A stretch of DNA of 63,851 bases, the filler included, from Deltaproteobacteria bacterium (GTDB taxonomy: Bacteria > CG2-30-53-67), in the NCBI GenBank assembly GCA_013151235.1. It is 6 parts of 6 records of this genome, joined end to end, with 100 filler letters (N's around TTAATTAATTAA, not from the genome) between each part and the next. Parts side by side here need not be neighbours in the genome. Positions count along the whole stretch, not along the records: positions 1 to 14,147 come from JAADIO010000069.1; 5 more parts are not named here. The stretch is one strand, 5' to 3'. A program made the translations under genes and the position numbers. Below, one piece after another: positions 1 through 63,851 of the stretch (position 1 is the stretch's first letter; every line of letters starts with the position of its first letter). Below the pieces are notes generated by a model. The model was not told the origin of the DNA. It did no database searches and saw only the letters and a program-made list of their open reading frames with translations.

Positions 1-77
1 GCCGGGGTTAATAATTTCCAGCATAACCCACGTTGGCAAGGGGCAGGCACTTTTTTGCCAACTGTCAGCCATTATGT
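1..77 (+). mobile_element. terminal segment of a putative IS110/IS1111-family element (end A), cut by contig start
   Basis: Identical to the reverse complement of 51771-51847. Both copies join the same position (CTCACCACGAAC) of a REP-like repeat. Ends TTGCCA-ACTGTCAGCCAT-TATGT, like an outward -35 plus sub-terminal IR. No transposase visible. Confidence 0.55.
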
Positions 78-159
78 CTCACCACGAACGGAATATCAAT
101 CACTTACACCGTTCGCCCTGAGCTTGTCGAAGGGCTTCGTGACTTTTTACGACACCATC
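78..159. repeat. right half of modular REP/MITE repeat
   Basis: Ends GACTTTTTACGACACCATC, the same terminal IR as the full copies at 10588, 35670, 44807 and 47268. Confidence 0.85.
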
Positions 160-170
160 AAGGAGGAGCG

Positions 171-201
171 AAAAAAAAGGCGGCCACGAGATGTGGCCGC
201 C
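171..201 (-). terminator. intrinsic terminator of glnA
   Basis: GGCGGCCAC/GTGGCCGCC stem followed on the minus strand by T8. Confidence 0.75.
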
Positions 202-244
202 CGATGAGCGGATTCTACATTTATGAGGACCTCTTACAAAGTCA

Positions 245-1657
245 TTAAATATCGTAGTAAAGGAAGAACTCATAGGGATGAGGACGAAGCCGGACGGCGT
301 CGATCTCGTTCTCCCGCTTGTAGGAGAGCCAGGTATCAATGACATCCTGGGTGAAGACGTCTCCTTTCAAAAGATACTGATGATCTTCTTCCAGGGCGTT
401 CAAGGCCTCGTCAAGAGAACTCGGGACGGAGGGAACGCCGGCCAGTTCTTCCGGTGAGAGGTCATAGATATTCTTGTCGAGAGGATCGCCCGGATCGATT
501 TTGTTCTCGATTCCGTCCAGTCCCGCCATGAGCATGGCCGAAAAGGCGAGGTAGGGATTGCAGGTTGCGTCGGGGAACCGCAATTCCACCCGTTTGGTCT
601 TGGGGTTGGCCGAGTACATCGGAATTCTGAGCGCCGCACTCCGGTTCCGGGAAGAGTAAGCCAGATTGACCGGCGCCTCGTAGCCCGGCACGAGCCGCTT
701 GAAGGAGTTGGTGGTCGGGTTGGTGAAGGCGACCAGGCTGGCGGCATGTTTCAGAATCCCGCCCATGAAGTGGAGACCCAGGTCGCTCATGCCGCCGTAT
801 TTGTTTCCGGCGAAGAGCGGTTTGCCTTCCTTCCAGATCGAGACATGGGTATGCATCCCCGAGCCGTTGTCCCCGAAGACCGGCTTCGGCATGAAGGTCA
901 CGGTCTTGCCGTGCTGGAGAGCGACATTTTTGATGACATATTTATACCGGAGGAGCTGGTCGGCCATCTTGGACAGCGGCGAGAATTTCATGTCGATCTC
1001 CGCCTGGCCTGCCGTGGCCACTTCGTGGTGCTGGGCTTCGATGATGATCCCCATCTCCTCAAGCTTGAGGGTCATCTCGGAGCGGATGTCCTGCTGGCTG
1101 TCGGTCGGGGGCACGGGAAAGTATCCTTCCTTGTGGCGCGGTTTGTACCCTAAGTTCGGGTTCTCTTCCCGACCGGTGTTCCAGATCCCCTCTTTGGAGT
1201 CGACGAAGTAATAACCGCACTGGGCGTTCTGGTCGAAGCGGATATCGTCGAAGATAAAGAATTCCGCCTCGGGGCCGAAAAAGGCCGTATCGCCGATCCC
1301 CGTTGATTTCAGATAGGCCTCCGCCTTGTGGGCGATGTGCCGGGGGTCACGGGAGTAACGTTCCTTCGTGATCGGATCGACGATGTCGCAGATCATGATC
1401 AGGGTCGGATGCTGGGTAAAGGGATCCATCAGGGCCGTATCGGGGTCGGGGATGACCAGCATGTCCGAGGCGTTGATGGCCTGCCAGCCTCTGATGCTCG
1501 ATCCGTCGAAACCGAGGCCTTCCTCGAAGATCGATTCTTCCAGTTCATGGATCGGAACGGAGAAATGTTGCCAGAGTCCCGGAAAATCCATGAACCGAAG
1601 ATCGAGTATCTTGGCTCCATTTTCCTCGGCGAACTTCAAAACCTCTTTGGGTGTCAT
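245..1657 (-). CDS. glnA: glutamine synthetase type I
   Basis: [33 protein letters not shown] motifs; adenylylation-site NIYDL; 470 aa. Confidence 0.98.
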
Positions 1658-1701
1658 GGTGCGTCTCCTTCTACTGGTTATAATTTTGGATAAGGAAGGG
1701 A

Positions 1702-2052
<351 letters not shown>

Positions 2053-2127
2053 TCATGTTTGAGGATCCGAGGAAAGCCGAAGTTACCATAAAAAAGTTTT
2101 CCTTGTAAAGTTCCAAATAAACAAAAA

Positions 2128-2143
2128 TGCAAGGGATGTGCCA
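2128..2143 (-). promoter_or_regulatory. sigma54 (-24/-12) promoter of glnBA
   Basis: Minus strand TGGCAC-ATCCC-TTGCA is a perfect consensus about 90 nt upstream of glnB. Confidence 0.85.
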
Positions 2144-2306
2144 ATTTTATCCTTTCTTGTATTCTCCGCGCAACCGTTTGTTTCTCAAGATCTTTTGTTT
2201 TTTTTACGGCGGAATCCCGCCGCAGAGCAGGTTTTTCTGATATGTAATTAAGCATTCCGGTATCATTGGGTCGGTGAATTGCCCCTGAAAAAGGCATTGC
2301 AATTGA

Positions 2307-5300
2307 TTATCCCGGGGGAGTCAATGCTTTTCGTACCTTTTTTGAGAGGTCCCGAAAATCGAGCTTTTTCAATTTTGCACCCTTGCGGGTTCCCCGGTCT
2401 TTGTAGTTGAGGGACCCGAAAAAACGAAAATAGGCCGTGTAGAGGCTTTTGTTCTTCCCGGTCAGGACCCGACCGGCCAGCGGAACCTTGCGTACCAGCT
2501 TTGTGGCGATGGAGAAGGGTTCGGCGGCGATATAACAGTCGATGCCATGATTGAGGAAGTCGAAACTTCCCGTGGCCCGGATATCATATTTGATCCGGAT
2601 CGGGATGGCCGCCGTCAGACGGTCAAGGGTGAGACCCGAGACATCGAACTTATGGTATCCCCGGATGGAGAAGTTGCTGGAATGAAACTTCCCGTCGGAG
2701 AGAGTGAAATCGCCCCGCATCCCGTCATGTTCCACGATCAGGAATTTTTCGTTTTTCCTGCCGAGCATGATCTCCATCCGCTGAATGATGTCCCGGGTGA
2801 TCTGAAAGAGGACGTTCCGCTCTTTGGTTGCCTTGATCTTCAGATGGGCCGTGCCGGTCATCTCCCGTGCGGTCTTCTCCAGGTTCGGGTAAATCTTTCC
2901 GGTCACGCCGATCGAGCCGGAAATCTCGCCGGTATAGAAGGCCCGGTTATGAGGAAGGAGCTGGAGATACTTCTCAGCGCTGACCCCCTGGATGTTGACC
3001 TTGCCCCTGAATTCGGGTTCCTTTCCGTTCGTGAAGTCGATCATGCCTTTGCCCTTGACCGACCCGTCGAGGCCGCGGGCGGTAAAGACCGGAATCGAAA
3101 GGTGGCCTTCTTTCAAATGAAGTTTTGCCCGGAAGTCCTCCAGTTTGAGGAGACCGGCCCGAACATGGTTGAAGTGAATCGTGGCTCGGAAATCGAGTTT
3201 CCGGAAGGAGTCTTCAGGTTTCTTTGATTCCTCCGGGCGATTTTGCCCCAGGGTTTTGATCCGCTGCAGCAGGTTCACGGAGGGGACGTGGATATGGAAT
3301 TCCGGCCGGGGGGCCTTCCGATGAGGCAGGTTCATATCAAAGGTAATGGGGATACCGTCCCATCGGCAGTGAAATCCCTTTGCGGTCACCCGTTGCCCTG
3401 AGAACAGGAGGGTCCCCGACAATCCCCGGAGGGGATCAGGGGTATGCGGAAGTCGAAGCGTGACGTCCCGCAACATGATTTGTCCATTTAATTGTGAGGA
3501 CCCCGGTCGGCCGAATCGATAGCTCCCTTCCAGCTTTCCATGAAGAGAACCGTCCGTTGTCTGCGGCGCCAGAGCCGGGATCATCCCGGCGAGCGGTTTC
3601 AGAGAGAGAGACGGGACTTTTACGGCAAAGGTGAGGCGCGGGTCAGGCGGGTCCGTTATGGTCCCGGAAAAGACCAGCGTTTCGTTCCCGAGTGTAAGGC
3701 GTGCTGTTTTGAGAACCGATTCTTTTTCCCGTCCGTGGGATCCCGAAAAATCGAGCAGAAGAGGAGTCCCCTCTTTTTTCTGCAGCCGGTTCGGGATCAT
3801 GACGGCGGGGCGGGTCAGATCGAAGCGTCCCTGAAATTGCAGATCCTCCGGAGGTCCTTCGATCTTCAGCGTCAGGTCCGGGACCCCTTCCGTGAATGTA
3901 AAACGATCCTTCAGGAAGGGAAGAAACCGGATCAATTCTTCCGCCGTGGGCCTGGAATCAACTCTGAGGTTGAGGATCGGTCCCTTCTCGAAGAGACGGT
4001 CGATCTTTCCTGTGAGGGTGACGGGGAGGGTGTTGATCTCTGCTTTCAGTTGGAACGGTGTGATCCGGCCCGAAGCAAAGGTGATCGGTCCCTCCAGTCC
4101 CGACAGGAAGACGGGGGCTGCTGGAAGATTGAAACCGGCATGGATCAGGTTCACCGTGCCGGTCAACTTCAACGGCGGGGGGGAATGGTCCGTTCGTTGC
4201 AGACGGATGTTCAGGTTGGCATATCCTTCCATTTTCGGGATTTGTGCCGGAAAGAGTTTCCCCCGATTTTCCTCCGGCAGCCTCAACAGTAATTGCGCCG
4301 CCTCTTCCAGGTTCAGGCGTCCGTTGATCCGCAGATCGGTGTCCGAGGGGTTTGTAAAGGCGAGGGTTCCCGTCAGGTTCCGGAAGAGGGATCGTCCGTA
4401 GAGACCCCGGAGATGATCGAAACGGAGGCTTCCGCCGGCCCAGGTCAGGTTCCCGTTCACCTTTTCCAGGGGGAGCAGCCCCTCCCCAGGGAAGGCTCCG
4501 AAGTCGTGAAAAGCGATTTTAAGTCGAACCCGGGTGTTCTCCGGTTCAGGTTTTGCCGTTTTTTCTTTTGTGTTGCGGGTGATCTCCAAAAGAGGAATAT
4601 CCAGAGTCCCGGTTGTCTTCCCCGGTAGAAAAGAGCGGGTGAACTCTTTCGGTAATATTTTATCCGGGGCATACTGCTTCAGCCGTGCCGGGGGGAGACC
4701 GGCTGCGTGAAGAAAAAGGCTGAAACCGGGGAAGTCGGCTGCTTCCGTCCGGTAGGTGCCGTGTCCCCAGAAGGTCAGACCGTCCACCGTCATTTCCAGA
4801 CTTCTCGCTGCAATCAGCCCGCGGTCCCTCTGGAGCATGAAGGATAGCGATGCCTTTTCGCCGGTGACCGGATGCGAAGCATAGGCGGGGAGGTGGAGCC
4901 GGAACCTTTTCAGGGAAATGTCTCCCGACAGAGTTAGCACCCCTTCCCTATTCCGGGCAAGATGACCTTTCAGGTTCACGGTTCCGGAAAGGAGATCGAG
5001 TTGCAGTTTTTCCTTCAGGTAGGGACGGATCATCGCCGGCGGAATTCCCCGGGCGGAGAACGCAACAGCAAGGACCGGCCGGTGCAGGTCGATTTTTCCG
5101 GATGTGCGGTCCACCTGCCCTTCTGCGGAAAAGGGGCGACTCTCAAAACGTCCGTGGGGGAACTCCCCCCGGATCTTGAAGAAAATGGGGGTGTTGCCGG
5201 AAAGTCCCCGCAGGGAAATATCCATATCCCGGAGCTTGACCGGAGATGGAGATCCCGGATGGAGACGATCCGGAATTTCCAGGGAGGCCTTTTCCAGGAT

Positions 5301-5771
5301 CAGGGAGTCGATCGGGAGGTGTGACGGCAGAGAGAGTCTGGGAGAGGCATTCCGACGGAAAGCGGAAAAAGGGGATCCCGGGAAATGCCGGCTGCCGTTT
5401 TTGCCGCGTTCCAGCCGGAAACGGGGATGCTTCAGGAGCAGTTTGCCGGGGACCACCTTCCCGCGGAGAAGCGGCAGAAGTTTCAGGCGGGCCTCCAGAC
5501 TGTCGGACCGGAGCCATTCCATGTTGGTCTTGCGGTCCAGGAGATGGAGGCCGATGAGCCGAATGGAAGGGGCCGGCAGAAGGCCGAATCGAACCTCCTC
5601 GATAATCGTTTTAGCCTGGAGTTCCTTCCCCAGTTCCCGCTCCACCCGGGTGCGGATCATGTTCGCGGGCAGAATGAACCGAAGGCCCCACGGCAACCCG
5701 AAGAAAAGCAGAATGAGCCCCGTGATAAGAAGGAGGAAAAATTTTTTTTCCCTGAAGATCGTCAGAGCCAT
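2307..5771 (-). CDS. AsmA-like/YhdP-type envelope protein
   Basis: About 1150 aa, N-terminal TM helix, AsmA-like LKLLPLLRGKV segment, beta-rich repeats; start at MALTIF inferred. Confidence 0.75.
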   Translation of the reverse strand: MALTIFREKKFFLLLITGLILLFFGLPWGLRFILPANMIRTRVERELGKELQAKTIIEEVRFGLLPAPSIRLIGLHLLDRKTNMEWLRSDSLEARLKLLPLLRGKVVPGKLLLKHPRFRLERGKNGSRHFPGSPFSAFRRNASPRLSLPSHLPIDSLILEKASLEIPDRLHPGSPSPVKLRDMDISLRGLSGNTPIFFKIRGEFPHGRFESRPFSAEGQVDRTSGKIDLHRPVLAVAFSARGIPPAMIRPYLKEKLQLDLLSGTVNLKGHLARNREGVLTLSGDISLKRFRLHLPAYASHPVTGEKASLSFMLQRDRGLIAARSLEMTVDGLTFWGHGTYRTEAADFPGFSLFLHAAGLPPARLKQYAPDKILPKEFTRSFLPGKTTGTLDIPLLEITRNTKEKTAKPEPENTRVRLKIAFHDFGAFPGEGLLPLEKVNGNLTWAGGSLRFDHLRGLYGRSLFRNLTGTLAFTNPSDTDLRINGRLNLEEAAQLLLRLPEENRGKLFPAQIPKMEGYANLNIRLQRTDHSPPPLKLTGTVNLIHAGFNLPAAPVFLSGLEGPITFASGRITPFQLKAEINTLPVTLTGKIDRLFEKGPILNLRVDSRPTAEELIRFLPFLKDRFTFTEGVPDLTLKIEGPPEDLQFQGRFDLTRPAVMIPNRLQKKEGTPLLLDFSGSHGREKESVLKTARLTLGNETLVFSGTITDPPDPRLTFAVKVPSLSLKPLAGMIPALAPQTTDGSLHGKLEGSYRFGRPGSSQLNGQIMLRDVTLRLPHTPDPLRGLSGTLLFSGQRVTAKGFHCRWDGIPITFDMNLPHRKAPRPEFHIHVPSVNLLQRIKTLGQNRPEESKKPEDSFRKLDFRATIHFNHVRAGLLKLEDFRAKLHLKEGHLSIPVFTARGLDGSVKGKGMIDFTNGKEPEFRGKVNIQGVSAEKYLQLLPHNRAFYTGEISGSIGVTGKIYPNLEKTAREMTGTAHLKIKATKERNVLFQITRDIIQRMEIMLGRKNEKFLIVEHDGMRGDFTLSDGKFHSSNFSIRGYHKFDVSGLTLDRLTAAIPIRIKYDIRATGSFDFLNHGIDCYIAAEPFSIATKLVRKVPLAGRVLTGKNKSLYTAYFRFFGSLNYKDRGTRKGAKLKKLDFRDLSKKVRKALTPPG

Positions 5772-6037
5772 GGTTGTACGATGAGTACCTTCCGGTTTGC
5801 GGATCCTTGCGGGAGCGTCATGGGAGGGAGGGCCTCCGCAGTTTTTCAGCTCTCCGTACTCTAAACAAACGTCGTTGTCTTTGTCAATGTTTTCCCGGGA
5901 TGAATTTGTCCTGTCTTTCAACCAGCGCCGACCTCAATGATTCCCCGGATTTCCCCTGTACGGGGAGAGAAACCGATTTTCCCTTTTTCATCGGGGGAGG
6001 CCTGTGCTATATTGATCTACGCCAACGGGAGAAAGGA

Positions 6038-7192
6038 TTGAAAACGATCTATCTCGATCACAACGCAACGACCCCCATTGCTCCGGAGGTGATCGAGGCG
6101 ATGGGGAACAGAGCGAAAAAATTCTGGGCCAATCCGTCGAGTGGTCATCTTGCCGGTCGTGCGGCCGCAGAGGAGCTGGCCCGGAACCGGGAGGCGATTG
6201 CCCGTTTCATCGGGGCCGTCCCCCCGGAGATTGTCTTTACCGCCGGCGGTTCCGAGGCGGACAATCTCGCTCTTCTCGGCGCTGCGCGGGCGAACCGGCA
6301 AAAGGGGCGGCACATTCTTGTCTCGGCCGTGGAACACCATGCCGTCCTGAAGAGCTGTGAGGTCCTGGAGGGGGAGGGATTTGAAATCGGAGTCCTCCCG
6401 GTTGACGGCAAAGGGAGGGTCGGACCGGAGACAGTCAAATCCGCCCTCCGGGACGACACGATTCTCGTTTCCGTCATGCATGCCAACAACGAGGTCGGGA
6501 CGATCCAGCCGATTGCCGAAATCGGGAAGATCCTTCGGGATCGGAGGATCCTCTTTCACAGCGATGCCGCCCAGAGTGTGGGGAAGATCCCCGTGGATGT
6601 GGACGCAATGCACGTCGATCTCCTGACCTGTGCCGCCCACAAGATCTACGGTCCCAAGGGGACGGGCTTTCTCTATGTTCGCCGGGGGATCTCCCTGACA
6701 CCGCTTCTCCATGGCGGCGGGCAGGAAGGAGGACGGCGGGCGGGGACGGAGGATCTTCCTTCCATCGCCGGGCTGGCCTGCGCTTTGCAGCTCGCCTCCG
6801 CAAGGATGGTGCAGGAGCGGGAACAACTGACCCGGATGCGGGAGTGCTTTTTTGAAATGTTGTCAGGGGCCGTGAGGGGAGTGACCCGGAACAGCCCGAA
6901 GGAGGGGAGCCTCCCCGGTACCCTGAGCGTTGCCGTTGAGGGGGTCGCCGGCGCGCAGCTTCCGGACCGTCTGAGCCGGGAAGGGATCTGTCTTTCCGCC
7001 TCGGCCGCCTGTACATCGGAAAGTGTCGTCGCCTCCCATGTCCTGACCGCCATGGGGATTTCACCCGAGAGGGCGGCGTCGACCCTCCGGATTTCCTTCG
7101 GACGCTCCAACCGGGAAGAAGAAATTCCGCGGGTGGTCAAGGCGATCAAATCGGCGGTTCATCAACTCAGATTGCGAAAGGAACAATCATGA
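6038..7192 (+). CDS. cysteine desulfurase (IscS/NifS family)
   Basis: [17 protein letters not shown] lysine in [10 protein letters not shown], catalytic Cys in SAACTS; TTG start inferred. Confidence 0.9.
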
Positions 7193-7923
7193 TCATAATC
7201 CCGGCCATCGACCTGAAAGAAGGGCGCTGCGTGCGTCTCATTCAGGGTGATATGAATCAGGAAACGGTCTATTCCGACAACCCGCCGGAGATGGCGAAGC
7301 ACTGGGAATCCCTCGGGGCTGAGCTGCTTCACGTCGTTGATCTCGACGGCGCCGTGGAAGGACGTCCGGAAAATCTCCCGGTCGTACAACAAATCGTCAG
7401 GGAACTATCGATCCCCGTTGAGGTGGGGGGCGGGATCCGGACGATGGAGACGATCGGGGCTTATCTTGACGCCGGGGCGGCACGGGTGGTCATCGGGACG
7501 AAGGCCGCCGAGGATCCGGCGTTCCTGGCAGAGGCCTGCCGGAAATATCCGGGCAGGATCGTCGCCGGGATCGATGCCAAAAAAGGGTACGTTGCGGTTC
7601 GGGGCTGGACGGACACGACAAAGCAGCGGGCCGTCGACCTGGCCCGGACGATGGAGGGGGCCGGCGTGACCGCCGTCATCTTTACCGATATCCAGCGGGA
7701 CGGCATGGAGACGGGGCCGAATATCGCATCGACGAAGGAACTGGCCGAAGCGGTCGGTATCCCCGTCATTGCCTCCGGCGGGATCTCGGGCATTCCGGAT
7801 ATTGAGAACCTCCTCAAGATAGAATCGGCCGGTGTAACAGGCGCCATTACGGGCCGGGCGATCTATACGGGGGCCCTCGATCTTGCCGAGGCGATCGCTC
7901 TTACCCGGAAAGGGAGGGAATAG
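7189..7923 (+). CDS. hisA: ProFAR isomerase
   Basis: [37 protein letters not shown]. Confidence 0.97.
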
Positions 7924-8688
7924 ATGCTGGCCAAACGGATCATTCCCTGCCTCGATGTGCGGGAGGGGCGGGTTGTCAAAGGGGTGCAGTTCGTCGGGAT
8001 ACGGGATGCCGGAGACCCCGTGGAGGTGGCCCGCCTCTATGACGCGCAGGGGGCGGACGAACTGACCTTCCTCGATATTACGGCCTCCCATGAAAAACGG
8101 GGAATCATGATCGATGTGGTCCGGCGCACCGCCGAAGAGGTCTTCATGCCTCTGACGGTCGGGGGCGGAATCTCCTCCATCGAGCATATCCGGGAACTCC
8201 TCAATGCCGGAGCGGACAAGGTTTCAATCAACACGGCCGCCGTGCGAAATCCCGATTTCATCCGGGAGGCGGCCGAACGGTTCGGCAGTCAGTGCATCGT
8301 GGTGGCCATCGATGCCAAGCGGGTCTCCGACGAGCCGGTAAAATGGGAGATCTTCACTCATGGAGGGAGAAGGCCGACCGGTATCGACGCCCTCGACTGG
8401 GCGGAGAAGATGGTCGAACTCGGTTCCGGTGAACTGCTCGTGACCAGCATGGACCGGGACGGGACGAAGGTCGGTTACGACAATGAACTGAACCGGGCGA
8501 TCTCGGAGCGGACCCGCGTTCCCATCATCGCCTCGGGCGGTGTGGGGGAACTCAGGCATCTCTATGACGGCATTATCGAAGGGAAGGCCGACGCCGTCCT
8601 GGCCGCCTCGATCTTTCATTACCGGGAGTTCACCGTGGGTCAGGTCAAGGAGTACCTGAAGTCCCTGGGAGTCACGGTCCGACTGTAA
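7924..8688 (+). CDS. hisF: imidazole glycerol phosphate synthase cyclase subunit
   Basis: [30 protein letters not shown]. Confidence 0.98.
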
Positions 8689-8714
8689 AACGAAGTTATC
8701 GCAGGAAACACATC

Positions 8715-9032
8715 ATGTCCGACGCCGAAATTCTCCGGCGGATCTACGAGGTCCTGCTGGAAAGAAAAAAGAGCCTCCCCGATGCGTCCTATACGGCGTC
8801 TCTCTTCCGGCAAGGGGAGGATGCGATTCTCCGGAAGGTGGGCGAGGAGACCCTGGAGGTTCTGCTGGCCTCCAAAGCCGGTGTGGAATCCGAGATCGTT
8901 CACGAAACGGCCGACCTCTATTTTCATCTTCTGGTTCTTCTGGCCCATCACGGGATCCCGCTTGCTCGAATCTATGCGGAGCTTACGGACCGCTTCGGGA
9001 AACGGAGGGACCGGGATCAGCGGGAGAAATGA
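8715..9032 (+). CDS. hisE: phosphoribosyl-ATP pyrophosphatase
   Basis: SYTASLF, KVGEE, ETADL.FH motifs; follows hisF. Confidence 0.93.
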   Translation: MSDAEILRRIYEVLLERKKSLPDASYTASLFRQGEDAILRKVGEETLEVLLASKAGVESEIVHETADLYFHLLVLLAHHGIPLARIYAELTDRFGKRRDRDQREK

Positions 9033-9091
9033 TGGTGTTCTTTTTCCAACGTCGTTCATGTTCATCCTCTTGTAAAAATGAAAGGAGACCT

Positions 9092-9181
9092 ATGCGTTGG
9101 TTCATGTTTTTTCTCGTGCTTGCTCTCTTCATCAGTGCCTGCTGTCTCAAACCGAACATCCCCTGCATCCCAATCCTGTAA
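9092..9181 (+). CDS. putative 29-aa small lipoprotein
   Basis: AAGGAGA RBS; MRWFMFFLVLALFISAC|CLKPNIPCIPIL has a signal peptide with lipobox ISAC; below the ORF-track cutoff. Confidence 0.55.
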   Translation: MRWFMFFLVLALFISACCLKPNIPCIPIL

Positions 9182-9595
9182 GGAAGCGAGGCCGCCCATG
9201 TTGTCGGTTTTCTCGATTCGCCCTCAGGGATTCTATTCGTAAATCCGGTGATATTTGAGTGCCGAAGGGCGGCCTCCTCCCGGTGCGTCACAGGATTTGC
9301 GAACGGGACCGGTTCCTCTCTCCAATACATTTCTGCAAAAAAAAAGACGGTACAACACTTGCAAAATAAAATCTCTGTGATATAAATGGTGATGTTTTTG
9401 TTCTGGAATATTCCGTAGTTAGAATATTCTTGATGGGTTTTTTCTTTCCAGCAGTTTGTTTTTCCCTCCGGAAGCAGGAAGCGGTCGGGGGTGATCGCAA
9501 CCGATCTTACTTTGAAACCTGACATTCACCGAGAAGATGAAATGTAGAGCTATGCGTACCCGTTGAGTTGAACTGTCGTGGCAGAGGAGGGCCGG

Positions 9596-10510
9596 ATGGA
9601 AAACACAATACTCTTTGTTGATGATGAGGCTGTTATCTTACGGGCGTTACAGATGGTCTTTACCCGGGAGGGGTACCACACCCTGACGGCCACCAGCGGA
9701 GAGGAGGCACTGAGGATTCTCGAAGACGAGGAAGTAGATGTCGTCATCTCCGATGAAAAGATGCCGGGACTCTCGGGGATTGAACTTCTTTCCCGGGTGA
9801 AAGAGAAATACCCCGACAAGATCCGGATCATTCTAACGGCTTTCGCGGAGATCAATACCGTTCTCTCCGCCATCAACCAGGTTGAAGCCCACCGCCTGAT
9901 TATCAAGCCCTACCGGAACGATGAACTGGTGACCACCGTACGGGAACTCCTGGCCCGGCTGAAGCAGAAGCGGGCAAACGAACAGTCCCTTGCCGCGGCA
10001 AACCGGGAGTCGGAATTTGCCTACCGTGCCACGCGGATCATCTGTTGCATGGATCTTTCTCTCCGGGACAAGTACCGTCGGATCCTGAAACTCATGGAGG
10101 ACTATATCCAGGCCCGGACCCTTTCCCTTATGATCCTTCACCCGGAAAAAGAGGAACTTGTCGTTCAGGCCGCGAGCAACGAACGATTGTTGGGTCTGCG
10201 GAAATCGCTGTCGGAGAACAGCATTGCCTCCTATGTGGTCCGGGAGAAGAAGCTCTTCCACAAGCCGGAAGGCGAGCGCTATCCCCATGGATTTTCCCAT
10301 CACGACAATACCGTCTCCCGCTATCAGTCGGACAACTTTCTCTCCGTCCCGGTGATGGACGACCAGCGGATCGTCGGGGTCTTCAACATCACCGACCCGG
10401 TTTCCGGAAAGATCACCTCCGGTACGGAAGAGACCGTCTCCCACCTGATGCGATGGGTCGGTGTCATGGTACACCCCTCCTTGGCGAACCTTCCCCAATC
10501 CGATGGCTGA
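9596..10510 (+). CDS. response regulator, REC plus GAF-like domain
   Basis: ILFVDDE, VVISDEKMP, KPY; C-terminal SIASYV..FLSVPV..GVFN GAF-like region; GAGGAGG RBS. Confidence 0.85.
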   Translation: MENTILFVDDEAVILRALQMVFTREGYHTLTATSGEEALRILEDEEVDVVISDEKMPGLSGIELLSRVKEKYPDKIRIILTAFAEINTVLSAINQVEAHRLIIKPYRNDELVTTVRELLARLKQKRANEQSLAAANRESEFAYRATRIICCMDLSLRDKYRRILKLMEDYIQARTLSLMILHPEKEELVVQAASNERLLGLRKSLSENSIASYVVREKKLFHKPEGERYPHGFSHHDNTVSRYQSDNFLSVPVMDDQRIVGVFNITDPVSGKITSGTEETVSHLMRWVGVMVHPSLANLPQSDG

Positions 10511-10587
10511 ACCGCGTGCAGCCGGCGGAAGAACCGATCCCCTCCGGATTGTACTTGTGTCGGCCGGGTATGACGGACGCAAACCTT

Positions 10588-10761
10588 GATGGTCTCGTAA
10601 AAAGTCGTTTTTCGGATTCCGTTCATGGTTCGACAGGCTACCGAGCATGGTGAGCCGGTCGAACCACACGAACGGAATATCAATGACCGTTCGCCCTGAG
10701 CACGCCTGTCCTGAGCTGGTCGAAGGGTCGAAGGGTCGAACGGACTTTTTACGACTTCATC
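10588..10761. mobile_element. modular REP-containing MITE, full copy
   Basis: TIR GATGGTCTCGTAAAAAGTC ... GACTTTTTACGACTTCATC, flanked by direct repeat AACCTT; lies between convergent genes. Confidence 0.85.
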
Positions 10762-10798
10762 AACCTTCAGTCTTCGGTTTTCAGTAAGTCCGGGGGAT

Positions 10799-11278
10799 TT
10801 ATAGGTCGAGGATTCGCCCTTCACGGTTTTCGGTATCATAAAGGGCTGCGGTGGAACGGCCGTAGAGCCATCCCCCGGTTTCTCCGGGATTGATGACAAG
10901 GGTCCCGCCGTGCCGCTCCAGCAGGGCTTCGTGCGTATGGCCGAAGACGACCAGGTGGTAAAGGCCGCTCTTTACGATTGCCTCCAGACCGTAAGGTTCA
11001 TGAAGGATCATGATCCGATGCTCGGGGAGGGTCAGTTCAAACGGGGCGGGATGGACACGCCCTTCGGCCGTTTTCGACAGCAGGACCCGGTCGCCGTCGT
11101 TGTTCCCGAAAACGCCGACAAATTCCGGGGCACTCTTCAGAAGTCTTCGGAGTACGAAGGGAGCGATATAGTCCCCGGCGTGCAGGAGGAGTTCGATCCC
11201 TTCCTTCCGGAGGCAGGTCAGTGCATATTCCAGATGGTCCACATGATCGTGACTGTCGGCGATGATTCCGATCTTCAT
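10799..11278 (-). CDS. YfcE/MJ0936-family metallophosphoesterase
   Basis: ADSHD, HAGD, GNND, HEP, GHTH, NPG motifs; start at MKIGII. Confidence 0.9.
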   Translation of the reverse strand: MKIGIIADSHDHVDHLEYALTCLRKEGIELLLHAGDYIAPFVLRRLLKSAPEFVGVFGNNDGDRVLLSKTAEGRVHPAPFELTLPEHRIMILHEPYGLEAIVKSGLYHLVVFGHTHEALLERHGGTLVINPGETGGWLYGRSTAALYDTENREGRILDL

Positions 11279-11289
11279 GAAAAGCAATA

Positions 11290-11742
11290 TAACATGGTGC
11301 AAGAGGGCGAGGCAAGATGCGAGAGCGATTCGAGCGGGTTTTTCCACCTCTTCCGGGGGAAGAATGGTTTCGATGGAACGGATGAAGCGCTTCTTTTTCC
11401 GGTCAACATTGTTGAGGTTGGCCACCCAGTCGGTTTCCAGCTTCTTTTGATCGGCATCGAAGATGTCGGCGATGGTGGCGATCCGGGAGCAGAGATGGAG
11501 CTGCTTCCCCCGGTACTGAAGGGGATAGCCGCCGGATCCGTCAAAATGAATATGGTGTTCAAATGGAGAATCTCCAGGTTTTCTTCGATCCTTTCCGCTG
11601 TGGTACCGATCTTCGGGAATTCGGGAGGATAGAGGGTAAAAGCGGAAAGGAGCAAGGCGATCGAATGCACCAGTCCTTCCGCTCCATCCTCTACGGTCTC
11701 GCCTGCCGACGGAATCAGATTCCTTTGTATATCGAAATCCAT
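11290..11742 (-). pseudogene. internally deleted, frameshifted HD-GYP phosphodiesterase remnant
   Basis: N-terminal frame ..LYPPEFP.. switches near 11565 to a frame reading FEHHIHFDGSGGYP..LHLCSRIATIADIFDA; the HD core is missing. Confidence 0.7.
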
Positions 11743-11750
11743 AACTTTTA

Positions 11751-13688
11751 TTATACGAGCCCTTTCAGGACCTGGGTGCAGATTTGCTGTACCCGCTTGT
11801 TTTTATTCGCCAGCCCCTCCTTAAGGACCCGGCCGGCCTTGGGCGAGCCGATTCGTTTCAGGGCGACAGCCGCCGCCTTCTGGAGGCCGGGTTCCATTTG
11901 ATTTTGCCGGTTCAAAAGGAGCCTGCGAATGATCGGCACAACCCGGTTGCCCCCGATCCGGGAAAAGGTGTGCAGAACCTCCCTCGGTACCTGAAAACGT
12001 TCATGGGCAATCAGGGGAAGGAGTGTGTCGATACAGGAGGCATCGCCGATTCTTCCCAGGATCATCACGACATTACGTACCAGGTACCACCGGTCATCCT
12101 TGAGAGCCGGCAGCAGCACCGGCAGGGCCTCCGTTCCCAGCAGGACCAGGAGGGTGGCGATTCTCTTCCGGCCGGTCAGGCTCTTCTCTTTGGCCAGCAA
12201 CTGAACCAGTAGTGAGGCCGCTTCATGGGGACGGTTGGTCGTCAAACCCTTCAGAAATTCATACTCGTCCTTCTTCAGATGACCGATGTTCCTCAGGACA
12301 ACTGCATACCAGGATTCTTCCTCCATTTGTAAAAGCACATTGGTCATCGTTGCCCGCTTTGAGGTCGCGGGAACCCTTTCCGGGGAGAATGCCTCCCGAA
12401 GAAGCGAAAAGATCGACGTCAGATTTCCGGTCAGCGCCTCCTCCGTTAAGACCTCGCGAAGTTCTTCAAGGCAACTACGGAGCTGGTCCGGTCGATCTTC
12501 CACTCGAATCAGGTCGAGCAGGACCTCCCGGTTCCGGGCGGCAATCCGCTCTTCACTCAGAGATGCCTGAATTTCCAGAAGGGTTTCCCGGTCAAAAAAG
12601 ACAGGCAGATCGGGAAGGTTGCCGGTGTGGAGGTCCTCAAGACCCTGATGATAATCCCGGGACATGAACTGCTTTTCGGAACCGGACAATAAAAAGGTAC
12701 GGATTTGCTCCCAGACCTCCGGGGAATAACTTCCCCGCCGGCCGTTTTTTTTGCGGGTTCCGGCCTTTTGCAGGAGCGTCTTCTCCCGATCGCTCCCCTT
12801 CAGCATGTCCTGAAAGACCGAAGTAATCCGGTTATCGATCTTCCCCTCTTTTACAACAGCACCGGCCAGGACCTCCAGGACCATATCATCGGAGAAGTGG
12901 GAAAAGGTCTTCCGGAGAGCATTGAGGCCTTTCTCATCGTTCCCCTTTTTCAGAATCTGCGAGACCAGGCCGCCGGAGAACTCTTTCCGCTGGGTATCGT
13001 CGAGGTTCTCAAAGACCTTCCGCTGAACTTCGGCGCAGGCCTTGGCATATCCCCCGCCTTCTGAAGGCGTGTCCGGATGGTCTTTGACCATCGACAACAT
13101 GGCCTGCAAACCCTCCGGATTTTGCAGGGAATCGGACATTTCCTGCAACGCCTCGTTATCCCCTTCCTGGACCTTCCGGACCAGGCTGCGCCAGAAGTTT
13201 TTTTCTTCCCTATCGGGATTATCTCCGGATTGCTCCAGGATCTTTTTGTAATCGATAAGGGTCGGCACGATATGGGTCGCCCCCCCCTCTTTCAAGGCCT
13301 GATCGAAGGATCCGGTGGATTTGCTGTCATCCGGGGGCCGGGCGAGGAGTCGGCCGAAGAGGAGCAGTTCCTCCCGGGTCAGGCCGGGATCGACTCTCAG
13401 CGTCAGCAGACCCACCCCATGCAGGCGCCGGGCGAGATCACTGGAGAAATGGTGCTCTTTGTCGTCCTCTCCGGTGAGAATGACCTCTTCCTCGGAGATG
13501 CCGAAGGAGAGGGGGCCCCGGGACCGGAGAAACCCTTCGAACTTGCGATAGGTGCGTTCCACGGCAGGAGCCACTGCAGGATGTTCCGGAGGATAAAGGC
13601 TCAGGATCTTCAGAAAAGCTGAAATTTCCCTGAATATCCCCTGGATCTCATCAAGATAGACTTTTTCTTCAGCAGAAGGTCTGGACAA
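11751..13688 (-). CDS. HEAT-repeat protein
   Basis: C-terminal HEAT repeats (LKDDRWYLVRNVVMILGRIG); N-terminal LYPPEHP motif. Confidence 0.8.
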   Translation of the reverse strand: MSRPSAEEKVYLDEIQGIFREISAFLKILSLYPPEHPAVAPAVERTYRKFEGFLRSRGPLSFGISEEEVILTGEDDKEHHFSSDLARRLHGVGLLTLRVDPGLTREELLLFGRLLARPPDDSKSTGSFDQALKEGGATHIVPTLIDYKKILEQSGDNPDREEKNFWRSLVRKVQEGDNEALQEMSDSLQNPEGLQAMLSMVKDHPDTPSEGGGYAKACAEVQRKVFENLDDTQRKEFSGGLVSQILKKGNDEKGLNALRKTFSHFSDDMVLEVLAGAVVKEGKIDNRITSVFQDMLKGSDREKTLLQKAGTRKKNGRRGSYSPEVWEQIRTFLLSGSEKQFMSRDYHQGLEDLHTGNLPDLPVFFDRETLLEIQASLSEERIAARNREVLLDLIRVEDRPDQLRSCLEELREVLTEEALTGNLTSIFSLLREAFSPERVPATSKRATMTNVLLQMEEESWYAVVLRNIGHLKKDEYEFLKGLTTNRPHEAASLLVQLLAKEKSLTGRKRIATLLVLLGTEALPVLLPALKDDRWYLVRNVVMILGRIGDASCIDTLLPLIAHERFQVPREVLHTFSRIGGNRVVPIIRRLLLNRQNQMEPGLQKAAAVALKRIGSPKAGRVLKEGLANKNKRVQQICTQVLKGLV

Positions 13689-13917
13689 AGTCGATTCTCC
13701 TCATATCAACTTAAATTATAACACCCCTCCTTCGAGAAAGACAAATTTTTTGCGGCACGATTATGACAATCGTGTGAAAGACAAAAATCTTGTGGGGAGG
13801 ATAAGAATATGATAGATTTAAGCAAAATCAGGGTCTTGTATCTTCCGGTTGTTATGATCGAATGAAAACGTGCGGAAAAAGTCCTTTCTTCAACGGCCGA
13901 TTGATTGGACAACATTT

Positions 13918-14147
13918 ATGACGAAGAACGGGAAGGACCAAAGAAAATCCAATCGAGTCCCCGTATCGATCCGGATTGATTATTCCACCGTTGATCAGTT
14001 TTTCTGGGATTTCGCGCGTAATATCAACGAAGGAGGGCTCTTCGTCGAGTCGAACCATCCCTTGCCGGTCGGTACAACGGTACAGCTCAAGTTTTACCTG
14101 CCGAACCGGGATGCTCCGCTGAATAGCACGGGAGAGGTTGTCTGGGT
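13918..14147 (+). CDS. PilZ-domain protein (TIGR02266-like), 3' truncated by contig end
   Basis: RxxxR (RKSNR) and NINEGGLF motifs. Confidence 0.8.
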
Positions 14148-14247
14148 NNNNNNNNNNNNNNNNNNNNNNNNNNNNNNNNNNNNNNNNNNNNTTAATTAAT
14201 TAANNNNNNNNNNNNNNNNNNNNNNNNNNNNNNNNNNNNNNNNNNNN
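14148..14247. other. artificial contig linker
   Basis: N run containing TTAATTAATTAA (stops in all six frames). Confidence 0.99.
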
Positions 14248-14345
14248 GAACGTAGATGTAGCCTCGTAAAAGACAAGCTCCACTGGCCGAGCCTCTTCAA
14301 GATAGGCGAAGGCAGCATCCTTTTGCCGACACTGGCTTGAAGGAT

Positions 14346-14387
14346 AAAATAGGGACAGCGACCATTATATTCCTTTGCGTGGCCGCC
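14346..14387. repeat. orphan end of the RAYT-like element
   Basis: 41/42 nt identical to 51159-51200. Confidence 0.75.
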
Positions 14388-14482
14388 ATGGCCGCGATAA
14401 CGCTCAAGGTACCAGATCTTTAATCTTGCTCTCCTTTGTTGAAAAGGCCTGACACCTTACACCTCCAAACCACATGAATATC

Positions 14483-14526
14483 TTGACTTTCTCAGACGAC
14501 TCCAATAGTATCTACAATGTAGCAAC
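14483..14526 (+). promoter_or_regulatory. mazEF sigma70 promoter with palindromic operator
   Basis: TTGACT-17-TAGTAT overlapping GTATCTACAATGTAG. Confidence 0.65.
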
Positions 14527-14542
14527 AAAAAGGAGGGCCGCC

Positions 14543-14785
14543 ATGAAAACCAAGGCACAAAAATGGGGAAACAGCCTGTCCGTCCGGGTGCCCAAGGGCA
14601 TTGCAGAAAAAGCAGGTATCCGTGATGAAGATATGCTCGATATCGATATTGAGAACGGAAAGATCATATTGATACCCATCAAGAAAAAAGAATATCAACT
14701 CAAAGACCTTCTCAAGAAGATTACCGATGAGAATATCCATGGCGAAATTGACTTTGGAGAACCCTTGGGACGAGAGATCTTTTGA
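14543..14785 (+). CDS. mazE: MazE/AbrB-family antitoxin
   Basis: KWGNSLSVRVP, LL..IT.ENIHGEIDFG.P.GRE; AGGAGG RBS. Confidence 0.92.
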   Translation: MKTKAQKWGNSLSVRVPKGIAEKAGIRDEDMLDIDIENGKIILIPIKKKEYQLKDLLKKITDENIHGEIDFGEPLGREIF

Positions 14786-15129
14786 TGACGCCGACACCGT
14801 ATGTACCGGATCGTGGAGATATTGTATGGCTTCAATTCAACCCTCAATCCGGGCATGAACAGGCCGGCTACCGACCTGCTTTGGTACTTTCACCCGTGAC
14901 CTATAATGAGCGCGTGGGGTTGATGTTGTGCTGCCCCATCACAAGCCGGATCAAGGGATATCCTTTTGAAGTGGAAATCAAAGCGGGTGCAAGAATCAAG
15001 GGTGTGGTCCTTGCTGATCAAGTGAAAAGCCTGGACTGGAAAGTACGAAAAGCCAGGAAAGAAGCGAAGACCACGGCCGGAGTGATTCATAAAGTCCTGG
15101 CCAAACTCCATACGTTGTTATCCTACTGA
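14785..15129 (+). CDS. mazF: MazF/PemK endoribonuclease toxin
   Basis: YVPDRGDIVW.QFNPQSGHEQAGYRPALVLS, DQVKSLDW; TGATG coupling to mazE. Confidence 0.95.
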   Translation: MTPTPYVPDRGDIVWLQFNPQSGHEQAGYRPALVLSPVTYNERVGLMLCCPITSRIKGYPFEVEIKAGARIKGVVLADQVKSLDWKVRKARKEAKTTAGVIHKVLAKLHTLLSY

Positions 15130-15186
15130 TTTTCTTTCCCTTCAAACGCTATACAAATCTTATAAGCAGACCTGACACTTTACAGG

Positions 15187-18100
15187 TTATCCCTGCTGTT
15201 CGTCCGTTTTACCGAATCCTCCCCCTCCGGGTGTCTTCAGGAGAATCGAATCTCCGGCCTCAAGATGGAGGGCCACGCGATGGGGCAGCTCTTCAATCGT
15301 TCCGTCGGCCCGGCAGAGCCGGTTCACTCCCCGCTGCCCGCTTCCTCCCCCGGCCATGCCGTAGGGAGGGATCTTCCGCCGTTCCGAAAGGATCGAGAGG
15401 GTGGCCGGTTTTTGAAAGCCGATCTTCCGGATGACCCCGTTGCCTCCGGGGAACTTCCCGTCTCCTCCGGAGCCTTTCCGAAGCGTAAATCGACGAAGCC
15501 GGACACCGGGGTGCCGGACTTCAAGAATTTCCGGGTCGGTGATCCGGGTATTGGTCATATGGACCTGGACCCCGGAGGCGCCGGGACAGCCGTCGAGAGC
15601 ACCCGATCCTCCCGCAACGGTTTCATAGTATGGAGACTCCCCCTCCACCTCGAAAAGGAGATTGTTCATTGTCCCCTGGGAGGCGCCGGCTACCCCGAGG
15701 GCCCCGAGGAGGAGATCAACGACCCGCTGGGAGGTTTCCACATTCCCCGTGGCCACGGGTGCGGGGAAGGGAGGATTGAGGATCGATCCTTCCGGTACAC
15801 GGAGAGTGATCGGCCGGAGGCAGCCGCTGTTCAGGGGGATGTCGCCGCAGGTGAGGGTGCGGACAACGTAGAGGACGGCGGAACGGGTGACCGAGAGGGG
15901 GGTATTGAGGTTATCTTCACGGTGCCGGGCGCCGGTTCCCGCAAAGTCAATGATCGCCGTCACTGTGGAGGGGGGACGCTCACCGCCCCGGATCTCGATC
16001 CTGACCCGAAGGGGGGTCCCGTCGTCGAGACGATCTTCGAAGGAAGCAATGAAGGGATCCTTTTTCAGGAGGAATTTCAGCAGGGCCTGCTGCACGGAGA
16101 ATTCGGCATTGTCCTGTATATAATCCATATACCGGCGCACCGTCTTCCATCCATAGCGACGGATCATCCGCTGAAGTTCGCCGACCCCCTTGTGGCAGGC
16201 GGCGATCTGTGCCTGGAGATCGAAGATCCGCTCTTCCACGTTCCGGACGGGACGGGGGGCGTCGGACAGAAGACGGGTCAGTTCGGCCTCCCGGAAGTGC
16301 CCTTTTCGGACCAGCAGAAAGTCATCAATCAGGACTCCTTCGTCGCTCAGGTCCCGGGCCTTGACCGGCATGGAGCCTGGAGCGGCCCCGCCGATGTCGG
16401 CATGGTGCCCGCGGGCGGCTGTGAAAAACCGGATCTCCCCCTCCCGGGAGAAGACGGGGCAGATCACCGTCGTATCGGGAAGATGGGAGCCTCCCTTATA
16501 GGGGTTGTTCGTCAGATAGAGATCTCCCGGTTGCATCCTTCCTTTCCGGTCGGCGAGGACGGCCTTGACGGTATCTCCCATCGAACCGAGATGAACGGGG
16601 ATGTGGGGGGCGTTGGCGACCAGACCGCCCGATGCGTCAAAAACGGCACAGGAAAAATCGAGACGTTCCTTGATATTGACGGAATGTGCCGTATTCCGCA
16701 GGGTATGACCCATCTCGCCGGCCACCGACATGAAGAGATTGTTGAAGACCTCGAGAAGGACCGGGTCGGGACCTCTGCTCGTCACCGAGGCCGGGATCCT
16801 GCACCGGGACACCCTGTCGGCGAGGACAACTCCGTCGGACAGGACCGTTGCCTCAAAGCCCGTCTCCACCAGAAAGGTCGTATGGGGATCGACGACAAAG
16901 GCGGGTCCTTCGATCCGGGTCCCCGCGGGAAGGTCTTTTCGTAGATAGACGGGAGCTTTGATCGTTCCTTTCTCGTCATGGAAGGTCTGAAAGGAGACCG
17001 CCTCCGCCCGGTGTTTCCTGTCCGCCGGATGCACGGGACCGGGGGGAAAGAATTCCTCTTCTTCTTCTCCTTCCACGCGGAGATGGACCACCTCCAGGGA
17101 ACCTTCGGCAGGGACGAATCCGAAGATTTTTTCATACCGCGTACAAAATTCGGTAACCGTCTTTTCATATCCGCCGAAGGGGACGGGGATGAAATTTTCC
17201 GTGCCGCGCTGCCGCAGGTCGATCCATCGATGGATCGAATAGGCCGTTTTCCCGGCCGGTTTGCCGGAAAGGTTCCGTTCCAACACCCGGTAGCGCTCTT
17301 CCAGCGCCTCGTATCCTTTCGGACCAAAGGGTTCAAGAAGGGTGGCCTCCGCCTGCACCGTAGGTCGGGCCAGACCGATGCCGTAGGCGGACATGAGACT
17401 GCTCAGGGGATGAAAAACCACCCGGTTGATTTCGAGGAGATCGGCCACACGGCAGGCATGCTGCCCTCCCGCCCCGCCGAAGCAGACGAGGGCATCGTTC
17501 CGGACGTCCACCCCGCGGGAAACGGAGATCTCACGGATTGCCAGGGCCATCTTTTCGTCTGCAATCCGGAGAAACCCGAGGGCGGTCTCCCGGACCGAAA
17601 GATTTCGATCCAGGGTGGTATTGATTCGCTCCGTCATCTCTTCAAAGGATCGAAGAGAGGCCGTGACATCCAGTCCCGACTTCCGGTCGGCGCCGAAGGT
17701 CTTCGGAAAGGCGTCCGCTATGATCCTCCCCGTTACAAGGTTGGCGTCCGTTACGGTGAGGGGACCGCCGAAACCGTAACAGGCGGGTCCGGGATCGGCG
17801 CCTGCCGATTCCGGGCCGACCCGTATCTTTTGTCCATCAAACCAGAGGACGGACCCCCCGCCGGAGGCGACAGACACAATGTTGAGCATCTCCGTGGAAA
17901 GTTCAACGCCGCCGACCTCCCGTTCAAAGCACTTTTCGAACTCCCCGTCAAAACGGCAGATATCGGTGGAGGTTCCTCCCATATCGAAACCGATGACACC
18001 GGCCGCACCCGCCTGCCGTGCGGCCTCGGCCACGGCGATGACCCCGCCTGCCGGTCCCGAAAAAAGGGCGTTCCTCCCATGGAAGTGATCCGGGCTCACC

Positions 18101-18817
18101 AGCCCCCCTGCGCTGACCATGAATTCGATCGGGATCGTTCCCGTCGCCTTCCGGATCTCCTGCAGGTGCCGATCGATCACCGGACTGAGATAGGCATCGA
18201 CGACCGTACTCCGTCCCCGGCCGACGATCTTGATCCTGTTCATGGTCTCATGGGAGAGATAGATATTCGAAAATCCGGACTTTGCCGATCTCCTCTTCGT
18301 GGACCGGGTTTTTCCAGGCATGGAGGCAGACCACGGCCACGGCATCGATCCGCTCTTGCTCCAGGCGCTCCAGGATCGTGCCGAGACACTCCCGCCGGAG
18401 GGGCTCCTCCACCTCCCCCGCGGCATTGATTCGCTCACGAACCTCCAGAACAAGATCGTAAAGGACCGACGGTTTCCGTATGCAGAGTTCGAAGATCGAA
18501 GGGCGGCTCTGGTTCCCGATCTCCAGCAGGTCGGCGAATCCCGCCGTGATCAAAAGCGCCACCCGTCCCCCCTTGTGTTCTAAAAGGGCGTTCGTGGCCA
18601 CGGTTGTCCCGAAACGGATCCCTTCAATCCGGTCGGCCGGGAGAACGACTTCCGGTGGAAGACCGAGAAGACGGCGGATTCCCTCAATCGATGCCGAGGG
18701 ATAGTCCGGTGACGAAGAGAGGAGCTTTGTTACATGGAGTTTTCCCGAAGGATCGCGCCCGATCACATCTGTAAAGGTCCCCCCCTGATCGACGGCGAAT
18801 CTCCATTTCGAAGTCAT
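15187..18817 (-). pseudogene. fused hydantoinase A/B (5-oxoprolinase-like) with a frameshift near 18280
   Basis: N part DQGGTFTD, GTTVATNALL (start MTSKW at 18817) continues in another frame with [45 protein letters not shown]. Confidence 0.85.
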
Positions 18818-19389
18818 TTTATCTCTCCGTTCTTTCTGTGGGCATGTTCCGCGTTTTCCGGTCCGGTGATCGGCAGCCTGCATTCTAACCATTTCCCGGC
18901 GCGACGACAAGCCGGAAACATTTTCTCCGCTCCGTGCCGCATTTTCGGGAAGAAAACAGTCACAGATGGAAGATACGACAGTGCAATTTGCACGATATGG
19001 GTAAATTATTACATAGACCATTGGTCCATTCCCGTCGAGATCCGGCATGCCGGGCGCTTCATGCAACTATTGTCTTTTAAATCAATAAGATATGAGATGT
19101 TTTCCGGTGTTGGAAGGCCGTGATCAAGAGGGCTTCCTGATTCCGTGTCTGCACGATTGTATCATGCAGGCCTCCTGACGGATGCGCGGGACATGCCGGC
19201 GATTTTGTTTATTGATTTTGTCAAGAAAACGGGAACGAAGCGTCCATTTCTTTTCCTATCGATTTAATCCACAATTAAATTCTTCGGGATGTTCTCCCGA
19301 ATATCCGGGCTTCAGTTTGGTCCGGCTGTACTTTATCAATATGATAAACAAAAAAATATTTATAAAAATCAACAAGATCGATGATCCCT

Positions 19390-19405
19390 TGGCATGTTGT
19401 TTGCT
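19390..19405 (+). promoter_or_regulatory. sigma54 promoter of the sulfur cluster
   Basis: TGGCAT-GTTGT-TTGCT (GG-N10-GC), 63 nt before the DsrE-like gene, preceded by an AT-rich tract. Confidence 0.7.
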
Positions 19406-19468
19406 GTTTCAATGGTCCGTTGATGTGAATGGGGTCAGTGTAAACCGGTATTGTCGCGAGGAGATTTT

Positions 19469-19873
19469 ATGAGTGAACAAGACAGAAAGATTGCAATCAT
19501 CCTCTCATCGGAGGACTACGCCAAGATACAGCTTGCCGGAATGATCGCTTCGGTGGCTGCCGTATCGAGTATCGAGGTACTCATCTTCGTTTCAATGGGG
19601 GCCGTCCGAAAATTCAGGAAGGGGATCACGGACGATGAACGATTCACGGGATCCGATTTTTCAAAGGTCCTGAGGGAGAAAAAGGTTCCGCCCTATCTTG
19701 ATCTTTTCAAGCAGGCCAGGGAGTTCGGCGATGCGAAGATCTATGCCTGCCCCATGGCCATGGAGGTCTTGGAGATGACGAAAGAGGATCTGGAAGAGGA
19801 TATTTTCGACGAGATCGCCGGGATGACGAAGTTTCTCGTCGATGCCGATGGATACAATATTATTAATCTGTAG
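19469..19873 (+). CDS. DsrE/DsrF-like (DsrE2-type) sulfur carrier
   Basis: KIYACPMAM motif, 134 aa, adjacent to tusA. Confidence 0.8.
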   Translation: MSEQDRKIAIILSSEDYAKIQLAGMIASVAAVSSIEVLIFVSMGAVRKFRKGITDDERFTGSDFSKVLREKKVPPYLDLFKQAREFGDAKIYACPMAMEVLEMTKEDLEEDIFDEIAGMTKFLVDADGYNIINL

Positions 19874-19899
19874 TACGTTGCCAAACAGGAGGTAAAATC

Positions 19900-20136
19900 A
19901 TGGATGCTGCAATTAACACAAGCGTGGATGCACGGGATTCTTACTGTCCGGGGCCGCTGATGGAACTGATCCGGACCATGAAAAGGGAACCGGTCGGTTC
20001 GGTGATTGAAATCCTCTCTTCGGACCAGGGGTCGGCAAAGGATATTCCGGAGTGGATCCACAAGGTGGGACACGAGTATCTCCGCACCGAAGAGAAGGAA
20101 GGGTTCTGGAGTATTCTGGTGAAGAAAGCCAAATAG
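19900..20136 (+). CDS. tusA: TusA-family sulfurtransferase
   Basis: DAR..YCPGPL motif, 78 aa. Confidence 0.9.
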   Translation: MDAAINTSVDARDSYCPGPLMELIRTMKREPVGSVIEILSSDQGSAKDIPEWIHKVGHEYLRTEEKEGFWSILVKKAK

Positions 20137-20306
20137 GCCGGCCGGATTATATCGATCATCATTTCGTTGTCATTGCCTGTTCCGGAACATTGCCCGGCGC
20201 GGTCGGGGACCGAATGTCGTATTCGGTCTGCTCTTCCGTCCGGCGATCAGGTCTGCGTGGGCGGAATGTCTGCAGCAACAAAATAATTTATGGAGGAATC
20301 TTCAGA

Positions 20307-21446
20307 ATGGGAAAGCGGATTGTAATCATTGGGGGAGGGACCGGCGGGACCATTGTCGCCAACCTCCTTGCACAGGGGCTGCGAACCGAGATGCGTCGCG
20401 GTGACGTAACGGTCAACATGCTCAGCGCTTCGGACAAACATGTCTACCAGCCGGGTTTTATGTATGTTGCCTTCGGACGGATGCAGGACGATGAAATCAT
20501 TCGGGATCAGCGGAGTATTCTCGACTCACTGGTCAACCTCTACGTCGATCCCGCTGTAAAGATCGATATCGAGGGGCAGACGGTCACGGCAAAAAGCGGC
20601 CGATCCTTCCCCTACGATTATCTGGTCATTGCGACCGGTTCCAGGATCGTCCCCGAGGAGATCCCCGGCCTCAAAGAGGGGGCGCATTGGTTCTACGACC
20701 TTCAAGGAGCCAAGAAGCTCCGGAAAGCGCTAAAGGAATTCGAGGGAGGCCGGATCGTCATCGCCGTGGGCGTTCCCCACAAATGTCCCGTGGCCCCGCT
20801 GGAAGTTACCTTCATGATCGACGACCTTTTCTCCAACAGCCATCTCAAAGGAAAATACGAACTCTTTTACACCTACCCCATCGCCCGCGTTCATGCACTG
20901 GAGCCGGTGGCACACTGGGCGGTCAAGGCCTTCGAGCGAAGGGGAATTCAGTATGAGACCTTTTTCAATATTGAGAAAGTAGACCCGGAGAAGAAGCAGC
21001 TTCACAGCGAAGAGGGGTCCGTCATCGACTATGACCTTCTGATTGCCATCCCCCCCCACAAGGGCGCCCCGCTGATTGAAGACTCCGGCCTCGGAGCCGA
21101 CGGCTGGATTCCCACGGACAAACATACCCTGACCATGAAAGGGAAGGAAAATGTCTTCGTCGTGGGAGACACGACCAATATCCCCATCAGCAAGGCCGGT
21201 TCCACCACCCACTTCGAAGCGGACACCGCAGCGGAATCCCTGATCTGCCTGATCAAAGAAGGATGTCCGGGCCGCAGATACGACGGGAAGGTCTTCTGCT
21301 TCGTGGAAACCGGCATGGACAAGGGAACTTATGTCTGGTTCAACTATAACACGCCGCCGAATCCAGGGGAGCCGTCCCAGATGATTCACTGGTTCAAGCT
21401 GGCCTACAATCGCCTCTACTGGCTGAGTGCACGGGGCATACTCTAA
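20307..21446 (+). CDS. sqr: sulfide:quinone oxidoreductase-like flavoprotein
   Basis: GGGTGG, YQPG, YDYLVIATG, KCPVAPLE, GD, YDGKVFC; about 379 aa. Confidence 0.8.
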   Translation: MGKRIVIIGGGTGGTIVANLLAQGLRTEMRRGDVTVNMLSASDKHVYQPGFMYVAFGRMQDDEIIRDQRSILDSLVNLYVDPAVKIDIEGQTVTAKSGRSFPYDYLVIATGSRIVPEEIPGLKEGAHWFYDLQGAKKLRKALKEFEGGRIVIAVGVPHKCPVAPLEVTFMIDDLFSNSHLKGKYELFYTYPIARVHALEPVAHWAVKAFERRGIQYETFFNIEKVDPEKKQLHSEEGSVIDYDLLIAIPPHKGAPLIEDSGLGADGWIPTDKHTLTMKGKENVFVVGDTTNIPISKAGSTTHFEADTAAESLICLIKEGCPGRRYDGKVFCFVETGMDKGTYVWFNYNTPPNPGEPSQMIHWFKLAYNRLYWLSARGIL

Positions 21447-21459
21447 AGGGAGGAATGAA

Positions 21460-22245
21460 ATGTCCAAGAAGAATGGAGGGATGCAGGTGGTGGATGCACC
21501 TTCGGCGGATCTCGGGAATGCCGCTGCCGCCGATGCGCGTATGAATCAGGCGAGCAGTCTTGCAGAGGTTGCCGAGATGGTCCGGGCCTATCGGGATTCG
21601 CAGACCGACCCCATGATTGAGCGGATGGCCGCCATGATGGAACCCTTGGCAGCCCTGGCCGACCAGGTGGCGAAGCCCGAAGTGTTCCAGGCCGTGCAGG
21701 AGTCGGTTCGCACCCTGACCGAGCTGCATCAAAGCGGTTCGCTCAACGATCTCAAAGAGATGGCCCTTTTCGCCAGCGCCGCCAAGAACTCCATGGGAGA
21801 GAGCGTTATTACGCGAATGGCTGCCAACATGGAAACAATGATGGCGCTGATGGATGAGATGGCCAAGGCGGACTTGATGCGGGCCATGCCGGCCATCGAG
21901 GAACTGATCAACAGCGGCAGTCTTGAGATTCTGGCCCAGATGGCAACGTTTCTCGGATCGACCACACATGCTTTTACCGACAGCATCGTCGAACGGATGC
22001 TGACCATGTTCGAAAACATGGTCAGCCGCCTTACGAACCCCCAGATTCAGGATCTGATCGGCGCAGCGGTGGAAAGCGCGCAGGAGACCATGAACGAGAT
22101 GAAGCAGAAACCCGAAAAAGCGGGGATGCTGGCACTCTGGAAAGCGGCGCGGGATCCCATGGTACAAAAAAGTCTGCTCTTTGTTATGGACTTTGCCAAG
22201 AACTTCCACAAGAGCCTGATCTCGGAGACCGGCCCCAGGCTGTGA
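21460..22245 (+). CDS. DUF1641-like helical protein with internal duplication
   Basis: Two repeats (ELHQSGSL..MGESVITRM / ELINSGSL..FTDSIVERM) and C-terminal GMLALWKAARDP.VQ. Confidence 0.7.
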   Translation: MSKKNGGMQVVDAPSADLGNAAAADARMNQASSLAEVAEMVRAYRDSQTDPMIERMAAMMEPLAALADQVAKPEVFQAVQESVRTLTELHQSGSLNDLKEMALFASAAKNSMGESVITRMAANMETMMALMDEMAKADLMRAMPAIEELINSGSLEILAQMATFLGSTTHAFTDSIVERMLTMFENMVSRLTNPQIQDLIGAAVESAQETMNEMKQKPEKAGMLALWKAARDPMVQKSLLFVMDFAKNFHKSLISETGPRL

Positions 22246-22286
22246 TGTTTTGCCGGTGGATCCCTTGCAATTCTGTTCCCCCCGGT

Positions 22287-22315
22287 CCCGGGCAGAGATG
22301 CCCGGGGCTTTTTTT
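22287..22315 (+). terminator. intrinsic terminator
   Basis: CCCGGGCA/TGCCCGGG stem plus T7. Confidence 0.7.
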
Positions 22316-22330
22316 GTGTGCGCCCGGGGT

Positions 22331-24244
22331 TTACGAACAGGACCACCCGGAGGGGAAAGAGTTCTCCTCTTCCGTCCCGGTGAAAAGATTCCGTGCCAGA
22401 AGGACCGATTCAAGATCTCCGTAGAGTGCGATGATATCATCGAGATAAAGACGGGTTTTCCCGTGGGGGATGATGGTCCCGTTCGCCCGTTTGATAAAGA
22501 GGATCAGACTGTTCCCCGGAAGACGGATCTGGTTCAAAGCCTTGCCGCTGAGGGCGGCGTTTTGCAGGGCGACTTCCTCGATTTCGTTGGCCGACTCCTC
22601 CTGAAGCAGCACATCAAATACGTTGGGCCGGAGGATCAGATTCTCTATGGCCAGGGTCCCCTGGCGGGCAAAATCGACGGTCCGGATCTCCATTTCCTTA
22701 TATTCCCCGGCAAAATCCTCATCGGAGATCCGTGCAATGATCCGCTCCACCTCGAAGAGATCCCGGGCAAGCCGTGCAATCCGGAGATTCACGGTATCCT
22801 CCCGGGCCGTAAGAATCAGTACATCTTCGGGATAGATACCGGTCAGGGCCAGGAAGTCGGGATCGGTCCCATCGCCCAGCAAGACCTTGATTCCCAGCCG
22901 CTGCGCCTCCTGAAAGAGGCGGAGATCCTTTTCCAGGAGAAAGACGGGCAGTCCCCGCTCCTGCAGGCGGCGGGCGAGGTCCAGACCGACGCGGCCCGCT
23001 CCGACAATCTGGATATAACGGGCGGGACGGACCTCCCGTTTCATCAATGCATGGAAGATCAGCGGGGAGGCGACACAGGTGACAAGGGCCATGATCACAA
23101 TGGCGGAGTTCAACGCCGGAGAGATCGCCCCCATTTCAAGGCCGATGGCCGCCGCCGCGACGATCAGACTCAGCCGGGAGGAGAGGAGCGCCCCACCGGC
23201 AAGGGTCTCCTTCCAGGAGAAGCGGACCTTAAGGATCAAGGCGGAGAGAAAATTGACGCCGTAGGCCATGAGGATCAGGACCCCGACCAGAAGCGGCCCG
23301 GCCGTGGAGGCGGTGAGCGCCCCGAGATCGAAATTGACTCCGACCATAATAAAGAAGATGGGGATGAAAAATCCGTAGCCGATGGCGTCAAGTTTCAACT
23401 GCAGGTTCGGGATCTCCCCCCGTGAAATTTTCGAGACCAGCGCCCCGGCGAGGAACGAGCCGAGGATCACCTCCGCCCCCAGACTCTGGGCCAGAACGAC
23501 AAAGATCAGCATCAGGGCGAAGACCCCCCGTACCCGGATCTGCGAGGTGGCGTGGGCCAGATCAATAAAGATCCGCCGGACGGCCGTCTTGTTCTGCAAA
23601 TAGTGGTTGATCTTGTCCGCAGCAAGCACGGCAAGGAAGAGGAATCCCACCAGGAGGAGCTTCGGATCCCAACCCGTGGTATAGAAGATGAACCCGAGGG
23701 TCAGCAAGATCACCGTGATCAGATCGGCGATGATGGAACAGGAGAGGATCACCTGCCCGAAATCCTTCTCCAGGTATCCCTGCTCTTTGAGGACCAGCAG
23801 GACGACCCCAACGGACGTGGTCGAGAGAATCAGGGTCATGAGCCAGATTTGCCGAATCAGGCCGGCCCGATAGAGGAGAAAGGACAGGGCCGTGGCGATC
23901 AACAATCGCAGCACGAAAATGGCCAGGCTCTGGTAGAGGGGAACGGTAAAACAGTACCGGGGACTCCAGCGATGGTCCGGTCCTTTCTTTCGGGGCCGCA
24001 TCCATTCGACATCGATCTCTAATCCCGACAGAAACATCAGGTAGGCAAAACCGAAATGATAGAGAAAACTCAACCACGGACCGGCCTCGATCAGATTCAA
24101 ACCGCTCTTCCCGATGATGATCCCGCAGAGGATTTCACCCACCATGGCCGGAATGAGAAATTTCCGGAACGAAGAAGTCAGGATCGGAACGAAAAAGGCC
24201 AGCAGTGTAATCATCAGTAACGGTGCAAAATGCATCGGTTCCAT
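22331..24244 (-). CDS. CPA2 cation:proton antiporter with TrkA-N/TrkA-C domains
   Basis: About 12 TM, FLSGLEID, GFFIPIFF; C-terminal IVGAGRVG and IPHGKT. Confidence 0.9.
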   Translation of the reverse strand: MEPMHFAPLLMITLLAFFVPILTSSFRKFLIPAMVGEILCGIIIGKSGLNLIEAGPWLSFLYHFGFAYLMFLSGLEIDVEWMRPRKKGPDHRWSPRYCFTVPLYQSLAIFVLRLLIATALSFLLYRAGLIRQIWLMTLILSTTSVGVVLLVLKEQGYLEKDFGQVILSCSIIADLITVILLTLGFIFYTTGWDPKLLLVGFLFLAVLAADKINHYLQNKTAVRRIFIDLAHATSQIRVRGVFALMLIFVVLAQSLGAEVILGSFLAGALVSKISRGEIPNLQLKLDAIGYGFFIPIFFIMVGVNFDLGALTASTAGPLLVGVLILMAYGVNFLSALILKVRFSWKETLAGGALLSSRLSLIVAAAAIGLEMGAISPALNSAIVIMALVTCVASPLIFHALMKREVRPARYIQIVGAGRVGLDLARRLQERGLPVFLLEKDLRLFQEAQRLGIKVLLGDGTDPDFLALTGIYPEDVLILTAREDTVNLRIARLARDLFEVERIIARISDEDFAGEYKEMEIRTVDFARQGTLAIENLILRPNVFDVLLQEESANEIEEVALQNAALSGKALNQIRLPGNSLILFIKRANGTIIPHGKTRLYLDDIIALYGDLESVLLARNLFTGTEEENSFPSGWSCS

Positions 24245-24387
24245 TGTTTTCCCTGTTGATTCCCGCCGGTTATGAATTTCCCCTATGATAGCATAGCAAA
24301 AACTTTTTGAATATAGTTGACAATAAACCTGAAAACGGGTTATGTATAACAAATTTTTATTCATAATAAACTGATGAGGATTTCATT

Positions 24388-24900
24388 ATGGCCATTCAGA
24401 AAGATTCACACGTCACCATGGAATACACCCTGACCCTCGAATCGGGTGAACAGATCGACCGGTCCGATCCGGACCGGCCGTTGCAATTTCTCTGCGGTTA
24501 CAGCCAGATCATCCCCGGCCTGGAGAAGGAGTTGATCGGAAAGAACGAAAATGAATCTTTTCAGGTCAAGGTCCCCTCGGAGGAGGGATATGGACCCTAC
24601 CAGGAGGAACTCCTCCAGAAAATTCCCCTCACGCAGTTCCCGGAAAAGATCGAACTGAAAGTGGGGATGAGTTTTCAGACCCGCTCCCCGCAGGGGCTTC
24701 CCATGACCTTCGTCATTAAAGAGATCGAAAAGGATTCGGCGGTTGTCGATCTCAACCATCCCCTTGCCGGCAAAACCCTCATCTTCGATATTGCCATCAA
24801 GGGTGTTCGGGCAGGCACACCGGAGGAAATCGAAGCGGTCAAAAATCCCTCCTGCGGATCCGACGGATCGAGTTGCGGCAGTGGGTGTAGCTGCGGCTGA
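24388..24900 (+). CDS. slyD: FKBP-type PPIase, SlyD family
   Basis: IIPGLEKEL, VDLNHPLAGKTL, Cys-rich tail. Confidence 0.9.
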   Translation: MAIQKDSHVTMEYTLTLESGEQIDRSDPDRPLQFLCGYSQIIPGLEKELIGKNENESFQVKVPSEEGYGPYQEELLQKIPLTQFPEKIELKVGMSFQTRSPQGLPMTFVIKEIEKDSAVVDLNHPLAGKTLIFDIAIKGVRAGTPEEIEAVKNPSCGSDGSSCGSGCSCG

Positions 24901-24927
24901 AGGGAACGGAAAAGCTGTTTTCAGATG

Positions 24928-24958
24928 ACGGCGCAGCTTGAAGCTGCGCCGTTTTTTT
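24928..24958 (+). terminator. intrinsic terminator
   Basis: ACGGCGCAGCTT/AAGCTGCGCCGT stem plus T run. Confidence 0.75.
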
Positions 24959-25069
24959 GAGCCTCTCCGAAACAAATTCTCCTTGCGAAACCCCTGCCCT
25001 CCATGATAATTTTTCGCCGTATTGCATTTCCCGAAGATCCTTGGCGGTAACATTTCCGGAGGAGGCAGA

Positions 25070-26596
25070 ATGGCCCCTGCGCCCAAATCCCGCGGTCAAT
25101 GGAATTCCCGCACCGGTTTCATCCTGGCGGCCATCGGTTCCGCCGTCGGACTCGGCAACATCTGGCGTTTCTCCTATCTCGCCTACGACAACGGGGGCGG
25201 CGCCTTTCTCATCCCCTATCTCATTGCCCTGGTCACAGCGGGTATTCCCCTGTTGATCCTCGAATTCGGGATCGGTCACGAACGGATCGGATCGGCACCG
25301 CTGGCATTCGCCAAGCTGAGAAAACACTGGGAATGGCTCGGCTGGTGGCCGGTCATCTTCGTCATGTTCGGCATCGTCCTCTACTATTCCGTGATTATCG
25401 CCTGGTGTGTCGACTATGTCTTCTACGCCTTCAAGCTCTCCTGGGGGAACGATCCGAACGCCTTCTTCTATAAATCCTTTCTTCATCTCAGCAAATCCCC
25501 CTCCGAAGTCGGGAGCATCCAGACCCCCATCCTGTGGGCGCTGGTATTCGTCTGGGGTATAAGCTGGGTGATCATTCAGCGGGGGGTCAGCCGGGGAATC
25601 GAACTGGCGAACCGGATCTTCATGCCTCTTCTCCTGATTTTGACCCTCTTCCTCGTTTTCTGGTCGGTCCGACTCGACGGCGCCTCCATCGGGATTGCCG
25701 CCTACCTCCACCCTGATTTTTCGAAGCTGGCGGAGCCGAAGGTCTGGATCAACGCCTACGGCCAGATCTTCTTCACCCTGAGCCTCGGTTTCGGCATCAT
25801 GATCGCCTACGCCAGTTACCTCCCCTACAAGACCGATATTACCGGCAGCGCCGTGATTACGGCGCTCACGAATTGCGGTTTTTCGCTGATTGCCGGATTC
25901 GGCGTCTTCTCCGTCCTCGGTTTCATGTCCCGGAGCCAACACTTGCCCATCGACAAAGTCGTCACCAAGAGTATCGGGCTGGCCTTTGTCGCCTATCCCA
26001 AGGCGATCTCTCTCATGGGACCGGCCGGCCCGATCTTCGGCGCCGTCTTCTTTACCAGTCTTGTCGTCGCCGGGCTTTCTTCGGCCGTCTCCATTGTGGA
26101 GGCCTTTACCTCGGCCGTGGTGGACAAGTTCGGGATGAACCGGAAGGTTCTTGCCACCCTGCTTTCCATCACCGGTTTTCTGGGCGGGATCATCTTCACC
26201 ACCCAGGGAGGACTCTTCTGGCTTGACATCGTTGATCACTTTCTCAATGCTTACGGACTCGTGGTCGTAGGACTTCTCGAATGCATCGTCGTCGGCTGGA
26301 TCTTCCGGCTGGAGACGATCCGCAAGCACCTGAACAAGGTCTCAAATCTCCGCCTTGGCCTCTGGTGGAACTGGATGATCAAGTTTCTCCTGCCGGGGGT
26401 CCTGACCGTCATCATGATCAACCAGCTCACCGAAGAAGTCACCAAGCCTTACGGCGACTATAGCTGGGCCAGTCTCATCTCCATCGGCTGGAACTGGGTC
26501 GGCATCACCTTCCTTCTTTCCTTCATCTTTGCCGTTCAACCCTGGCGCACCCGGGCGAACCTGGAAAAAGGGCGCAGCGACGGTGAACCGGAATGA
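25070..26596 (+). CDS. NSS-family sodium-dependent transporter
   Basis: GSAVGLGNIWRF, GGGAFLIPY, QIFFTLSLGFG. Confidence 0.95.
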   Translation: MAPAPKSRGQWNSRTGFILAAIGSAVGLGNIWRFSYLAYDNGGGAFLIPYLIALVTAGIPLLILEFGIGHERIGSAPLAFAKLRKHWEWLGWWPVIFVMFGIVLYYSVIIAWCVDYVFYAFKLSWGNDPNAFFYKSFLHLSKSPSEVGSIQTPILWALVFVWGISWVIIQRGVSRGIELANRIFMPLLLILTLFLVFWSVRLDGASIGIAAYLHPDFSKLAEPKVWINAYGQIFFTLSLGFGIMIAYASYLPYKTDITGSAVITALTNCGFSLIAGFGVFSVLGFMSRSQHLPIDKVVTKSIGLAFVAYPKAISLMGPAGPIFGAVFFTSLVVAGLSSAVSIVEAFTSAVVDKFGMNRKVLATLLSITGFLGGIIFTTQGGLFWLDIVDHFLNAYGLVVVGLLECIVVGWIFRLETIRKHLNKVSNLRLGLWWNWMIKFLLPGVLTVIMINQLTEEVTKPYGDYSWASLISIGWNWVGITFLLSFIFAVQPWRTRANLEKGRSDGEPE

Positions 26597-26696
26597 CCGG
26601 AATGTGATCCGGATCACTGTCCGGGAAGGAAGATCTCTGTTACAATGGGAAACAATAGTCGGCGATTTCTTTAAGAATCCATACCGGGAGGATTTC

Positions 26697-26834
26697 ATGT
26701 CGGAAGAGAAGAAAGTCTGTTTTGTCTGTGGAAATGATGAAGATGCGAACGTTCTGCTCCCCTGCCGGACGGAGGGGAAGGATCTGTGGGTTTGTGTGAG
26801 GTGTCTGCCGCCGCTTATCCACGGCCAACATTAA
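26697..26834 (+). CDS. 45-aa putative zinc-binding small protein
   Basis: GGGAGG RBS; CFVC...CVRC motifs. Confidence 0.65.
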   Translation: MSEEKKVCFVCGNDEDANVLLPCRTEGKDLWVCVRCLPPLIHGQH

Positions 26835-26871
26835 AAAGCATCTTCCACAAATTCCCCATCTGCCCCTTCGA

Positions 26872-26968
26872 TATATTCCGTTCTTGCGGTTCGGTCGGCT
26901 CACCATGCCCGGAAAGTTTAATGGACCGTTCGTGGTGAGCTTGTCGAACCATGAACGGAATCCGGAGG
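26872..26968. repeat. REP-like internal module of the MITE family without TIRs
   Basis: TTTAATGGACCGTTCGTGGTGAGCTTGTCGAACCATGAACGGAATCCGGA, near-identical to the right part of the 44807-45135 copy. Confidence 0.75.
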
Positions 26969-26980
26969 GTTGATGTAATC

Positions 26981-27370
26981 ATGTTTTTTGCCCGCTCAAA
27001 AACCGATGAGGAAAAGATCAAAAAGGACATCCGTGTCCTGGCCGATCTGACCGAGGTCTACTGCAAAAAGAAACATGCCGGGGCGGAACGCACCCCCATC
27101 ATCGCAAAGGGGAGGATCTCCGGCTATGGTGATTTGCTGAAAGTCTCCCTCTGTCCCGACTGTACAAAACTGGTTCTTCACGGTGCCGTGAAACGGATTC
27201 AATGCCCCATGAACCCCAAACCGGAGTGCAGGAGATGCCCCGAGCACTGTTATCACCCGCGGTATCGGGACCAGGTCCGGGAAGTCATGCGTTTTGCCTG
27301 GCGTTATCTCCTCTTGCGGGGACGGATCGACCTCGTTTTCAAACACCTGTACGGCCGGGGAGGTCCTTAA
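26981..27370 (+). CDS. YgbA (nitrous oxide-stimulated promoter family) protein
   Basis: YCKKKH, LCPDC..L, CP...KPEC..CP.HCY, VMRFA. Confidence 0.8.
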   Translation: MFFARSKTDEEKIKKDIRVLADLTEVYCKKKHAGAERTPIIAKGRISGYGDLLKVSLCPDCTKLVLHGAVKRIQCPMNPKPECRRCPEHCYHPRYRDQVREVMRFAWRYLLLRGRIDLVFKHLYGRGGP

Positions 27371-27577
27371 ATAATTAAATGACGGAATCTCCCAAAGAAG
27401 AACCATTCTCTTAAAAGGATAGGGGGTGGGGACTTTCTCAATATTTTCTTGACTTTTTTCCCGGGTCACTGTATTTTCAGTACACTTTTTGGACCGATTT
27501 TGTCGTGAAATAGCTGGGAAATGAGGTTCGCAGAATAAATATTATGTAATCAGCGCAATATCTTGCAGTATTACCGA

Positions 27578-27653
<76 letters not shown>

Positions 27654-27662
27654 TAAAACAAG

Positions 27663-27697
27663 AAAGTCCCCCCTTTTGTGGGGGACTTTTTGTTTTT
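27663..27697 (+). terminator. intrinsic terminator after tRNA-Asn
   Basis: AAAGTCCCCC/GGGGGACTTT stem plus T run. Confidence 0.75.
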
Positions 27698-27736
27698 GTG
27701 TTCTCCGTAGACGGCGAGAACAGGAGAGGAAGTGCC

Positions 27737-27800
27737 GTGAAGAGGTGGTGGTTGTACATCATTGATAGAAGGGGGAGATATTACACGGGGATCACAAGGG
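27737..27800 (+). pseudogene. GIY-YIG nuclease N-terminal remnant
   Basis: RBS plus GTG; WWLYII.....YYTGIT, then homology stops where the convergent PIN gene ends. Confidence 0.55.
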
Positions 27801-27807
27801 TCGCGGG

Positions 27808-28326
27808 TCAATCAATCTTTTTTTTGATGAGATGGGTGAATCGCGTGAGGATTTTCGGAGTGATATGTTTGGGGTTGGCCTGATGAATTTTGCCGGCGAT
27901 GTTGATGGCGTCGTCGGCCGGAAGACCGCCGGAGCGGTGCAACTCGGCCAGCAACTGCAAGCCCCACAGAAGAGGCACCTTCTCTTTTTTGCAGAGCGTT
28001 CGCAAATTCTTGTCGTTGGTCACACACGAGAAACCATATCGCTTGGCTGCAAGGAGGCATAACCGGTCCTGGAACGATGTCGGCCCGGTTTGGCCGGCAG
28101 CAGTGTAGGCGTCTTCGATTTCAGGCTCGAAAATAACCAATCCGAGATCGACGATCTCATGTTCGTCTTCGATTTCGTTAACTTCATCGAGAACCGGACT
28201 GGCCACATGGAGCGGTCCCACATGTTTTACCACAAGTTGGAGAATAGACCGGTCTGCCTTGAGGAAATCGATCAGGACGCAGGCATCCATGATCATTGCC
28301 TTGTGAGTCTCCGGATGCTTCGTCAC
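27808..28326 (-). CDS. PIN-domain protein
   Basis: IMDACVLIDF, V.DE, SFQD..CL..A, VTNDKNLR. Confidence 0.8.
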   Translation of the reverse strand: MTKHPETHKAMIMDACVLIDFLKADRSILQLVVKHVGPLHVASPVLDEVNEIEDEHEIVDLGLVIFEPEIEDAYTAAGQTGPTSFQDRLCLLAAKRYGFSCVTNDKNLRTLCKKEKVPLLWGLQLLAELHRSGGLPADDAINIAGKIHQANPKHITPKILTRFTHLIKKKID

Positions 28327-28458
28327 AGAACCGTCTCCCAGTTCTGCAGGAGGTCTTGCATCTCCTCAATGCTGATGCCGAGCATCTCTGCGCCCCGGCT
28401 GAGCGAGATTTTGTCCTTCTCGACGGCTTCCATGACCAGCCGACTTAAACGGTCTTCC
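28323..28458 (-). CDS. C-terminal fragment of a probable HTH-ImmA/IrrE metallopeptidase
   Basis: EDRLSRLVMEAVEKDKISLSRGAEMLGISIEEM..W*, a typical tail of XRE-IrrE fusions; GTGA overlap with the PIN gene; 5' cut by contig end. Confidence 0.55.
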
Positions 28459-28558
28459 NNNNNNNNNNNNNNNNNNNNNNNNNNNNNNNNNNNNNNNNNN
28501 NNTTAATTAATTAANNNNNNNNNNNNNNNNNNNNNNNNNNNNNNNNNNNNNNNNNNNN
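28459..28558. other. artificial contig linker
   Basis: N run with TTAATTAATTAA. Confidence 0.99.
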
Positions 28559-28559
28559 C

Positions 28560-29342
28560 ACTGGAGAGGTCTCAAAATATAAACTTTGTTTTGACGACAA
28601 GAAACGTGATGCTCAAAAAAAGAAAGGTATATATATTGCTTGTGGGTATGATTGTGGGCAGCGTGATGGTATGAAATACGGAAAAGTTAAAGAAAATCTA
28701 TACAAATTTCTATTCCCTGTTGAAGAACAAGGAGAGTATAAGTACTGTGACTTATATGCAGGCAAGGAGGCGGGCGACGGGAGTAATCAGCCAAAGGTTC
28801 ATATTGCCTTTTATGGTTGGTCTTATAACAATTTTTATTGGACATTTGTGCCAGCAAAGCAGTTGCCCTATACGCAAGTACTGGATATCCCTAAGTTTCG
28901 TGGTTATGTGAATGATTATGCAGATATGATTTCGCCCTCAGCAGAGCAGGAACTTAAAAAAAAGCTGAGCGCGTTCGAACAACAAGATTCAACACAAATC
29001 GTTATCTTGACAATTCCATCTCTTCACGGAGATGCGATGGATGAATTCAGCCTTAAAGTTGCTAATAAATGGAAGATAGGCCAAAGAGGGAAAGATAATG
29101 GTATCCTTTTTGTCGTTTCGAAACAGGACAAAAAGATGCGTATTGAAGTAGGGAAAGGATTAGAAGCGAGACTACCTAATCCCGCCGTTGGCAAGCTGAT
29201 TAACCGGATTATCAAGCCGAAGTTTTCCAGCGGTGACTTCGATGGCGGGTTTATTGCGGGTGCTTCTGCTCTGATAGATGCAACAAAAGGGGCTTATACG
29301 GCTGCAGCACAACATCGCGCAGTGACGGTTAATGGTCACTGA
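28560..29342 (+). CDS. TPM-domain protein, 5' partial
   Basis: VNDYADMIS, STQIVILTI, WKIGQRGKDNGIL, RIEVGKGLE; frame is open to the contig start; AT-rich. Confidence 0.75.
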   Translation, partial: TGEVSKYKLCFDDKKRDAQKKKGIYIACGYDCGQRDGMKYGKVKENLYKFLFPVEEQGEYKYCDLYAGKEAGDGSNQPKVHIAFYGWSYNNFYWTFVPAKQLPYTQVLDIPKFRGYVNDYADMISPSAEQELKKKLSAFEQQDSTQIVILTIPSLHGDAMDEFSLKVANKWKIGQRGKDNGILFVVSKQDKKMRIEVGKGLEARLPNPAVGKLINRIIKPKFSSGDFDGGFIAGASALIDATKGAYTAAAQHRAVTVNGH

Positions 29343-29464
29343 AATCCCAAATCCAGCGGTAGAAAAGAACTCCTGGGGGTCAGACTTCGCTAATTCTATA
29401 TTTTACTTGCTCCCTTCTCCAAAAGTTTATAGGAGGCAAGAGGGCCTTTCAGGAAGCCAAGGCC

Positions 29465-31078
29465 TTTACGGGCTGTTGCCCAAACGCATTAATTCGAGCA
29501 GGAGTTAGCTGATCATTGTTCCTGCAAGTTTGCTTTCCACAATCCTTTCTCTTCAGCTCGAACAGGGATAAGAAATGGGGCTGGTAATAATGAAGTTCCC
29601 TTTTTCGATTGTGCGATAAGCATAGCTTTTGCTCCCTGTTTCAGCGGACTTTTGCCGTACTTGATCAGCTTCTGAATGTTTTGTATGGCCGCTGTGAGAT
29701 ATTCCTGAATGCCGACACGCCATAGCCCTCTCCATCTGGCACGATCAAACTCATACGGTTTGCCATTCGCAAAGGACCTCTCCATCAAATGTTGTCGTGT
29801 CTTGATGTCCTTTTGGGATGGGGATGATTCCGTGACGGCAAGCATCTCTATAAGGTCATCATGACGAAGATGCCGCTTGACGGTACGGCCTGTTTTGCTC
29901 CGTGTGCATTGGGGACGAAGTACACAGGCTGTGCAGTCCTTCCGGGCCGCCTTGTAGTCCCGACTTTGACGTTTCTTGTTTACGGTTCGGGGAATGAGTG
30001 TCTTTCCCGCCGGACAGCGATAGGTGTTGGTTTCTTCTTGATAGGCAAAACAATGGTCCGGAAAAATCCCTTCCCGGGATGAACTGTTTGCGTGCTTTTT
30101 ACGCAGGGTCGGCATATGAGGTGCAACGCCTCTGTCCTTGCAGGCCAGCAAGTTCTGAATGGTACCGTATTTGCTGTCAGCTACGATTGTGTCTGCCTGA
30201 ACTCTTGTATTCTCCTGATGGGTGTCCAGCAAAGAGATCATCCGGTGGGCTTCGTTGACATGACCGGGGGTTACTTCAATAGCGGTAATGATCTCGGCTA
30301 CCGGATCTACGGCCCGGTGGGTCTGATAGCCAAGACGAGGGGTGCCTCGCTTCACGATTGAGGCCTCGGGGTCGGTGGTCGAGACATAGCGCTGATTCAC
30401 TTCTTGGGTCGACTTGCCCGCTGTTGGAGGATCTTCCTCCCGGTCGGACAATCTCTTCTCCAATTCAGGGTAGCCCTTCTTCAGATGCTTTTTCAGGGAG
30501 TGGGTGTCTACGACCGAATTGTTGGATGCATCTGCATCAATCAGACTGGAGTCGACAAAGATCTTTTTGCCGTCCACAAGGCCCACCTCGACACACTGCC
30601 AGACGATCCGTTCAAAAAAACTCTTGAAGGTTTCCACGCCCCACTTCTTTCTGGCTTTGGATAGGACACTGTGGTTCGGGATCTTGGAGTCCAGATTATA
30701 CCCCAGAAACCAGAGCCAATCTAACCGTTCAGGAAGCGTCCCCATCAACTCTCGCTCGGAGCGAACGTTGTAGAGCACCAGGAGCAGCATCAGCTTCAAA
30801 ATAATAGGGGGAGCTACGGAGATATTACCGTTACTTCCGTATTTGTCCCGGACTTCCTGATAGATAAACTCAAAGTCGATCAAGTTATCTATCTTTCTCA
30901 AGGGGTGGTTTTTACGAATTCTTTGGTCGAGATTAAATCCGGTGTAAAACAAGCTGGGTTGCGGAGGCGGTTGGTGGCCCATCATAAGTGTAGATCTTCT
31001 TTCTGCTTGTGTTCTTGGTTGCACAAATATACCATGGATCCTGGCTTAATTAAAGAGATTGGGGCAGCAGCCCGTAAA
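29465..31078 (-). mobile_element. IS1182-family insertion sequence
   Basis: Terminal IR TTTACGGGCTGTTGCCC / GGGCAGCAGCCCGTAAA enclosing a DDE transposase. Confidence 0.85.
29513..30985 (-). CDS. IS1182-family transposase
   Basis: HPLRKID, SERELM, PNHSVLS, VDSSLIDADAS, STTDPEA, ADSKYG, CPAG, C..C.LR..CT, ERSFA. Confidence 0.9.
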   Translation of the reverse strand: MMGHQPPPQPSLFYTGFNLDQRIRKNHPLRKIDNLIDFEFIYQEVRDKYGSNGNISVAPPIILKLMLLLVLYNVRSERELMGTLPERLDWLWFLGYNLDSKIPNHSVLSKARKKWGVETFKSFFERIVWQCVEVGLVDGKKIFVDSSLIDADASNNSVVDTHSLKKHLKKGYPELEKRLSDREEDPPTAGKSTQEVNQRYVSTTDPEASIVKRGTPRLGYQTHRAVDPVAEIITAIEVTPGHVNEAHRMISLLDTHQENTRVQADTIVADSKYGTIQNLLACKDRGVAPHMPTLRKKHANSSSREGIFPDHCFAYQEETNTYRCPAGKTLIPRTVNKKRQSRDYKAARKDCTACVLRPQCTRSKTGRTVKRHLRHDDLIEMLAVTESSPSQKDIKTRQHLMERSFANGKPYEFDRARWRGLWRVGIQEYLTAAIQNIQKLIKYGKSPLKQGAKAMLIAQSKKGTSLLPAPFLIPVRAEEKGLWKANLQEQ

Positions 31079-31214
31079 AACCTGACTCACTTCTCTGCTC
31101 TTGAGGATGATTCCGGCTTCATCGATATTCTTTGGGTACACCGATAATCATAAAGGGTCTGTTGTCGGATTTGCAAAAAGCCCATCTGTCGATGTCTGTT
31201 TATGGATCATTGTT

Positions 31215-32015
31215 TCACAGAGACGGTTTTTTCACGTCCCGGAGAAATCCGGTCTCTTCCCGGGCGGCGGCGACACGGGTCAGATCAACTTCGGCGAGAA
31301 GAATGCTCTCCTGCATGCCGATGGGATCGGCAATCAATTCTCCGTAAGGGTTGACGCAGAAGCTGTGTCCGTAGAAGTCGAGGTTTCCGTCGTGGCCGAT
31401 CCGGTTCACCCGGAAGAGGTAGAGGTTGTTGACGAAGGCGTTGGCCGAGAGGATATGAAGCCAGCGTTCTTGGGAGGCGTAGGCCGCCGCCGTCGGGGCG
31501 AAAACGATTTCGGCCCCGCTCAGGGCAAGGGTCCGGCATCCTTCGGGGAAGAAGTTGTCCCAGCAGAGCTGCACCCCGATCCGGCCGCAGGCCGTCTCGA
31601 AGACGGGGAAGCCGGAATCGCCGGGCGTAAAGTAGAATTTCTCCCGCCATTCGGGGAGATCGGGGAGATGGTTCTTCCGGTAGATCCCGGCGATCGTCCC
31701 GTCGGTGTCGAAGACGACGGCGGAGGAATAATCTCCTTTTTCACCCCGTTCATAGAACGGGCAAATGAGGACGATCTTTTCTTTTTCCGCCAGCGTGCGG
31801 AAGGGATCGAATAGGGCGTCTTCTTTTGTAACGGCGTATTTCCGGGCCTCTTCGTTTTCCTCGTGAAGAAACCAGGGAAGATGGAAGAACTGGGGGAAGC
31901 AGATGATCCGGGCGCCGCTTTCCGCCGCGTGACCAGCGAGCTGCAGGGCCTTCTTCAGGTTCGCATCGATGTGGGCGGTTGTGGTGAGCTGGATGCCTGC
32001 AACTTTGATTTTCAT
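31215..32015 (-). CDS. nitrilase-superfamily amidohydrolase (AguB/ureidopropionase-like)
   Basis: YRKNHLP, EKFYF.PG, LCWD..FPE, NRIG; the catalytic Glu position reads Gln (FPQFF). Confidence 0.85.
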   Translation of the reverse strand: MKIKVAGIQLTTTAHIDANLKKALQLAGHAAESGARIICFPQFFHLPWFLHEENEEARKYAVTKEDALFDPFRTLAEKEKIVLICPFYERGEKGDYSSAVVFDTDGTIAGIYRKNHLPDLPEWREKFYFTPGDSGFPVFETACGRIGVQLCWDNFFPEGCRTLALSGAEIVFAPTAAAYASQERWLHILSANAFVNNLYLFRVNRIGHDGNLDFYGHSFCVNPYGELIADPIGMQESILLAEVDLTRVAAAREETGFLRDVKKPSL

Positions 32016-32030
32016 TCTCCTTTCCGGCGG

Positions 32031-34655
<2,625 letters not shown>

Positions 34656-34755
34656 AGAATCTATTCTGCCATGATAAGGGAAAAATAAAAACCCCGGCAC
34701 ATCCAACACCGAGGTATGGTAGCTTAAAGCAGAGGGTTTTTCAATGGAAAAGCGT

Positions 34756-35658
34756 TCAATTCAGGATGTACTTTCTCGGATTGACCGGAACGCCGTTGAC
34801 GCGGACCTCATAGTGAAGATGCGGGCCCGTGCTTCGGCCGGTATTTCCCACGTAGCAGATTAGATCGCCCCGTTTGACCCGGTCGCCCCGTTTGACGACG
34901 ATCTTTGAATTGTGGCCGAAGCGGAGGGTAATTCCATGTCCGTTATTGATCTCCAGCAGTTTGCCGTAGCCGTAATCGCCCCGTTTGACCCGTGTGACGA
35001 TCCCGTTGCAGGGGGCGATGACGGGTGTTCCCGTATGTGTGGCGATATCCAGCCCCTCATGCATCTTGGGATAGCCGGTAAAAGGGTCGATCCGTTTCCC
35101 GAATCCGGAAGTGACCCACCCCCGGACAGGCCAGATCGACGGGGTTGAGGCAAGCAGGGTTTTCTGGTCGGAGAAAAAATCGATTAGTTCCTGATCACTG
35201 ATTTCCTGGCCGGCGGTGTTCTGTTGCAGCCGGTTCAGGTCCTGAACGATTTTCGTTGAGAGATCCGTCCGGTATGCCGGAGGGAGAGTGAGTCTTTCCG
35301 GTCCGCCGACGCCGCGAAGGGTGTCGCCGGCCGGGGTCTCTTCGAGGTCGGTCATGACCCGGAGTTTGTGATTGAAATTCCGGAGAGAATCGACCTCCCG
35401 GTTCAGCAGATCAAGGTTCCGGCTGAAGGCCTGCAGTTGAAAGCGCTGGACCGTATTTTCCTTTCGCAGGGAATTGAACTCGGTCAACTCGCCTTTCATC
35501 CGGACATAATCGGAGACGAAATAGACCATCACGATTCCGATGACGAGCAAAACTGCAACTGCTGCGCTGATCAACTGAACCGGGGCAAAGGCGGGGACCC
35601 GGATCTTTCGAACCTTTGCCGTCGGATCGGACATAATCATGATTGTATATTTTTTCAT
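34756..35658 (-). CDS. M23-family peptidase
   Basis: TM plus coiled coil plus HEGLD and [10 protein letters not shown]; start MKKYT. Confidence 0.9.
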
Positions 35659-35669
35659 ATTTTTTCTTT

Positions 35670-35773
35670 GATGAAGTCGTAAAAAGTCGTTTTCCGGACT
35701 CCGTTCATGGTTCGACAGGCTACCGAGCATGGTGAGCCGGTCGAAGGGCTTCGTGACTTTTTACGACACCATC
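35670..35773. mobile_element. modular REP-containing MITE, short full copy
   Basis: TIR GATGAAGTCGTAAAAAGTC ... GACTTTTTACGACACCATC, flanked by direct repeat TTCTTT. Confidence 0.85.
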
Positions 35774-36032
35774 TTCTTTACGTCCCTTGATTATCGTGCC
35801 GTCATTCCACGGGGTTGAGAGGGTTTACCATATCTCAAAGGGGGCTGTCAATTTTTTTCACCCCTTCCTGCTTGGCAGTTACACTCTCCGCCTCCTCCCC
35901 CCTCCCCGGAGTACGGGGCGGACAAAAGAAAAAGGGCATCGCCCATACTTCTATTATACGGGAGAAAGAAAAAAAATGTCAATGTGCAATAAGGTTTCCA
36001 CTTTTAGGCAGCGGAAGAAGAATCCCGGTCGT

Positions 36033-36692
36033 TCACGTCAGTTTCGTCCTCTCATCCAGGGGACATCCATCGCATCGGGGCTTGGGGGTGCAGTGAAGTT
36101 TTCCTACCCGGACGAAAAGGGCGTGGTATTCGTTGAACATCCGGACGTCATCGTCGAGGTGATCCATGAAGAGGGACTGGATCTCTTCGTAGGAACTTGT
36201 CTCGCCGCAGAGTCCGTGCCGGCTTAAGACCCGGTGAGTATAGGCGTCGACGACGAAGACAGGTCTTTTCGCTGCATAAAGGAGGATCGAATCGGCCGTT
36301 TCCGGGCCGATCCCGGGAACCGCAAGAAGTTCCCTCCGAAGCTCTTCCGTCTGCGTCCGGAACATCCTTGAAAGGTTTCCGTCGTACTCTCTCTGAAGAA
36401 AACGGCAGAAAGACCGAAGACGCTTCGTCTTGATATTGTAATAGCCTGAAGGACGGATCAGCTCGGCAAGCTTTCCGGGCGGGGTTTCTCGGAGGTTTTC
36501 ATATCTCAGAAGATCTGCTTTCCGCAGGTTTGTAATCGCCCGCTCCACGTTCTTCCAGTTGGTATTCTGCGTCAGGATGGCGCCCAAGATGACCTCGAAC
36601 CGGCTTTTTGCCGGCCACCAGTGCTGCGGGCCGTAGGCGGAAAAGAGTCTGTGGTAGATTTCATGCAGACGTGTGGCGGGATCAGGGGACAT
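36033..36692 (-). CDS. HhH-GPD endonuclease III-like glycosylase
   Basis: GPQHWWP, ILTQNTNW, PGIGPETAD, VVDAY, C..KPRC..CPL. Confidence 0.9.
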   Translation of the reverse strand: MSPDPATRLHEIYHRLFSAYGPQHWWPAKSRFEVILGAILTQNTNWKNVERAITNLRKADLLRYENLRETPPGKLAELIRPSGYYNIKTKRLRSFCRFLQREYDGNLSRMFRTQTEELRRELLAVPGIGPETADSILLYAAKRPVFVVDAYTHRVLSRHGLCGETSSYEEIQSLFMDHLDDDVRMFNEYHALFVRVGKLHCTPKPRCDGCPLDERTKLT

Positions 36693-37260
36693 AAGGAACA
36701 ATGTTGCTCTCCGGGGTTTCCTCGCCATGCAGGGGAAGGGGCGATCCCGCCGGTGTTTCGTACAGAAGCACGATCCCGCCCAGCGGAGATCGCCGGTGAT
36801 TCAAAATGGGTGTAATATGGAGGTCGAGGTGGATCTCCCCGCCGCTTTTTTTCGGAAAGGGAACCCTGCCCGCCCGGTGCGTTTCGCCCGGATCAAGGGC
36901 CTTTTCGATTTTTTCCATGCAGGGGTGCAGGAAGAGATCGATTTCTTTCCCAAGGATTTCATCTTCCACGATGTCAAGAAGGACCAAAGCACGCGGATTG
37001 GCGGTAACGACGATTCGTTTTGTATTAAAAACCACAATCCCGCAGGGAACCGTTTCGAGGAGGGTATGAAAGAGACTTGATTGCCCTTCGATGGTCTCTT
37101 GACTCAACTCCGCCTGAAGGCGCGCCAGGTCCTCTTTTCGACTGCCGGTGACAATCATCTCCCGGATCCGATATTCCAGGTCCGCCAGGCGCCGGTTCTT
37201 TTCGATGAGCATCCGGGTCTGGTCCTGGATAATGGTCTGCAGTTGTTCAGTCTTGCTCAT
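36682..37260 (-). CDS. coiled-coil plus PAS-domain protein
   Basis: LLETVPCGIVV....IVVTANP, EILGK, KKSG. Confidence 0.7.
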   Translation of the reverse strand: MSKTEQLQTIIQDQTRMLIEKNRRLADLEYRIREMIVTGSRKEDLARLQAELSQETIEGQSSLFHTLLETVPCGIVVFNTKRIVVTANPRALVLLDIVEDEILGKEIDLFLHPCMEKIEKALDPGETHRAGRVPFPKKSGGEIHLDLHITPILNHRRSPLGGIVLLYETPAGSPLPLHGEETPESNIVPYVP

Positions 37261-37342
37261 GGGGAATTCCTTTTGCCCTTTCATCCTCCATTGTAGGGTG
37301 AAGAGCCCCATTTTTGCAACCGGAATCTGTGATCGGATGCCT

Positions 37343-37669
37343 TCAGCCGGAACCGCCGGTCTCCGCATCGATCCAGGCCAGGTAGGGAGCCGAACCGTTC
37401 AGGATCGGTAGGGCAATGATCTCGGGCACTTCATAACTGTGCAGTTTCCGGACACGGGCCTCAATCCGCTCAAAGAGTTCCGCCCGGCTCTTCAGGATCA
37501 GGAGGACCTCCTCCGCTTCTTCTACCTTCCCGTTCCAGTGGAAAAGGGATTGCACACCGGGAAGGAGGTTGGCGCAGGCCGCAAGTCTCGTTTCCACCAG
37601 GTCCCGGGCCAGGGTGCGGGCCTCCTCTTTGGATGAGGCGGTAATGAGGATTACGATGGATGATTTCAA
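37343..37669 (-). CDS. cutA: divalent-cation tolerance protein CutA
   Basis: LVETRLAAC, SLFHW.G, LHSYEVPEI. Confidence 0.93.
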   Translation of the reverse strand: MKSSIVILITASSKEEARTLARDLVETRLAACANLLPGVQSLFHWNGKVEEAEEVLLILKSRAELFERIEARVRKLHSYEVPEIIALPILNGSAPYLAWIDAETGGSG

Positions 37670-38832
37670 AGCGTTCTCCCGGCCGCAGCCCGTGCGGTGT
37701 CCATGATCTCTTTTAAAGGAAGGCCTTTTTCCAGGGCAAGTTTTCGGCAGACATCGTATTCCGGCGCACGGTTGACGATGGCCCCGTCGAGGAGGCCGAT
37801 CTTGACGGGGATTTCTCCGTATCTTGTCTCCACATGGATCGTCCGGCGGTCGAGCTTTTCCCGGTACACCCGGCTGCGGCGAAGTCCGATGGCGGTGGTC
37901 TCCCGGAAAAGAAGCTGCTGCAGATGCTGTTCCCTTCCTTCGGGTGCCAGCAGACCGATCCGGACGGCGGGGCGGTTTTTTTTCATCTGGATGGGGGTGA
38001 AGAAGACGTCCAGCGCCCCTTCATCCAGCAGACGTTCCATGACATGCCCGAAGAGTTCCGGCGTCATGTCGTCGATATTGGTTTCGATCAGCCAGCAGGT
38101 GTCTGCGGTGTCTGCGGTCTCTTCCCCGATCATGATCCGGAGGCAGTTCGGACGGTCCGATGATTCCCGGCTTCCCAGGCCGTAACCGATGGAGCGGACC
38201 TTCATGCCGGGTTGTCCGCCGAAGCCGTCGGCCAGTCCGGTTAGCAGGGCGGCCCCCGTCGGTGTCGTCCACTCCCGGGCTTCTCCGTCGGCGTAAGTCG
38301 GTTTTCCCGTCAGGAGCAGGGCCGTCGCCGGAGCCGGGACGGGAAGGAGACCATGTTCCGTTTCCACGGTTCCGCTCCCCACGTTTACGGGCGAGGCGAC
38401 GATCCTCTCGATGCCCAACCGTTCCAGCCCGGCCACGGTTCCCACGATATCGACGATGGCATCGACGGCGCCTACTTCGTGAAAATGGACTTCCGACGGA
38501 TCGACACCGTGAATCCGGGCCTCCGCCTCCCCCAAAAGACGGAACACCCTGCCGCTCTTTTCTTTGACGGCCGGGGACAGGCTGCTCTGATGAATGAGGG
38601 CGAGGATCTCCTTCAGGTTCCGGCGCGGTTGATTTTCTCCGACCCGGACTTGAACATGAATGCCGGTGAGTCTCCCGCGTCGGGAGGACGCGGCATCAAT
38701 CCGGTAACCTTTTACGGGGAGTTTATCCAGTTCTTCAACAAGGGCTTCCGTGGGAAGACCGGCATGGAGGAGCGCACCTAAGGCCATGTTGCCGCTGATG
38801 CCGGCAAAGCAGTCAAAATAGGCGGTTTGCAA
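37666..38832 (-). CDS. larC: nickel pincer cofactor biosynthesis protein LarC (DUF111)
   Basis: YFDCFAGISGNM, VHFHEVGAVD, PAPAT, TPTGAA, ETNIDD, MKKNRP, PEYD. Confidence 0.92.
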   Translation of the reverse strand: MQTAYFDCFAGISGNMALGALLHAGLPTEALVEELDKLPVKGYRIDAASSRRGRLTGIHVQVRVGENQPRRNLKEILALIHQSSLSPAVKEKSGRVFRLLGEAEARIHGVDPSEVHFHEVGAVDAIVDIVGTVAGLERLGIERIVASPVNVGSGTVETEHGLLPVPAPATALLLTGKPTYADGEAREWTTPTGAALLTGLADGFGGQPGMKVRSIGYGLGSRESSDRPNCLRIMIGEETADTADTCWLIETNIDDMTPELFGHVMERLLDEGALDVFFTPIQMKKNRPAVRIGLLAPEGREQHLQQLLFRETTAIGLRRSRVYREKLDRRTIHVETRYGEIPVKIGLLDGAIVNRAPEYDVCRKLALEKGLPLKEIMDTARAAAGRTL

Positions 38833-39078
38833 GGCCGTTCTCCTTTCAGGGAATGGGAGTTGAATCTACCACAGGGACTATGCGGACTCAAGGGAAAAAG
38901 GTTCAGGATCATGCAGAGAAAATTTCTTGACTTGACTTTCTCTACCGGCTATCTTTCAAAAAGTTTCGGTGTCTTGACAATCCGCATTCCATGTCAAGGT
39001 TTTTTGTAAGGCACCTGGAGGAGAATTCTGCTTGGTCCCTGCGGAGGGGCGATCAGCAAAAGAGGAAGGGAGGCCGGC

Positions 39079-39282
39079 ATGTCGGAAGGTGTTGTGAAGT
39101 GGTTTAATCCGGTGAAAGGGTATGGGTTTATCACCCAGGAAGAGGGCAAGGATGTATTTGTCCACTATTCATCCATTGATGGTGAAGGATACAAGACCCT
39201 CGAGGAGGGGGAGCGTGTTGTCTTTGAAGTGTCGGAAGGTCCGAAGGGTCCGATGGCGGTGAATGTTTCCCCCCAGGCCTGA
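39079..39282 (+). CDS. cold-shock protein
   Basis: GVVKWFN..KGYGFI, DVFVHYS. Confidence 0.95.
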
Positions 39283-39308
39283 GAAAACGATTTACAATGA
39301 GAAACATG

Positions 39309-39337
39309 AAGCCCGGACAACCTGTCCGGGCTTTTTT
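39309..39337 (+). terminator. intrinsic terminator
   Basis: AAGCCCGGACA/TGTCCGGGCTT plus T run. Confidence 0.75.
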
Positions 39338-39374
39338 ATCTTTGAACGATTTACAACTGACTCNNNNNNNNNNG

Positions 39375-40739
39375 ATAACGTAAAATATTTTTCGCACATT
39401 CAAAAAGGACATGATAGCCTTCCATCTGGTTTATTTCAGTCCGCTAAAACAAAAACAACCAGAAGGAGGCCACCATGTCCAAGAAAGATTGTAGCGCAAA
39501 ATCGGGGAAATTGATAGAGATCGATGAAACGAAAGTCACGGCACATTTGAGCGAGATTGTCCGGGGGACCGTGGAGGAGACGCTGAACGGCTTATTGGAT
39601 GCAGAAGCGGAGAGATTATGTAACGCCAAGCGTTATGAACACACCGAGGCCCGCCAGGATACACGTGCGGGATCTTACCGTCGTACTCTCCATACCAAAG
39701 CCGGTGCAGTATCGTTAAAGATGCCGAAATTGAGGAAATTAACCTTCGAGACAGCCATCATTGAGCGCTATCGAAGACGAGAGTCATCGGTGGAAGAAGC
39801 GTTGATGGAGATGTATTTGGCAGGAGTATCCGTTCGGCGCGTCGAGGATATCACCGAGGCGTTGTGGGGCTCCCGTGTAAGTCCGGGTACGGTCTCTCAG
39901 CTCAACAAGAAGATATACAAGCGGATCGAAGCCTGGCGGACACGGCCGATCCAGGGGGAGCATGCCTATGTCTATCTCGACGGAATTTACTTGAAGCGGA
40001 GCTGGGGTGGGGAGGTCCGCAATGTAGCCGTCCTGGTCGCCATTGGCGTAGGCAAGGACGGCTACCGGGAGATTCTCGGTGTTGCAGAAGGGGCCAAAGA
40101 GGACAAGACCAGCTGGACAAATTTCTTAAGGCATTTGAAGCAGAGAGGCCTGTCAGGTGTACGACTTTTTATCTCTGACCGCTGTCTCGGCCTGGTGGAA
40201 TCGTTGGCGGAGGCCTACCCGGATGCACTGTGGCAGCGGTGTATTGTCCACTTTTACCGTAATGTGTTCTCGGTAGTTCCCAAGGGCAAGGTAAAAAAGG
40301 TTGCGGCCATGCTCAAAGCGATTCATGCCCAGGAGGACCGGGAGGAAGCTCTACGCAAAGCCGGGAGTGTAGTCACGAAGCTCACCAAGATGAAACTGGG
40401 CCGCGCCGCTTCGATGGTCCAGGAAAGAATTGAGGAAACCCTGTCATATTATCATTTTCCTGGGGAGCATTGGCGCCAGATCCGGACCAATAATCCCCTG
40501 GAACGAATCATGCGTGAGATTCGAAGGCGCACACGAGTCGTTGGTTGCTTCCCCGATGGACAATCAGCACTCATGCTGGTTGCGGCCCGACTCCGCCATA
40601 TTGCCGGTACCAAATGGGGAACCAGACGATATATGAAAATGGATCCACTCTTCAAACCGGAGACAATGGCTGCCACCGCCTAAGAAGGGATCCCAGATGG
40701 AGGGCTACAACTAAAAGTGCGAAAGATTCTTGACACTAC
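39375..40739 (+). mobile_element. IS256-family insertion sequence
   Basis: Imperfect IRs ATAACGTAAAATATTTTTCGCAC / GTGCGAAAGATTCTTGACACTAC. Confidence 0.85.
39475..40683 (+). CDS. IS256-family transposase
   Basis: EMYLAGVSVRRV, YVYLDG, ISD, WQRCIVHF.RN, IRTNN.LER. Confidence 0.95.
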   Translation: MSKKDCSAKSGKLIEIDETKVTAHLSEIVRGTVEETLNGLLDAEAERLCNAKRYEHTEARQDTRAGSYRRTLHTKAGAVSLKMPKLRKLTFETAIIERYRRRESSVEEALMEMYLAGVSVRRVEDITEALWGSRVSPGTVSQLNKKIYKRIEAWRTRPIQGEHAYVYLDGIYLKRSWGGEVRNVAVLVAIGVGKDGYREILGVAEGAKEDKTSWTNFLRHLKQRGLSGVRLFISDRCLGLVESLAEAYPDALWQRCIVHFYRNVFSVVPKGKVKKVAAMLKAIHAQEDREEALRKAGSVVTKLTKMKLGRAASMVQERIEETLSYYHFPGEHWRQIRTNNPLERIMREIRRRTRVVGCFPDGQSALMLVAARLRHIAGTKWGTRRYMKMDPLFKPETMAATA

Positions 40740-40832
40740 ATCTCGAAAAGTCTTCACTATCCTGCCCTATCCTGCCAATCAGAGCGGCGGGCGGCCTGAC
40801 GTAGTCGGGCGACTCGCGCATTCGCACCGCGG

Positions 40833-40924
40833 TGCGAACGACCTGCATCAGCAGCGGCGCCACCTAAGCTTTCCGCGTCAGCGCCGCCGCGCTTCCCGCC
40901 GTCTGCTGAATGCTTTTGTTCGGC
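40833..40924 (-). other. integron attC recombination site
   Basis: Minus strand GCCGAAC..GCATTCAGCAGACGGCG...CGCCGCTGCTGATGC..GTTCGCA: R''/R' boxes, paired arms with two extrahelical bases, 8 nt after the HNH stop. Confidence 0.7.
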
Positions 40925-40932
40925 CTTGCCGT

Positions 40933-41847
40933 TCATTTTTTCTTACGATGAATCTCATCATGGCAAACCGTACAAACAGTAATAAGGTTGTTTTCCGTGT
41001 TGTCGCCGCCCTTTGCATGGTGTTTTTTATGATGTAACTCCAAATGACGAGGATCAGATCTATTCCATTCTTCGTGCGACCAATTACAGACAGTACATTT
41101 GTACTTGTCCCTCCGAAGAACCTCTCTTTTAACCTGATCTGGAATATGTCTATCATGCTCAGGACTCTGGCGGTCAGCCTCAAGTAAATAAACACCTACT
41201 TCCAGATCAGGACGGCCGGTATTTTGAGTGACGACAGGCCAGCCATATTCAGTGCGCAACTCTCTAACCCTTCTTGCCCATTCCGACCTATCTTTTGCCA
41301 GGTATTTCAACTCCTCTCCTGTTACTTTTTGGCCGACGTTTTCCCTCAAATATTTTAAAATTTTGTCTCGGACGGAAATATTTTCTCTTCTGATTTCATT
41401 GGCAAGGTTCCACCGATGGGCCGCATCTCTATCTTGCTGTTGAGAAAGTAATATATAATCGGAAGGGCCCATTGACATTACATCAATATTTGGAAGAGGA
41501 AATTCGTTTTCTTCCGCCATTTGTCCAGCTGTCAGACCGCTTACAATTGACCACCCGAACTGTACTTTCAGTTCTCGAACCCTTCGGGCATATTCTTGGA
41601 TACCCGAAACGACAAGCAACTCATCGCCACTTATAATAATGGCTGGATATTTTAGAAAATAATGGAGGATTCGATCTCTGGCGCTTCTTGCTATGGTAGA
41701 TGGTATTAAAGATTTCCCCAGTTCTCGTAACTGTTGAAAACAAGGAACCAGAGAAAGGACTTTAGTTCGTAAACTGTCGGATTTTAATTCCAGTTCAAAG
41801 TTGGTTAATAAATTCTGTAATTCTTTTCTGATTTCTTCAGATTCCAT
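40933..41847 (-). CDS. HNH endonuclease (KpnI-like restriction endonuclease architecture)
   Basis: Two (Y/W)ARRVREL...GW repeats plus CxxC..LELHH...NL..VCxxCH; AT-rich. Confidence 0.8.
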   Translation of the reverse strand: MESEEIRKELQNLLTNFELELKSDSLRTKVLSLVPCFQQLRELGKSLIPSTIARSARDRILHYFLKYPAIIISGDELLVVSGIQEYARRVRELKVQFGWSIVSGLTAGQMAEENEFPLPNIDVMSMGPSDYILLSQQQDRDAAHRWNLANEIRRENISVRDKILKYLRENVGQKVTGEELKYLAKDRSEWARRVRELRTEYGWPVVTQNTGRPDLEVGVYLLEADRQSPEHDRHIPDQVKREVLRRDKYKCTVCNWSHEEWNRSDPRHLELHHKKHHAKGGDNTENNLITVCTVCHDEIHRKKK

Positions 41848-41914
41848 ATTCAGTTTTTTCTTATTAGCTTTCGAGAAACGAAAGAATTTTAATCTTTAGT
41901 TTATTCGTGTTGTT

Positions 41915-42014
41915 NNNNNNNNNNNNNNNNNNNNNNNNNNNNNNNNNNNNNNNNNNNNTTAATTAATTAANNNNNNNNNNNNNNNNNNNNNNNNNNNNNN
42001 NNNNNNNNNNNNNN
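41915..42014. other. artificial contig linker
   Basis: N run with TTAATTAATTAA. Confidence 0.99.
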
Positions 42015-42094
42015 GGATATAACAACTTCCCAATCCCACATCATTTAAGGTGGGGCAGGAGTACTTTTTTTTCTTGACAACTGTCAACCATATC
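42015..42094 (+). mobile_element. terminal segment of a second IS110/IS1111-like element (end B)
   Basis: GGATATA...GGGGCAGG..TTGACA-ACTGTCAACCAT-ATC, homologous to 1-77, joined to a REP/MITE half. Confidence 0.5.
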
Positions 42095-42133
42095 AGCCTG
42101 TCGAAGGGCTTCGTGACTTTTTACGAGACCATC
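42095..42133. repeat. right end of REP/MITE repeat
   Basis: AGCCTGTCGAAGGGCTTCGTGACTTTTTACGAGACCATC. Confidence 0.8.
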
Positions 42134-42137
42134 ATTT

Positions 42138-43208
42138 TTAAAGGATCAGCATCGCATCCCCATAGGAATAAAAACGGTACTTCTTTTCAATGGCCTCCCG
42201 GTAGGCCTCATCGACCCGCTCTTTCCCGGCAAAGGCCGATACCAGCACGAGGAGGGTGGAGCGGGGAAGATGAAAGTTGGTCATTAACCCGTCTATGGCC
42301 CGGAAACCGTACCCCGGCAGAATAAAGAGATCCGTCTTCGCCGTACCGGCGCGGACCTCTCCTTCCTCCCCGACGGCCGATTCCAGGGCTCGCGTCGTCG
42401 TCGTCCCGACGGCAATCACTCGCCGATTCTCTCTGCGCGCACGATGAATCATGCTCGCCGTTTCGTCACCGATGGTATACCATTCGGAATCCATCCGATG
42501 CGTCCGGATGTCCTCCACCTGGACCGGCTTGAAGGTCCCGTAGCCGACATGGAGGGTCACAAAAGCCGTCTCCATCCCCGCGTCCCGGAGACGGGCAAGG
42601 AGACGCTCCGTAAAGTGAAGCCCTGCCGTCGGGGCCGCCACGGCGCCCGGCCGTTTCGCATAGACCGTCTGATACCGATCCCGGTCCGCATCGGCATTGA
42701 CTCCGTCTCCATTTCGATGGATATAGGGCGGCAGCGGAACCGTTCCATACCGTTCCAGATAATCGAACAGAACGCGGGGGACCTCAAAACGGACAAGCCG
42801 TTTCCCTTCCCCGGAGATCTCTTCCACCACGCAGCTGCCCTCCCCCGGCAGGAGGATCCGGGTCCCTACCGAGACCTTCCCCCGAGTCAGAACCTCCCAA
42901 AGATTCTCTCCGAGATCCCGAAGGAGAAAGATCTCGATCCGCCCGCCCGTCTCCTTCTTTCCGATCAGGCGTGCCGGAAAGACCCGTGTATCATTCAGAA
43001 CCAACAGGTCCCCCCGCCGGAGAATTGCCGGAAGGTCAAAGACATTCCGGTGCGACACGCCGCCCCCGGACCGGTCGAGAACCATCAGACGGGCATGATC
43101 CCGCCTGGTCTTCGGCTCCTGTGCAATACGGTCTTCGTCAAGAAGATAATCATAACTGGACAATCGAAAATCGGACAAGAAGACCTCATTCAAGTAACGA
43201 GAAAACAT
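42138..43208 (-). CDS. queA: SAM:tRNA ribosyltransferase-isomerase
   Basis: IAQEP, NDTRVFPARL, PLPPYI, AAPTAGLHF, TNFHLP, SYGDAM; the true start may be TTG 43178. Confidence 0.97.
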   Translation of the reverse strand: MFSRYLNEVFLSDFRLSSYDYLLDEDRIAQEPKTRRDHARLMVLDRSGGGVSHRNVFDLPAILRRGDLLVLNDTRVFPARLIGKKETGGRIEIFLLRDLGENLWEVLTRGKVSVGTRILLPGEGSCVVEEISGEGKRLVRFEVPRVLFDYLERYGTVPLPPYIHRNGDGVNADADRDRYQTVYAKRPGAVAAPTAGLHFTERLLARLRDAGMETAFVTLHVGYGTFKPVQVEDIRTHRMDSEWYTIGDETASMIHRARRENRRVIAVGTTTTRALESAVGEEGEVRAGTAKTDLFILPGYGFRAIDGLMTNFHLPRSTLLVLVSAFAGKERVDEAYREAIEKKYRFYSYGDAMLIL

Positions 43209-43214
43209 GTTTCC

Positions 43215-43754
43215 TTATTTCCCGGGACGCAGCCGGTAGCGTTCCATCTCGCTGTAGATGCAGCCGCAATAGGGCTGGCGATACATCCCCAACTTCCGGG
43301 ACCGGTCGGCTCCCTCTTTCCATCCCGGACGAAAATCTTCGTAAATAAACGGGACCCCTGCCTTCTCCCCCGCCTCCTCAGCGATTTGCCGGATCAGGTC
43401 ATGCTTCTGATAAATACTGTAGAGAAGCGTCGTGGAAAAACCGTCAAAGTTTCCCGCACGGGCCTCCTCTGCCGCAGAGGCAAGCCTCATCCGGTAACAG
43501 TATCGACAACGGTCTTCTTCACGAAAAACCACTTCCCGGAGAAATTCCTTCAACTGATCATCCTCCCGCACCTTGAGGGGAAGGTCAATCGAATCGGCAT
43601 AATCAACGAGAGTAGCCAGCCGCTTCTTCCACTCCCGGTAGGGATGGATGTTGGGGTTAAAAAAATACCCGGTGACCTCCCGATCCGCCCGGCGGAGCCG
43701 GTCGAGGGGATAAACCGAACAGGGCCCGCAGCAGATATGAAGAAGAAGTTTCAA
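43215..43754 (-). CDS. queH: epoxyqueuosine reductase QueH (DUF208)
   Basis: [31 protein letters not shown]. Confidence 0.92.
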
Positions 43755-44794
43755 AACATTTCTCCCTGGGCAAGCCCGTCCTGACCGGTCCGGCCCGGAG
43801 GATAAGGGACCCCGAAATGTTCATAGGCAATCCGGGTGGCCACCCGTCCCCGGGGAGTGCGTGCCAGGTATCCGTGCTGAATCAGGTAGGGCTCAAAAAC
43901 ATCTTCAATCGTGTCGCGCTCCTCCCCGATGGCCGCCGAAAGGGTGGAAATCCCGACCGGCCCCCCGTCGAACTTCTCGATCAATGTCCGGATCAGTTTC
44001 TGGTCCATATGGTCCAGCCCCAGGGGGTCCACATCAAGCTGGAGCAGGGCCCGGTCGGCAATCGTCCGGGTGATGATCCCGTCCCCCTCCACCTCGGCAA
44101 AATCCCGGACCCGCCGCAGGAGACGATTGGCGATCCGCGGTGTTCCCCTGGACCGCCGGGCGATTTCATAGCCCCCCTCCTCTTCGACCTTCACGGAAAG
44201 AAGCCGGGCGGAACGAATAACGATTCTCGTCAGGTCCTCGACCCCGTAGAAGTTGAGCCGATCGACCACCCCGAACCGGTCCCGAAGGGGCGACGTCAGA
44301 AGCCCGGCCCGGGTCGTCGCCCCCACCAGGGTGAAACGGGGAAGATCGAGTTTGATCACCCGGGCCGACGGCCCTTCGCCCAACATGATATCAAGCTGGA
44401 AATCCTCCATGGCCGGGTAGAGGAGTTCCTCCACCGTCCGGTTCAGCCGGTGGATCTCATCAACGAAGAGGACGTCCCGATCCTTGAGATTGGTCAGGAC
44501 GGCCGCAAGATCCCCCGGACGTTCCAGGACCGGACCGGAAGTCGCCTTGATATTGACTCCCATCTCCGACGCAATAATATGAGAAAGAGTGGTTTTCCCC
44601 AACCCCGGAGGACCGTAAAGAAGGACATGATCCAGGGCCTCTCCCCGCCCCCGGGCCGCATCGACAAAAATCCGCAGATTCCTCTTCAGCTTCTCCTGCC
44701 CCACAAAATCCGTAAGAACGTTGGGCCGAAGACTCACATCAAGGGGAATCTCTTCCTCCTGCTTTTCCGGACTGATAATCCGATCTTCTTCCAT
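43751..44794 (-). CDS. ruvB: Holliday junction helicase RuvB
   Basis: [26 protein letters not shown]. Confidence 0.99.
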
Positions 44795-44806
44795 AGCTTA
44801 TGCCTT

Positions 44807-45135
44807 GATGGTCTCGTAAAAAGTCACGAAGCCCTTCGACCCTTCGGCCAGCTCAGGACAGGCCCTTCGGCTGGCTCAGGACAGGCCCTTCGATGCTTCG
44901 ATAAACTCAGCACAGGCCCGCTCAGGGCGAACGGTGTAAGTTATTGATATTCCGTTCGTGTGGTTCGGCGAACTTCCGAGCATGGTGAGCTTGCCGAACC
45001 ACATGCTCGGAAAATTTAATGGACCGTTCGTGGTGAGCTTGCCGAACCACATGCTCGGAAAATTTAATGGACCGTTCGTGGTGAGCCTGTCGAACCATGA
45101 ACGGAATCCGGAAAACAACTCTTTACGACTTCATC
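44807..45135. mobile_element. modular REP-containing MITE, long copy with internal tandem repeats
   Basis: TIRs GATGGTCTCGTAAAAAGT / ACTCTTTACGACTTCATC, direct repeat ATGCCTT; internal 23-bp and 48-bp tandem units. Confidence 0.85.
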
Positions 45136-45162
45136 ATGCCTTGCTTCCCTCGCAAGAAACCA

Positions 45163-45768
45163 TCAAGCCTTTGAGAGCGAACGAAGGGACTCACGAATCA
45201 ATTCTTCGACGGAACGTCCTTCCTCTTCGGAAGCGAGACCCCGGATGATCTCGGCCACCTCTCCCCGCTTGTACCCTAAATGAATCAGGGCCGCCACTGC
45301 GTCCTTATAAGGACACTCCTCCAGCACCTCCCTGTTGGCGGTTCCACCCCCCTCTGTATCGAGGCCGGGAGGGACCTTGTCCTTCAGCTCCATACAGATC
45401 CGTTCCGCCGTTTTCCGCCCCACGCCGGGAATCCCGCTCAACCGTCCGACATCTTCGTCCAGAATCGCCGAGCGGAGACTTCCCGCATCCAACCCGGACA
45501 GAATGGCCAATGCCATTTTCGGTCCGATCTTGGAAACGGAAATGAGCAATTTGAAAAACTCCTTTTCCGAGGCGGTCAGAAATCCGAAGATCTGAATGGC
45601 ATCTTCCCGGACATGGGTATGGGTCTTCAGGCGGACCGGTTCCCCGATCTCGGGCAACTGGTCATAGGTAGAAAGAGGAATGGAGACTTGATACCCCACG
45701 CCGCCCACATCAACAATAATCTCGGAAGGGACCTTCGACTCCAGCACCCCTTTGAGCTGTGCAATCAT
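45163..45768 (-). CDS. ruvA: Holliday junction branch migration protein RuvA
   Basis: MIAQLKG, VGGVGY, VRED, IGPK.AL, PGVGRKTAER. Confidence 0.98.
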   Translation of the reverse strand: MIAQLKGVLESKVPSEIIVDVGGVGYQVSIPLSTYDQLPEIGEPVRLKTHTHVREDAIQIFGFLTASEKEFFKLLISVSKIGPKMALAILSGLDAGSLRSAILDEDVGRLSGIPGVGRKTAERICMELKDKVPPGLDTEGGGTANREVLEECPYKDAVAALIHLGYKRGEVAEIIRGLASEEEGRSVEELIRESLRSLSKA

Positions 45769-45788
45769 AATGAGTCATCCGGGTTATG

Positions 45789-46289
45789 TTATCGGGCCAG
45801 GACTTTCATTTTCAGATTCATCTCCCGGGAATGACTGTGGCAGATGGCCAGCGCCAGGGCATCGGAGGCATCATAGGGCTCGGGAAGTTCCGCGAGAGAG
45901 AGGAGGGCTTTGACCATATGTTGAACCTGGCTCTTTTCTGCCCGGCCGGAACCGGCCAGTGTCTTTTTGACCTCCGCCGGGGTGTACTCCACCACCTCCA
46001 GCCCCTGGTTGACCGCCGCCAGGATCGCCACTCCGCGGGCATGTCCAAGTTTCAGAGCAGACTGTACATTCCGGGCCACAAAGATGTTCTCAATTGAGAC
46101 CACGTCCGGTCGATAGCGCTCCATGACAATTTTCAATTCACTGTAGATCCGTTTGAGACGGGAGGAAATGGGAGAAGAGGAAGAGGTCCGGACAACACCG
46201 CAGGCAAGATAGTGAAGGGAGGTCTGCTCTTCATGGATGATCCCGAACCCGGTCCGCACCGAACCGGGATCCACGCCCAGGATACGCAC
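45789..46289 (-). CDS. ruvC: crossover junction endodeoxyribonuclease RuvC
   Basis: ILGVDPGS, IENIF, LGHARG, DASDALA.A.CH. Confidence 0.98.
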   Translation of the reverse strand: MRILGVDPGSVRTGFGIIHEEQTSLHYLACGVVRTSSSSPISSRLKRIYSELKIVMERYRPDVVSIENIFVARNVQSALKLGHARGVAILAAVNQGLEVVEYTPAEVKKTLAGSGRAEKSQVQHMVKALLSLAELPEPYDASDALALAICHSHSREMNLKMKVLAR

Positions 46290-47039
46290 TCAGGCACCTA
46301 CCCTCTCAATGACTTCATCATCAATATCGAAATTGGCATGGACGGCGTTCACATCATCGTTGTCTTCCAGCGCCGCCAAAAGCTTCAACATCTGTTCCGC
46401 CTCTTTGCCTTCCAGTCGGACCGTAGTACTCGGGATCTTCGTAATCTCGGTCAGGGACAATTCAAGTCCCGCCTCCTCCAGACTCTTTTTGACCGCCTCG
46501 AAATCACCCGGCTCCATCGTAATCTCAAAGGTGTCCCCGCCGGCCTGAACATCCTCGGCACCCGCCTCCAGGGCAAGCTCCATCAGACGGTCTTCGTCCA
46601 CCTTCGTCTTTTCAACAGCGATCAACCCCCGTGTCTGGAACATCCAGGCCACACAGCCGTTTTCCCCCAGGTTCCCGTTATGTTTGGAAAAGATATGACG
46701 GACCTCGGCAACGGTCCGGTTCTTGTTGTCCGTCAGGGTCTCCACCAGCACGGCCACCCCGCCGGGTCCATATCCTTCATAAGTAAATTCTTCGTAACTG
46801 ATGCCCGGAAGCTCGCCCGTTCCCTTCTGGATGGCCCGTTTAATATTATCGGCCGGCATATTGACATCCTTGGCCTTCATCACCACCGTCCGAAGCCGGG
46901 GATTCGCCGATAGATCTCCGCCGCCGATCCGGGCCGCCACGGTAATCTCCTTGATCAGTTTTGTAAAGACCTTCCCCCGCTTTGCATCTGTTGCCGATTT
47001 CTTATACTTGATCGTTGCCCATTTTGAATGGCCTGACAT
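46290..47039 (-). CDS. yebC: YebC/PmpR family protein
   Basis: [22 protein letters not shown]. Confidence 0.97.
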
Positions 47040-47267
47040 TCCGACTGCTCCTCTTGACAAACATTTCACACCACAAGCCCCGGCGGCACAGATGCACCCT
47101 CCGGTATTGATCCGGACGAACAATCCATACCATAACCGGGCGAGAAAAGTCAAGATCCGGCGATTTTTTTCAAAAGTCAGTTCGCCGACAAAAAAACGGC
47201 CGGTGGCACAACAAACCGATCATTCTTTGAATCAGGAAAAAAACTGTGCTATGATTCAATTAAAATT

Positions 47268-47437
47268 GATGCTCTCGTAAAAAGTCGTTTTCCGGATTCC
47301 GTTCATGGTTCGACAGGCTCACCACGAACGGAATATCAATCACTTACACCGTTCGCCCTGAGCGGGCCTGTCCTGAGCCGGCCGAAGGGCCTGTCCTGAG
47401 CCGGTCGAAGGGCTTCGTGACTTTTTACGACACCATC
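47268..47437. mobile_element. modular REP-containing MITE, full copy
   Basis: TIR GATGCTCTCGTAAAAAGTC ... GACTTTTTACGACACCATC, flanked by direct repeat AAAATT. Confidence 0.85.
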
Positions 47438-47465
47438 AAAATTGATCACTTTCCCGGCCAAAATT

Positions 47466-48632
47466 ATGGTTCCCGAAAATAAATCCAGAATCCTTGTCGT
47501 TGACGATGACGAAAAATCGATCCTGGTTATCCGCGACCTTCTTGAATTCGAAGGATACCGGGTCTTTACTGCATCCAACGGCCGGGAGGCACTGGAGAAA
47601 ATTGAGAAAACGGAGATGGACCTGGTCATCACCGACTTCCAGATGCCTGTGATGGACGGATTTGAACTTCTCCAGGCGATCAACCGGGGGTTTCCCGAAC
47701 TGCCGGTCATCATGCTCACCGGCCAGTACCGGGAAGACATGGAGCGCGCGATCACCACCCTCAAGGAAGGTGCCTATGACTACATGCTCAAACCGGTCAA
47801 CCTGACGAAACTTCGCAAATCGGTTTTTTCTACACTTCAGATCAGCCAGTCCAAACGGGAAAGCCGCGCCCTGACGGAAATTCTCGAGAAAACCCTGACC
47901 GAGCTGAACAAGAAGAGTGAAAAACTGGAAGAGCTGACCCGGATCCACAACGACCTGCTCAACATCATCTCCCAGGACCTCGAAGCCCCTCTAACGATCC
48001 TCACGGGGAGTTGCAAAATGCTTCTCAAGGAAGACGAGAAAACCATCCCGCCGAAATACAAGCAACTGATTGAACTGATCGGACGGCAGGGGGAAGACAT
48101 TGAAGCCATTATCTCCGACCTCCTTGATCTGGCGGTCGTCGACACGGGACCGACGGAAATTCACAAAGTGGAGACGGGGCTTCAGAAGATCCTCGACAAG
48201 TGCCGCCGGAATCTCTACACCGTGGCCGAGAACAAGGGGATCACCATCGCAGTACAACCCCCCACGGGGCTCAAACCGGTCTATGCCGATGAGGCACGGA
48301 TGAAACAGGTCTTCTTCAACCTGCTCCATCAGGCCATTCATCTGAGCAACCGGAACGGGGCCATCCGGGTCGGAATCATCCCCCTGGCCCGGGATCAAAG
48401 GGTGGAGATTCTCTTTCGGAGCAGCACAATCCTCCTCGACAGGATCCAGGAAATTTTTGAAGGAAAGGAAATCATCCCCGGGATCGACAAGCAGACCCGC
48501 TACCGCCTGAGTCACTGCCGGGAAATCATCGAACTCCACGAAGGAAAGATCTGGGTGGAAGAGGGAATCGAAGGGGAGACACTCTTTTGCGTGCAGATTC
48601 CGAATCTCTTCATGAAACGGGAAAAGGACTGA
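47466..48632 (+). CDS. REC plus degenerate HisKA/HATPase hybrid (pseudokinase)
   Basis: Intact REC (VVDDD, ITDFQMP, KP); H-box reads SQDLEAPL, N-box NLLHQA, G-boxes absent. Confidence 0.8.
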   Translation: MVPENKSRILVVDDDEKSILVIRDLLEFEGYRVFTASNGREALEKIEKTEMDLVITDFQMPVMDGFELLQAINRGFPELPVIMLTGQYREDMERAITTLKEGAYDYMLKPVNLTKLRKSVFSTLQISQSKRESRALTEILEKTLTELNKKSEKLEELTRIHNDLLNIISQDLEAPLTILTGSCKMLLKEDEKTIPPKYKQLIELIGRQGEDIEAIISDLLDLAVVDTGPTEIHKVETGLQKILDKCRRNLYTVAENKGITIAVQPPTGLKPVYADEARMKQVFFNLLHQAIHLSNRNGAIRVGIIPLARDQRVEILFRSSTILLDRIQEIFEGKEIIPGIDKQTRYRLSHCREIIELHEGKIWVEEGIEGETLFCVQIPNLFMKREKD

Positions 48633-48710
48633 ATTCCGAGGCACAAAGGGGCAAAGGATGAAGAAGAAAACGGGAAAGCCGACACAGCAAAAAAGTGATC
48701 ACTAAAATAC

Positions 48711-49700
48711 TTATCTTGAAACCTTGGCCCGAGGTTCCATCTCGATCACGTCAATCGGGCAGACATCAACACAGGCCCGACACCCCACACATTTCTCCGG
48801 ATCAACCACATGAAGTTTCCCTGTCTCACCGGTAATCGCCTTCACGGGACAGACCTTGACACACTCCGTACAGCCGTCGCACTTCTCCCCGATCACCGCA
48901 AGAGGATGGAGACCCGCCAACTGATCCTCGATCACCTTCGTCGGGCACTTGGCCACACAGAGACCGCATTGCCGGCACTTCTCCGGAATCACCCGGGCCA
49001 GGAAGCGGTCCATCTCGATCGCCTCGAAGGGGCAGACCTTTTTGCAGAGGCTGCATCCGATACAGCCGACGGTACAGATCTTTTTCACCGCCGCCCCCTT
49101 GTCATGAGAGGAGCAAAGCACGGTCACCTTCTTGTGGATCGGAAGGAGCTGGATAATCTTCTTCGGACAGGCGGCCACGCAGTTGCCGCAGCTCGTACAC
49201 TTCGATTCATCAATCACCGGCAGACCATCCGGGCTCATCGTAATCGCGTCAAAGGGACAGGCACGCATACAGGTCCCGAACCCGAGACAGCCGTATCCAC
49301 AGGCCTTGCTTCCGCCCGCCACCAGCGCCGCCGCCCGACAGTCCGAAACACCATGGTAGGTATATTTTTCTTTCGCCGCTGCATGCCCCCCCTTGCAGAG
49401 AAGCCGCGCCACGACAGGATCCCTGGTCTCGGCCTCCACACCGAGGATCTTTGCGATCACCCCGGCCGTCTCACCTCCCCCGACCGGACAGCCGCTGATC
49501 GGAGCACTCCCTTTCACCATCGCCTCGGCCATACCGCTGCACCCGGGAAAACCGCACCCCCCGCAGTTCGCCCCCGGCAGGGCCTCTAAAATCGCCTCCT
49601 GCTTCGGGTCCACCTTCACGGCAAACTTTTTGGAAGCCACCCCCAGACCGAAGGCGGCCAGGACCCCCAGACCACCCAAACTCAATATTGCCTCAATCAT
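48711..49700 (-). CDS. rnfB: Rnf electron transport complex subunit B (polyferredoxin form)
   Basis: TM, LPGANCGGCGFPGC, multiple CxxCxxCxxxCP motifs. Confidence 0.92.
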   Translation of the reverse strand: MIEAILSLGGLGVLAAFGLGVASKKFAVKVDPKQEAILEALPGANCGGCGFPGCSGMAEAMVKGSAPISGCPVGGGETAGVIAKILGVEAETRDPVVARLLCKGGHAAAKEKYTYHGVSDCRAAALVAGGSKACGYGCLGFGTCMRACPFDAITMSPDGLPVIDESKCTSCGNCVAACPKKIIQLLPIHKKVTVLCSSHDKGAAVKKICTVGCIGCSLCKKVCPFEAIEMDRFLARVIPEKCRQCGLCVAKCPTKVIEDQLAGLHPLAVIGEKCDGCTECVKVCPVKAITGETGKLHVVDPEKCVGCRACVDVCPIDVIEMEPRAKVSR

Positions 49701-49854
49701 TTTTGATCTTTTCCCCGTGACTCCCTGTGTTCCCCTTGGTTCGTCGCTTTCTGCTTTTGATCTTGTTCTTCTCTTCGCCCTTGGCGTTCTCTGCGAGAGA
49801 TGGGGTTGGTTTTAAGATCCGCCTCTCGCCAAGCCCGCAAAGATCACGAAGCCG

Positions 49855-50433
49855 TCACTTCACCAGCCCCGAAAACCCCATGAACGCCAGCGACAGCAAC
49901 CCCGCCGTCACCAGGGCGATCGGCATCCCCTTGAAGGTCTCCGGAACCCGGGCCAGGGCAATCCGTTCCCGCAGCCCTGCAAAAAGAACCAGCGCCAGGG
50001 TAAAACCAACTGCAGCTGAAAAACCGAAGACCGTGGTCTCAACAAAATTAAAATCCTTCTGCACGTTCAGAATCGCCACACCGAGGACGGCGCAGTTCGT
50101 CGTAATCAGAGGAAGAAAGATTCCGAGGGAACCGTAAAGAGCCGGGCTCGTTTTCTGGATCACCATCTCCACCAACTGCACCAGGGCGGCAATCACCAAG
50201 ATGAAGGCAATCGTCTGAAGATACTCGATCCCGTAGGGAACAAGAATGTAGCGCTGAACGAGGAAAGTCACTACCGAGGCCACAGTCATCACGAAGATCA
50301 CGGCCATCCCCATCCCGACCGCCGTCTCCACCTTCTTCGAGACCCCTAAAAAGGGGCAGATCCCCAAGAATCGGGCCAAAACAAAATTGTTGACCAGGAC
50401 CGCCCCGATCACCAGTAGAAAGATCTCAAACAT
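49855..50433 (-). CDS. rnfA: Rnf electron transport complex subunit A
   Basis: [29 protein letters not shown]. Confidence 0.95.
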
Positions 50434-50464
50434 ATCTCACTCCACACGATACATGATTTTCGAC

Positions 50465-50493
50465 ATAGTAGGGTTCGCGAAGAAAAATGTCAA
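50465..50493 (-). promoter_or_regulatory. sigma70 promoter directly upstream of rnfA
   Basis: Minus strand TTGACA-17-TACTAT, 31 nt before the rnfA ATG. Confidence 0.65.
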
Positions 50494-50562
50494 GAGGGAA
50501 TGAGCGCCTGCGCCCCGATTACCCCGGGGCGGTGGGCTTAGCAAAGGAATGCGGCAGGGAAA

Positions 50563-51080
50563 ATGAATGTCGATGCTCGGCTTTGTGGAGGGACCCCGTT
50601 CCTCCCCTCCGGAGCGTTGGGTAAGACCCGCCCCGGCAGTTGCCCCCGATGTCATTCCGACCGGCTCTGGGGTCACGGTTTTGTAGAGAGGCTATTTGAC
50701 GGTTTTTCCGTTCCCCTGTTGATAAGACGTTACCGGTGCAGTCTGTGCGGCTGCATCATCACCCTCCGGCCGGACAGCCATTTCCCCCGGATCCAGGCGC
50801 CAAAAGAGGAGATTCGATCCGCTCTTTCCCACCGGATTGCAACCGGCCGATAGCCTGCCGGTCGACGGCCCACCGGCCGATGGCCCACCGGCCTCTTCCC
50901 GCCCCGTGCCCGGCACTATTTGCGCAATCTGAGGCGAAACGCCCTGGCTTCTCTGTCCGATCTATGGAAAGGGGGTCTGCCGGCGGCCTTTGACACCCTG
51001 ATCGATCGAGGACATATCCCTGTCTGCGTGCAACGCACAGGCAGGCCGCTCTGCCGGCCCATTGAATCCGCTTGTACGAC
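50563..51080 (+). pseudogene. transposon-associated Zn-ribbon (DUF6431-like) remnant
   Basis: CPRC...WGHG...RRYRC..C....TLRP; in-frame TAG at 50851 inside a 15-bp tandem repeat; frame continues RHYLRNLRR. Confidence 0.55.
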
Positions 51081-51155
51081 TGATGGCGGGTCACCCTACC
51101 GGGGTTTGCCGGTGACAACCCCTTTTTTCTCATGGTACGGTCCATCAAACCATCA

Positions 51156-51606
51156 AAGAAAATAGGAACAGCGACCATTATATTCCTTTGCGTGGCCGCC
51201 CTCTCTTCTTTGCCATTGAATCTCGGCCAACGATCTTTCCAATCTTTCGAATAAATGCATCCCCACCGCAAGGACGTCCGGTAAGGGAATTTCTTCTGAG
51301 AGCACTCACCAACCGGTCATCCTCTCTTTCCATTAACTAACCACGCCAATCCTGAATTCTGGTTGTCAGATTGCAATCTCCCCACAAAACAAGATCCGTT
51401 TCACTTTTGATATGACTTTTCGCACTTGACCACTTGTAATTCTCGTAAAATCTCCATCTTCTTCAAATACCGTCTGACGGTAGTTGCCCCTCTGTGTCAC
51501 ATGATGCGGATATCCCTGGGCTACGGCTCTTGCTATTCTTGGCATGAGAAGGATGTATCATATTTCCAAAGCTGTCAATAAAAATGGTCGCTGTCCCTAT
51601 TTTCTT
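51156..51606 (-). mobile_element. RAYT/Y1-transposase element remnant with 24-bp inverted ends
   Basis: AAGAAAATAGGAACAGCGACCATT / AATGGTCGCTGTCCCTATTTTCTT (23/24 match). Confidence 0.7.
51178..51545 (-). pseudogene. REP-associated tyrosine transposase (Y1) pseudogene
   Basis: MPRIAR...YPHHVTQRGN.RQ.VF, then frameshift to ENYKWSSA...GRP.G...F...RGRPRK*; HUH core deleted, one in-frame TAG. Confidence 0.8.
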
Positions 51607-51617
51607 GTGTATTTTCT

Positions 51618-51770
51618 TGAAGTCGTAAAAAGTCCGTTCGACCCTTCGACACGCTCAGGACGAACGGTGTAAGTCATTGATATTCCGTTCGTGTGGTTCG
51701 GCAAGCTTCCGAGCATGGTGAGCTTGCCGAACCACATGCTCGGAAAGCTTAATGGACCGTTCGTGGTGAG
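51618..51770. repeat. one-ended REP/MITE copy interrupted by IS end A
   Basis: TGAAGTCGTAAAAAGTC then the same modules as 44807-45135, ending GTTCGTGGTGAG. Confidence 0.8.
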
Positions 51771-51847
51771 ACATAATGGCTGACAGTTGGCAAAAAAGTG
51801 CCTGCCCCTTGCCAACGTGGGTTATGCTGGAAATTATTAACCCCGGC
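51771..51847 (-). mobile_element. second copy of IS110/IS1111-like end A
   Basis: Exact reverse complement of 1-77; runs into the contig end. Confidence 0.55.
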
Positions 51848-51947
51848 NNNNNNNNNNNNNNNNNNNNNNNNNNNNNNNNNNNNNNNNNNNNTTAATTAAT
51901 TAANNNNNNNNNNNNNNNNNNNNNNNNNNNNNNNNNNNNNNNNNNNN
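51848..51947. other. artificial contig linker
   Basis: N run with TTAATTAATTAA. Confidence 0.99.
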
Positions 51948-52174
51948 CACGATCTCGCCCTTTTTCCCGACCTTTCTGCGATGCTCGGCTGCGTGAAGGG
52001 GTTACTCTCCCCCTACGGGGGAGCATAGGAAAAACCCGTACTTTAATTTTCTTGCCTTCCCCGTCACTCCCCGTGTTCCCCGTGGTTCATGCCTTTGCCC
52101 TTGCCTCTGTGCCTTTGCCCCTTTGCCCCTTTGCCCCAGCCCTCATTCTTTGTCAAATAATTGATATTTTTTTC

Positions 52175-52223
52175 TTGACAACTCATTTGATATCCATTAT
52201 CTTCTCAACACAAGATATAGTAT
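52175..52223 (+). promoter_or_regulatory. sigma70-like promoter with downstream NrdR-like box
   Basis: TTGACA-17-TATCTT; ACACAAGATATAGTAT at 52208-52223 resembles acaCwAtATaTwGtgt. Confidence 0.5.
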
Positions 52224-52423
52224 TTTTATTTTGGGCAAATACCAAATAACCTGTCAACCATTGGAAAGTGACAATGAGGACAGAAACAACGAACCGGGAG
52301 GAGAAGCACCCCGGGGAGTTTTCTTCCTCAACTCTGCTCAACCACATCAGGGGCAAGATCGCAGTTCAGCAAAGCGGTACAGGCATGCAATGAACCGGTC
52401 AGTCATCTTGAAAGGAGCAGGCT

Positions 52424-53572
52424 ATGAAAACCTTTGCCATTGTAAATCAAAAAGGAGGCTGCGGAAAGACAACAACATCCATCAACCTTGCCGCCGGCCT
52501 GGCGGATCGGGGAAAGAAAGTCCTGCTCGTCGACATGGACCCTCAATCCCACGCCTCCCTGGGACTCAACATCACGGTCGGCGAACTTGATCTGGGATTA
52601 TATGATGTTCTCCTCGCCGTCGGGGAAGAGGACGGCCCACGGCTGGATGATATCGTTGCTCCAGTCGTCAAGAACCTTGACCTGGTTCCTTCGAACATTA
52701 TTCTTTCCGCTTTTGAGCAGAAAATGGCCGGTACTGCAGGCCGCGAGACCCGACTGCTTGAGGCCATCAATGCCATGGAAGGAGAGTATGACTATCTCCT
52801 CATCGATTGTCCTCCATCCGTGGGGCTTCTCTCTTTCAACGCTCTCATGGCCGTTCATCACGTCATTATCCCCATTGAGCCAAGCTTCTTTTCACTTCAC
52901 GGACTCGGCAAACAGATTGAATCAATTCGGATATTCACGGAAAAACTGAATCACTTCATTGAGATCCATACGCTCGTCACAATGTTCGATCGGCGGACCC
53001 GACTTTCCCGTGAAGTCCTGGAAGAGGTGCAAAAGCACTTCGGCAAACAGCTTTTTCAGACCGTTATCCATAACAACATCCGCCTCAAAGAGGCAGCCGG
53101 CTACGGCTCCCCCATCTGTAAATTTGATCGCCACTGTACCGGATTCCATGATTTTCAGGCCCTTGCCGAAGAAGTGTCTCTGCTCAAGGCCGTTGAGGTT
53201 CAGGTACAACCGGTGGAAACACTGGGGCCCCGGCCGGTACGCAACGGGATTCTCTTTTCCCTGGATGCACCGAACGTAAAATCCCTGAAGTTAGTGGGGG
53301 ACTTCAACAACTGGACACCGGACAAAAATTCGGAACTGGAAAAGGGAGAGGCCGGAAGGTGGGAAAAAACTCTGTCCCTGCCGCCCGGGAGATACCATTA
53401 TAAATTTATCGCCGACGGCGAGTGGCGGGAAGATTCCGGCAATCCCAACTACATCATCAACGATTTCGGCGGGATCGATTCCGTCGTGGAGGTCAAGCCG
53501 ATAGAGTTCCCCGAACTGATGCAGCAGGACCGGTCCCTGGGCATGGAAGCGGACCAGCAGGAAGCGAGTTGA
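52424..53572 (+). CDS. ParA/Soj ATPase fused to a C-terminal glycogen-binding (CBM48/AMPK1_CBM-type) domain
   Basis: Deviant Walker A NQKGGCGKTT, DMDPQ, DCPP, TMFD.RT; C-terminal FSLDAP..VGDFNNW...GRWE..L.LPPGRYHYKFIADGEW..D..NP. Confidence 0.88.
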   Translation: MKTFAIVNQKGGCGKTTTSINLAAGLADRGKKVLLVDMDPQSHASLGLNITVGELDLGLYDVLLAVGEEDGPRLDDIVAPVVKNLDLVPSNIILSAFEQKMAGTAGRETRLLEAINAMEGEYDYLLIDCPPSVGLLSFNALMAVHHVIIPIEPSFFSLHGLGKQIESIRIFTEKLNHFIEIHTLVTMFDRRTRLSREVLEEVQKHFGKQLFQTVIHNNIRLKEAAGYGSPICKFDRHCTGFHDFQALAEEVSLLKAVEVQVQPVETLGPRPVRNGILFSLDAPNVKSLKLVGDFNNWTPDKNSELEKGEAGRWEKTLSLPPGRYHYKFIADGEWREDSGNPNYIINDFGGIDSVVEVKPIEFPELMQQDRSLGMEADQQEAS

Positions 53573-53624
53573 AAGATCCTGTTCCGGAATTCTATGGCCC
53601 ACAACACATCAACGAGGGGGGTTC

Positions 53625-54491
53625 ATGAAAACGAAGAGCTTGGGACGGGGAATGGAAGAGATTTCCCATATCTTTCTCTCTTCGGAACCGGCGACAGTTT
53701 CACGTAAAAAATCACAGGAAACCCGAAAGATCGAAAAGCCGGCCGCTGACAATTCCCTCCGAATGACCCCGTCGATCGGAATCACCGGAAGCACCGATCG
53801 ATGGATCGGGACCTTTGCCCTCGTCAACATTTCCATTGAACTCGCCCGGCAGGGATACCGGGTCCTGGTGATCGACGAGGACCCCGGCCCCCTCAATGTA
53901 ATGCGCTCCATGGGATTGATCGATGTAGAAAACCCCGGCGAAATGATTCTGCACAATGCCCCCATGGGAGTACGCATCGCCTACCGAACCCCTTTCCTCA
54001 ACGACCTGGCGCTCTATAGTCGGCTTACCCGGGACGAAAAGAACTTTTCCTGGCCGGAACGTTACCGGCGGTTTGATTTTATCCTGTCCCATCTCCCGCA
54101 ACGAAATTACGAAGATTTCGGTCCTTTCCTGCGCCGGACCTCTCTTTGTATCGCGATCGGTTCCACGGAACCCGAGGGAATGCTTCAAACCTATGCCGCA
54201 ATTAAGGGCCTGAACCAGGCGGCACGGCAGATGAACTTTGGCCTCATCGTCTATGACTCGGTCGGCGTCATTCCCCCCGAAGAGGCATTTATAAAGATGG
54301 CCCGGAATGTTCGCAGGTTTCTTCACAAGGATCTCATAAGCTATTCCTTTATCCGGGACGACGCGGAAATTGCGGAATCGATGGAAACCGGTATGCCTCT
54401 CTCCCTGCAATCTCCGTCCTCCGAAGTGCGCCGTCAGTTATTCAGCATTGCCGGACTGATCATCGACGACTATGACAAGAAAACATCATGA
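53625..54491 (+). CDS. degenerate FlhG/MinD-like protein with N-terminal ParB-like LGRG peptide
   Basis: SLGRGMEEI; P-loop region GITGSTDRWIGT lacks KGGxGK; ELARQGYRVLVIDED, TEPE..QTYAAIK, RFL......I.DD. Confidence 0.7.
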   Translation: MKTKSLGRGMEEISHIFLSSEPATVSRKKSQETRKIEKPAADNSLRMTPSIGITGSTDRWIGTFALVNISIELARQGYRVLVIDEDPGPLNVMRSMGLIDVENPGEMILHNAPMGVRIAYRTPFLNDLALYSRLTRDEKNFSWPERYRRFDFILSHLPQRNYEDFGPFLRRTSLCIAIGSTEPEGMLQTYAAIKGLNQAARQMNFGLIVYDSVGVIPPEEAFIKMARNVRRFLHKDLISYSFIRDDAEIAESMETGMPLSLQSPSSEVRRQLFSIAGLIIDDYDKKTS

Positions 54492-55054
54492 CCTTCAGAA
54501 CCGTACCGTTGCAGAACAAAAAGAAATTAATCGAGCTGATTCGCACTTCCAGTTCTCTGCTGGAAGAAGGGATGGAAATTATTGACAGCGATATCGGCTC
54601 GGAAGAAATTCCCCTGATCGACCTGGTCGCCCGAAGGAGGAGCGGTGAGGCGCTCCTGATCCATACCGGAGTTACCGCGGATGAAAAAGCATTTCTCCAC
54701 GCCGCCGCCCAATCGGCATGGTTTCAGTCAAATCATACGCTCCTGAGAAGAATCTATCCCGAGTTGACGCTGGACAATCAGGTTCCCCCAAGGGCTGCCC
54801 TGATCTACCCGGAATTTCCTCATCTGATGAAGAGATTTGTCAGGGCAGCCCCCCCCTCCTTTGCTCCCATGCTTTTCCGGTACCGCTGTCTCGTCTCGGA
54901 GGATACACAATTTCTTTATCTGGAGCGGTTCGACAAACCTCGGGAGCAGATGCGCCTTTCCGAGGAGGACGCTTCGCTCCCCCCCTTTCGAACCGGAATC
55001 GCGGGAAAGGACGTGATGCTCAGCCCTGAAGAGAGGGAGGCATTCTTCTCCTGA
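54488..55054 (+). CDS. hypothetical protein, NucS-C/PD-(D/E)XK-like fold
   Basis: LEEGMEIID....IDLVA...G.ALLIH; ATGA overlap with the upstream gene. Confidence 0.6.
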   Translation: MTFRTVPLQNKKKLIELIRTSSSLLEEGMEIIDSDIGSEEIPLIDLVARRRSGEALLIHTGVTADEKAFLHAAAQSAWFQSNHTLLRRIYPELTLDNQVPPRAALIYPEFPHLMKRFVRAAPPSFAPMLFRYRCLVSEDTQFLYLERFDKPREQMRLSEEDASLPPFRTGIAGKDVMLSPEEREAFFS

Positions 55055-55100
55055 ACAGCCACCCGACCCCATGGATGATGAACATCACAAGACCGTCTTC

Positions 55101-55143
55101 AAAAAAAATCCCCCCGGTGGCAAAAAGCACCGGGGGGATTTTT
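55101..55143. terminator. bidirectional intrinsic terminator
   Basis: AAAATCCCCCCGGTG/CACCGGGGGGATTTT between convergent genes. Confidence 0.85.
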
Positions 55144-55166
55144 CGTATCTCTCGGAGGGGCTGGGC

Positions 55167-56822
<1,656 letters not shown>

Positions 56823-56863
56823 TCAATACCTCCTTGATAGTTTTCAGATCCTTGCAGGTATTA

Positions 56864-57121
56864 TTATTCAACAATACCCATCACATCTTCCAGTTTGACA
56901 ATCCCGTACTCCGTCCCATCGATCTTGATATTGTCCGGGGCATAGGTCTTGAACATGATCATATCCCCAACCTTGACCTCTTCCACCTCTTTGCCGATGG
57001 CCTCGACCTTCCCCTTCTGGGGCCGCTCTTTGGCCGATTCCGGAATAATAATCCCTCCGGCGGTCTTTTCTTCCTGATCCAGGTAGCTGACCAAAAGGCG
57101 ATCTTTCAATGGCTTTAGCAT
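56864..57121 (-). CDS. groES: co-chaperonin GroES (short form)
   Basis: [20 protein letters not shown]; 85 aa. Confidence 0.96.
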
Positions 57122-57209
57122 TTCTTTTCTCCTTTCTGTTCATTAAGTGCCAAAAACCCCAAATAGAGCCCCCCATCCAGGCTGTCGAAAAACCTGAAAG
57201 ATTGTTATG

Positions 57210-57236
57210 TTAGCAGTCGTTACAGGGGAGTGCTAA
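57210..57236. promoter_or_regulatory. CIRCE (HrcA operator)
   Basis: TTAGCAGTC-N9-GAGTGCTAA upstream of groES. Confidence 0.92.
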
Positions 57237-57408
57237 TGAAGTTGAAATATACTCGTGAAAAACCGATTTGCAATCCCCCTTATGTGTTATTTAGCGCGCT
57301 CACACCAAAGATTCTCAAGTTTCCAACCATTTGTCCGATATGAAGTTCAGAAGGGCAACCCCATTACAAACATCGCTGTTGTGATTCCGCTTCCGGGAGG
57401 GAGGATCG

Positions 57409-58770
57409 ATGCAACTCAAGTCGAATCTGAAACTCAAATATTGTCCCATGCTGGACAGTTTTATCAAGATCCGTGAGTTTTCCCAGGAGGAAATCGACAT
57501 CTTTTCCAACCATACAGACATCCGGGATAAGCGATCTTATCAGGACCTGGTCATCCGGGAGACCATACCGGATTTCAATGAAAAAATCCTGAAACTGATC
57601 CACAACGACGGAGAGATCGGCTTCGACATGGAAGGAGCAATTGATGAACTCTACCGGATGTGCATCAAGGTCAACCCCGCCCTGAATATCTATAATATCA
57701 GCATTCCCGTACAGGAAGGGGGGACCCCTCAGCTCCACCTGCAGCCGGGAAGGAAGCGGGACGTAAGAAACCGGATCCAGGAGATTCGGGGGTTGGAAGA
57801 AACGTTAAAACGGCGAATCATCGGACAGGATGAAGCCATTCGTCGAATCGTTCAATCCATTCAGAGTGCGAAGATCGGAATCAAGGACCCCCACCGGCCT
57901 GTCGGCTGTTTTATCTTCGCCGGACAGACGGGGGTAGGTAAGACCGAACTGGCCAAGGCCGTCGCGGAGTGTCTCGTGGGGAGCGAAAAGGAGATGATTC
58001 GCGTCGACTGCTCCGAGTTCTCGCAACCCCATGAATACGCGAAGTTGATCGGGGCACCTCCGGGGTACGTCGGGTATGAAGATGGAGGCAGCCTGACCAC
58101 ACCACTCCTGAAGAATCCCGAAAACGTCGTCCTCTTCGATGAAATTGAGAAGGCCAACAGCAAGCTTCACAACCTGCTGCTCCAGATCATGGACGAAGGG
58201 GACCTCACCGACAACAAAGGAAGGAAGATCCCTTTTCATGATGCCGTGGTAATTCTGACGACGAATGTCGGTGTCGAAGGGTTGGACGCGATGAAAAACG
58301 CCGTCGGTTTTACAAAGGAAGAACAGCCCGGACGGAAGATCGTCGAACGGGAAACCCTGAAGGCACTGGAGAAGACCTTCCGGCCGGAATTTCTCAACCG
58401 CATCGATGAAATCATCTGTTTTCGTCCACTCGGGACCGAAAGTATCCGCAAGATCGTCAGGCTCTTGTTGTCCCGTCTGAAGAAAAATCTTTCGCAAATG
58501 AAAATTTCCATCCGTTTCACACAGGGAGTCATCGACTTCATCAGCCGGGAAGGGATGGATCCGCGCTACGGTGCCCGTCCGTTACAGCGGGCAATCAAAC
58601 AATATATTGAAGTCCCCCTGACGGAACGGATCCTCCATGCAAAAGAGGAATTCCCCATGAAGGTCGTAGCAAGGATTTCAGGCCGCCGGATTGTTTTTGT
58701 GGCGGATCGAACTCTCCCGGCAAACCGTGGGAACCATCGGATTCAGACCCTCTACCAGGAGACGGGATGA
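57409..58770 (+). CDS. Clp/Hsp100-type ATPase with a single D2 module and an unknown N-terminal domain
   Basis: IIGQDEAI, GQTGVGKT, KLIGAPPGYVGY, FDEIEKA, VGF loop, FRPEFLNRID, YGARPL. Confidence 0.85.
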   Translation: MQLKSNLKLKYCPMLDSFIKIREFSQEEIDIFSNHTDIRDKRSYQDLVIRETIPDFNEKILKLIHNDGEIGFDMEGAIDELYRMCIKVNPALNIYNISIPVQEGGTPQLHLQPGRKRDVRNRIQEIRGLEETLKRRIIGQDEAIRRIVQSIQSAKIGIKDPHRPVGCFIFAGQTGVGKTELAKAVAECLVGSEKEMIRVDCSEFSQPHEYAKLIGAPPGYVGYEDGGSLTTPLLKNPENVVLFDEIEKANSKLHNLLLQIMDEGDLTDNKGRKIPFHDAVVILTTNVGVEGLDAMKNAVGFTKEEQPGRKIVERETLKALEKTFRPEFLNRIDEIICFRPLGTESIRKIVRLLLSRLKKNLSQMKISIRFTQGVIDFISREGMDPRYGARPLQRAIKQYIEVPLTERILHAKEEFPMKVVARISGRRIVFVADRTLPANRGNHRIQTLYQETG

Positions 58771-59534
58771 ACTTTCCTTTCCTTGCATCAATAAAGAGTT
58801 TCCGCCGCCGGAGCAGGAAAGGTCCGACGACAACAGCCGGATTTTCCCTGATCGAAATCGTCATCGTCATCGCCGTCCTCTCGATTCTTGCAGGAATGAT
58901 GGTCCCGATGTCGGTCCATCTTATCGACCAGAGAAATGTGGAATCCACAAAAAAGGAAATGAGCGAGATCAAGGACGGGTTGCTGCACTACTATGAAGAT
59001 GTCTCTCCGAGTGCCTTTCCGGCGAATCTGGCAGACCTGGTCACCGCCCCCTTCGGGATCACCGGATGGAATGGCCCCTATTTCTCGGGATCCGCCTCCG
59101 AGGTACAGACCGACGCATGGGGGAACAACTACACCTACCGGGAATCCGGGAACTACGCCATCGTCATCAGCGGGGGGAATGACAAGAGTGTCGACTCCGG
59201 CTCCTACGACAATTTCCCTCCTTCCGACAGTCCGGCCGACAATTCCGACCTCGTCGTCAACGTGAACGGCAATCTCATCGCCGACAAGCTCAATGAGGAA
59301 AAGATCGAGGAGACGAAAGAGATCCTGAAGCTGGTCGCGGGAGATATCTACAACACGAACCCCACGACGGCGCCGACATCCTACACCCCAAGCCTTTCCG
59401 ATGCCTGGGGAAACACCATTCAGTACAACCGGATCAGCAACTACTCCGTCAAGATTTACAGCTACGGGCTTGACGGCGTGGACGATTCCGGAAGCAGCGA
59501 CGACATCTACTACTCCCTGATCTGGACTCCCTGA
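58767..59534 (+). CDS. GspG-like pseudopilin
   Basis: G|FSLIE prepilin site, WNGPY, two DAWGN motifs, SYG.DG...DDI. Confidence 0.8.
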   Translation: MNFPFLASIKSFRRRSRKGPTTTAGFSLIEIVIVIAVLSILAGMMVPMSVHLIDQRNVESTKKEMSEIKDGLLHYYEDVSPSAFPANLADLVTAPFGITGWNGPYFSGSASEVQTDAWGNNYTYRESGNYAIVISGGNDKSVDSGSYDNFPPSDSPADNSDLVVNVNGNLIADKLNEEKIEETKEILKLVAGDIYNTNPTTAPTSYTPSLSDAWGNTIQYNRISNYSVKIYSYGLDGVDDSGSSDDIYYSLIWTP

Positions 59535-59544
59535 AAAATCAAGA

Positions 59545-59931
59545 TCAAGCCGTCAGAATCACCTGGGCCACCGCATACTTGCGGATGTGGGAAAGGGAGA
59601 GGTAGGCATGAAAGACCCCGATCTTTTCAGCCTGCTCCCGAGTCTTTCCATGAAGGATCAGCTCCGGCTTTCCCGCCCCGGTACGGCACACCTCAATCTC
59701 GGGGAAGCTCACCCCCCTTCCCCATCCCATCCCGAGGGCTTTCATGGCCGCCTCCTTGGCGGCAAAACGGGCGGCATAATGTTCAAACCGGTTCTTTCTT
59801 GATTCACAGTACCGTACCTCCTGCTCCGTAAAAACCCGTACACGGAATCGCTCCGGATAGCGGGTCATCGCCTTTTCCATCCGGTCGACCTCCACCAGAT
59901 CGATCCCGATTCCGACAATTCCTTTCATCAC
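59545..59931 (-). CDS. acpS: holo-ACP synthase
   Basis: GIGIDLVE, ARFAAKEA.MKALG, G.P, SLSH. Confidence 0.96.
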   Translation of the reverse strand: MMKGIVGIGIDLVEVDRMEKAMTRYPERFRVRVFTEQEVRYCESRKNRFEHYAARFAAKEAAMKALGMGWGRGVSFPEIEVCRTGAGKPELILHGKTREQAEKIGVFHAYLSLSHIRKYAVAQVILTA

Positions 59932-59949
59932 TTCCGGTCCCTTTCCGCG

Positions 59950-59986
59950 AAAACAAAAATGCCGGCGGAGACCTTCCCGCCGGCAT
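59950..59986 (-). terminator. intrinsic terminator after gapA
   Basis: ATGCCGGCGG/CCGCCGGCAT stem plus T-rich tail on the minus strand. Confidence 0.65.
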
Positions 59987-60012
59987 GGATCATCACAAAC
60001 CTCCTCGCTCCC

Positions 60013-61029
<1,017 letters not shown>

Positions 61030-61122
61030 TTAATATGGATCAGATATTTATTTTGAAATAATGCATGTGAAGAGTGTCGACAGTTTACAAGAATCCTGAA
61101 AAAAGTCAACGGGTATTTGATC

Positions 61123-61152
61123 TTGACAAGGGTTTTTCCCCGATGCTATAGT
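61123..61152 (+). promoter_or_regulatory. sigma70 promoter of tRNA-Ala
   Basis: TTGACA-18-TATAGT with extended TG. Confidence 0.6.
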
Positions 61153-61170
61153 GCAACCTCAAATTTGCAG

Positions 61171-61224
<54 letters not shown>

Positions 61225-61246
<22 letters not shown>

Positions 61247-61586
61247 TTTTTCTTTTGCAACGATGTTGCGAAAGAAAAAGCCGCGGCACAGCCCGAAGGG
61301 CGAAGCCGGGCGGAAGCTTTGACCATTCGGTTGAAGCCTCTCTTTTTTGTTCACACACGGGATCGCACCGACATCATCATATCTGAGTCGTCGGTTGGCC
61401 TCCCCCGAAAAACCCCGGGGAAGGCCCAATGAAAGGAATGGACCATTCATCCCCCCTCCCCGGCCCCAAAACCCGGCCGGCGAGGGGACGCATTGTCGAT
61501 CCCGATCAGCTCCACCATTTTTCTTTTGCAACGATGTTGCGAAAGAAAAAGCCGCGGCACAGCCCGAAGGGCGAAGCCGGGCGGAA
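61225..61586 (+). repeat. 91-bp direct repeat (period 271) starting in the tRNA-Ala 3' end
   Basis: 61225-61315 equals 61496-61586; the second copy is cut by the contig end. Confidence 0.85.
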
Positions 61587-61686
61587 NNNNNNNNNNNNNN
61601 NNNNNNNNNNNNNNNNNNNNNNNNNNNNNNTTAATTAATTAANNNNNNNNNNNNNNNNNNNNNNNNNNNNNNNNNNNNNNNNNNNN
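61587..61686. other. artificial contig linker
   Basis: N run with TTAATTAATTAA. Confidence 0.98.
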
Positions 61687-62242
61687 TGGCCAGGGCCAAC
61701 AGCTGATAACCACGGAGTAAAAAGAGAACCAGAATCGCATTCTTGAGCAGAAGAGTGGAAATGGAAATCATGTTGAGCTTGAGAAATTCCTGCAATCCTC
61801 TTAAGGTTCCCAAGAATACCGAGCAAAGAAAACCGAAAGAAAGGTCAATTCCTACAATCATGAACACAATGTATAAGTAGGATTGCTTGAGCGCTGCGAT
61901 CCCGAACAGGTCCCTGAAAAAATAAGCGAATACTGATGCAACCAACAGGACCAGGATGCTGACTGCGGAGAAGAAAACGAACGATGTGTTATAAATTTCC
62001 CTTGCCTTACGGGTTTCGTTGTTTGCAACGTACATGGATATGAAGCGGACAATGGCACTGTTGACTCCAAAGTCAAGCACCGTGAAGTATCCTGTGAGTG
62101 AAACGATCAATACCCAAATGCCGTAATTTTCATTCCCCAATCGATGAACAAGAATGGGGCTAACAAAGAAAGAGACGACAATAAGGGTAATGAAGTTTGC
62201 CCAGTTGGAGAATATGTTGGTAATGATCTTTTTCTTGTTCAT
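61687..62242 (-). CDS. polysaccharide flippase (Wzx/MOP family), 3' truncated
   Basis: P.LV..LG...YG.W, LDFG...A.VRF, multiple TM. Confidence 0.85.
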
Positions 62243-62272
62243 GGTCCGGCTACGAATGTGGTGGGGGAAGGT

Positions 62273-63277
62273 TCAAACACAAAGACTCTTTTCGTTTTCC
62301 ACGGTATGTAAGAGCATTTTCAAGGAAAGCCGATCCATCGCGGAATGTTTTCCATAGGCGATCAGCTCACGCATGGATATTACTGCAAGTGTTATTTCCA
62401 ACAAAATTCTGAATGAACCACGGTCTATTTTGGTCATCGCGACATAACGGTCAAAAAGGTCAGCCAATGTTTCCGCATACACTCCACGCGAAAAAAAGGT
62501 TTGAACAAATGCGGTCGGTATATCCATGCTGCTATCTTTGTGGAGATGCAGGCAGTATCCAAGGTTGACCAGAAACCAAATGATGTCCATGGGGCTTGTC
62601 GATTGCGCTGCAGCGAACTCCCAGTCTATGATACCATTAATGCGGTTTTCCCTTTCGTCAACCAGAATGTTGGCTGGCCAGTAATCACCATGCAGGAAAA
62701 AACGTATGGGGTTTCTTCGGGATTGTTGCAAATAGTCTTGCAGTTCATTTATTTTCTTTTTACTGATTCCGGAATGAATGAATTCCCTTTCGAACCGGAA
62801 CAGGATATCAGCGGATGAAGGGTTGCCCATTGTATTCTTTGAATCGAGATGTGTTTTGGATGTATTGATTGCGGCAAGTAACTCTACGGATTGATTGAGT
62901 AAGCGTTCATTTTTCGGGGACATGCCTCTTTTCTTGATTAAACGGAATAAGTTCGTTCCGGGGAAGGCGCCCTGGAGGAAAAATACTTGTTGTCCGACCT
63001 CCCCGATGTAATAGGGAGTCGGAATATAGGTAGAGAGTGATTTGATGCTTGAACGGGATTTAAGTGCGGCGAATTCATTCTCCAATTTGAAACCATACTT
63101 GGAAGAGCGACATATCTTCATGACATATTCCGGATATCGGTTCCGGCCGGTAAAGATCAATATTACATCGTTTCCGTAGTCAGCAGTACAGGATGTGATG
63201 GGGGCGATATCCAGTGTGGTGGGCAACGTGGTCCCGGTATAGTTTTCCCAGTTTTTTTTGAGATGGTTTTTTAGCAA
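62273..63277 (-). CDS. aminoglycoside-phosphotransferase-like kinase
   Basis: VMKI, LHGDYWPANIL, IIDWE. Confidence 0.75.
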   Translation of the reverse strand: MLKNHLKKNWENYTGTTLPTTLDIAPITSCTADYGNDVILIFTGRNRYPEYVMKICRSSKYGFKLENEFAALKSRSSIKSLSTYIPTPYYIGEVGQQVFFLQGAFPGTNLFRLIKKRGMSPKNERLLNQSVELLAAINTSKTHLDSKNTMGNPSSADILFRFEREFIHSGISKKKINELQDYLQQSRRNPIRFFLHGDYWPANILVDERENRINGIIDWEFAAAQSTSPMDIIWFLVNLGYCLHLHKDSSMDIPTAFVQTFFSRGVYAETLADLFDRYVAMTKIDRGSFRILLEITLAVISMRELIAYGKHSAMDRLSLKMLLHTVENEKSLCV

Positions 63278-63296
63278 GGTGGCTTGTTTCTGTGTA

Positions 63297-63827
63297 TTAT
63301 GGTTGAGCCGTGATTACGAAATATTCATAAAGTTTACCGGATAATCGTGTGTGAATCATAACGTTCTTTATGATTTGTTTGAATTTTCCTGCAAAGGAAA
63401 AGTCTGTTTTCAGTCCAAGAATGTACTGCTCAATGGTTTCGTGATAATCTGTAGTTAACGGGGCGAGAGAGTAAAAATAATCGGGGTCCGCTCCATATAA
63501 CTCGATATCGGAAAATGAAAGTATTTCGAGTGTTTTTATTAGATAGGTTGCATCTTTTCTTGTCTGGGTAACAAGAAAAAGTGCTCCAAATGTTTCCGGT
63601 TGTATGTTTTTTATGATATCTGGGACCGCTTCCTGGAAAGAAGCCTTATGATCAATATTGAAGCCCAGGATCTTGCTTGAGGAAGGAGCCTTCTCTTCGG
63701 CGGGGTCAACTTCGGGGTTGATTATAGAATAGTGATGAACACTATTTTCTTTGAAGCTGTAGATTTCTGCCCGGTGCCATGAAACGCCAAAGAAAAGTAC
63801 TTTGATATGATTGAGAATATCGCGCAT
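63297..63827 (-). CDS. hypothetical protein
   Basis: 176-aa ORF co-directional with the kinase and flippase; no motif recognised. Confidence 0.6.
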   Translation of the reverse strand: MRDILNHIKVLFFGVSWHRAEIYSFKENSVHHYSIINPEVDPAEEKAPSSSKILGFNIDHKASFQEAVPDIIKNIQPETFGALFLVTQTRKDATYLIKTLEILSFSDIELYGADPDYFYSLAPLTTDYHETIEQYILGLKTDFSFAGKFKQIIKNVMIHTRLSGKLYEYFVITAQP

Positions 63828-63851
63828 GTAGGTTAATTTCGTTTCCCTTTC

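Follow-up and report, generated by a model that had tools for sequence, protein, structure and literature searches.

A multicopy insertion sequence (IS) of the IS1111 family (IS110 superfamily; DEDD recombinase with a guide RNA of the seekRNA or bridge type) very probably occupies at least two copies of the target GTG|AGCCTG in a Deltaproteobacteria genome (GenBank assembly GCA_013151235.1). The target is located in the loop of a hairpin inside a MITE. The stretch of DNA that was analysed has a length of 63,851 nucleotides and is referred to as the window. It is composed of six contigs (1–14147, 14248–28458, 28559–41914, 42015–51847, 51948–61586 and 61687–63851) with artificial spacers (N/TTAATTAATTAA) between them. 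Three junctions of one target are present, two with the left end of the element (LE, 1–79 and 51769–51847) and one with its right end (RE, 42015–42096). The coordinates are listed in Table 1.

The first-pass annotation had proposed a multicopy IS110/IS1111 element that is site-specific for a REP-like repeat and collapsed in the assembly. Homology of the LE to IS110-family elements, a sub-terminal inverted repeat (IR) and the guide scaffold found in relatives support this proposal.

Table 1. Positions of the element ends, their flanks and the empty target sites in the window
Feature	Position	Strand	Basis
LE of IS copy 1	1–79	−	Identity with copy 2; aligned with seven homologous LEs leading into IS110-family ORFs
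Left flank (in IS orientation): remaining part of the split MITE copy, ending beside the glnA stop	80–161		78–123 identical to 47318–47363 of the intact copy (46/46)
RE, last 80 nt of an IS1111-type element	42015–42094	+	Last 32–37 nt 97% identical to REs of complete relatives
Right flank of the RE: AGCCTGTCGAA (right half of the target), then MITE terminal arm	42095–42134		Sequence comparison
Second perfect empty target site, in a compound MITE between ruvB and ruvA	45077–45094	+	18-mer search
Empty target site CGTGGTG|AGCCTGTCGAA; hairpin loop of 11 nt (14-bp stem) in an intact MITE	47309–47326	−	18-mer search; fold
Left flank of IS copy 2 (split MITE copy)	51622–51768		Only the last 14 nt (CCGTTCGTGGTG and AG) common with the flank of copy 1
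LE of IS copy 2, same sequence as copy 1	51769–51847	+	Sequence identity

Shared contig ends and the target site

Positions 1–77 and 51771–51847 are exact reverse complements (77/77, E 3e-40), as had been noted in the first-pass annotation. They open contig 1 and close contig 4, respectively, and are thus ends of two different contigs rather than both ends of one. The identity continues for 14 bases into the repeat and stops there, and the flanks diverge beyond this point, again as annotated. The shared sequence of 91 nt (77 nt of foreign DNA and 14 nt of repeat) is beyond chance.

The cut had been placed at 77|78, which is one of two equivalent positions of the boundary; it is uncertain by 2 nt because AG is found in the target and also at the tip of the element. 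A 2-bp target duplication was considered and rejected. In some relatives the element is followed on the right by AA or GG although AG is retained at the LE; the dinucleotide is thus part of the IS tip and, independently, part of the target. The two LE junctions share the exact insertion base and the orientation. One target, one orientation and the lack of a true target duplication correspond to the IS1111 family.

An 18-mer search with CGTGGTGAGCCTGTCGAA returned two perfect sites and seven sites with one to three mismatches, i.e. nine in the window versus 0.07 expected by chance. One of the perfect sites coincides with the uninterrupted site previously placed at approximately 47311–47330. The hairpin that carries the target has a predicted folding energy of −12.6 kcal/mol (z −4.28). 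Several copies of the MITE are present in the window, and parts of it were detected in 54 of the 401 genomes of the phylum sample, with the hairpin module being 95–100% identical in several of these. Compound copies of the MITE, in which two or three hairpin modules are arranged in tandem (variants GGCAAGCTCACC... of the target hairpin), occupy 44805–45128 and 51622–51768. Contig C71 of genome G341 contains at least five copies of the hairpin module, approximately 150 nt apart. The MITE looks modular and not like one single unit. IS1111-type elements land in REP or MITE hairpins as harmless sites, and the present element is one more case.

The contig 1 junction is adjoined by glnA, in accordance with the first-pass annotation, and glnB lies next to this gene. 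The neighbor named for the other junction, a RAYT remnant, could not be confirmed. The corresponding ORF (51366–51545, minus strand, 59 aa, MPRIARAVAQGYPHHVTQRGNYRQ...) has neither a Pfam nor an NCBIfam match. We take it to resemble the HUH motif of Y1 transposases.

REP-like hairpins such as this target are also used by RAYT and IS200/IS605 elements. Together with the flagged RAYT remnant, this raises the question of whether the shared sequence is the end of another type of element (IS200/IS605-RAYT, group II intron or DDE IS) or an assembly artefact. Both are very improbable. The 77 nt align over their full length with LEs that precede IS110-family genes, the RAYT remnant is not backed by an HMM, and Rfam searches with the elements of three relatives (E up to 1) matched no family, group II introns included. 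Conservation of both the IS end and the target base would not arise from an artefact.

Left end, right end and the missing body

The IS1111 definition in the part of Siddiquee et al. (2024; PMC11187229) used here comprises a 7-bp left extension, sub-terminal IRs of 11–13 bp, a 3-bp right extension, a long 3' non-coding region (NCR) and a guide whose top-strand complement is located 5' of the bottom-strand match. Judged by its sequence, the element has every one of these features that the window can show, and the 77 nt are assigned to the left end, next to the transposase gene, of an element of the IS1111 family (IS110 superfamily).

In copy 1, read on the minus strand, the 7-bp extension AGACATA (79–73) is followed by the sub-terminal IR ATGGCTGACAGTT (72–60), a CCTGCCCC box and a TTGCCAACGTGGGTTATGCTGG box. 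In copy 2 the extension occupies 51769–51775, the IR 51776–51788 and a −10-like CATAAT 51772–51777. The short IR-like sequence ACTGTCAGCCAT pointed out in the first-pass annotation is the sub-terminal IR that defines the IS1111 group. The visible end is the short one next to the transposase gene and not the non-coding one with the guide. In alignment A1 (eight LEs, 23 invariant columns), the homologous LEs are transposase-proximal and continue to a conserved RBS and ATG approximately 105 nt from the tip. According to the alignment, the contig ends approximately 25–30 nt short of the expected RBS and ATG. TTGCCA (55–60), previously listed as a feature of the end, is not conserved in the other LEs. 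For the same reason it was rejected as a promoter −35 element.

An assignment to the IS110 group sensu stricto (long NCR upstream of the transposase gene, no sub-terminal IRs) does not agree with the sequence, since sub-terminal repeats are present and the LE is short, with homologous LEs reaching the start codon after approximately 105 nt.

The RE opens contig 4 and was overlooked in the first-pass annotation. Its 80 nt include a GGGGCAGG box, a −35-like TTGACA (42074–42079), the sub-terminal IR AACTGTCAACCAT (42079–42091) and the 3-bp extension ATC (42092–42094). The RE abuts AGCCTGTCGAA, whereas the left half of the target, CCGTTCGTGGTG, abuts both LEs; the RE junction thus carries the half-site complementary to that of the LE junctions. 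Comparison with the empty site fixes the extensions as AGACATA on the left (7 bp) and ATC on the right (3 bp), the lengths found in the IS1111 family. If LE and RE belong to one element, their IRs ATGGCTGACAGTT and AACTGTCAACCAT match at 12 of 13 positions, in accordance with the perfect or near-perfect IRs of this family. The inverted CCTGCCCC/GGGGCAGG box is present at both ends (27–34 and 51814–51821; 42053–42060), approximately 25–30 nt inside the IR. The CCTGCCCC box is conserved in most LEs and the GGGGCAGG box in the REs of genomes G192 and G607. It may represent a second protein- or RNA-binding site.

The 80 nt of the RE and 11 nt of shared flank add up to 91 nt, which equals the overlap at the LE junctions. 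The first 91-mer of contig 4 stops exactly where the arm types of the MITE split (CCTGTCGAA followed by CC or GG). A start 91 nt before this divergence points to a branch in an assembly graph with k=91, from which we infer at least one further RE junction at the canonical site. All three terminal overlaps have a length of 91 nt; the body is missing from the window because the assembler broke at the repeat. The IS thus accounts for three contig breaks in the MAG. It also suggests a scaffold in which reversed contig 1 is joined via the IS to contig 4. With this arrangement, the two MITE halves would give one MITE with terminal arms that match at 35 of 37 positions (manual comparison).

Probably, one IS supplies both the LE and the RE. 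A distinctly less probable arrangement involves two related IS1111-type elements guided to the same MITE loop, one represented by the LE (1–79, 51769–51847) and the other by the RE (42015–42094). It would explain why the sub-terminal IRs differ at one of 13 positions (LE ATGGCTGACAG vs reverse-complemented RE ATGGTTGACAG) whereas those of five complete relatives are perfect. The element of genome G100, whose LE IR is the same as in the window, has a perfectly matching RE, CTGTCAGCCAT. Furthermore, the last 37 nt of the RE are 97% identical to elements of G001 and G266 with a long LE, whereas the LE of the window is of the short type. On the other hand, the LE and RE junctions carry complementary half-sites, and each type is seemingly present in at least two copies. 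The element of G607, found in two copies, also has an IR with one mismatch, and the passage on IS1111 IRs in the published definition (PMC11187229) calls them 'perfect or near-perfect'. A single element is also the simpler explanation.

A contig break 91 nt into the element is compatible with a full-length IS and with a short non-autonomous derivative that consists of LE and RE, lacks the transposase gene and is mobilized in trans. Just 79 and 80 nt of the ends are visible, and relatives include deletion derivatives of 1126–1448 nt without an intact ORF of 300 aa or more. Nevertheless, a derivative is improbable. The LE is collinear with those of full-length relatives up to the contig edge, approximately 25–30 nt before their RBS, and on their inner sides the visible parts of LE and RE neither overlap nor abut.

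Neither a transposase gene nor a guide-bearing NCR is present in the window, and a complete copy of the IS is likewise missing from it; a tblastn search of the window with the transposase of a relative (L023) gave a best E-value of 0.17. The visible 80 nt of the RE lie 3' of the RNA core that is conserved in relatives. No matches were obtained among JGI metagenome contigs with the LE pattern and the RE-junction pattern, nor among viral contigs with the conserved NCR core. The only sequencing run in which part of the query turned up (5% of the sampled words) yielded, for the most part, remote homologues of glnA and of the repeat; 100 of its 153 records were less than 90% alike, and none bridges the junction into the body. 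A close relative of the host was not found among the genomes tried, the best identities being 71% for GlnA and 67% for RuvB.

By analogy with relatives and published members, the single element favored here would excise as a circle in which the RE abuts the LE. TTGACA is located 15 nt from the RE tip and CATAAT, which is conserved, at nt 4–9 of the LE. They are likely the −35 and −10 elements, respectively, of a circle-junction promoter with an 18-nt spacer. This promoter would drive the transposase gene and a 3' non-coding region of approximately 300 nt. The non-coding RNA is expected to fold into two stem-closed internal loops. In the first loop, one segment of 6 nt would be complementary to the six bases that follow the insertion point on the right, and another of 5 nt would repeat the three bases that precede this point on the left, plus AG. 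The second loop would contain the RE tip plus AG.

Relatives and their guide rule

Homologues of the LE are present in nine of the 401 genomes of the phylum sample and in 43 of the 239 genomes of one order (that of G257). Many of the matches are at contig ends, as in the window, which is the usual effect of a multicopy IS on short-read assemblies. All five scanned ORFs beside homologous LEs contain DEDD_Tnp_IS110 (PF01548) and Transposase_20 (PF02371). The ORF of one relative matches NF033542 ('IS110 family RNA-guided transposase', 7e-80). Over approximately 100 C-terminal residues, the same protein weakly matches IS621 and ISCro4 (PDB entries 8WT6 and 9T56, E 2.5e-6 and 3.4e-7). These bridge recombinases are RNA-guided DEDD enzymes with a two-loop RNA that reads target and donor. 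Eight matches came from a pattern scan of genome contigs; two of them are true relatives (L006 and L008) and the others look like chance. L006 is a collapsed contig of 1710 nt whose ORF has both DEDD_Tnp_IS110 and Transposase_20.

Seven complete copies, representing five distinct elements, have one layout: AGACATA and an IR of 11–13 bp at the left, the matching IR and ATC at the right. The IRs of these elements are perfect and co-vary between elements. The LE has a length of approximately 105 nt, the transposases have 368–371 aa and the 3' NCR extends over 290–350 nt with a conserved two-loop core. The RNA scaffold is also found on alpha- and betaproteobacterial plasmids.

Some copies deserve separate mention. 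In the MAG G192, a related IS is represented by approximately 18 RE junctions, located at contig ends; those inspected, six in number, share a loose flank consensus, A(G/A)CAG. Apparently, this element is heavily expanded and its target relaxed. L050 and L049 (G266:C1) are two copies of a relative with a long LE, and their flanks are near-identical for more than 100 nt on both sides. Either the target itself is a long repeat or the IS was duplicated with its surroundings. In L125 (G426:C87), an IS1111-type transposase gene is broken after approximately 50 codons, about 330 nt into the element. The insert encodes MPRVARG...YHVINRGNGRQ, presumably an IS200/RAYT-like N-terminus.

RNAalifold predicts two stem-closed internal loops for the core shared by the 3' NCRs of the relatives. 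Compensatory changes occur in five of 23 predicted pairs, and in the consensus fold the two guide segments face each other across a single internal loop. In this loop 1, GGAGAACCCTCG plus 2 nt is followed by a hexamer that is the reverse complement of the six bases immediately to the right of the element. The 3 nt preceding AG-AC(C)GAGGCAGC are identical to the last three bases left of the element. The top-strand complement thus comes first, as it does for IS1111 seekRNAs in the part of PMC11187229 concerned with them.

The guide positions were set from the first elements and then applied to later ones. For the 19 loci of the guide table, which include copies of the same IS and represent fewer than 19 independent events, the variable 4 nt of the right flank match at 62 of 76 positions (permuted mean 25.4) with 12 perfect loci. 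The 3 nt of the left flank match at 45 of 57 positions (permuted mean 32.6) with nine perfect loci among the same 19. Neither value was reached in any of 20,000 permutations. Several copies have one mismatch to the rule. Three copies on alphaproteobacterial plasmids fit poorly (one of four variable positions each); two of them are without an intact gene and one abuts an IS5. A Cupriavidus copy fits only with a linker that is 2 nt longer. In genome G274, six RE junctions uniformly read AGGGTG followed by a REP-like palindrome, which agrees with the guide of the near-identical element of G053.

The 3' side of loop 2 corresponds to the RE tip plus AG and reads ATATCAG in most elements. Two plasmid elements with the RE tips CATC and CATG have CATCAG and CATGAG, respectively, in loop 2. 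The 5' side of this loop was searched for a further donor guide that would be complementary to the tip of the LE, with partial and inconsistent matches only.

Applied to the element of the window, the rule predicts the guide segments CAGGCT and GTGAG. The scaffold with the predicted guide CAGGCT (GAGARYCCTCGNNCAGGCTA) was found in none of the 401 genomes. A wider reading can be put forward only tentatively: a clade abundant in one Desulfobacterota-type order would use a short readable code (3 nt left and 6 nt right, overlap AG, one internal loop), and the present element, or two reprogrammed sisters, would have specialized on the MITE hairpin loop as a safe site. If this is true, the targets of uncharacterized copies could be predicted from their sequence alone, and the IS within the MITE would represent a nested relation of one parasite on another.

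Comparison with known elements and further features of the window

One of the closest known elements is ISPa11 of Pseudomonas aeruginosa (IS1111 family), as portrayed in the relevant part of PMC11187229. ISPa11 also has a folded REP-type target that is entered at one position and in one orientation, and sub-terminal IRs with extensions of 7 and 3 bp. Its 3' NCR gives rise to a transposase-bound guide RNA with the top-strand complement 5' of the bottom-strand match, the order that was read here in the relatives. Unlike ISPa11, the element resides in a Desulfobacterota-type MAG, and the sequence and the hairpin of the target differ; the comparison is based on the published description of ISPa11. 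The transposases of the relatives (368–371 aa) are longer than the 330–350 aa quoted for the family in the same source.

ISEc11, another IS1111-family member, shares the short linear target and, in the account drawn on, a promoter with −35 and −10 elements at the circle junction of RE and LE, which in the present case is predicted from sequence. Its NCR is required in cis or trans, and of its apparent duplication, one copy is attributed to the left extension of 7 bp. According to the same account, the ISEc11 target is not located in a hairpin and its function was shown by experiment, whereas the present element is described from sequence alone. ISPpu9 of Pseudomonas putida KT2440 resembles it as a multicopy IS110-family element in REP sequences. 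The pertinent part of PMC12288879 describes a small RNA gene downstream of the ISPpu9 transposase gene; its host and target are unrelated to those of the window. IS621, from the IS110 group, differs in having its guide upstream of the gene and no sub-terminal IRs.

As the portions of these reports on ISPa11 and ISPpu9 illustrate, IS110/IS1111 elements in REPs are already well known, and the current picture of how such elements work is unchanged. What is gained is a corrected anatomy (LE and the overlooked RE), the exact target, a guide rule and a prediction for the missing body. A populous uncharacterized clade with a clear guide-to-flank rule is added to the RNA-guided IS1111/IS110 recombinases, which are of interest as programmable tools for DNA insertion.

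Three further features of the window were recorded. Ten N within contig 3 (39364–39373) represent a scaffolding gap that is distinct from the artificial spacers. Near the start of contig 5, positions 52060–52140 consist of low-complexity repeats of the CCCCTTTGCC / GCCTTTGCCC type. Finally, contig 6 (61687–63851) has a GC content of 42.7% compared to 52–56% in the other five contigs and may be mis-binned or horizontally acquired.

Follow-up and report, generated by a model that had tools for sequence, protein, structure and literature searches.

The window analysed here is a single stretch of 63,851 nucleotides, filler included, from a Deltaproteobacteria bacterium (GCA_013151235.1). As the first-pass annotation had claimed, it holds three co-directional genes. 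The second and third of these overlap by 4 nt. The genes, their domains and the elements around them are as follows.

52152-52174, plus strand: upstream element GTCAAATAATTGATATTTTTTTC, abutting the -35 hexamer on its 5' side; its columns are (nearly) invariant in the window and six related loci
52175-52203, plus strand: sigma-70-like promoter, TTGACA-17 nt-TATCTT (consensus scan and alignment)
52204-52423, plus strand: leader, about 220 nt long, in which the blocks ACACAAGATATAGT and ATACAAAATA are conserved (alignment of related loci)
52424-53572, plus strand: gene 1, 382 aa
52424-53179, plus strand: ParA/Soj ATPase domain of gene 1, residues 1-252 (Pfam AAA_31, family alignment)
53180-53245, plus strand: variable linker of gene 1, residues 253-274 (0 of 22 columns conserved at at least 95%)
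53246-53494, plus strand: CBM48/AMPK-beta module of gene 1, residues 275-357 (Pfam, alignment to 1Z0M)
53495-53572, plus strand: acidic, non-conserved C-terminal tail of gene 1 and stop codon (columns are gaps in 62-93% of homologues)
53625-54491, plus strand: gene 2, 288 aa
53625-53684, plus strand: ParB-like peptide MKTKSLGRGMEEISHIFLSS of gene 2, residues 1-20 (almost unchanged across 19 of 20 family members)
53757-54491, plus strand: FlhG/MinD-fold domain of gene 2, without Walker A lysines (AlphaFold and Foldseek)
54488-55054, plus strand: gene 3, 188 aa, with a NucS/EndoMS-like PD-(D/E)xK fold (AlphaFold, pLDDT 79.3; Foldseek)
about 55104-55143, no strand assigned: hairpin of a bidirectional intrinsic terminator, in the gap where gene 3 and groEL converge

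The genes had been credited with a promoter-like site and a terminator of their own, and both are borne out. By itself, a consensus scan for promoters is at chance level (4 sites versus 2.8 +/- 2.0 in shuffles). When the window is aligned with six related loci, all seven sequences share the same -35 hexamer and a -10 of the form TATNNT, and the promoter site is preserved together with the upstream element GTCAAATAATTGATATTTTTT in 6/6 related loci while the remaining spacer has diverged. The element may serve as an UP element or as the binding site of a regulator. The leader contains a ribosome-binding site, AAGGAG, at 52412-52417 and matches no Rfam family at E <= 1. At the far end, a perfect stem of 15-16 bp, with an A-run and a U-run on its flanks, was detected by folding (55040-55175: -49.5 kcal/mol, z -3.65) and missed by a terminator scan.

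Pfam AAA_31 covers residues 1-181 of gene 1 (E 6.1e-51; 173 bits against a cut-off of 27), and every motif previously quoted for an intact ParA/Soj ATPase could be located, namely NQKGGCGKTT, the deviant Walker A, at residues 8-17, DCPP at 128-131 and FDRRTRL at 188-194. All 119 members of the family alignment have Walker A, D37 and D39 of Walker A' and D128 of Walker B unchanged. Gene 1 is nearest to the structures of chromosomal ParA/Soj proteins, the closest being a ParA chain, 8RAY (E 4.5e-51), from the ParA-ParB pair of M. xanthus (PMC12462528). On sequence grounds, gene 1 thus encodes a ParA of the Soj type whose catalytic motifs are intact.

The C-terminal part scores above the cut-offs of two Pfam families, AMPK1_CBM (residues 287-359; E 3.8e-11; 43.5 bits versus 26.8) and CBM_48 (residues 267-334; 28.2 bits versus 22.4), and contains all the motifs that had suggested a CBM48/AMPK-beta signature: VGDFNNW at 291-297, GRW at 311-313 and LPPGRYHYKF..DGEW at 319-334. 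In an alignment to the CBM of AMPK beta-1 (1Z0M; E 2.3e-8), W297, K327, W334, F348 and D352 of gene 1 occupy the positions of W100, K126, W133, L146 and N150, which we take to be the sugar-binding residues of AMPK beta-1. Among 120 homologues, W297 and W334 are invariant, as are F294, W313, L319, G322, Y326, D337, G349 and S353; K327 is kept in 69%, and position 352 is N in 82%. The predicted sugar-binding residues are thus largely conserved. The module as a whole diverges only slightly more than the ParA domain does (45% versus 53% mean pairwise identity), with 12 of its 83 columns, the predicted sugar-binding Trp residues included, conserved at at least 95%. As far as these alignments tell, gene 1 carries a real CBM48/AMPK-beta module, a candidate alpha-glucan binder, on a flexible linker. 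It shares its Pfam family and the aligned Trp/Lys positions with AMPK beta but sits on a bacterial ParA rather than on a kinase scaffold or a GH13 enzyme, and its binding is predicted.

Gene 2 opens with MKTKSLGRGMEEISHIFLS, and the LGRG peptide earlier recognised there, LGRGLEEISHVFLS, is nearly invariant in the family alignment. Residues 1-44 are disordered in the AlphaFold model (pLDDT below 50), and gene 2 shares with the ParB of chromosomal ParABS systems (Soj/Spo0J) an unstructured N-terminal motif, [RK]K.LG[RK]GL: ParB of the relatives begins MSRK[AV]LGKGLSALIPD, and a same-lineage ParB N-terminus, MSRKALGKGLSALIPD, parallels the gene 2 peptide. This motif of ParB is described as binding the ParA dimer interface and stimulating the ATPase, more effectively if two peptides are presented together (PMC12462528). 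Gene 2 was considered as a ParB in its own right and rejected, having neither a ParB/Srx CTPase domain nor a parS-binding HTH; since a family profile search finds no ParBc or HTH family in genes 2 and 3, the peptide alone is in common.

The body of gene 2 is modelled as an FlhG/MinD fold (pLDDT 76.9), with FlhG 4RZ2 the top Foldseek match (E 2.6e-13; TM 0.64/0.71). MinD and FleN come next, with FleN-FleQ complexes among the matches; Pfam CbiA reaches 25.1 bits, slightly below its cut-off of 25.4. At the Walker A site, where the functional form is GKGGVGKT, gene 2 reads GSTDRWIGT and its family has no conserved Lys, and it therefore cannot be an ATPase switch. This agrees with the P-loop-less, FlhG-like body first proposed, and sets gene 2 apart from FlhG and FleN, as do the ParB-like peptide and the lack of any flagellar gene context around it. 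Taking sequence and model together, gene 2 is a pseudo-ATPase of FlhG/MinD fold that presents a predicted ParB-type ParA-binding peptide on a disordered N-terminus.

Gene 3 finds no family in a Pfam search. Its original label, 'NucS-like', is valid as a fold because EndoMS/NucS is the best match of its AlphaFold model (5GKE, E 3.4e-5; 2VLD, E 5.6e-5). LLIHTG stands at the catalytic (D/E)xK site on the third strand, and [DE]xK occurs at this place in 0 of 53 peptide-bearing partners versus 22 of 97 other family representatives; the profile search also picks up proteins with a D...ExK motif. A C-terminal tail, LPPFRTG...EEREAFLS, is conserved in the family alignment. Motif and model indicate that gene 3 is a NucS-fold domain predicted to be nuclease-dead.

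Peptide, pseudo-ParA and dead nuclease are encoded as two genes, as three genes or as one fused protein, depending on the phylum, and the partner module lies nearly always directly downstream of ParA-CBM, with which it co-travels in three phylum-level groups. The partner peptide has the consensus LGRGLE[DE][VI]SH.FLS and resembles the N-terminus of the same genomes' ParB. Among the 150 best family representatives, 49 (plus 3 that are N-truncated) have the peptide fused straight to the NucS-like domain, and ParA-CBM stands immediately upstream of the fused partner on the same strand in 79 of 80 metagenome loci, the remaining locus having upstream DNA of 102 nt only. In Planctomycetota, a protein of 430-545 aa follows ParA-CBM at 10 of 15 loci; HMM matches place peptide, pseudo-ParA and NucS-like domain in one such protein (L190), and for the other nine the domains were assigned largely by visual inspection, two of them also having HMM matches to pseudo-ParA. 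No partner was seen at the other five of these 15 loci or at two further ParA-CBM copies.

Conservation was among the checks that the first-pass annotation had proposed. An architecture search finds the fusion of ParA with AMPK1_CBM/CBM48 to be widespread, and the three-gene order is conserved in 6/6 relatives with continuing DNA, where genes 1, 2 and 3 are followed by groEL, groES and a clp-like gene, at gene 1 identities down to 67%. Sequence change in genes 2 and 3 is rapid, at 44-79% identity versus 83-96% for GroEL (88-96% over full-length matches). Occurrence is sporadic, with 9/301 and 15/301 genomes in two phylum samples. At 35 further ParA-CBM loci the neighbours are biosynthetic or cell-envelope genes, and the 25 most frequent families of neighbour ORFs, in sets of 92 and 77 ORFs, are housekeeping. 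A ROK-family sugar kinase lies after one ParA-CBM copy (L181).

The architecture itself is already known. ParA-CBM systems are described in the preprint 'Widespread Recruitment of ParA-like NTPases into Prokaryotic Immunity' (bioRxiv 10.64898/2026.10.19.760177, 22 Oct 2026), and as regards the architecture the earlier statement that no ParA system of this kind had been described therefore falls, while the anatomy given alongside it (ParA-CBM48, a ParB-like peptide on a pseudo-FlhG, a NucS fold) stands. The second variant set out in the preprint has the gene set found here, ParA-AMPK1_CBM with an inactive ParA and an inactive REase, and is likewise spread sporadically over several phyla; its description there is computational only, and the function proposed is immunity. 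The peptide is noted here, whereas in the preprint's main text 'ParB-like', 'arginine finger' and 'N-terminal peptide' have no occurrence each; and while the additional genes are optional in the preprint's account, ParA-CBM in our samples is usually accompanied by the partner that bears the peptide. What is added here is the partner peptide, the fusion forms, the CBM residues, the groESL synteny and the links to glycogen genes.

There are several scenarios that might explain why a ParA should carry a CBM. The one we favour, at somewhat short of an even chance, is a chromosomal housekeeping module of ParA plus partner that tethers or positions glycogen, its ligand or cargo being intracellular alpha-glucan. 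Co-occurrence with glycogen synthesis, another check proposed at the outset, was found throughout: a glycogen synthase of some type is encoded in 19/19 carrier genomes tested, and glgA together with glgC in 5/5. In one phylum, glgA is present in 9/9 carriers versus 178/301 genomes overall. All these co-occurrence counts ignore kinship, and the carriers come from few lineages. Classical GlgA (TIGR02095), on the other hand, is found in 0/15 Planctomycetota carriers versus 201/301 sample genomes, which counts against a glycogen reading. We propose, from the sequences of five carriers checked, that other synthase types account for this absence: all five encode either a GT3 synthase or a GT5 synthase beside GH57, and they also have genes for GH57 and phosphorylase. 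The divergent immediate neighbour of ParA-CBM is GlgC at one locus (L091) and GlgB at two (L110, L116), all above NCBIfam cut-offs, although these three are the only loci with an adjoining glycogen gene among 126, a set with much redundancy.

Imagine an ATP-bound ParA dimer displaying two CBMs. Glycogen particles would be bound multivalently, and the ParA face of the same dimer would bind the nucleoid or other ParA dimers, so that glycogen would be tethered and spaced. The complex of gene 2 and gene 3 would act in the manner of ParB, bringing peptides in pairs to the interface of the ParA dimer and so leading to ATP hydrolysis and release, and repeated cycles of binding and release would spread glycogen along the cell and share it between daughters.

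Several observations count against positioning, besides the fast evolution of genes 2 and 3. First, a ratchet requires the activator on the cargo, whereas in this module it is the ATPase that would bind the cargo. Second, the system being sporadic, most glycogen-making bacteria manage without it. Third, some ParA-CBM copies, to judge by their loci, are partner-less. Fourth, the patch by which Soj binds DNA non-specifically (K199/K227/K230/K247 in HpSoj; R189/R218 in BsSoj; PMC6393308) appears only partly kept: 106/119 members have a basic residue at the V-[KR]-L position, the I-P-[KR]-[SN] loop of Soj has become I-[HNR]-x-N in the ParA-CBM family, and the position of BsSoj R189 is variable. 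Other basic residues of the ParA domain are conserved (R191, R/K193, K222 and R/K236 in the 119-member alignment).

Known ParA systems illustrate how unusual the arrangement would be. McdAB has its adaptor on the cargo and its ATPase on the nucleoid. The module would share the logic of carboxysome positioning by McdA-McdB and of other ParA/MinD systems that place cargo, a ParA-family ATPase with a fast-evolving stimulating partner acting on a non-DNA cytoplasmic body, and McdA is a weak sequence relative of gene 1 (6NON/6NOO, E about 5e-12); here, however, the predicted cargo-binding domain is on the ATPase, and the pseudo-FlhG and dead NucS folds are unrelated to McdB. What would set the module apart from known ParA systems is an ATPase with a cargo adaptor of its own, the proposed activator being a separate complex that might be anchored to DNA, glycogen or ParA. 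The boldest version of positioning is rather unlikely: this would be the first dedicated glycogen-organising machine in bacteria, an inverted ratchet in which a cargo-side ParA bridges glycogen to the nucleoid and would be recycled by the ParB-mimicking peptide that the pseudo-ATPase/dead-nuclease complex offers.

The CBM might also gauge glycogen rather than place it, though we think this unlikely. Glycogen binding would sequester or release the ParA dimer, and ParA with its FleN/FlhG-like pseudo-ATPase would act on a regulator, by analogy either the NtrC-type sigma-54 activator encoded upstream in relatives (compare FleN-FleQ) or DnaA (compare Soj), coupling the carbon reserve to transcription or the cell cycle in the spirit of AMPK beta. 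The FlhG and FleN matches of gene 2, FleN-FleQ complexes included, the AMPK-beta type of the CBM and a sporadic distribution, which suits a regulatory add-on, are all in keeping with this, as are the HAMP-PAS histidine kinase and the Response_reg-Sigma54_activat-HTH_8 regulator encoded directly upstream of gene 1 in 4/4 annotated relatives. In the window, however, insertion-sequence remnants and Rnf genes lie there instead, the kinase/regulator pair is not seen beside the module in other phyla, and a search for a sigma-54 promoter ahead of gene 1 gave no match. The ParB-like peptide, moreover, suggests ATPase cycling as in positioning systems.

An immune role, as proposed in section 29 of the preprint (10.64898/2026.10.19.760177), we likewise regard as unlikely. 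There the CBM would detect a carbohydrate signal of infection (glycosylated virion proteins, fragments of cell wall or capsule, or loss of polysaccharide), upon which ParA multimerisation would limit the infection, with the inactive ParA and inactive REase adding further sensing, for example of DNA. The sporadic spread fits, and genes 2 and 3 evolve far faster than gene 1 or GroEL, in the preprint's terms a signature of conflict; a neighbour with an SPPY motif at one Planctomycetota locus (L198) is DNA-methylase-like by eye only. Yet there is no effector, genes 2 and 3 both being predicted to be catalytically dead, and PADLOC-DB 2.0 contains 0 families for gene 2, gene 3 or the fused partner and matches gene 1 over the P-loop only (PDC-M28B, E 7.8e-7, residues 4-42). 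Nor does the CBM behave as the preprint has it: it is called rapidly diverging there, which the column conservation and pairwise identities above do not show. Collections of plasmids and phages are also essentially devoid of this domain: 72,556 plasmid records gave two weak matches, and 50,697 phage records one. The stable synteny beside groESL in 6/6 relatives, the housekeeping neighbours and the three loci where GlgC or GlgB adjoins ParA-CBM likewise speak against immunity, as does the lack of any sign of export in all three proteins, from which the ligand must be cytoplasmic.

Ordinary DNA partition, with the dead-nuclease protein as centromere binder of a type Ib-like ParA system of chromosome or plasmid and the CBM incidental, is very improbable: the partner is indeed laid out like ParB/ParG-type adaptors, with an N-terminal ParA-stimulating peptide and a DNA-binding-fold domain, but the module is chromosomal with conserved synteny, the plasmid records yield nothing beyond the two weak CBM matches, a canonical parA-parB pair lies elsewhere in 5/5 tested genomes of relatives, and the predicted sugar-binding residues are conserved, which selection would not keep up in an incidental addition. 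Nor were repeats, or parS-like sites above chance, seen in the window: as the first reading of the contig had stated, ParB and parS are absent, a tblastn search with a relative's ParB being negative (gene 1 is the sole ParA) and the parS-type consensus pattern occurring at chance level as one 3-mismatch site. The system thus differs from ParABS in a partner without ParB HTH or CTPase domain, in a ParA with its own ligand-binding module, and in coexisting with a separate parAB in relatives.

To our knowledge, little has been described of how storage polymers are placed and inherited in bacteria, whereas for DNA, carboxysomes, chemoreceptor arrays and division sites the task generally falls to ParA/MinD ATPases. 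Positioning and immunity are both unusual readings, and their predictions are opposite. If the immune reading were true, this would be a defence system with ParA polymerisation as its sole visible effector. If glycogen positioning is true, the module would offer a simple, tractable system, in which a CBM binds glycogen, a 20-residue peptide activates the ATPase, and a dead nuclease and a dead ATPase serve as scaffolds, and a glycogen-binding ParA would extend the ParA/MinD positioning principle to a metabolic reserve.

The first-pass annotation had described this operon as three co-directional genes with their own promoter-like site and a terminator, encoding an intact ParA fused to a CBM48/AMPK-beta domain, a pseudo-FlhG with a ParB-like N-terminal peptide and a NucS-like protein, and this account of its anatomy proved correct in every point tested. 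The three reading frames are listed here; those of genes 2 and 3 overlap by 4 bases.

Open reading frames of the operon.
52424-53572, co-directional with genes 2 and 3: gene 1, the ParA-CBM fusion
53625-54491, co-directional with genes 1 and 3: gene 2, the pseudo-ParA
54488-55054, co-directional with genes 1 and 2: gene 3, the NucS-fold protein

Gene 1 matches AAA_31 over residues 1-181 (E 6.1e-51) and both carbohydrate-binding models above their cut-offs, AMPK1_CBM over residues 287-359 (43.5 bits, cut-off 26.8) and CBM_48 over residues 267-334 (28.2 bits, cut-off 22.4). Its closest solved structures are chromosomal ParA/Soj proteins, and its tail aligns with the glycogen-binding domain of AMPK beta-1. 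Across an alignment of 119 full-length homologues the catalytic motifs show zero variation, and the protein is expected to be an active ATPase. The CBM is present in all of the best 120 homologues; 12 of its 83 columns are conserved at 95% or above, including two tryptophans aligned to the sugar-stacking W100 and W133 of AMPK beta-1, and the lysine aligned to K126 is found in 69% of sequences. Mean pairwise identity is 45% for the CBM compared to 53% for the ParA domain; judged by the alignment, the CBM is the somewhat more divergent of the two but not hypervariable. The family Walker A has the form KGGCGKT. Its cysteine (gene 1 residue 13, 52460-52462) occurs in 119 of 119 members, at a position where the aligned chromosomal ParA/Soj structures (8RAY, 1WCV) have valine. 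This cysteine is a signature of the ParA-CBM family and is possibly redox-related.

The product of gene 2 begins with MKTKSLGRGMEEISHIFLS, falls slightly short of the CbiA threshold (25.1 bits, with 25.4 required) and carries GSTDRWIGT in the place of Walker A. Its predicted structure (pLDDT 76.9) is a MinD-like domain, nearest to FlhG and FleN, preceded by a disordered stretch at residues 1-44. For gene 3 a family search returned no matching family; its model (pLDDT 79.3) is a restriction-endonuclease-like domain nearest to EndoMS/NucS, with LLIHTG where the catalytic (D/E)xK would stand. At this place [DE]xK is missing from all 53 peptide-bearing relatives but present in 22 of the 97 other representatives of the family. 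The predicted complex of the gene 2 and gene 3 products scored 0.29 against a mark of 0.32, which counts neither for nor against an interaction. Four gene 3 family representatives of ~300-320 aa (P0164, P0178, P0255, P0262) carry the NucS-like domain at residues 123-304 behind an N-terminal domain that looks PilZ-like by eye; in them the dead-nuclease scaffold would be coupled to another kind of input module.

The gene 2 peptide is nearly invariant across its family (consensus MKGKRLGRGLEEISHVFLSSE), and canonical ParB in related genomes starts MSRK[AV]LGKGLSALIPD; the two therefore have the motif [RK]K.LG[RK]GL..[LI] in common. In ParB this motif, together with DNA, stimulates the ATPase, and the effect is greater if the peptide is offered as a pair (PMC12462528). 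How the peptide is attached varies. The gene 3 family becomes visible only by exhaustive profile search, which yielded 854 representatives with E <= 0.001, 328 of them with E <= 1e-10; a word-seeded search found only 16 relatives. Since 49 of the best 150 representatives bear their own N-terminal L[GAP]RGLE[DEQ][VI]SHLFLS, and 3 more start inside the motif, most lineages have the peptide joined straight to the dead nuclease. For this fused partner, a same-strand ParA-CBM gene ends no more than ~250 nt upstream at 79 of 80 metagenome loci, the remaining locus having only 102 nt of upstream DNA; note that all 80 are relatives of one query (53-100% identity) and hence non-independent.

Among Planctomycetota, 10 of 15 ParA-CBM loci have a protein of 430-545 aa next downstream. 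At locus L190 this protein combines peptide, pseudo-ParA and nuclease-like domain in one chain, with HMM hits to all three; the other nine have the peptide variant ..LADLFLTG and domains recognised for the most part by eye, two of them also giving pseudo-ParA HMM hits. At L174, L175 and L007 the peptide sits on the pseudo-ParA, as in the window, and the partner is absent at five Planctomycetota loci and beside two further ParA-CBM copies. That the same three parts occur as two genes, as three genes or as a single fused gene is strong evidence that they work together with ParA-CBM. At locus L089 (G011:C116, 994-1458) a gene that is MerR-like HTH by eye lies directly 5' of a three-gene set whose ParA-CBM is 38% identical; the gene 3 family model (A1) missed the gene 3-like ORF of this set, which was recognised by eye alone.

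Judged by its consensus match alone, the promoter-like site (52175-52203) is not significant, and consensus scans for promoters and terminators returned counts no higher than chance and overlooked the true terminator hairpin. The site and an upstream element are, however, kept in six related loci while the remaining spacer has diverged. Folding places the terminator, a perfect 15-16 bp hairpin, at ~55104-55143, common to the operon and the convergent groEL. The leader of ~220 nt 5' of gene 1 (52204-52423) contains the blocks ACACAAGATATAGT and ATACAAAATA, conserved in seven sequences; an Rfam search with it gave no match, and it may serve as a regulatory RNA or an operator region. Direct repeats of the CCTTTGCC(C) type form a short run (52085-52140) immediately 5' of the conserved promoter element.

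Clusters of this kind are assigned in the Atlas to Thermodesulfobacteriota, Omnitrophota, Acidobacteriota and Planctomycetota, and the closest named relatives of the window are, by their labels, Nitrospirota MAGs. Within the phylum-level group of those relatives the full fusion is present in 8 of 13 genomes, with one more broken by a contig end; samples of two other phyla contain it rarely (9 of 301 and 15 of 301 genomes). The three-gene order, whose conservation the first-pass annotation named as a check, is conserved: in six of six relatives, down to 67% gene 1 identity, the operon is followed by groEL-groES and then a Clp-like AAA gene. Between window and relatives, GroEL is 83-96% identical (88-96% over full-length matches), gene 1 67-87%, gene 2 45-77% and gene 3 44-79%. 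The Clp-like AAA+ of the window (57409-58770, 453 aa, AAA_2 plus ClpB_D2-small) is a single-ring protein that has neither the N-terminal nor the first ATPase domain, and it is kept beside groESL in the five relatives with long enough DNA.

Directly before the operon, a HAMP-PAS histidine kinase and an NtrC-type sigma-54 activator are encoded in each of the four annotated relatives. In the window, insertion-sequence remnants and Rnf genes stand in place of this two-component pair, which suggests that an insertion or rearrangement removed or displaced it. The stretch 50500-52100, adjoining RnfA/RnfB, holds only short ORFs, with a weak DUF6431 match (24 bits, under the cut-off) and a transposase-like fragment recognised by eye. 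Because of the NtrC-type activator in relatives, a sigma-54 promoter was sought 5' of gene 1 with a consensus pattern, and none was found. The only mismatch-free match to that consensus in the window, TGGCACATCCCTTGCA, lies at 2128-2143 on the minus strand. The NtrC-type neighbour and the FleN-like fold of gene 2 suggest that the system might be a glycogen-status switch acting on a regulator, a reading we consider unlikely though deserving of attention.

The first-pass annotation proposed checking co-occurrence with glgABC, and for the first five carrier genomes tested this holds in part: glgA and glgC exceed their cut-offs in all five, but just one of them has a GH13 glgB. In the phylum sample of genome G005 (record labelled Gemmatimonadaceae), glgA occurs in 178 of 301 genomes compared to 9 of 9 carriers, a naive probability of ~0.01, although the carriers come from few lineages; this tally counts G070, a genome flagged as unpublished. 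Classical GlgA (TIGR02095) was rejected as a marker of co-occurrence, being found in 9 of 9 carriers there and, in Planctomycetota, in 201 of 301 genomes but 0 of 15 carriers (G316-G617). Closer examination of five of these carriers turned up no TIGR02095-like gene, even with the threshold at E <= 1e-25. Genes of the GH57 and alpha-glucan phosphorylase families occur in each of the five; a GT3 glycogen synthase is encoded by three (E 1e-170 to 1e-217) and a GT5 gene adjoining GH57 by the other two, so that the marker is too narrow and the glycogen hypothesis is not refuted. In Planctomycetota, then, the fusion may be the mark of a clade whose glycogen pathway differs. Lack of glycogen synthesis, which had been named as grounds against a glycogen role, was seen in none of the 19 carriers tested, five of the 15 Planctomycetota among them and the other ten checked for TIGR02095 GlgA alone.

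Direct adjacency to glycogen genes is rare but real: above NCBIfam cut-offs, the divergent neighbour is GlgC at L091 and GlgB at L110 and L116 (the L116 copy with an in-frame stop), 3 of 126 fetched loci in total, and GH57 adjacency was not seen among the 126. Locus L181 (G211:C3, 1100-3185) holds the second ParA-CBM copy of one genome in the G005 phylum sample, without a peptide-bearing partner and with a ROK-family sugar kinase directly downstream (closest model fructokinase, under cut-off). Neighbours at 35 further loci are housekeeping genes such as AroB, LysA, PurE, Maf, ClpX, RNase E/G and type IV pilus ATPases, a statement that covers the 25 most frequent families.

The first-pass annotation knew of no ParA system for glycogen. 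Our literature search likewise found none acting on glycogen, but the architecture has been described: section 29 of a preprint on ParA-like NTPases in prokaryotic immunity (bioRxiv 10.64898/2026.10.19.760177, 22 Oct 2026) presents a "CBM-containing system" with a ParA-AMPK1_CBM fusion sporadic in several phyla, and its variant with an inactive ParA and an inactive REase is exactly the locus studied here. Citing rapid CBM divergence, that section proposes that the CBM senses carbohydrates, whereupon ParA multimerisation limits infection; the main text of the preprint does not mention a ParB-like peptide. Such an immune sensor strikes us as improbable. It is kept alive, as is the status switch, by the scattered occurrence of the system, the speed at which genes 2 and 3 evolve, an incomplete DNA-binding patch and the odd topology in which the cargo binder sits on the ATPase. 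PADLOC has no model for gene 2, gene 3 or the fused partner, and the CBM part is practically absent from plasmid and phage collections. The sole defence-like context seen is L198 (G316:C165, Phycisphaerales, 2089-5866), where ParA-CBM is followed by an SPPY-motif protein, DNA-methylase-like by eye, and an 840-aa protein lies on the opposite strand. An ordinary DNA-partition role is very unlikely: each genome of the relatives' group encodes, in addition, one or two ParA proteins of plain Soj type, canonical ParB adjoins a plain ParA in all four genomes tested, and the window has gene 1 as its sole ParA, no ParB and no parS-like site above chance.

Several lines favour, instead, a housekeeping role tied to cytoplasmic alpha-glucan: the conserved predicted sugar-binding residues, the putative ParB-mimicking activator peptide, the stable groESL synteny, the housekeeping neighbours with occasional GlgC/GlgB adjacency, a glycogen synthase in every carrier tested, and a setting free of effectors or defence islands. 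Support for the mechanism is drawn from domain identity and gene linkage. In this housekeeping role, which we propose tentatively and at somewhat less than even confidence, ParA cycling would tether or position glycogen.
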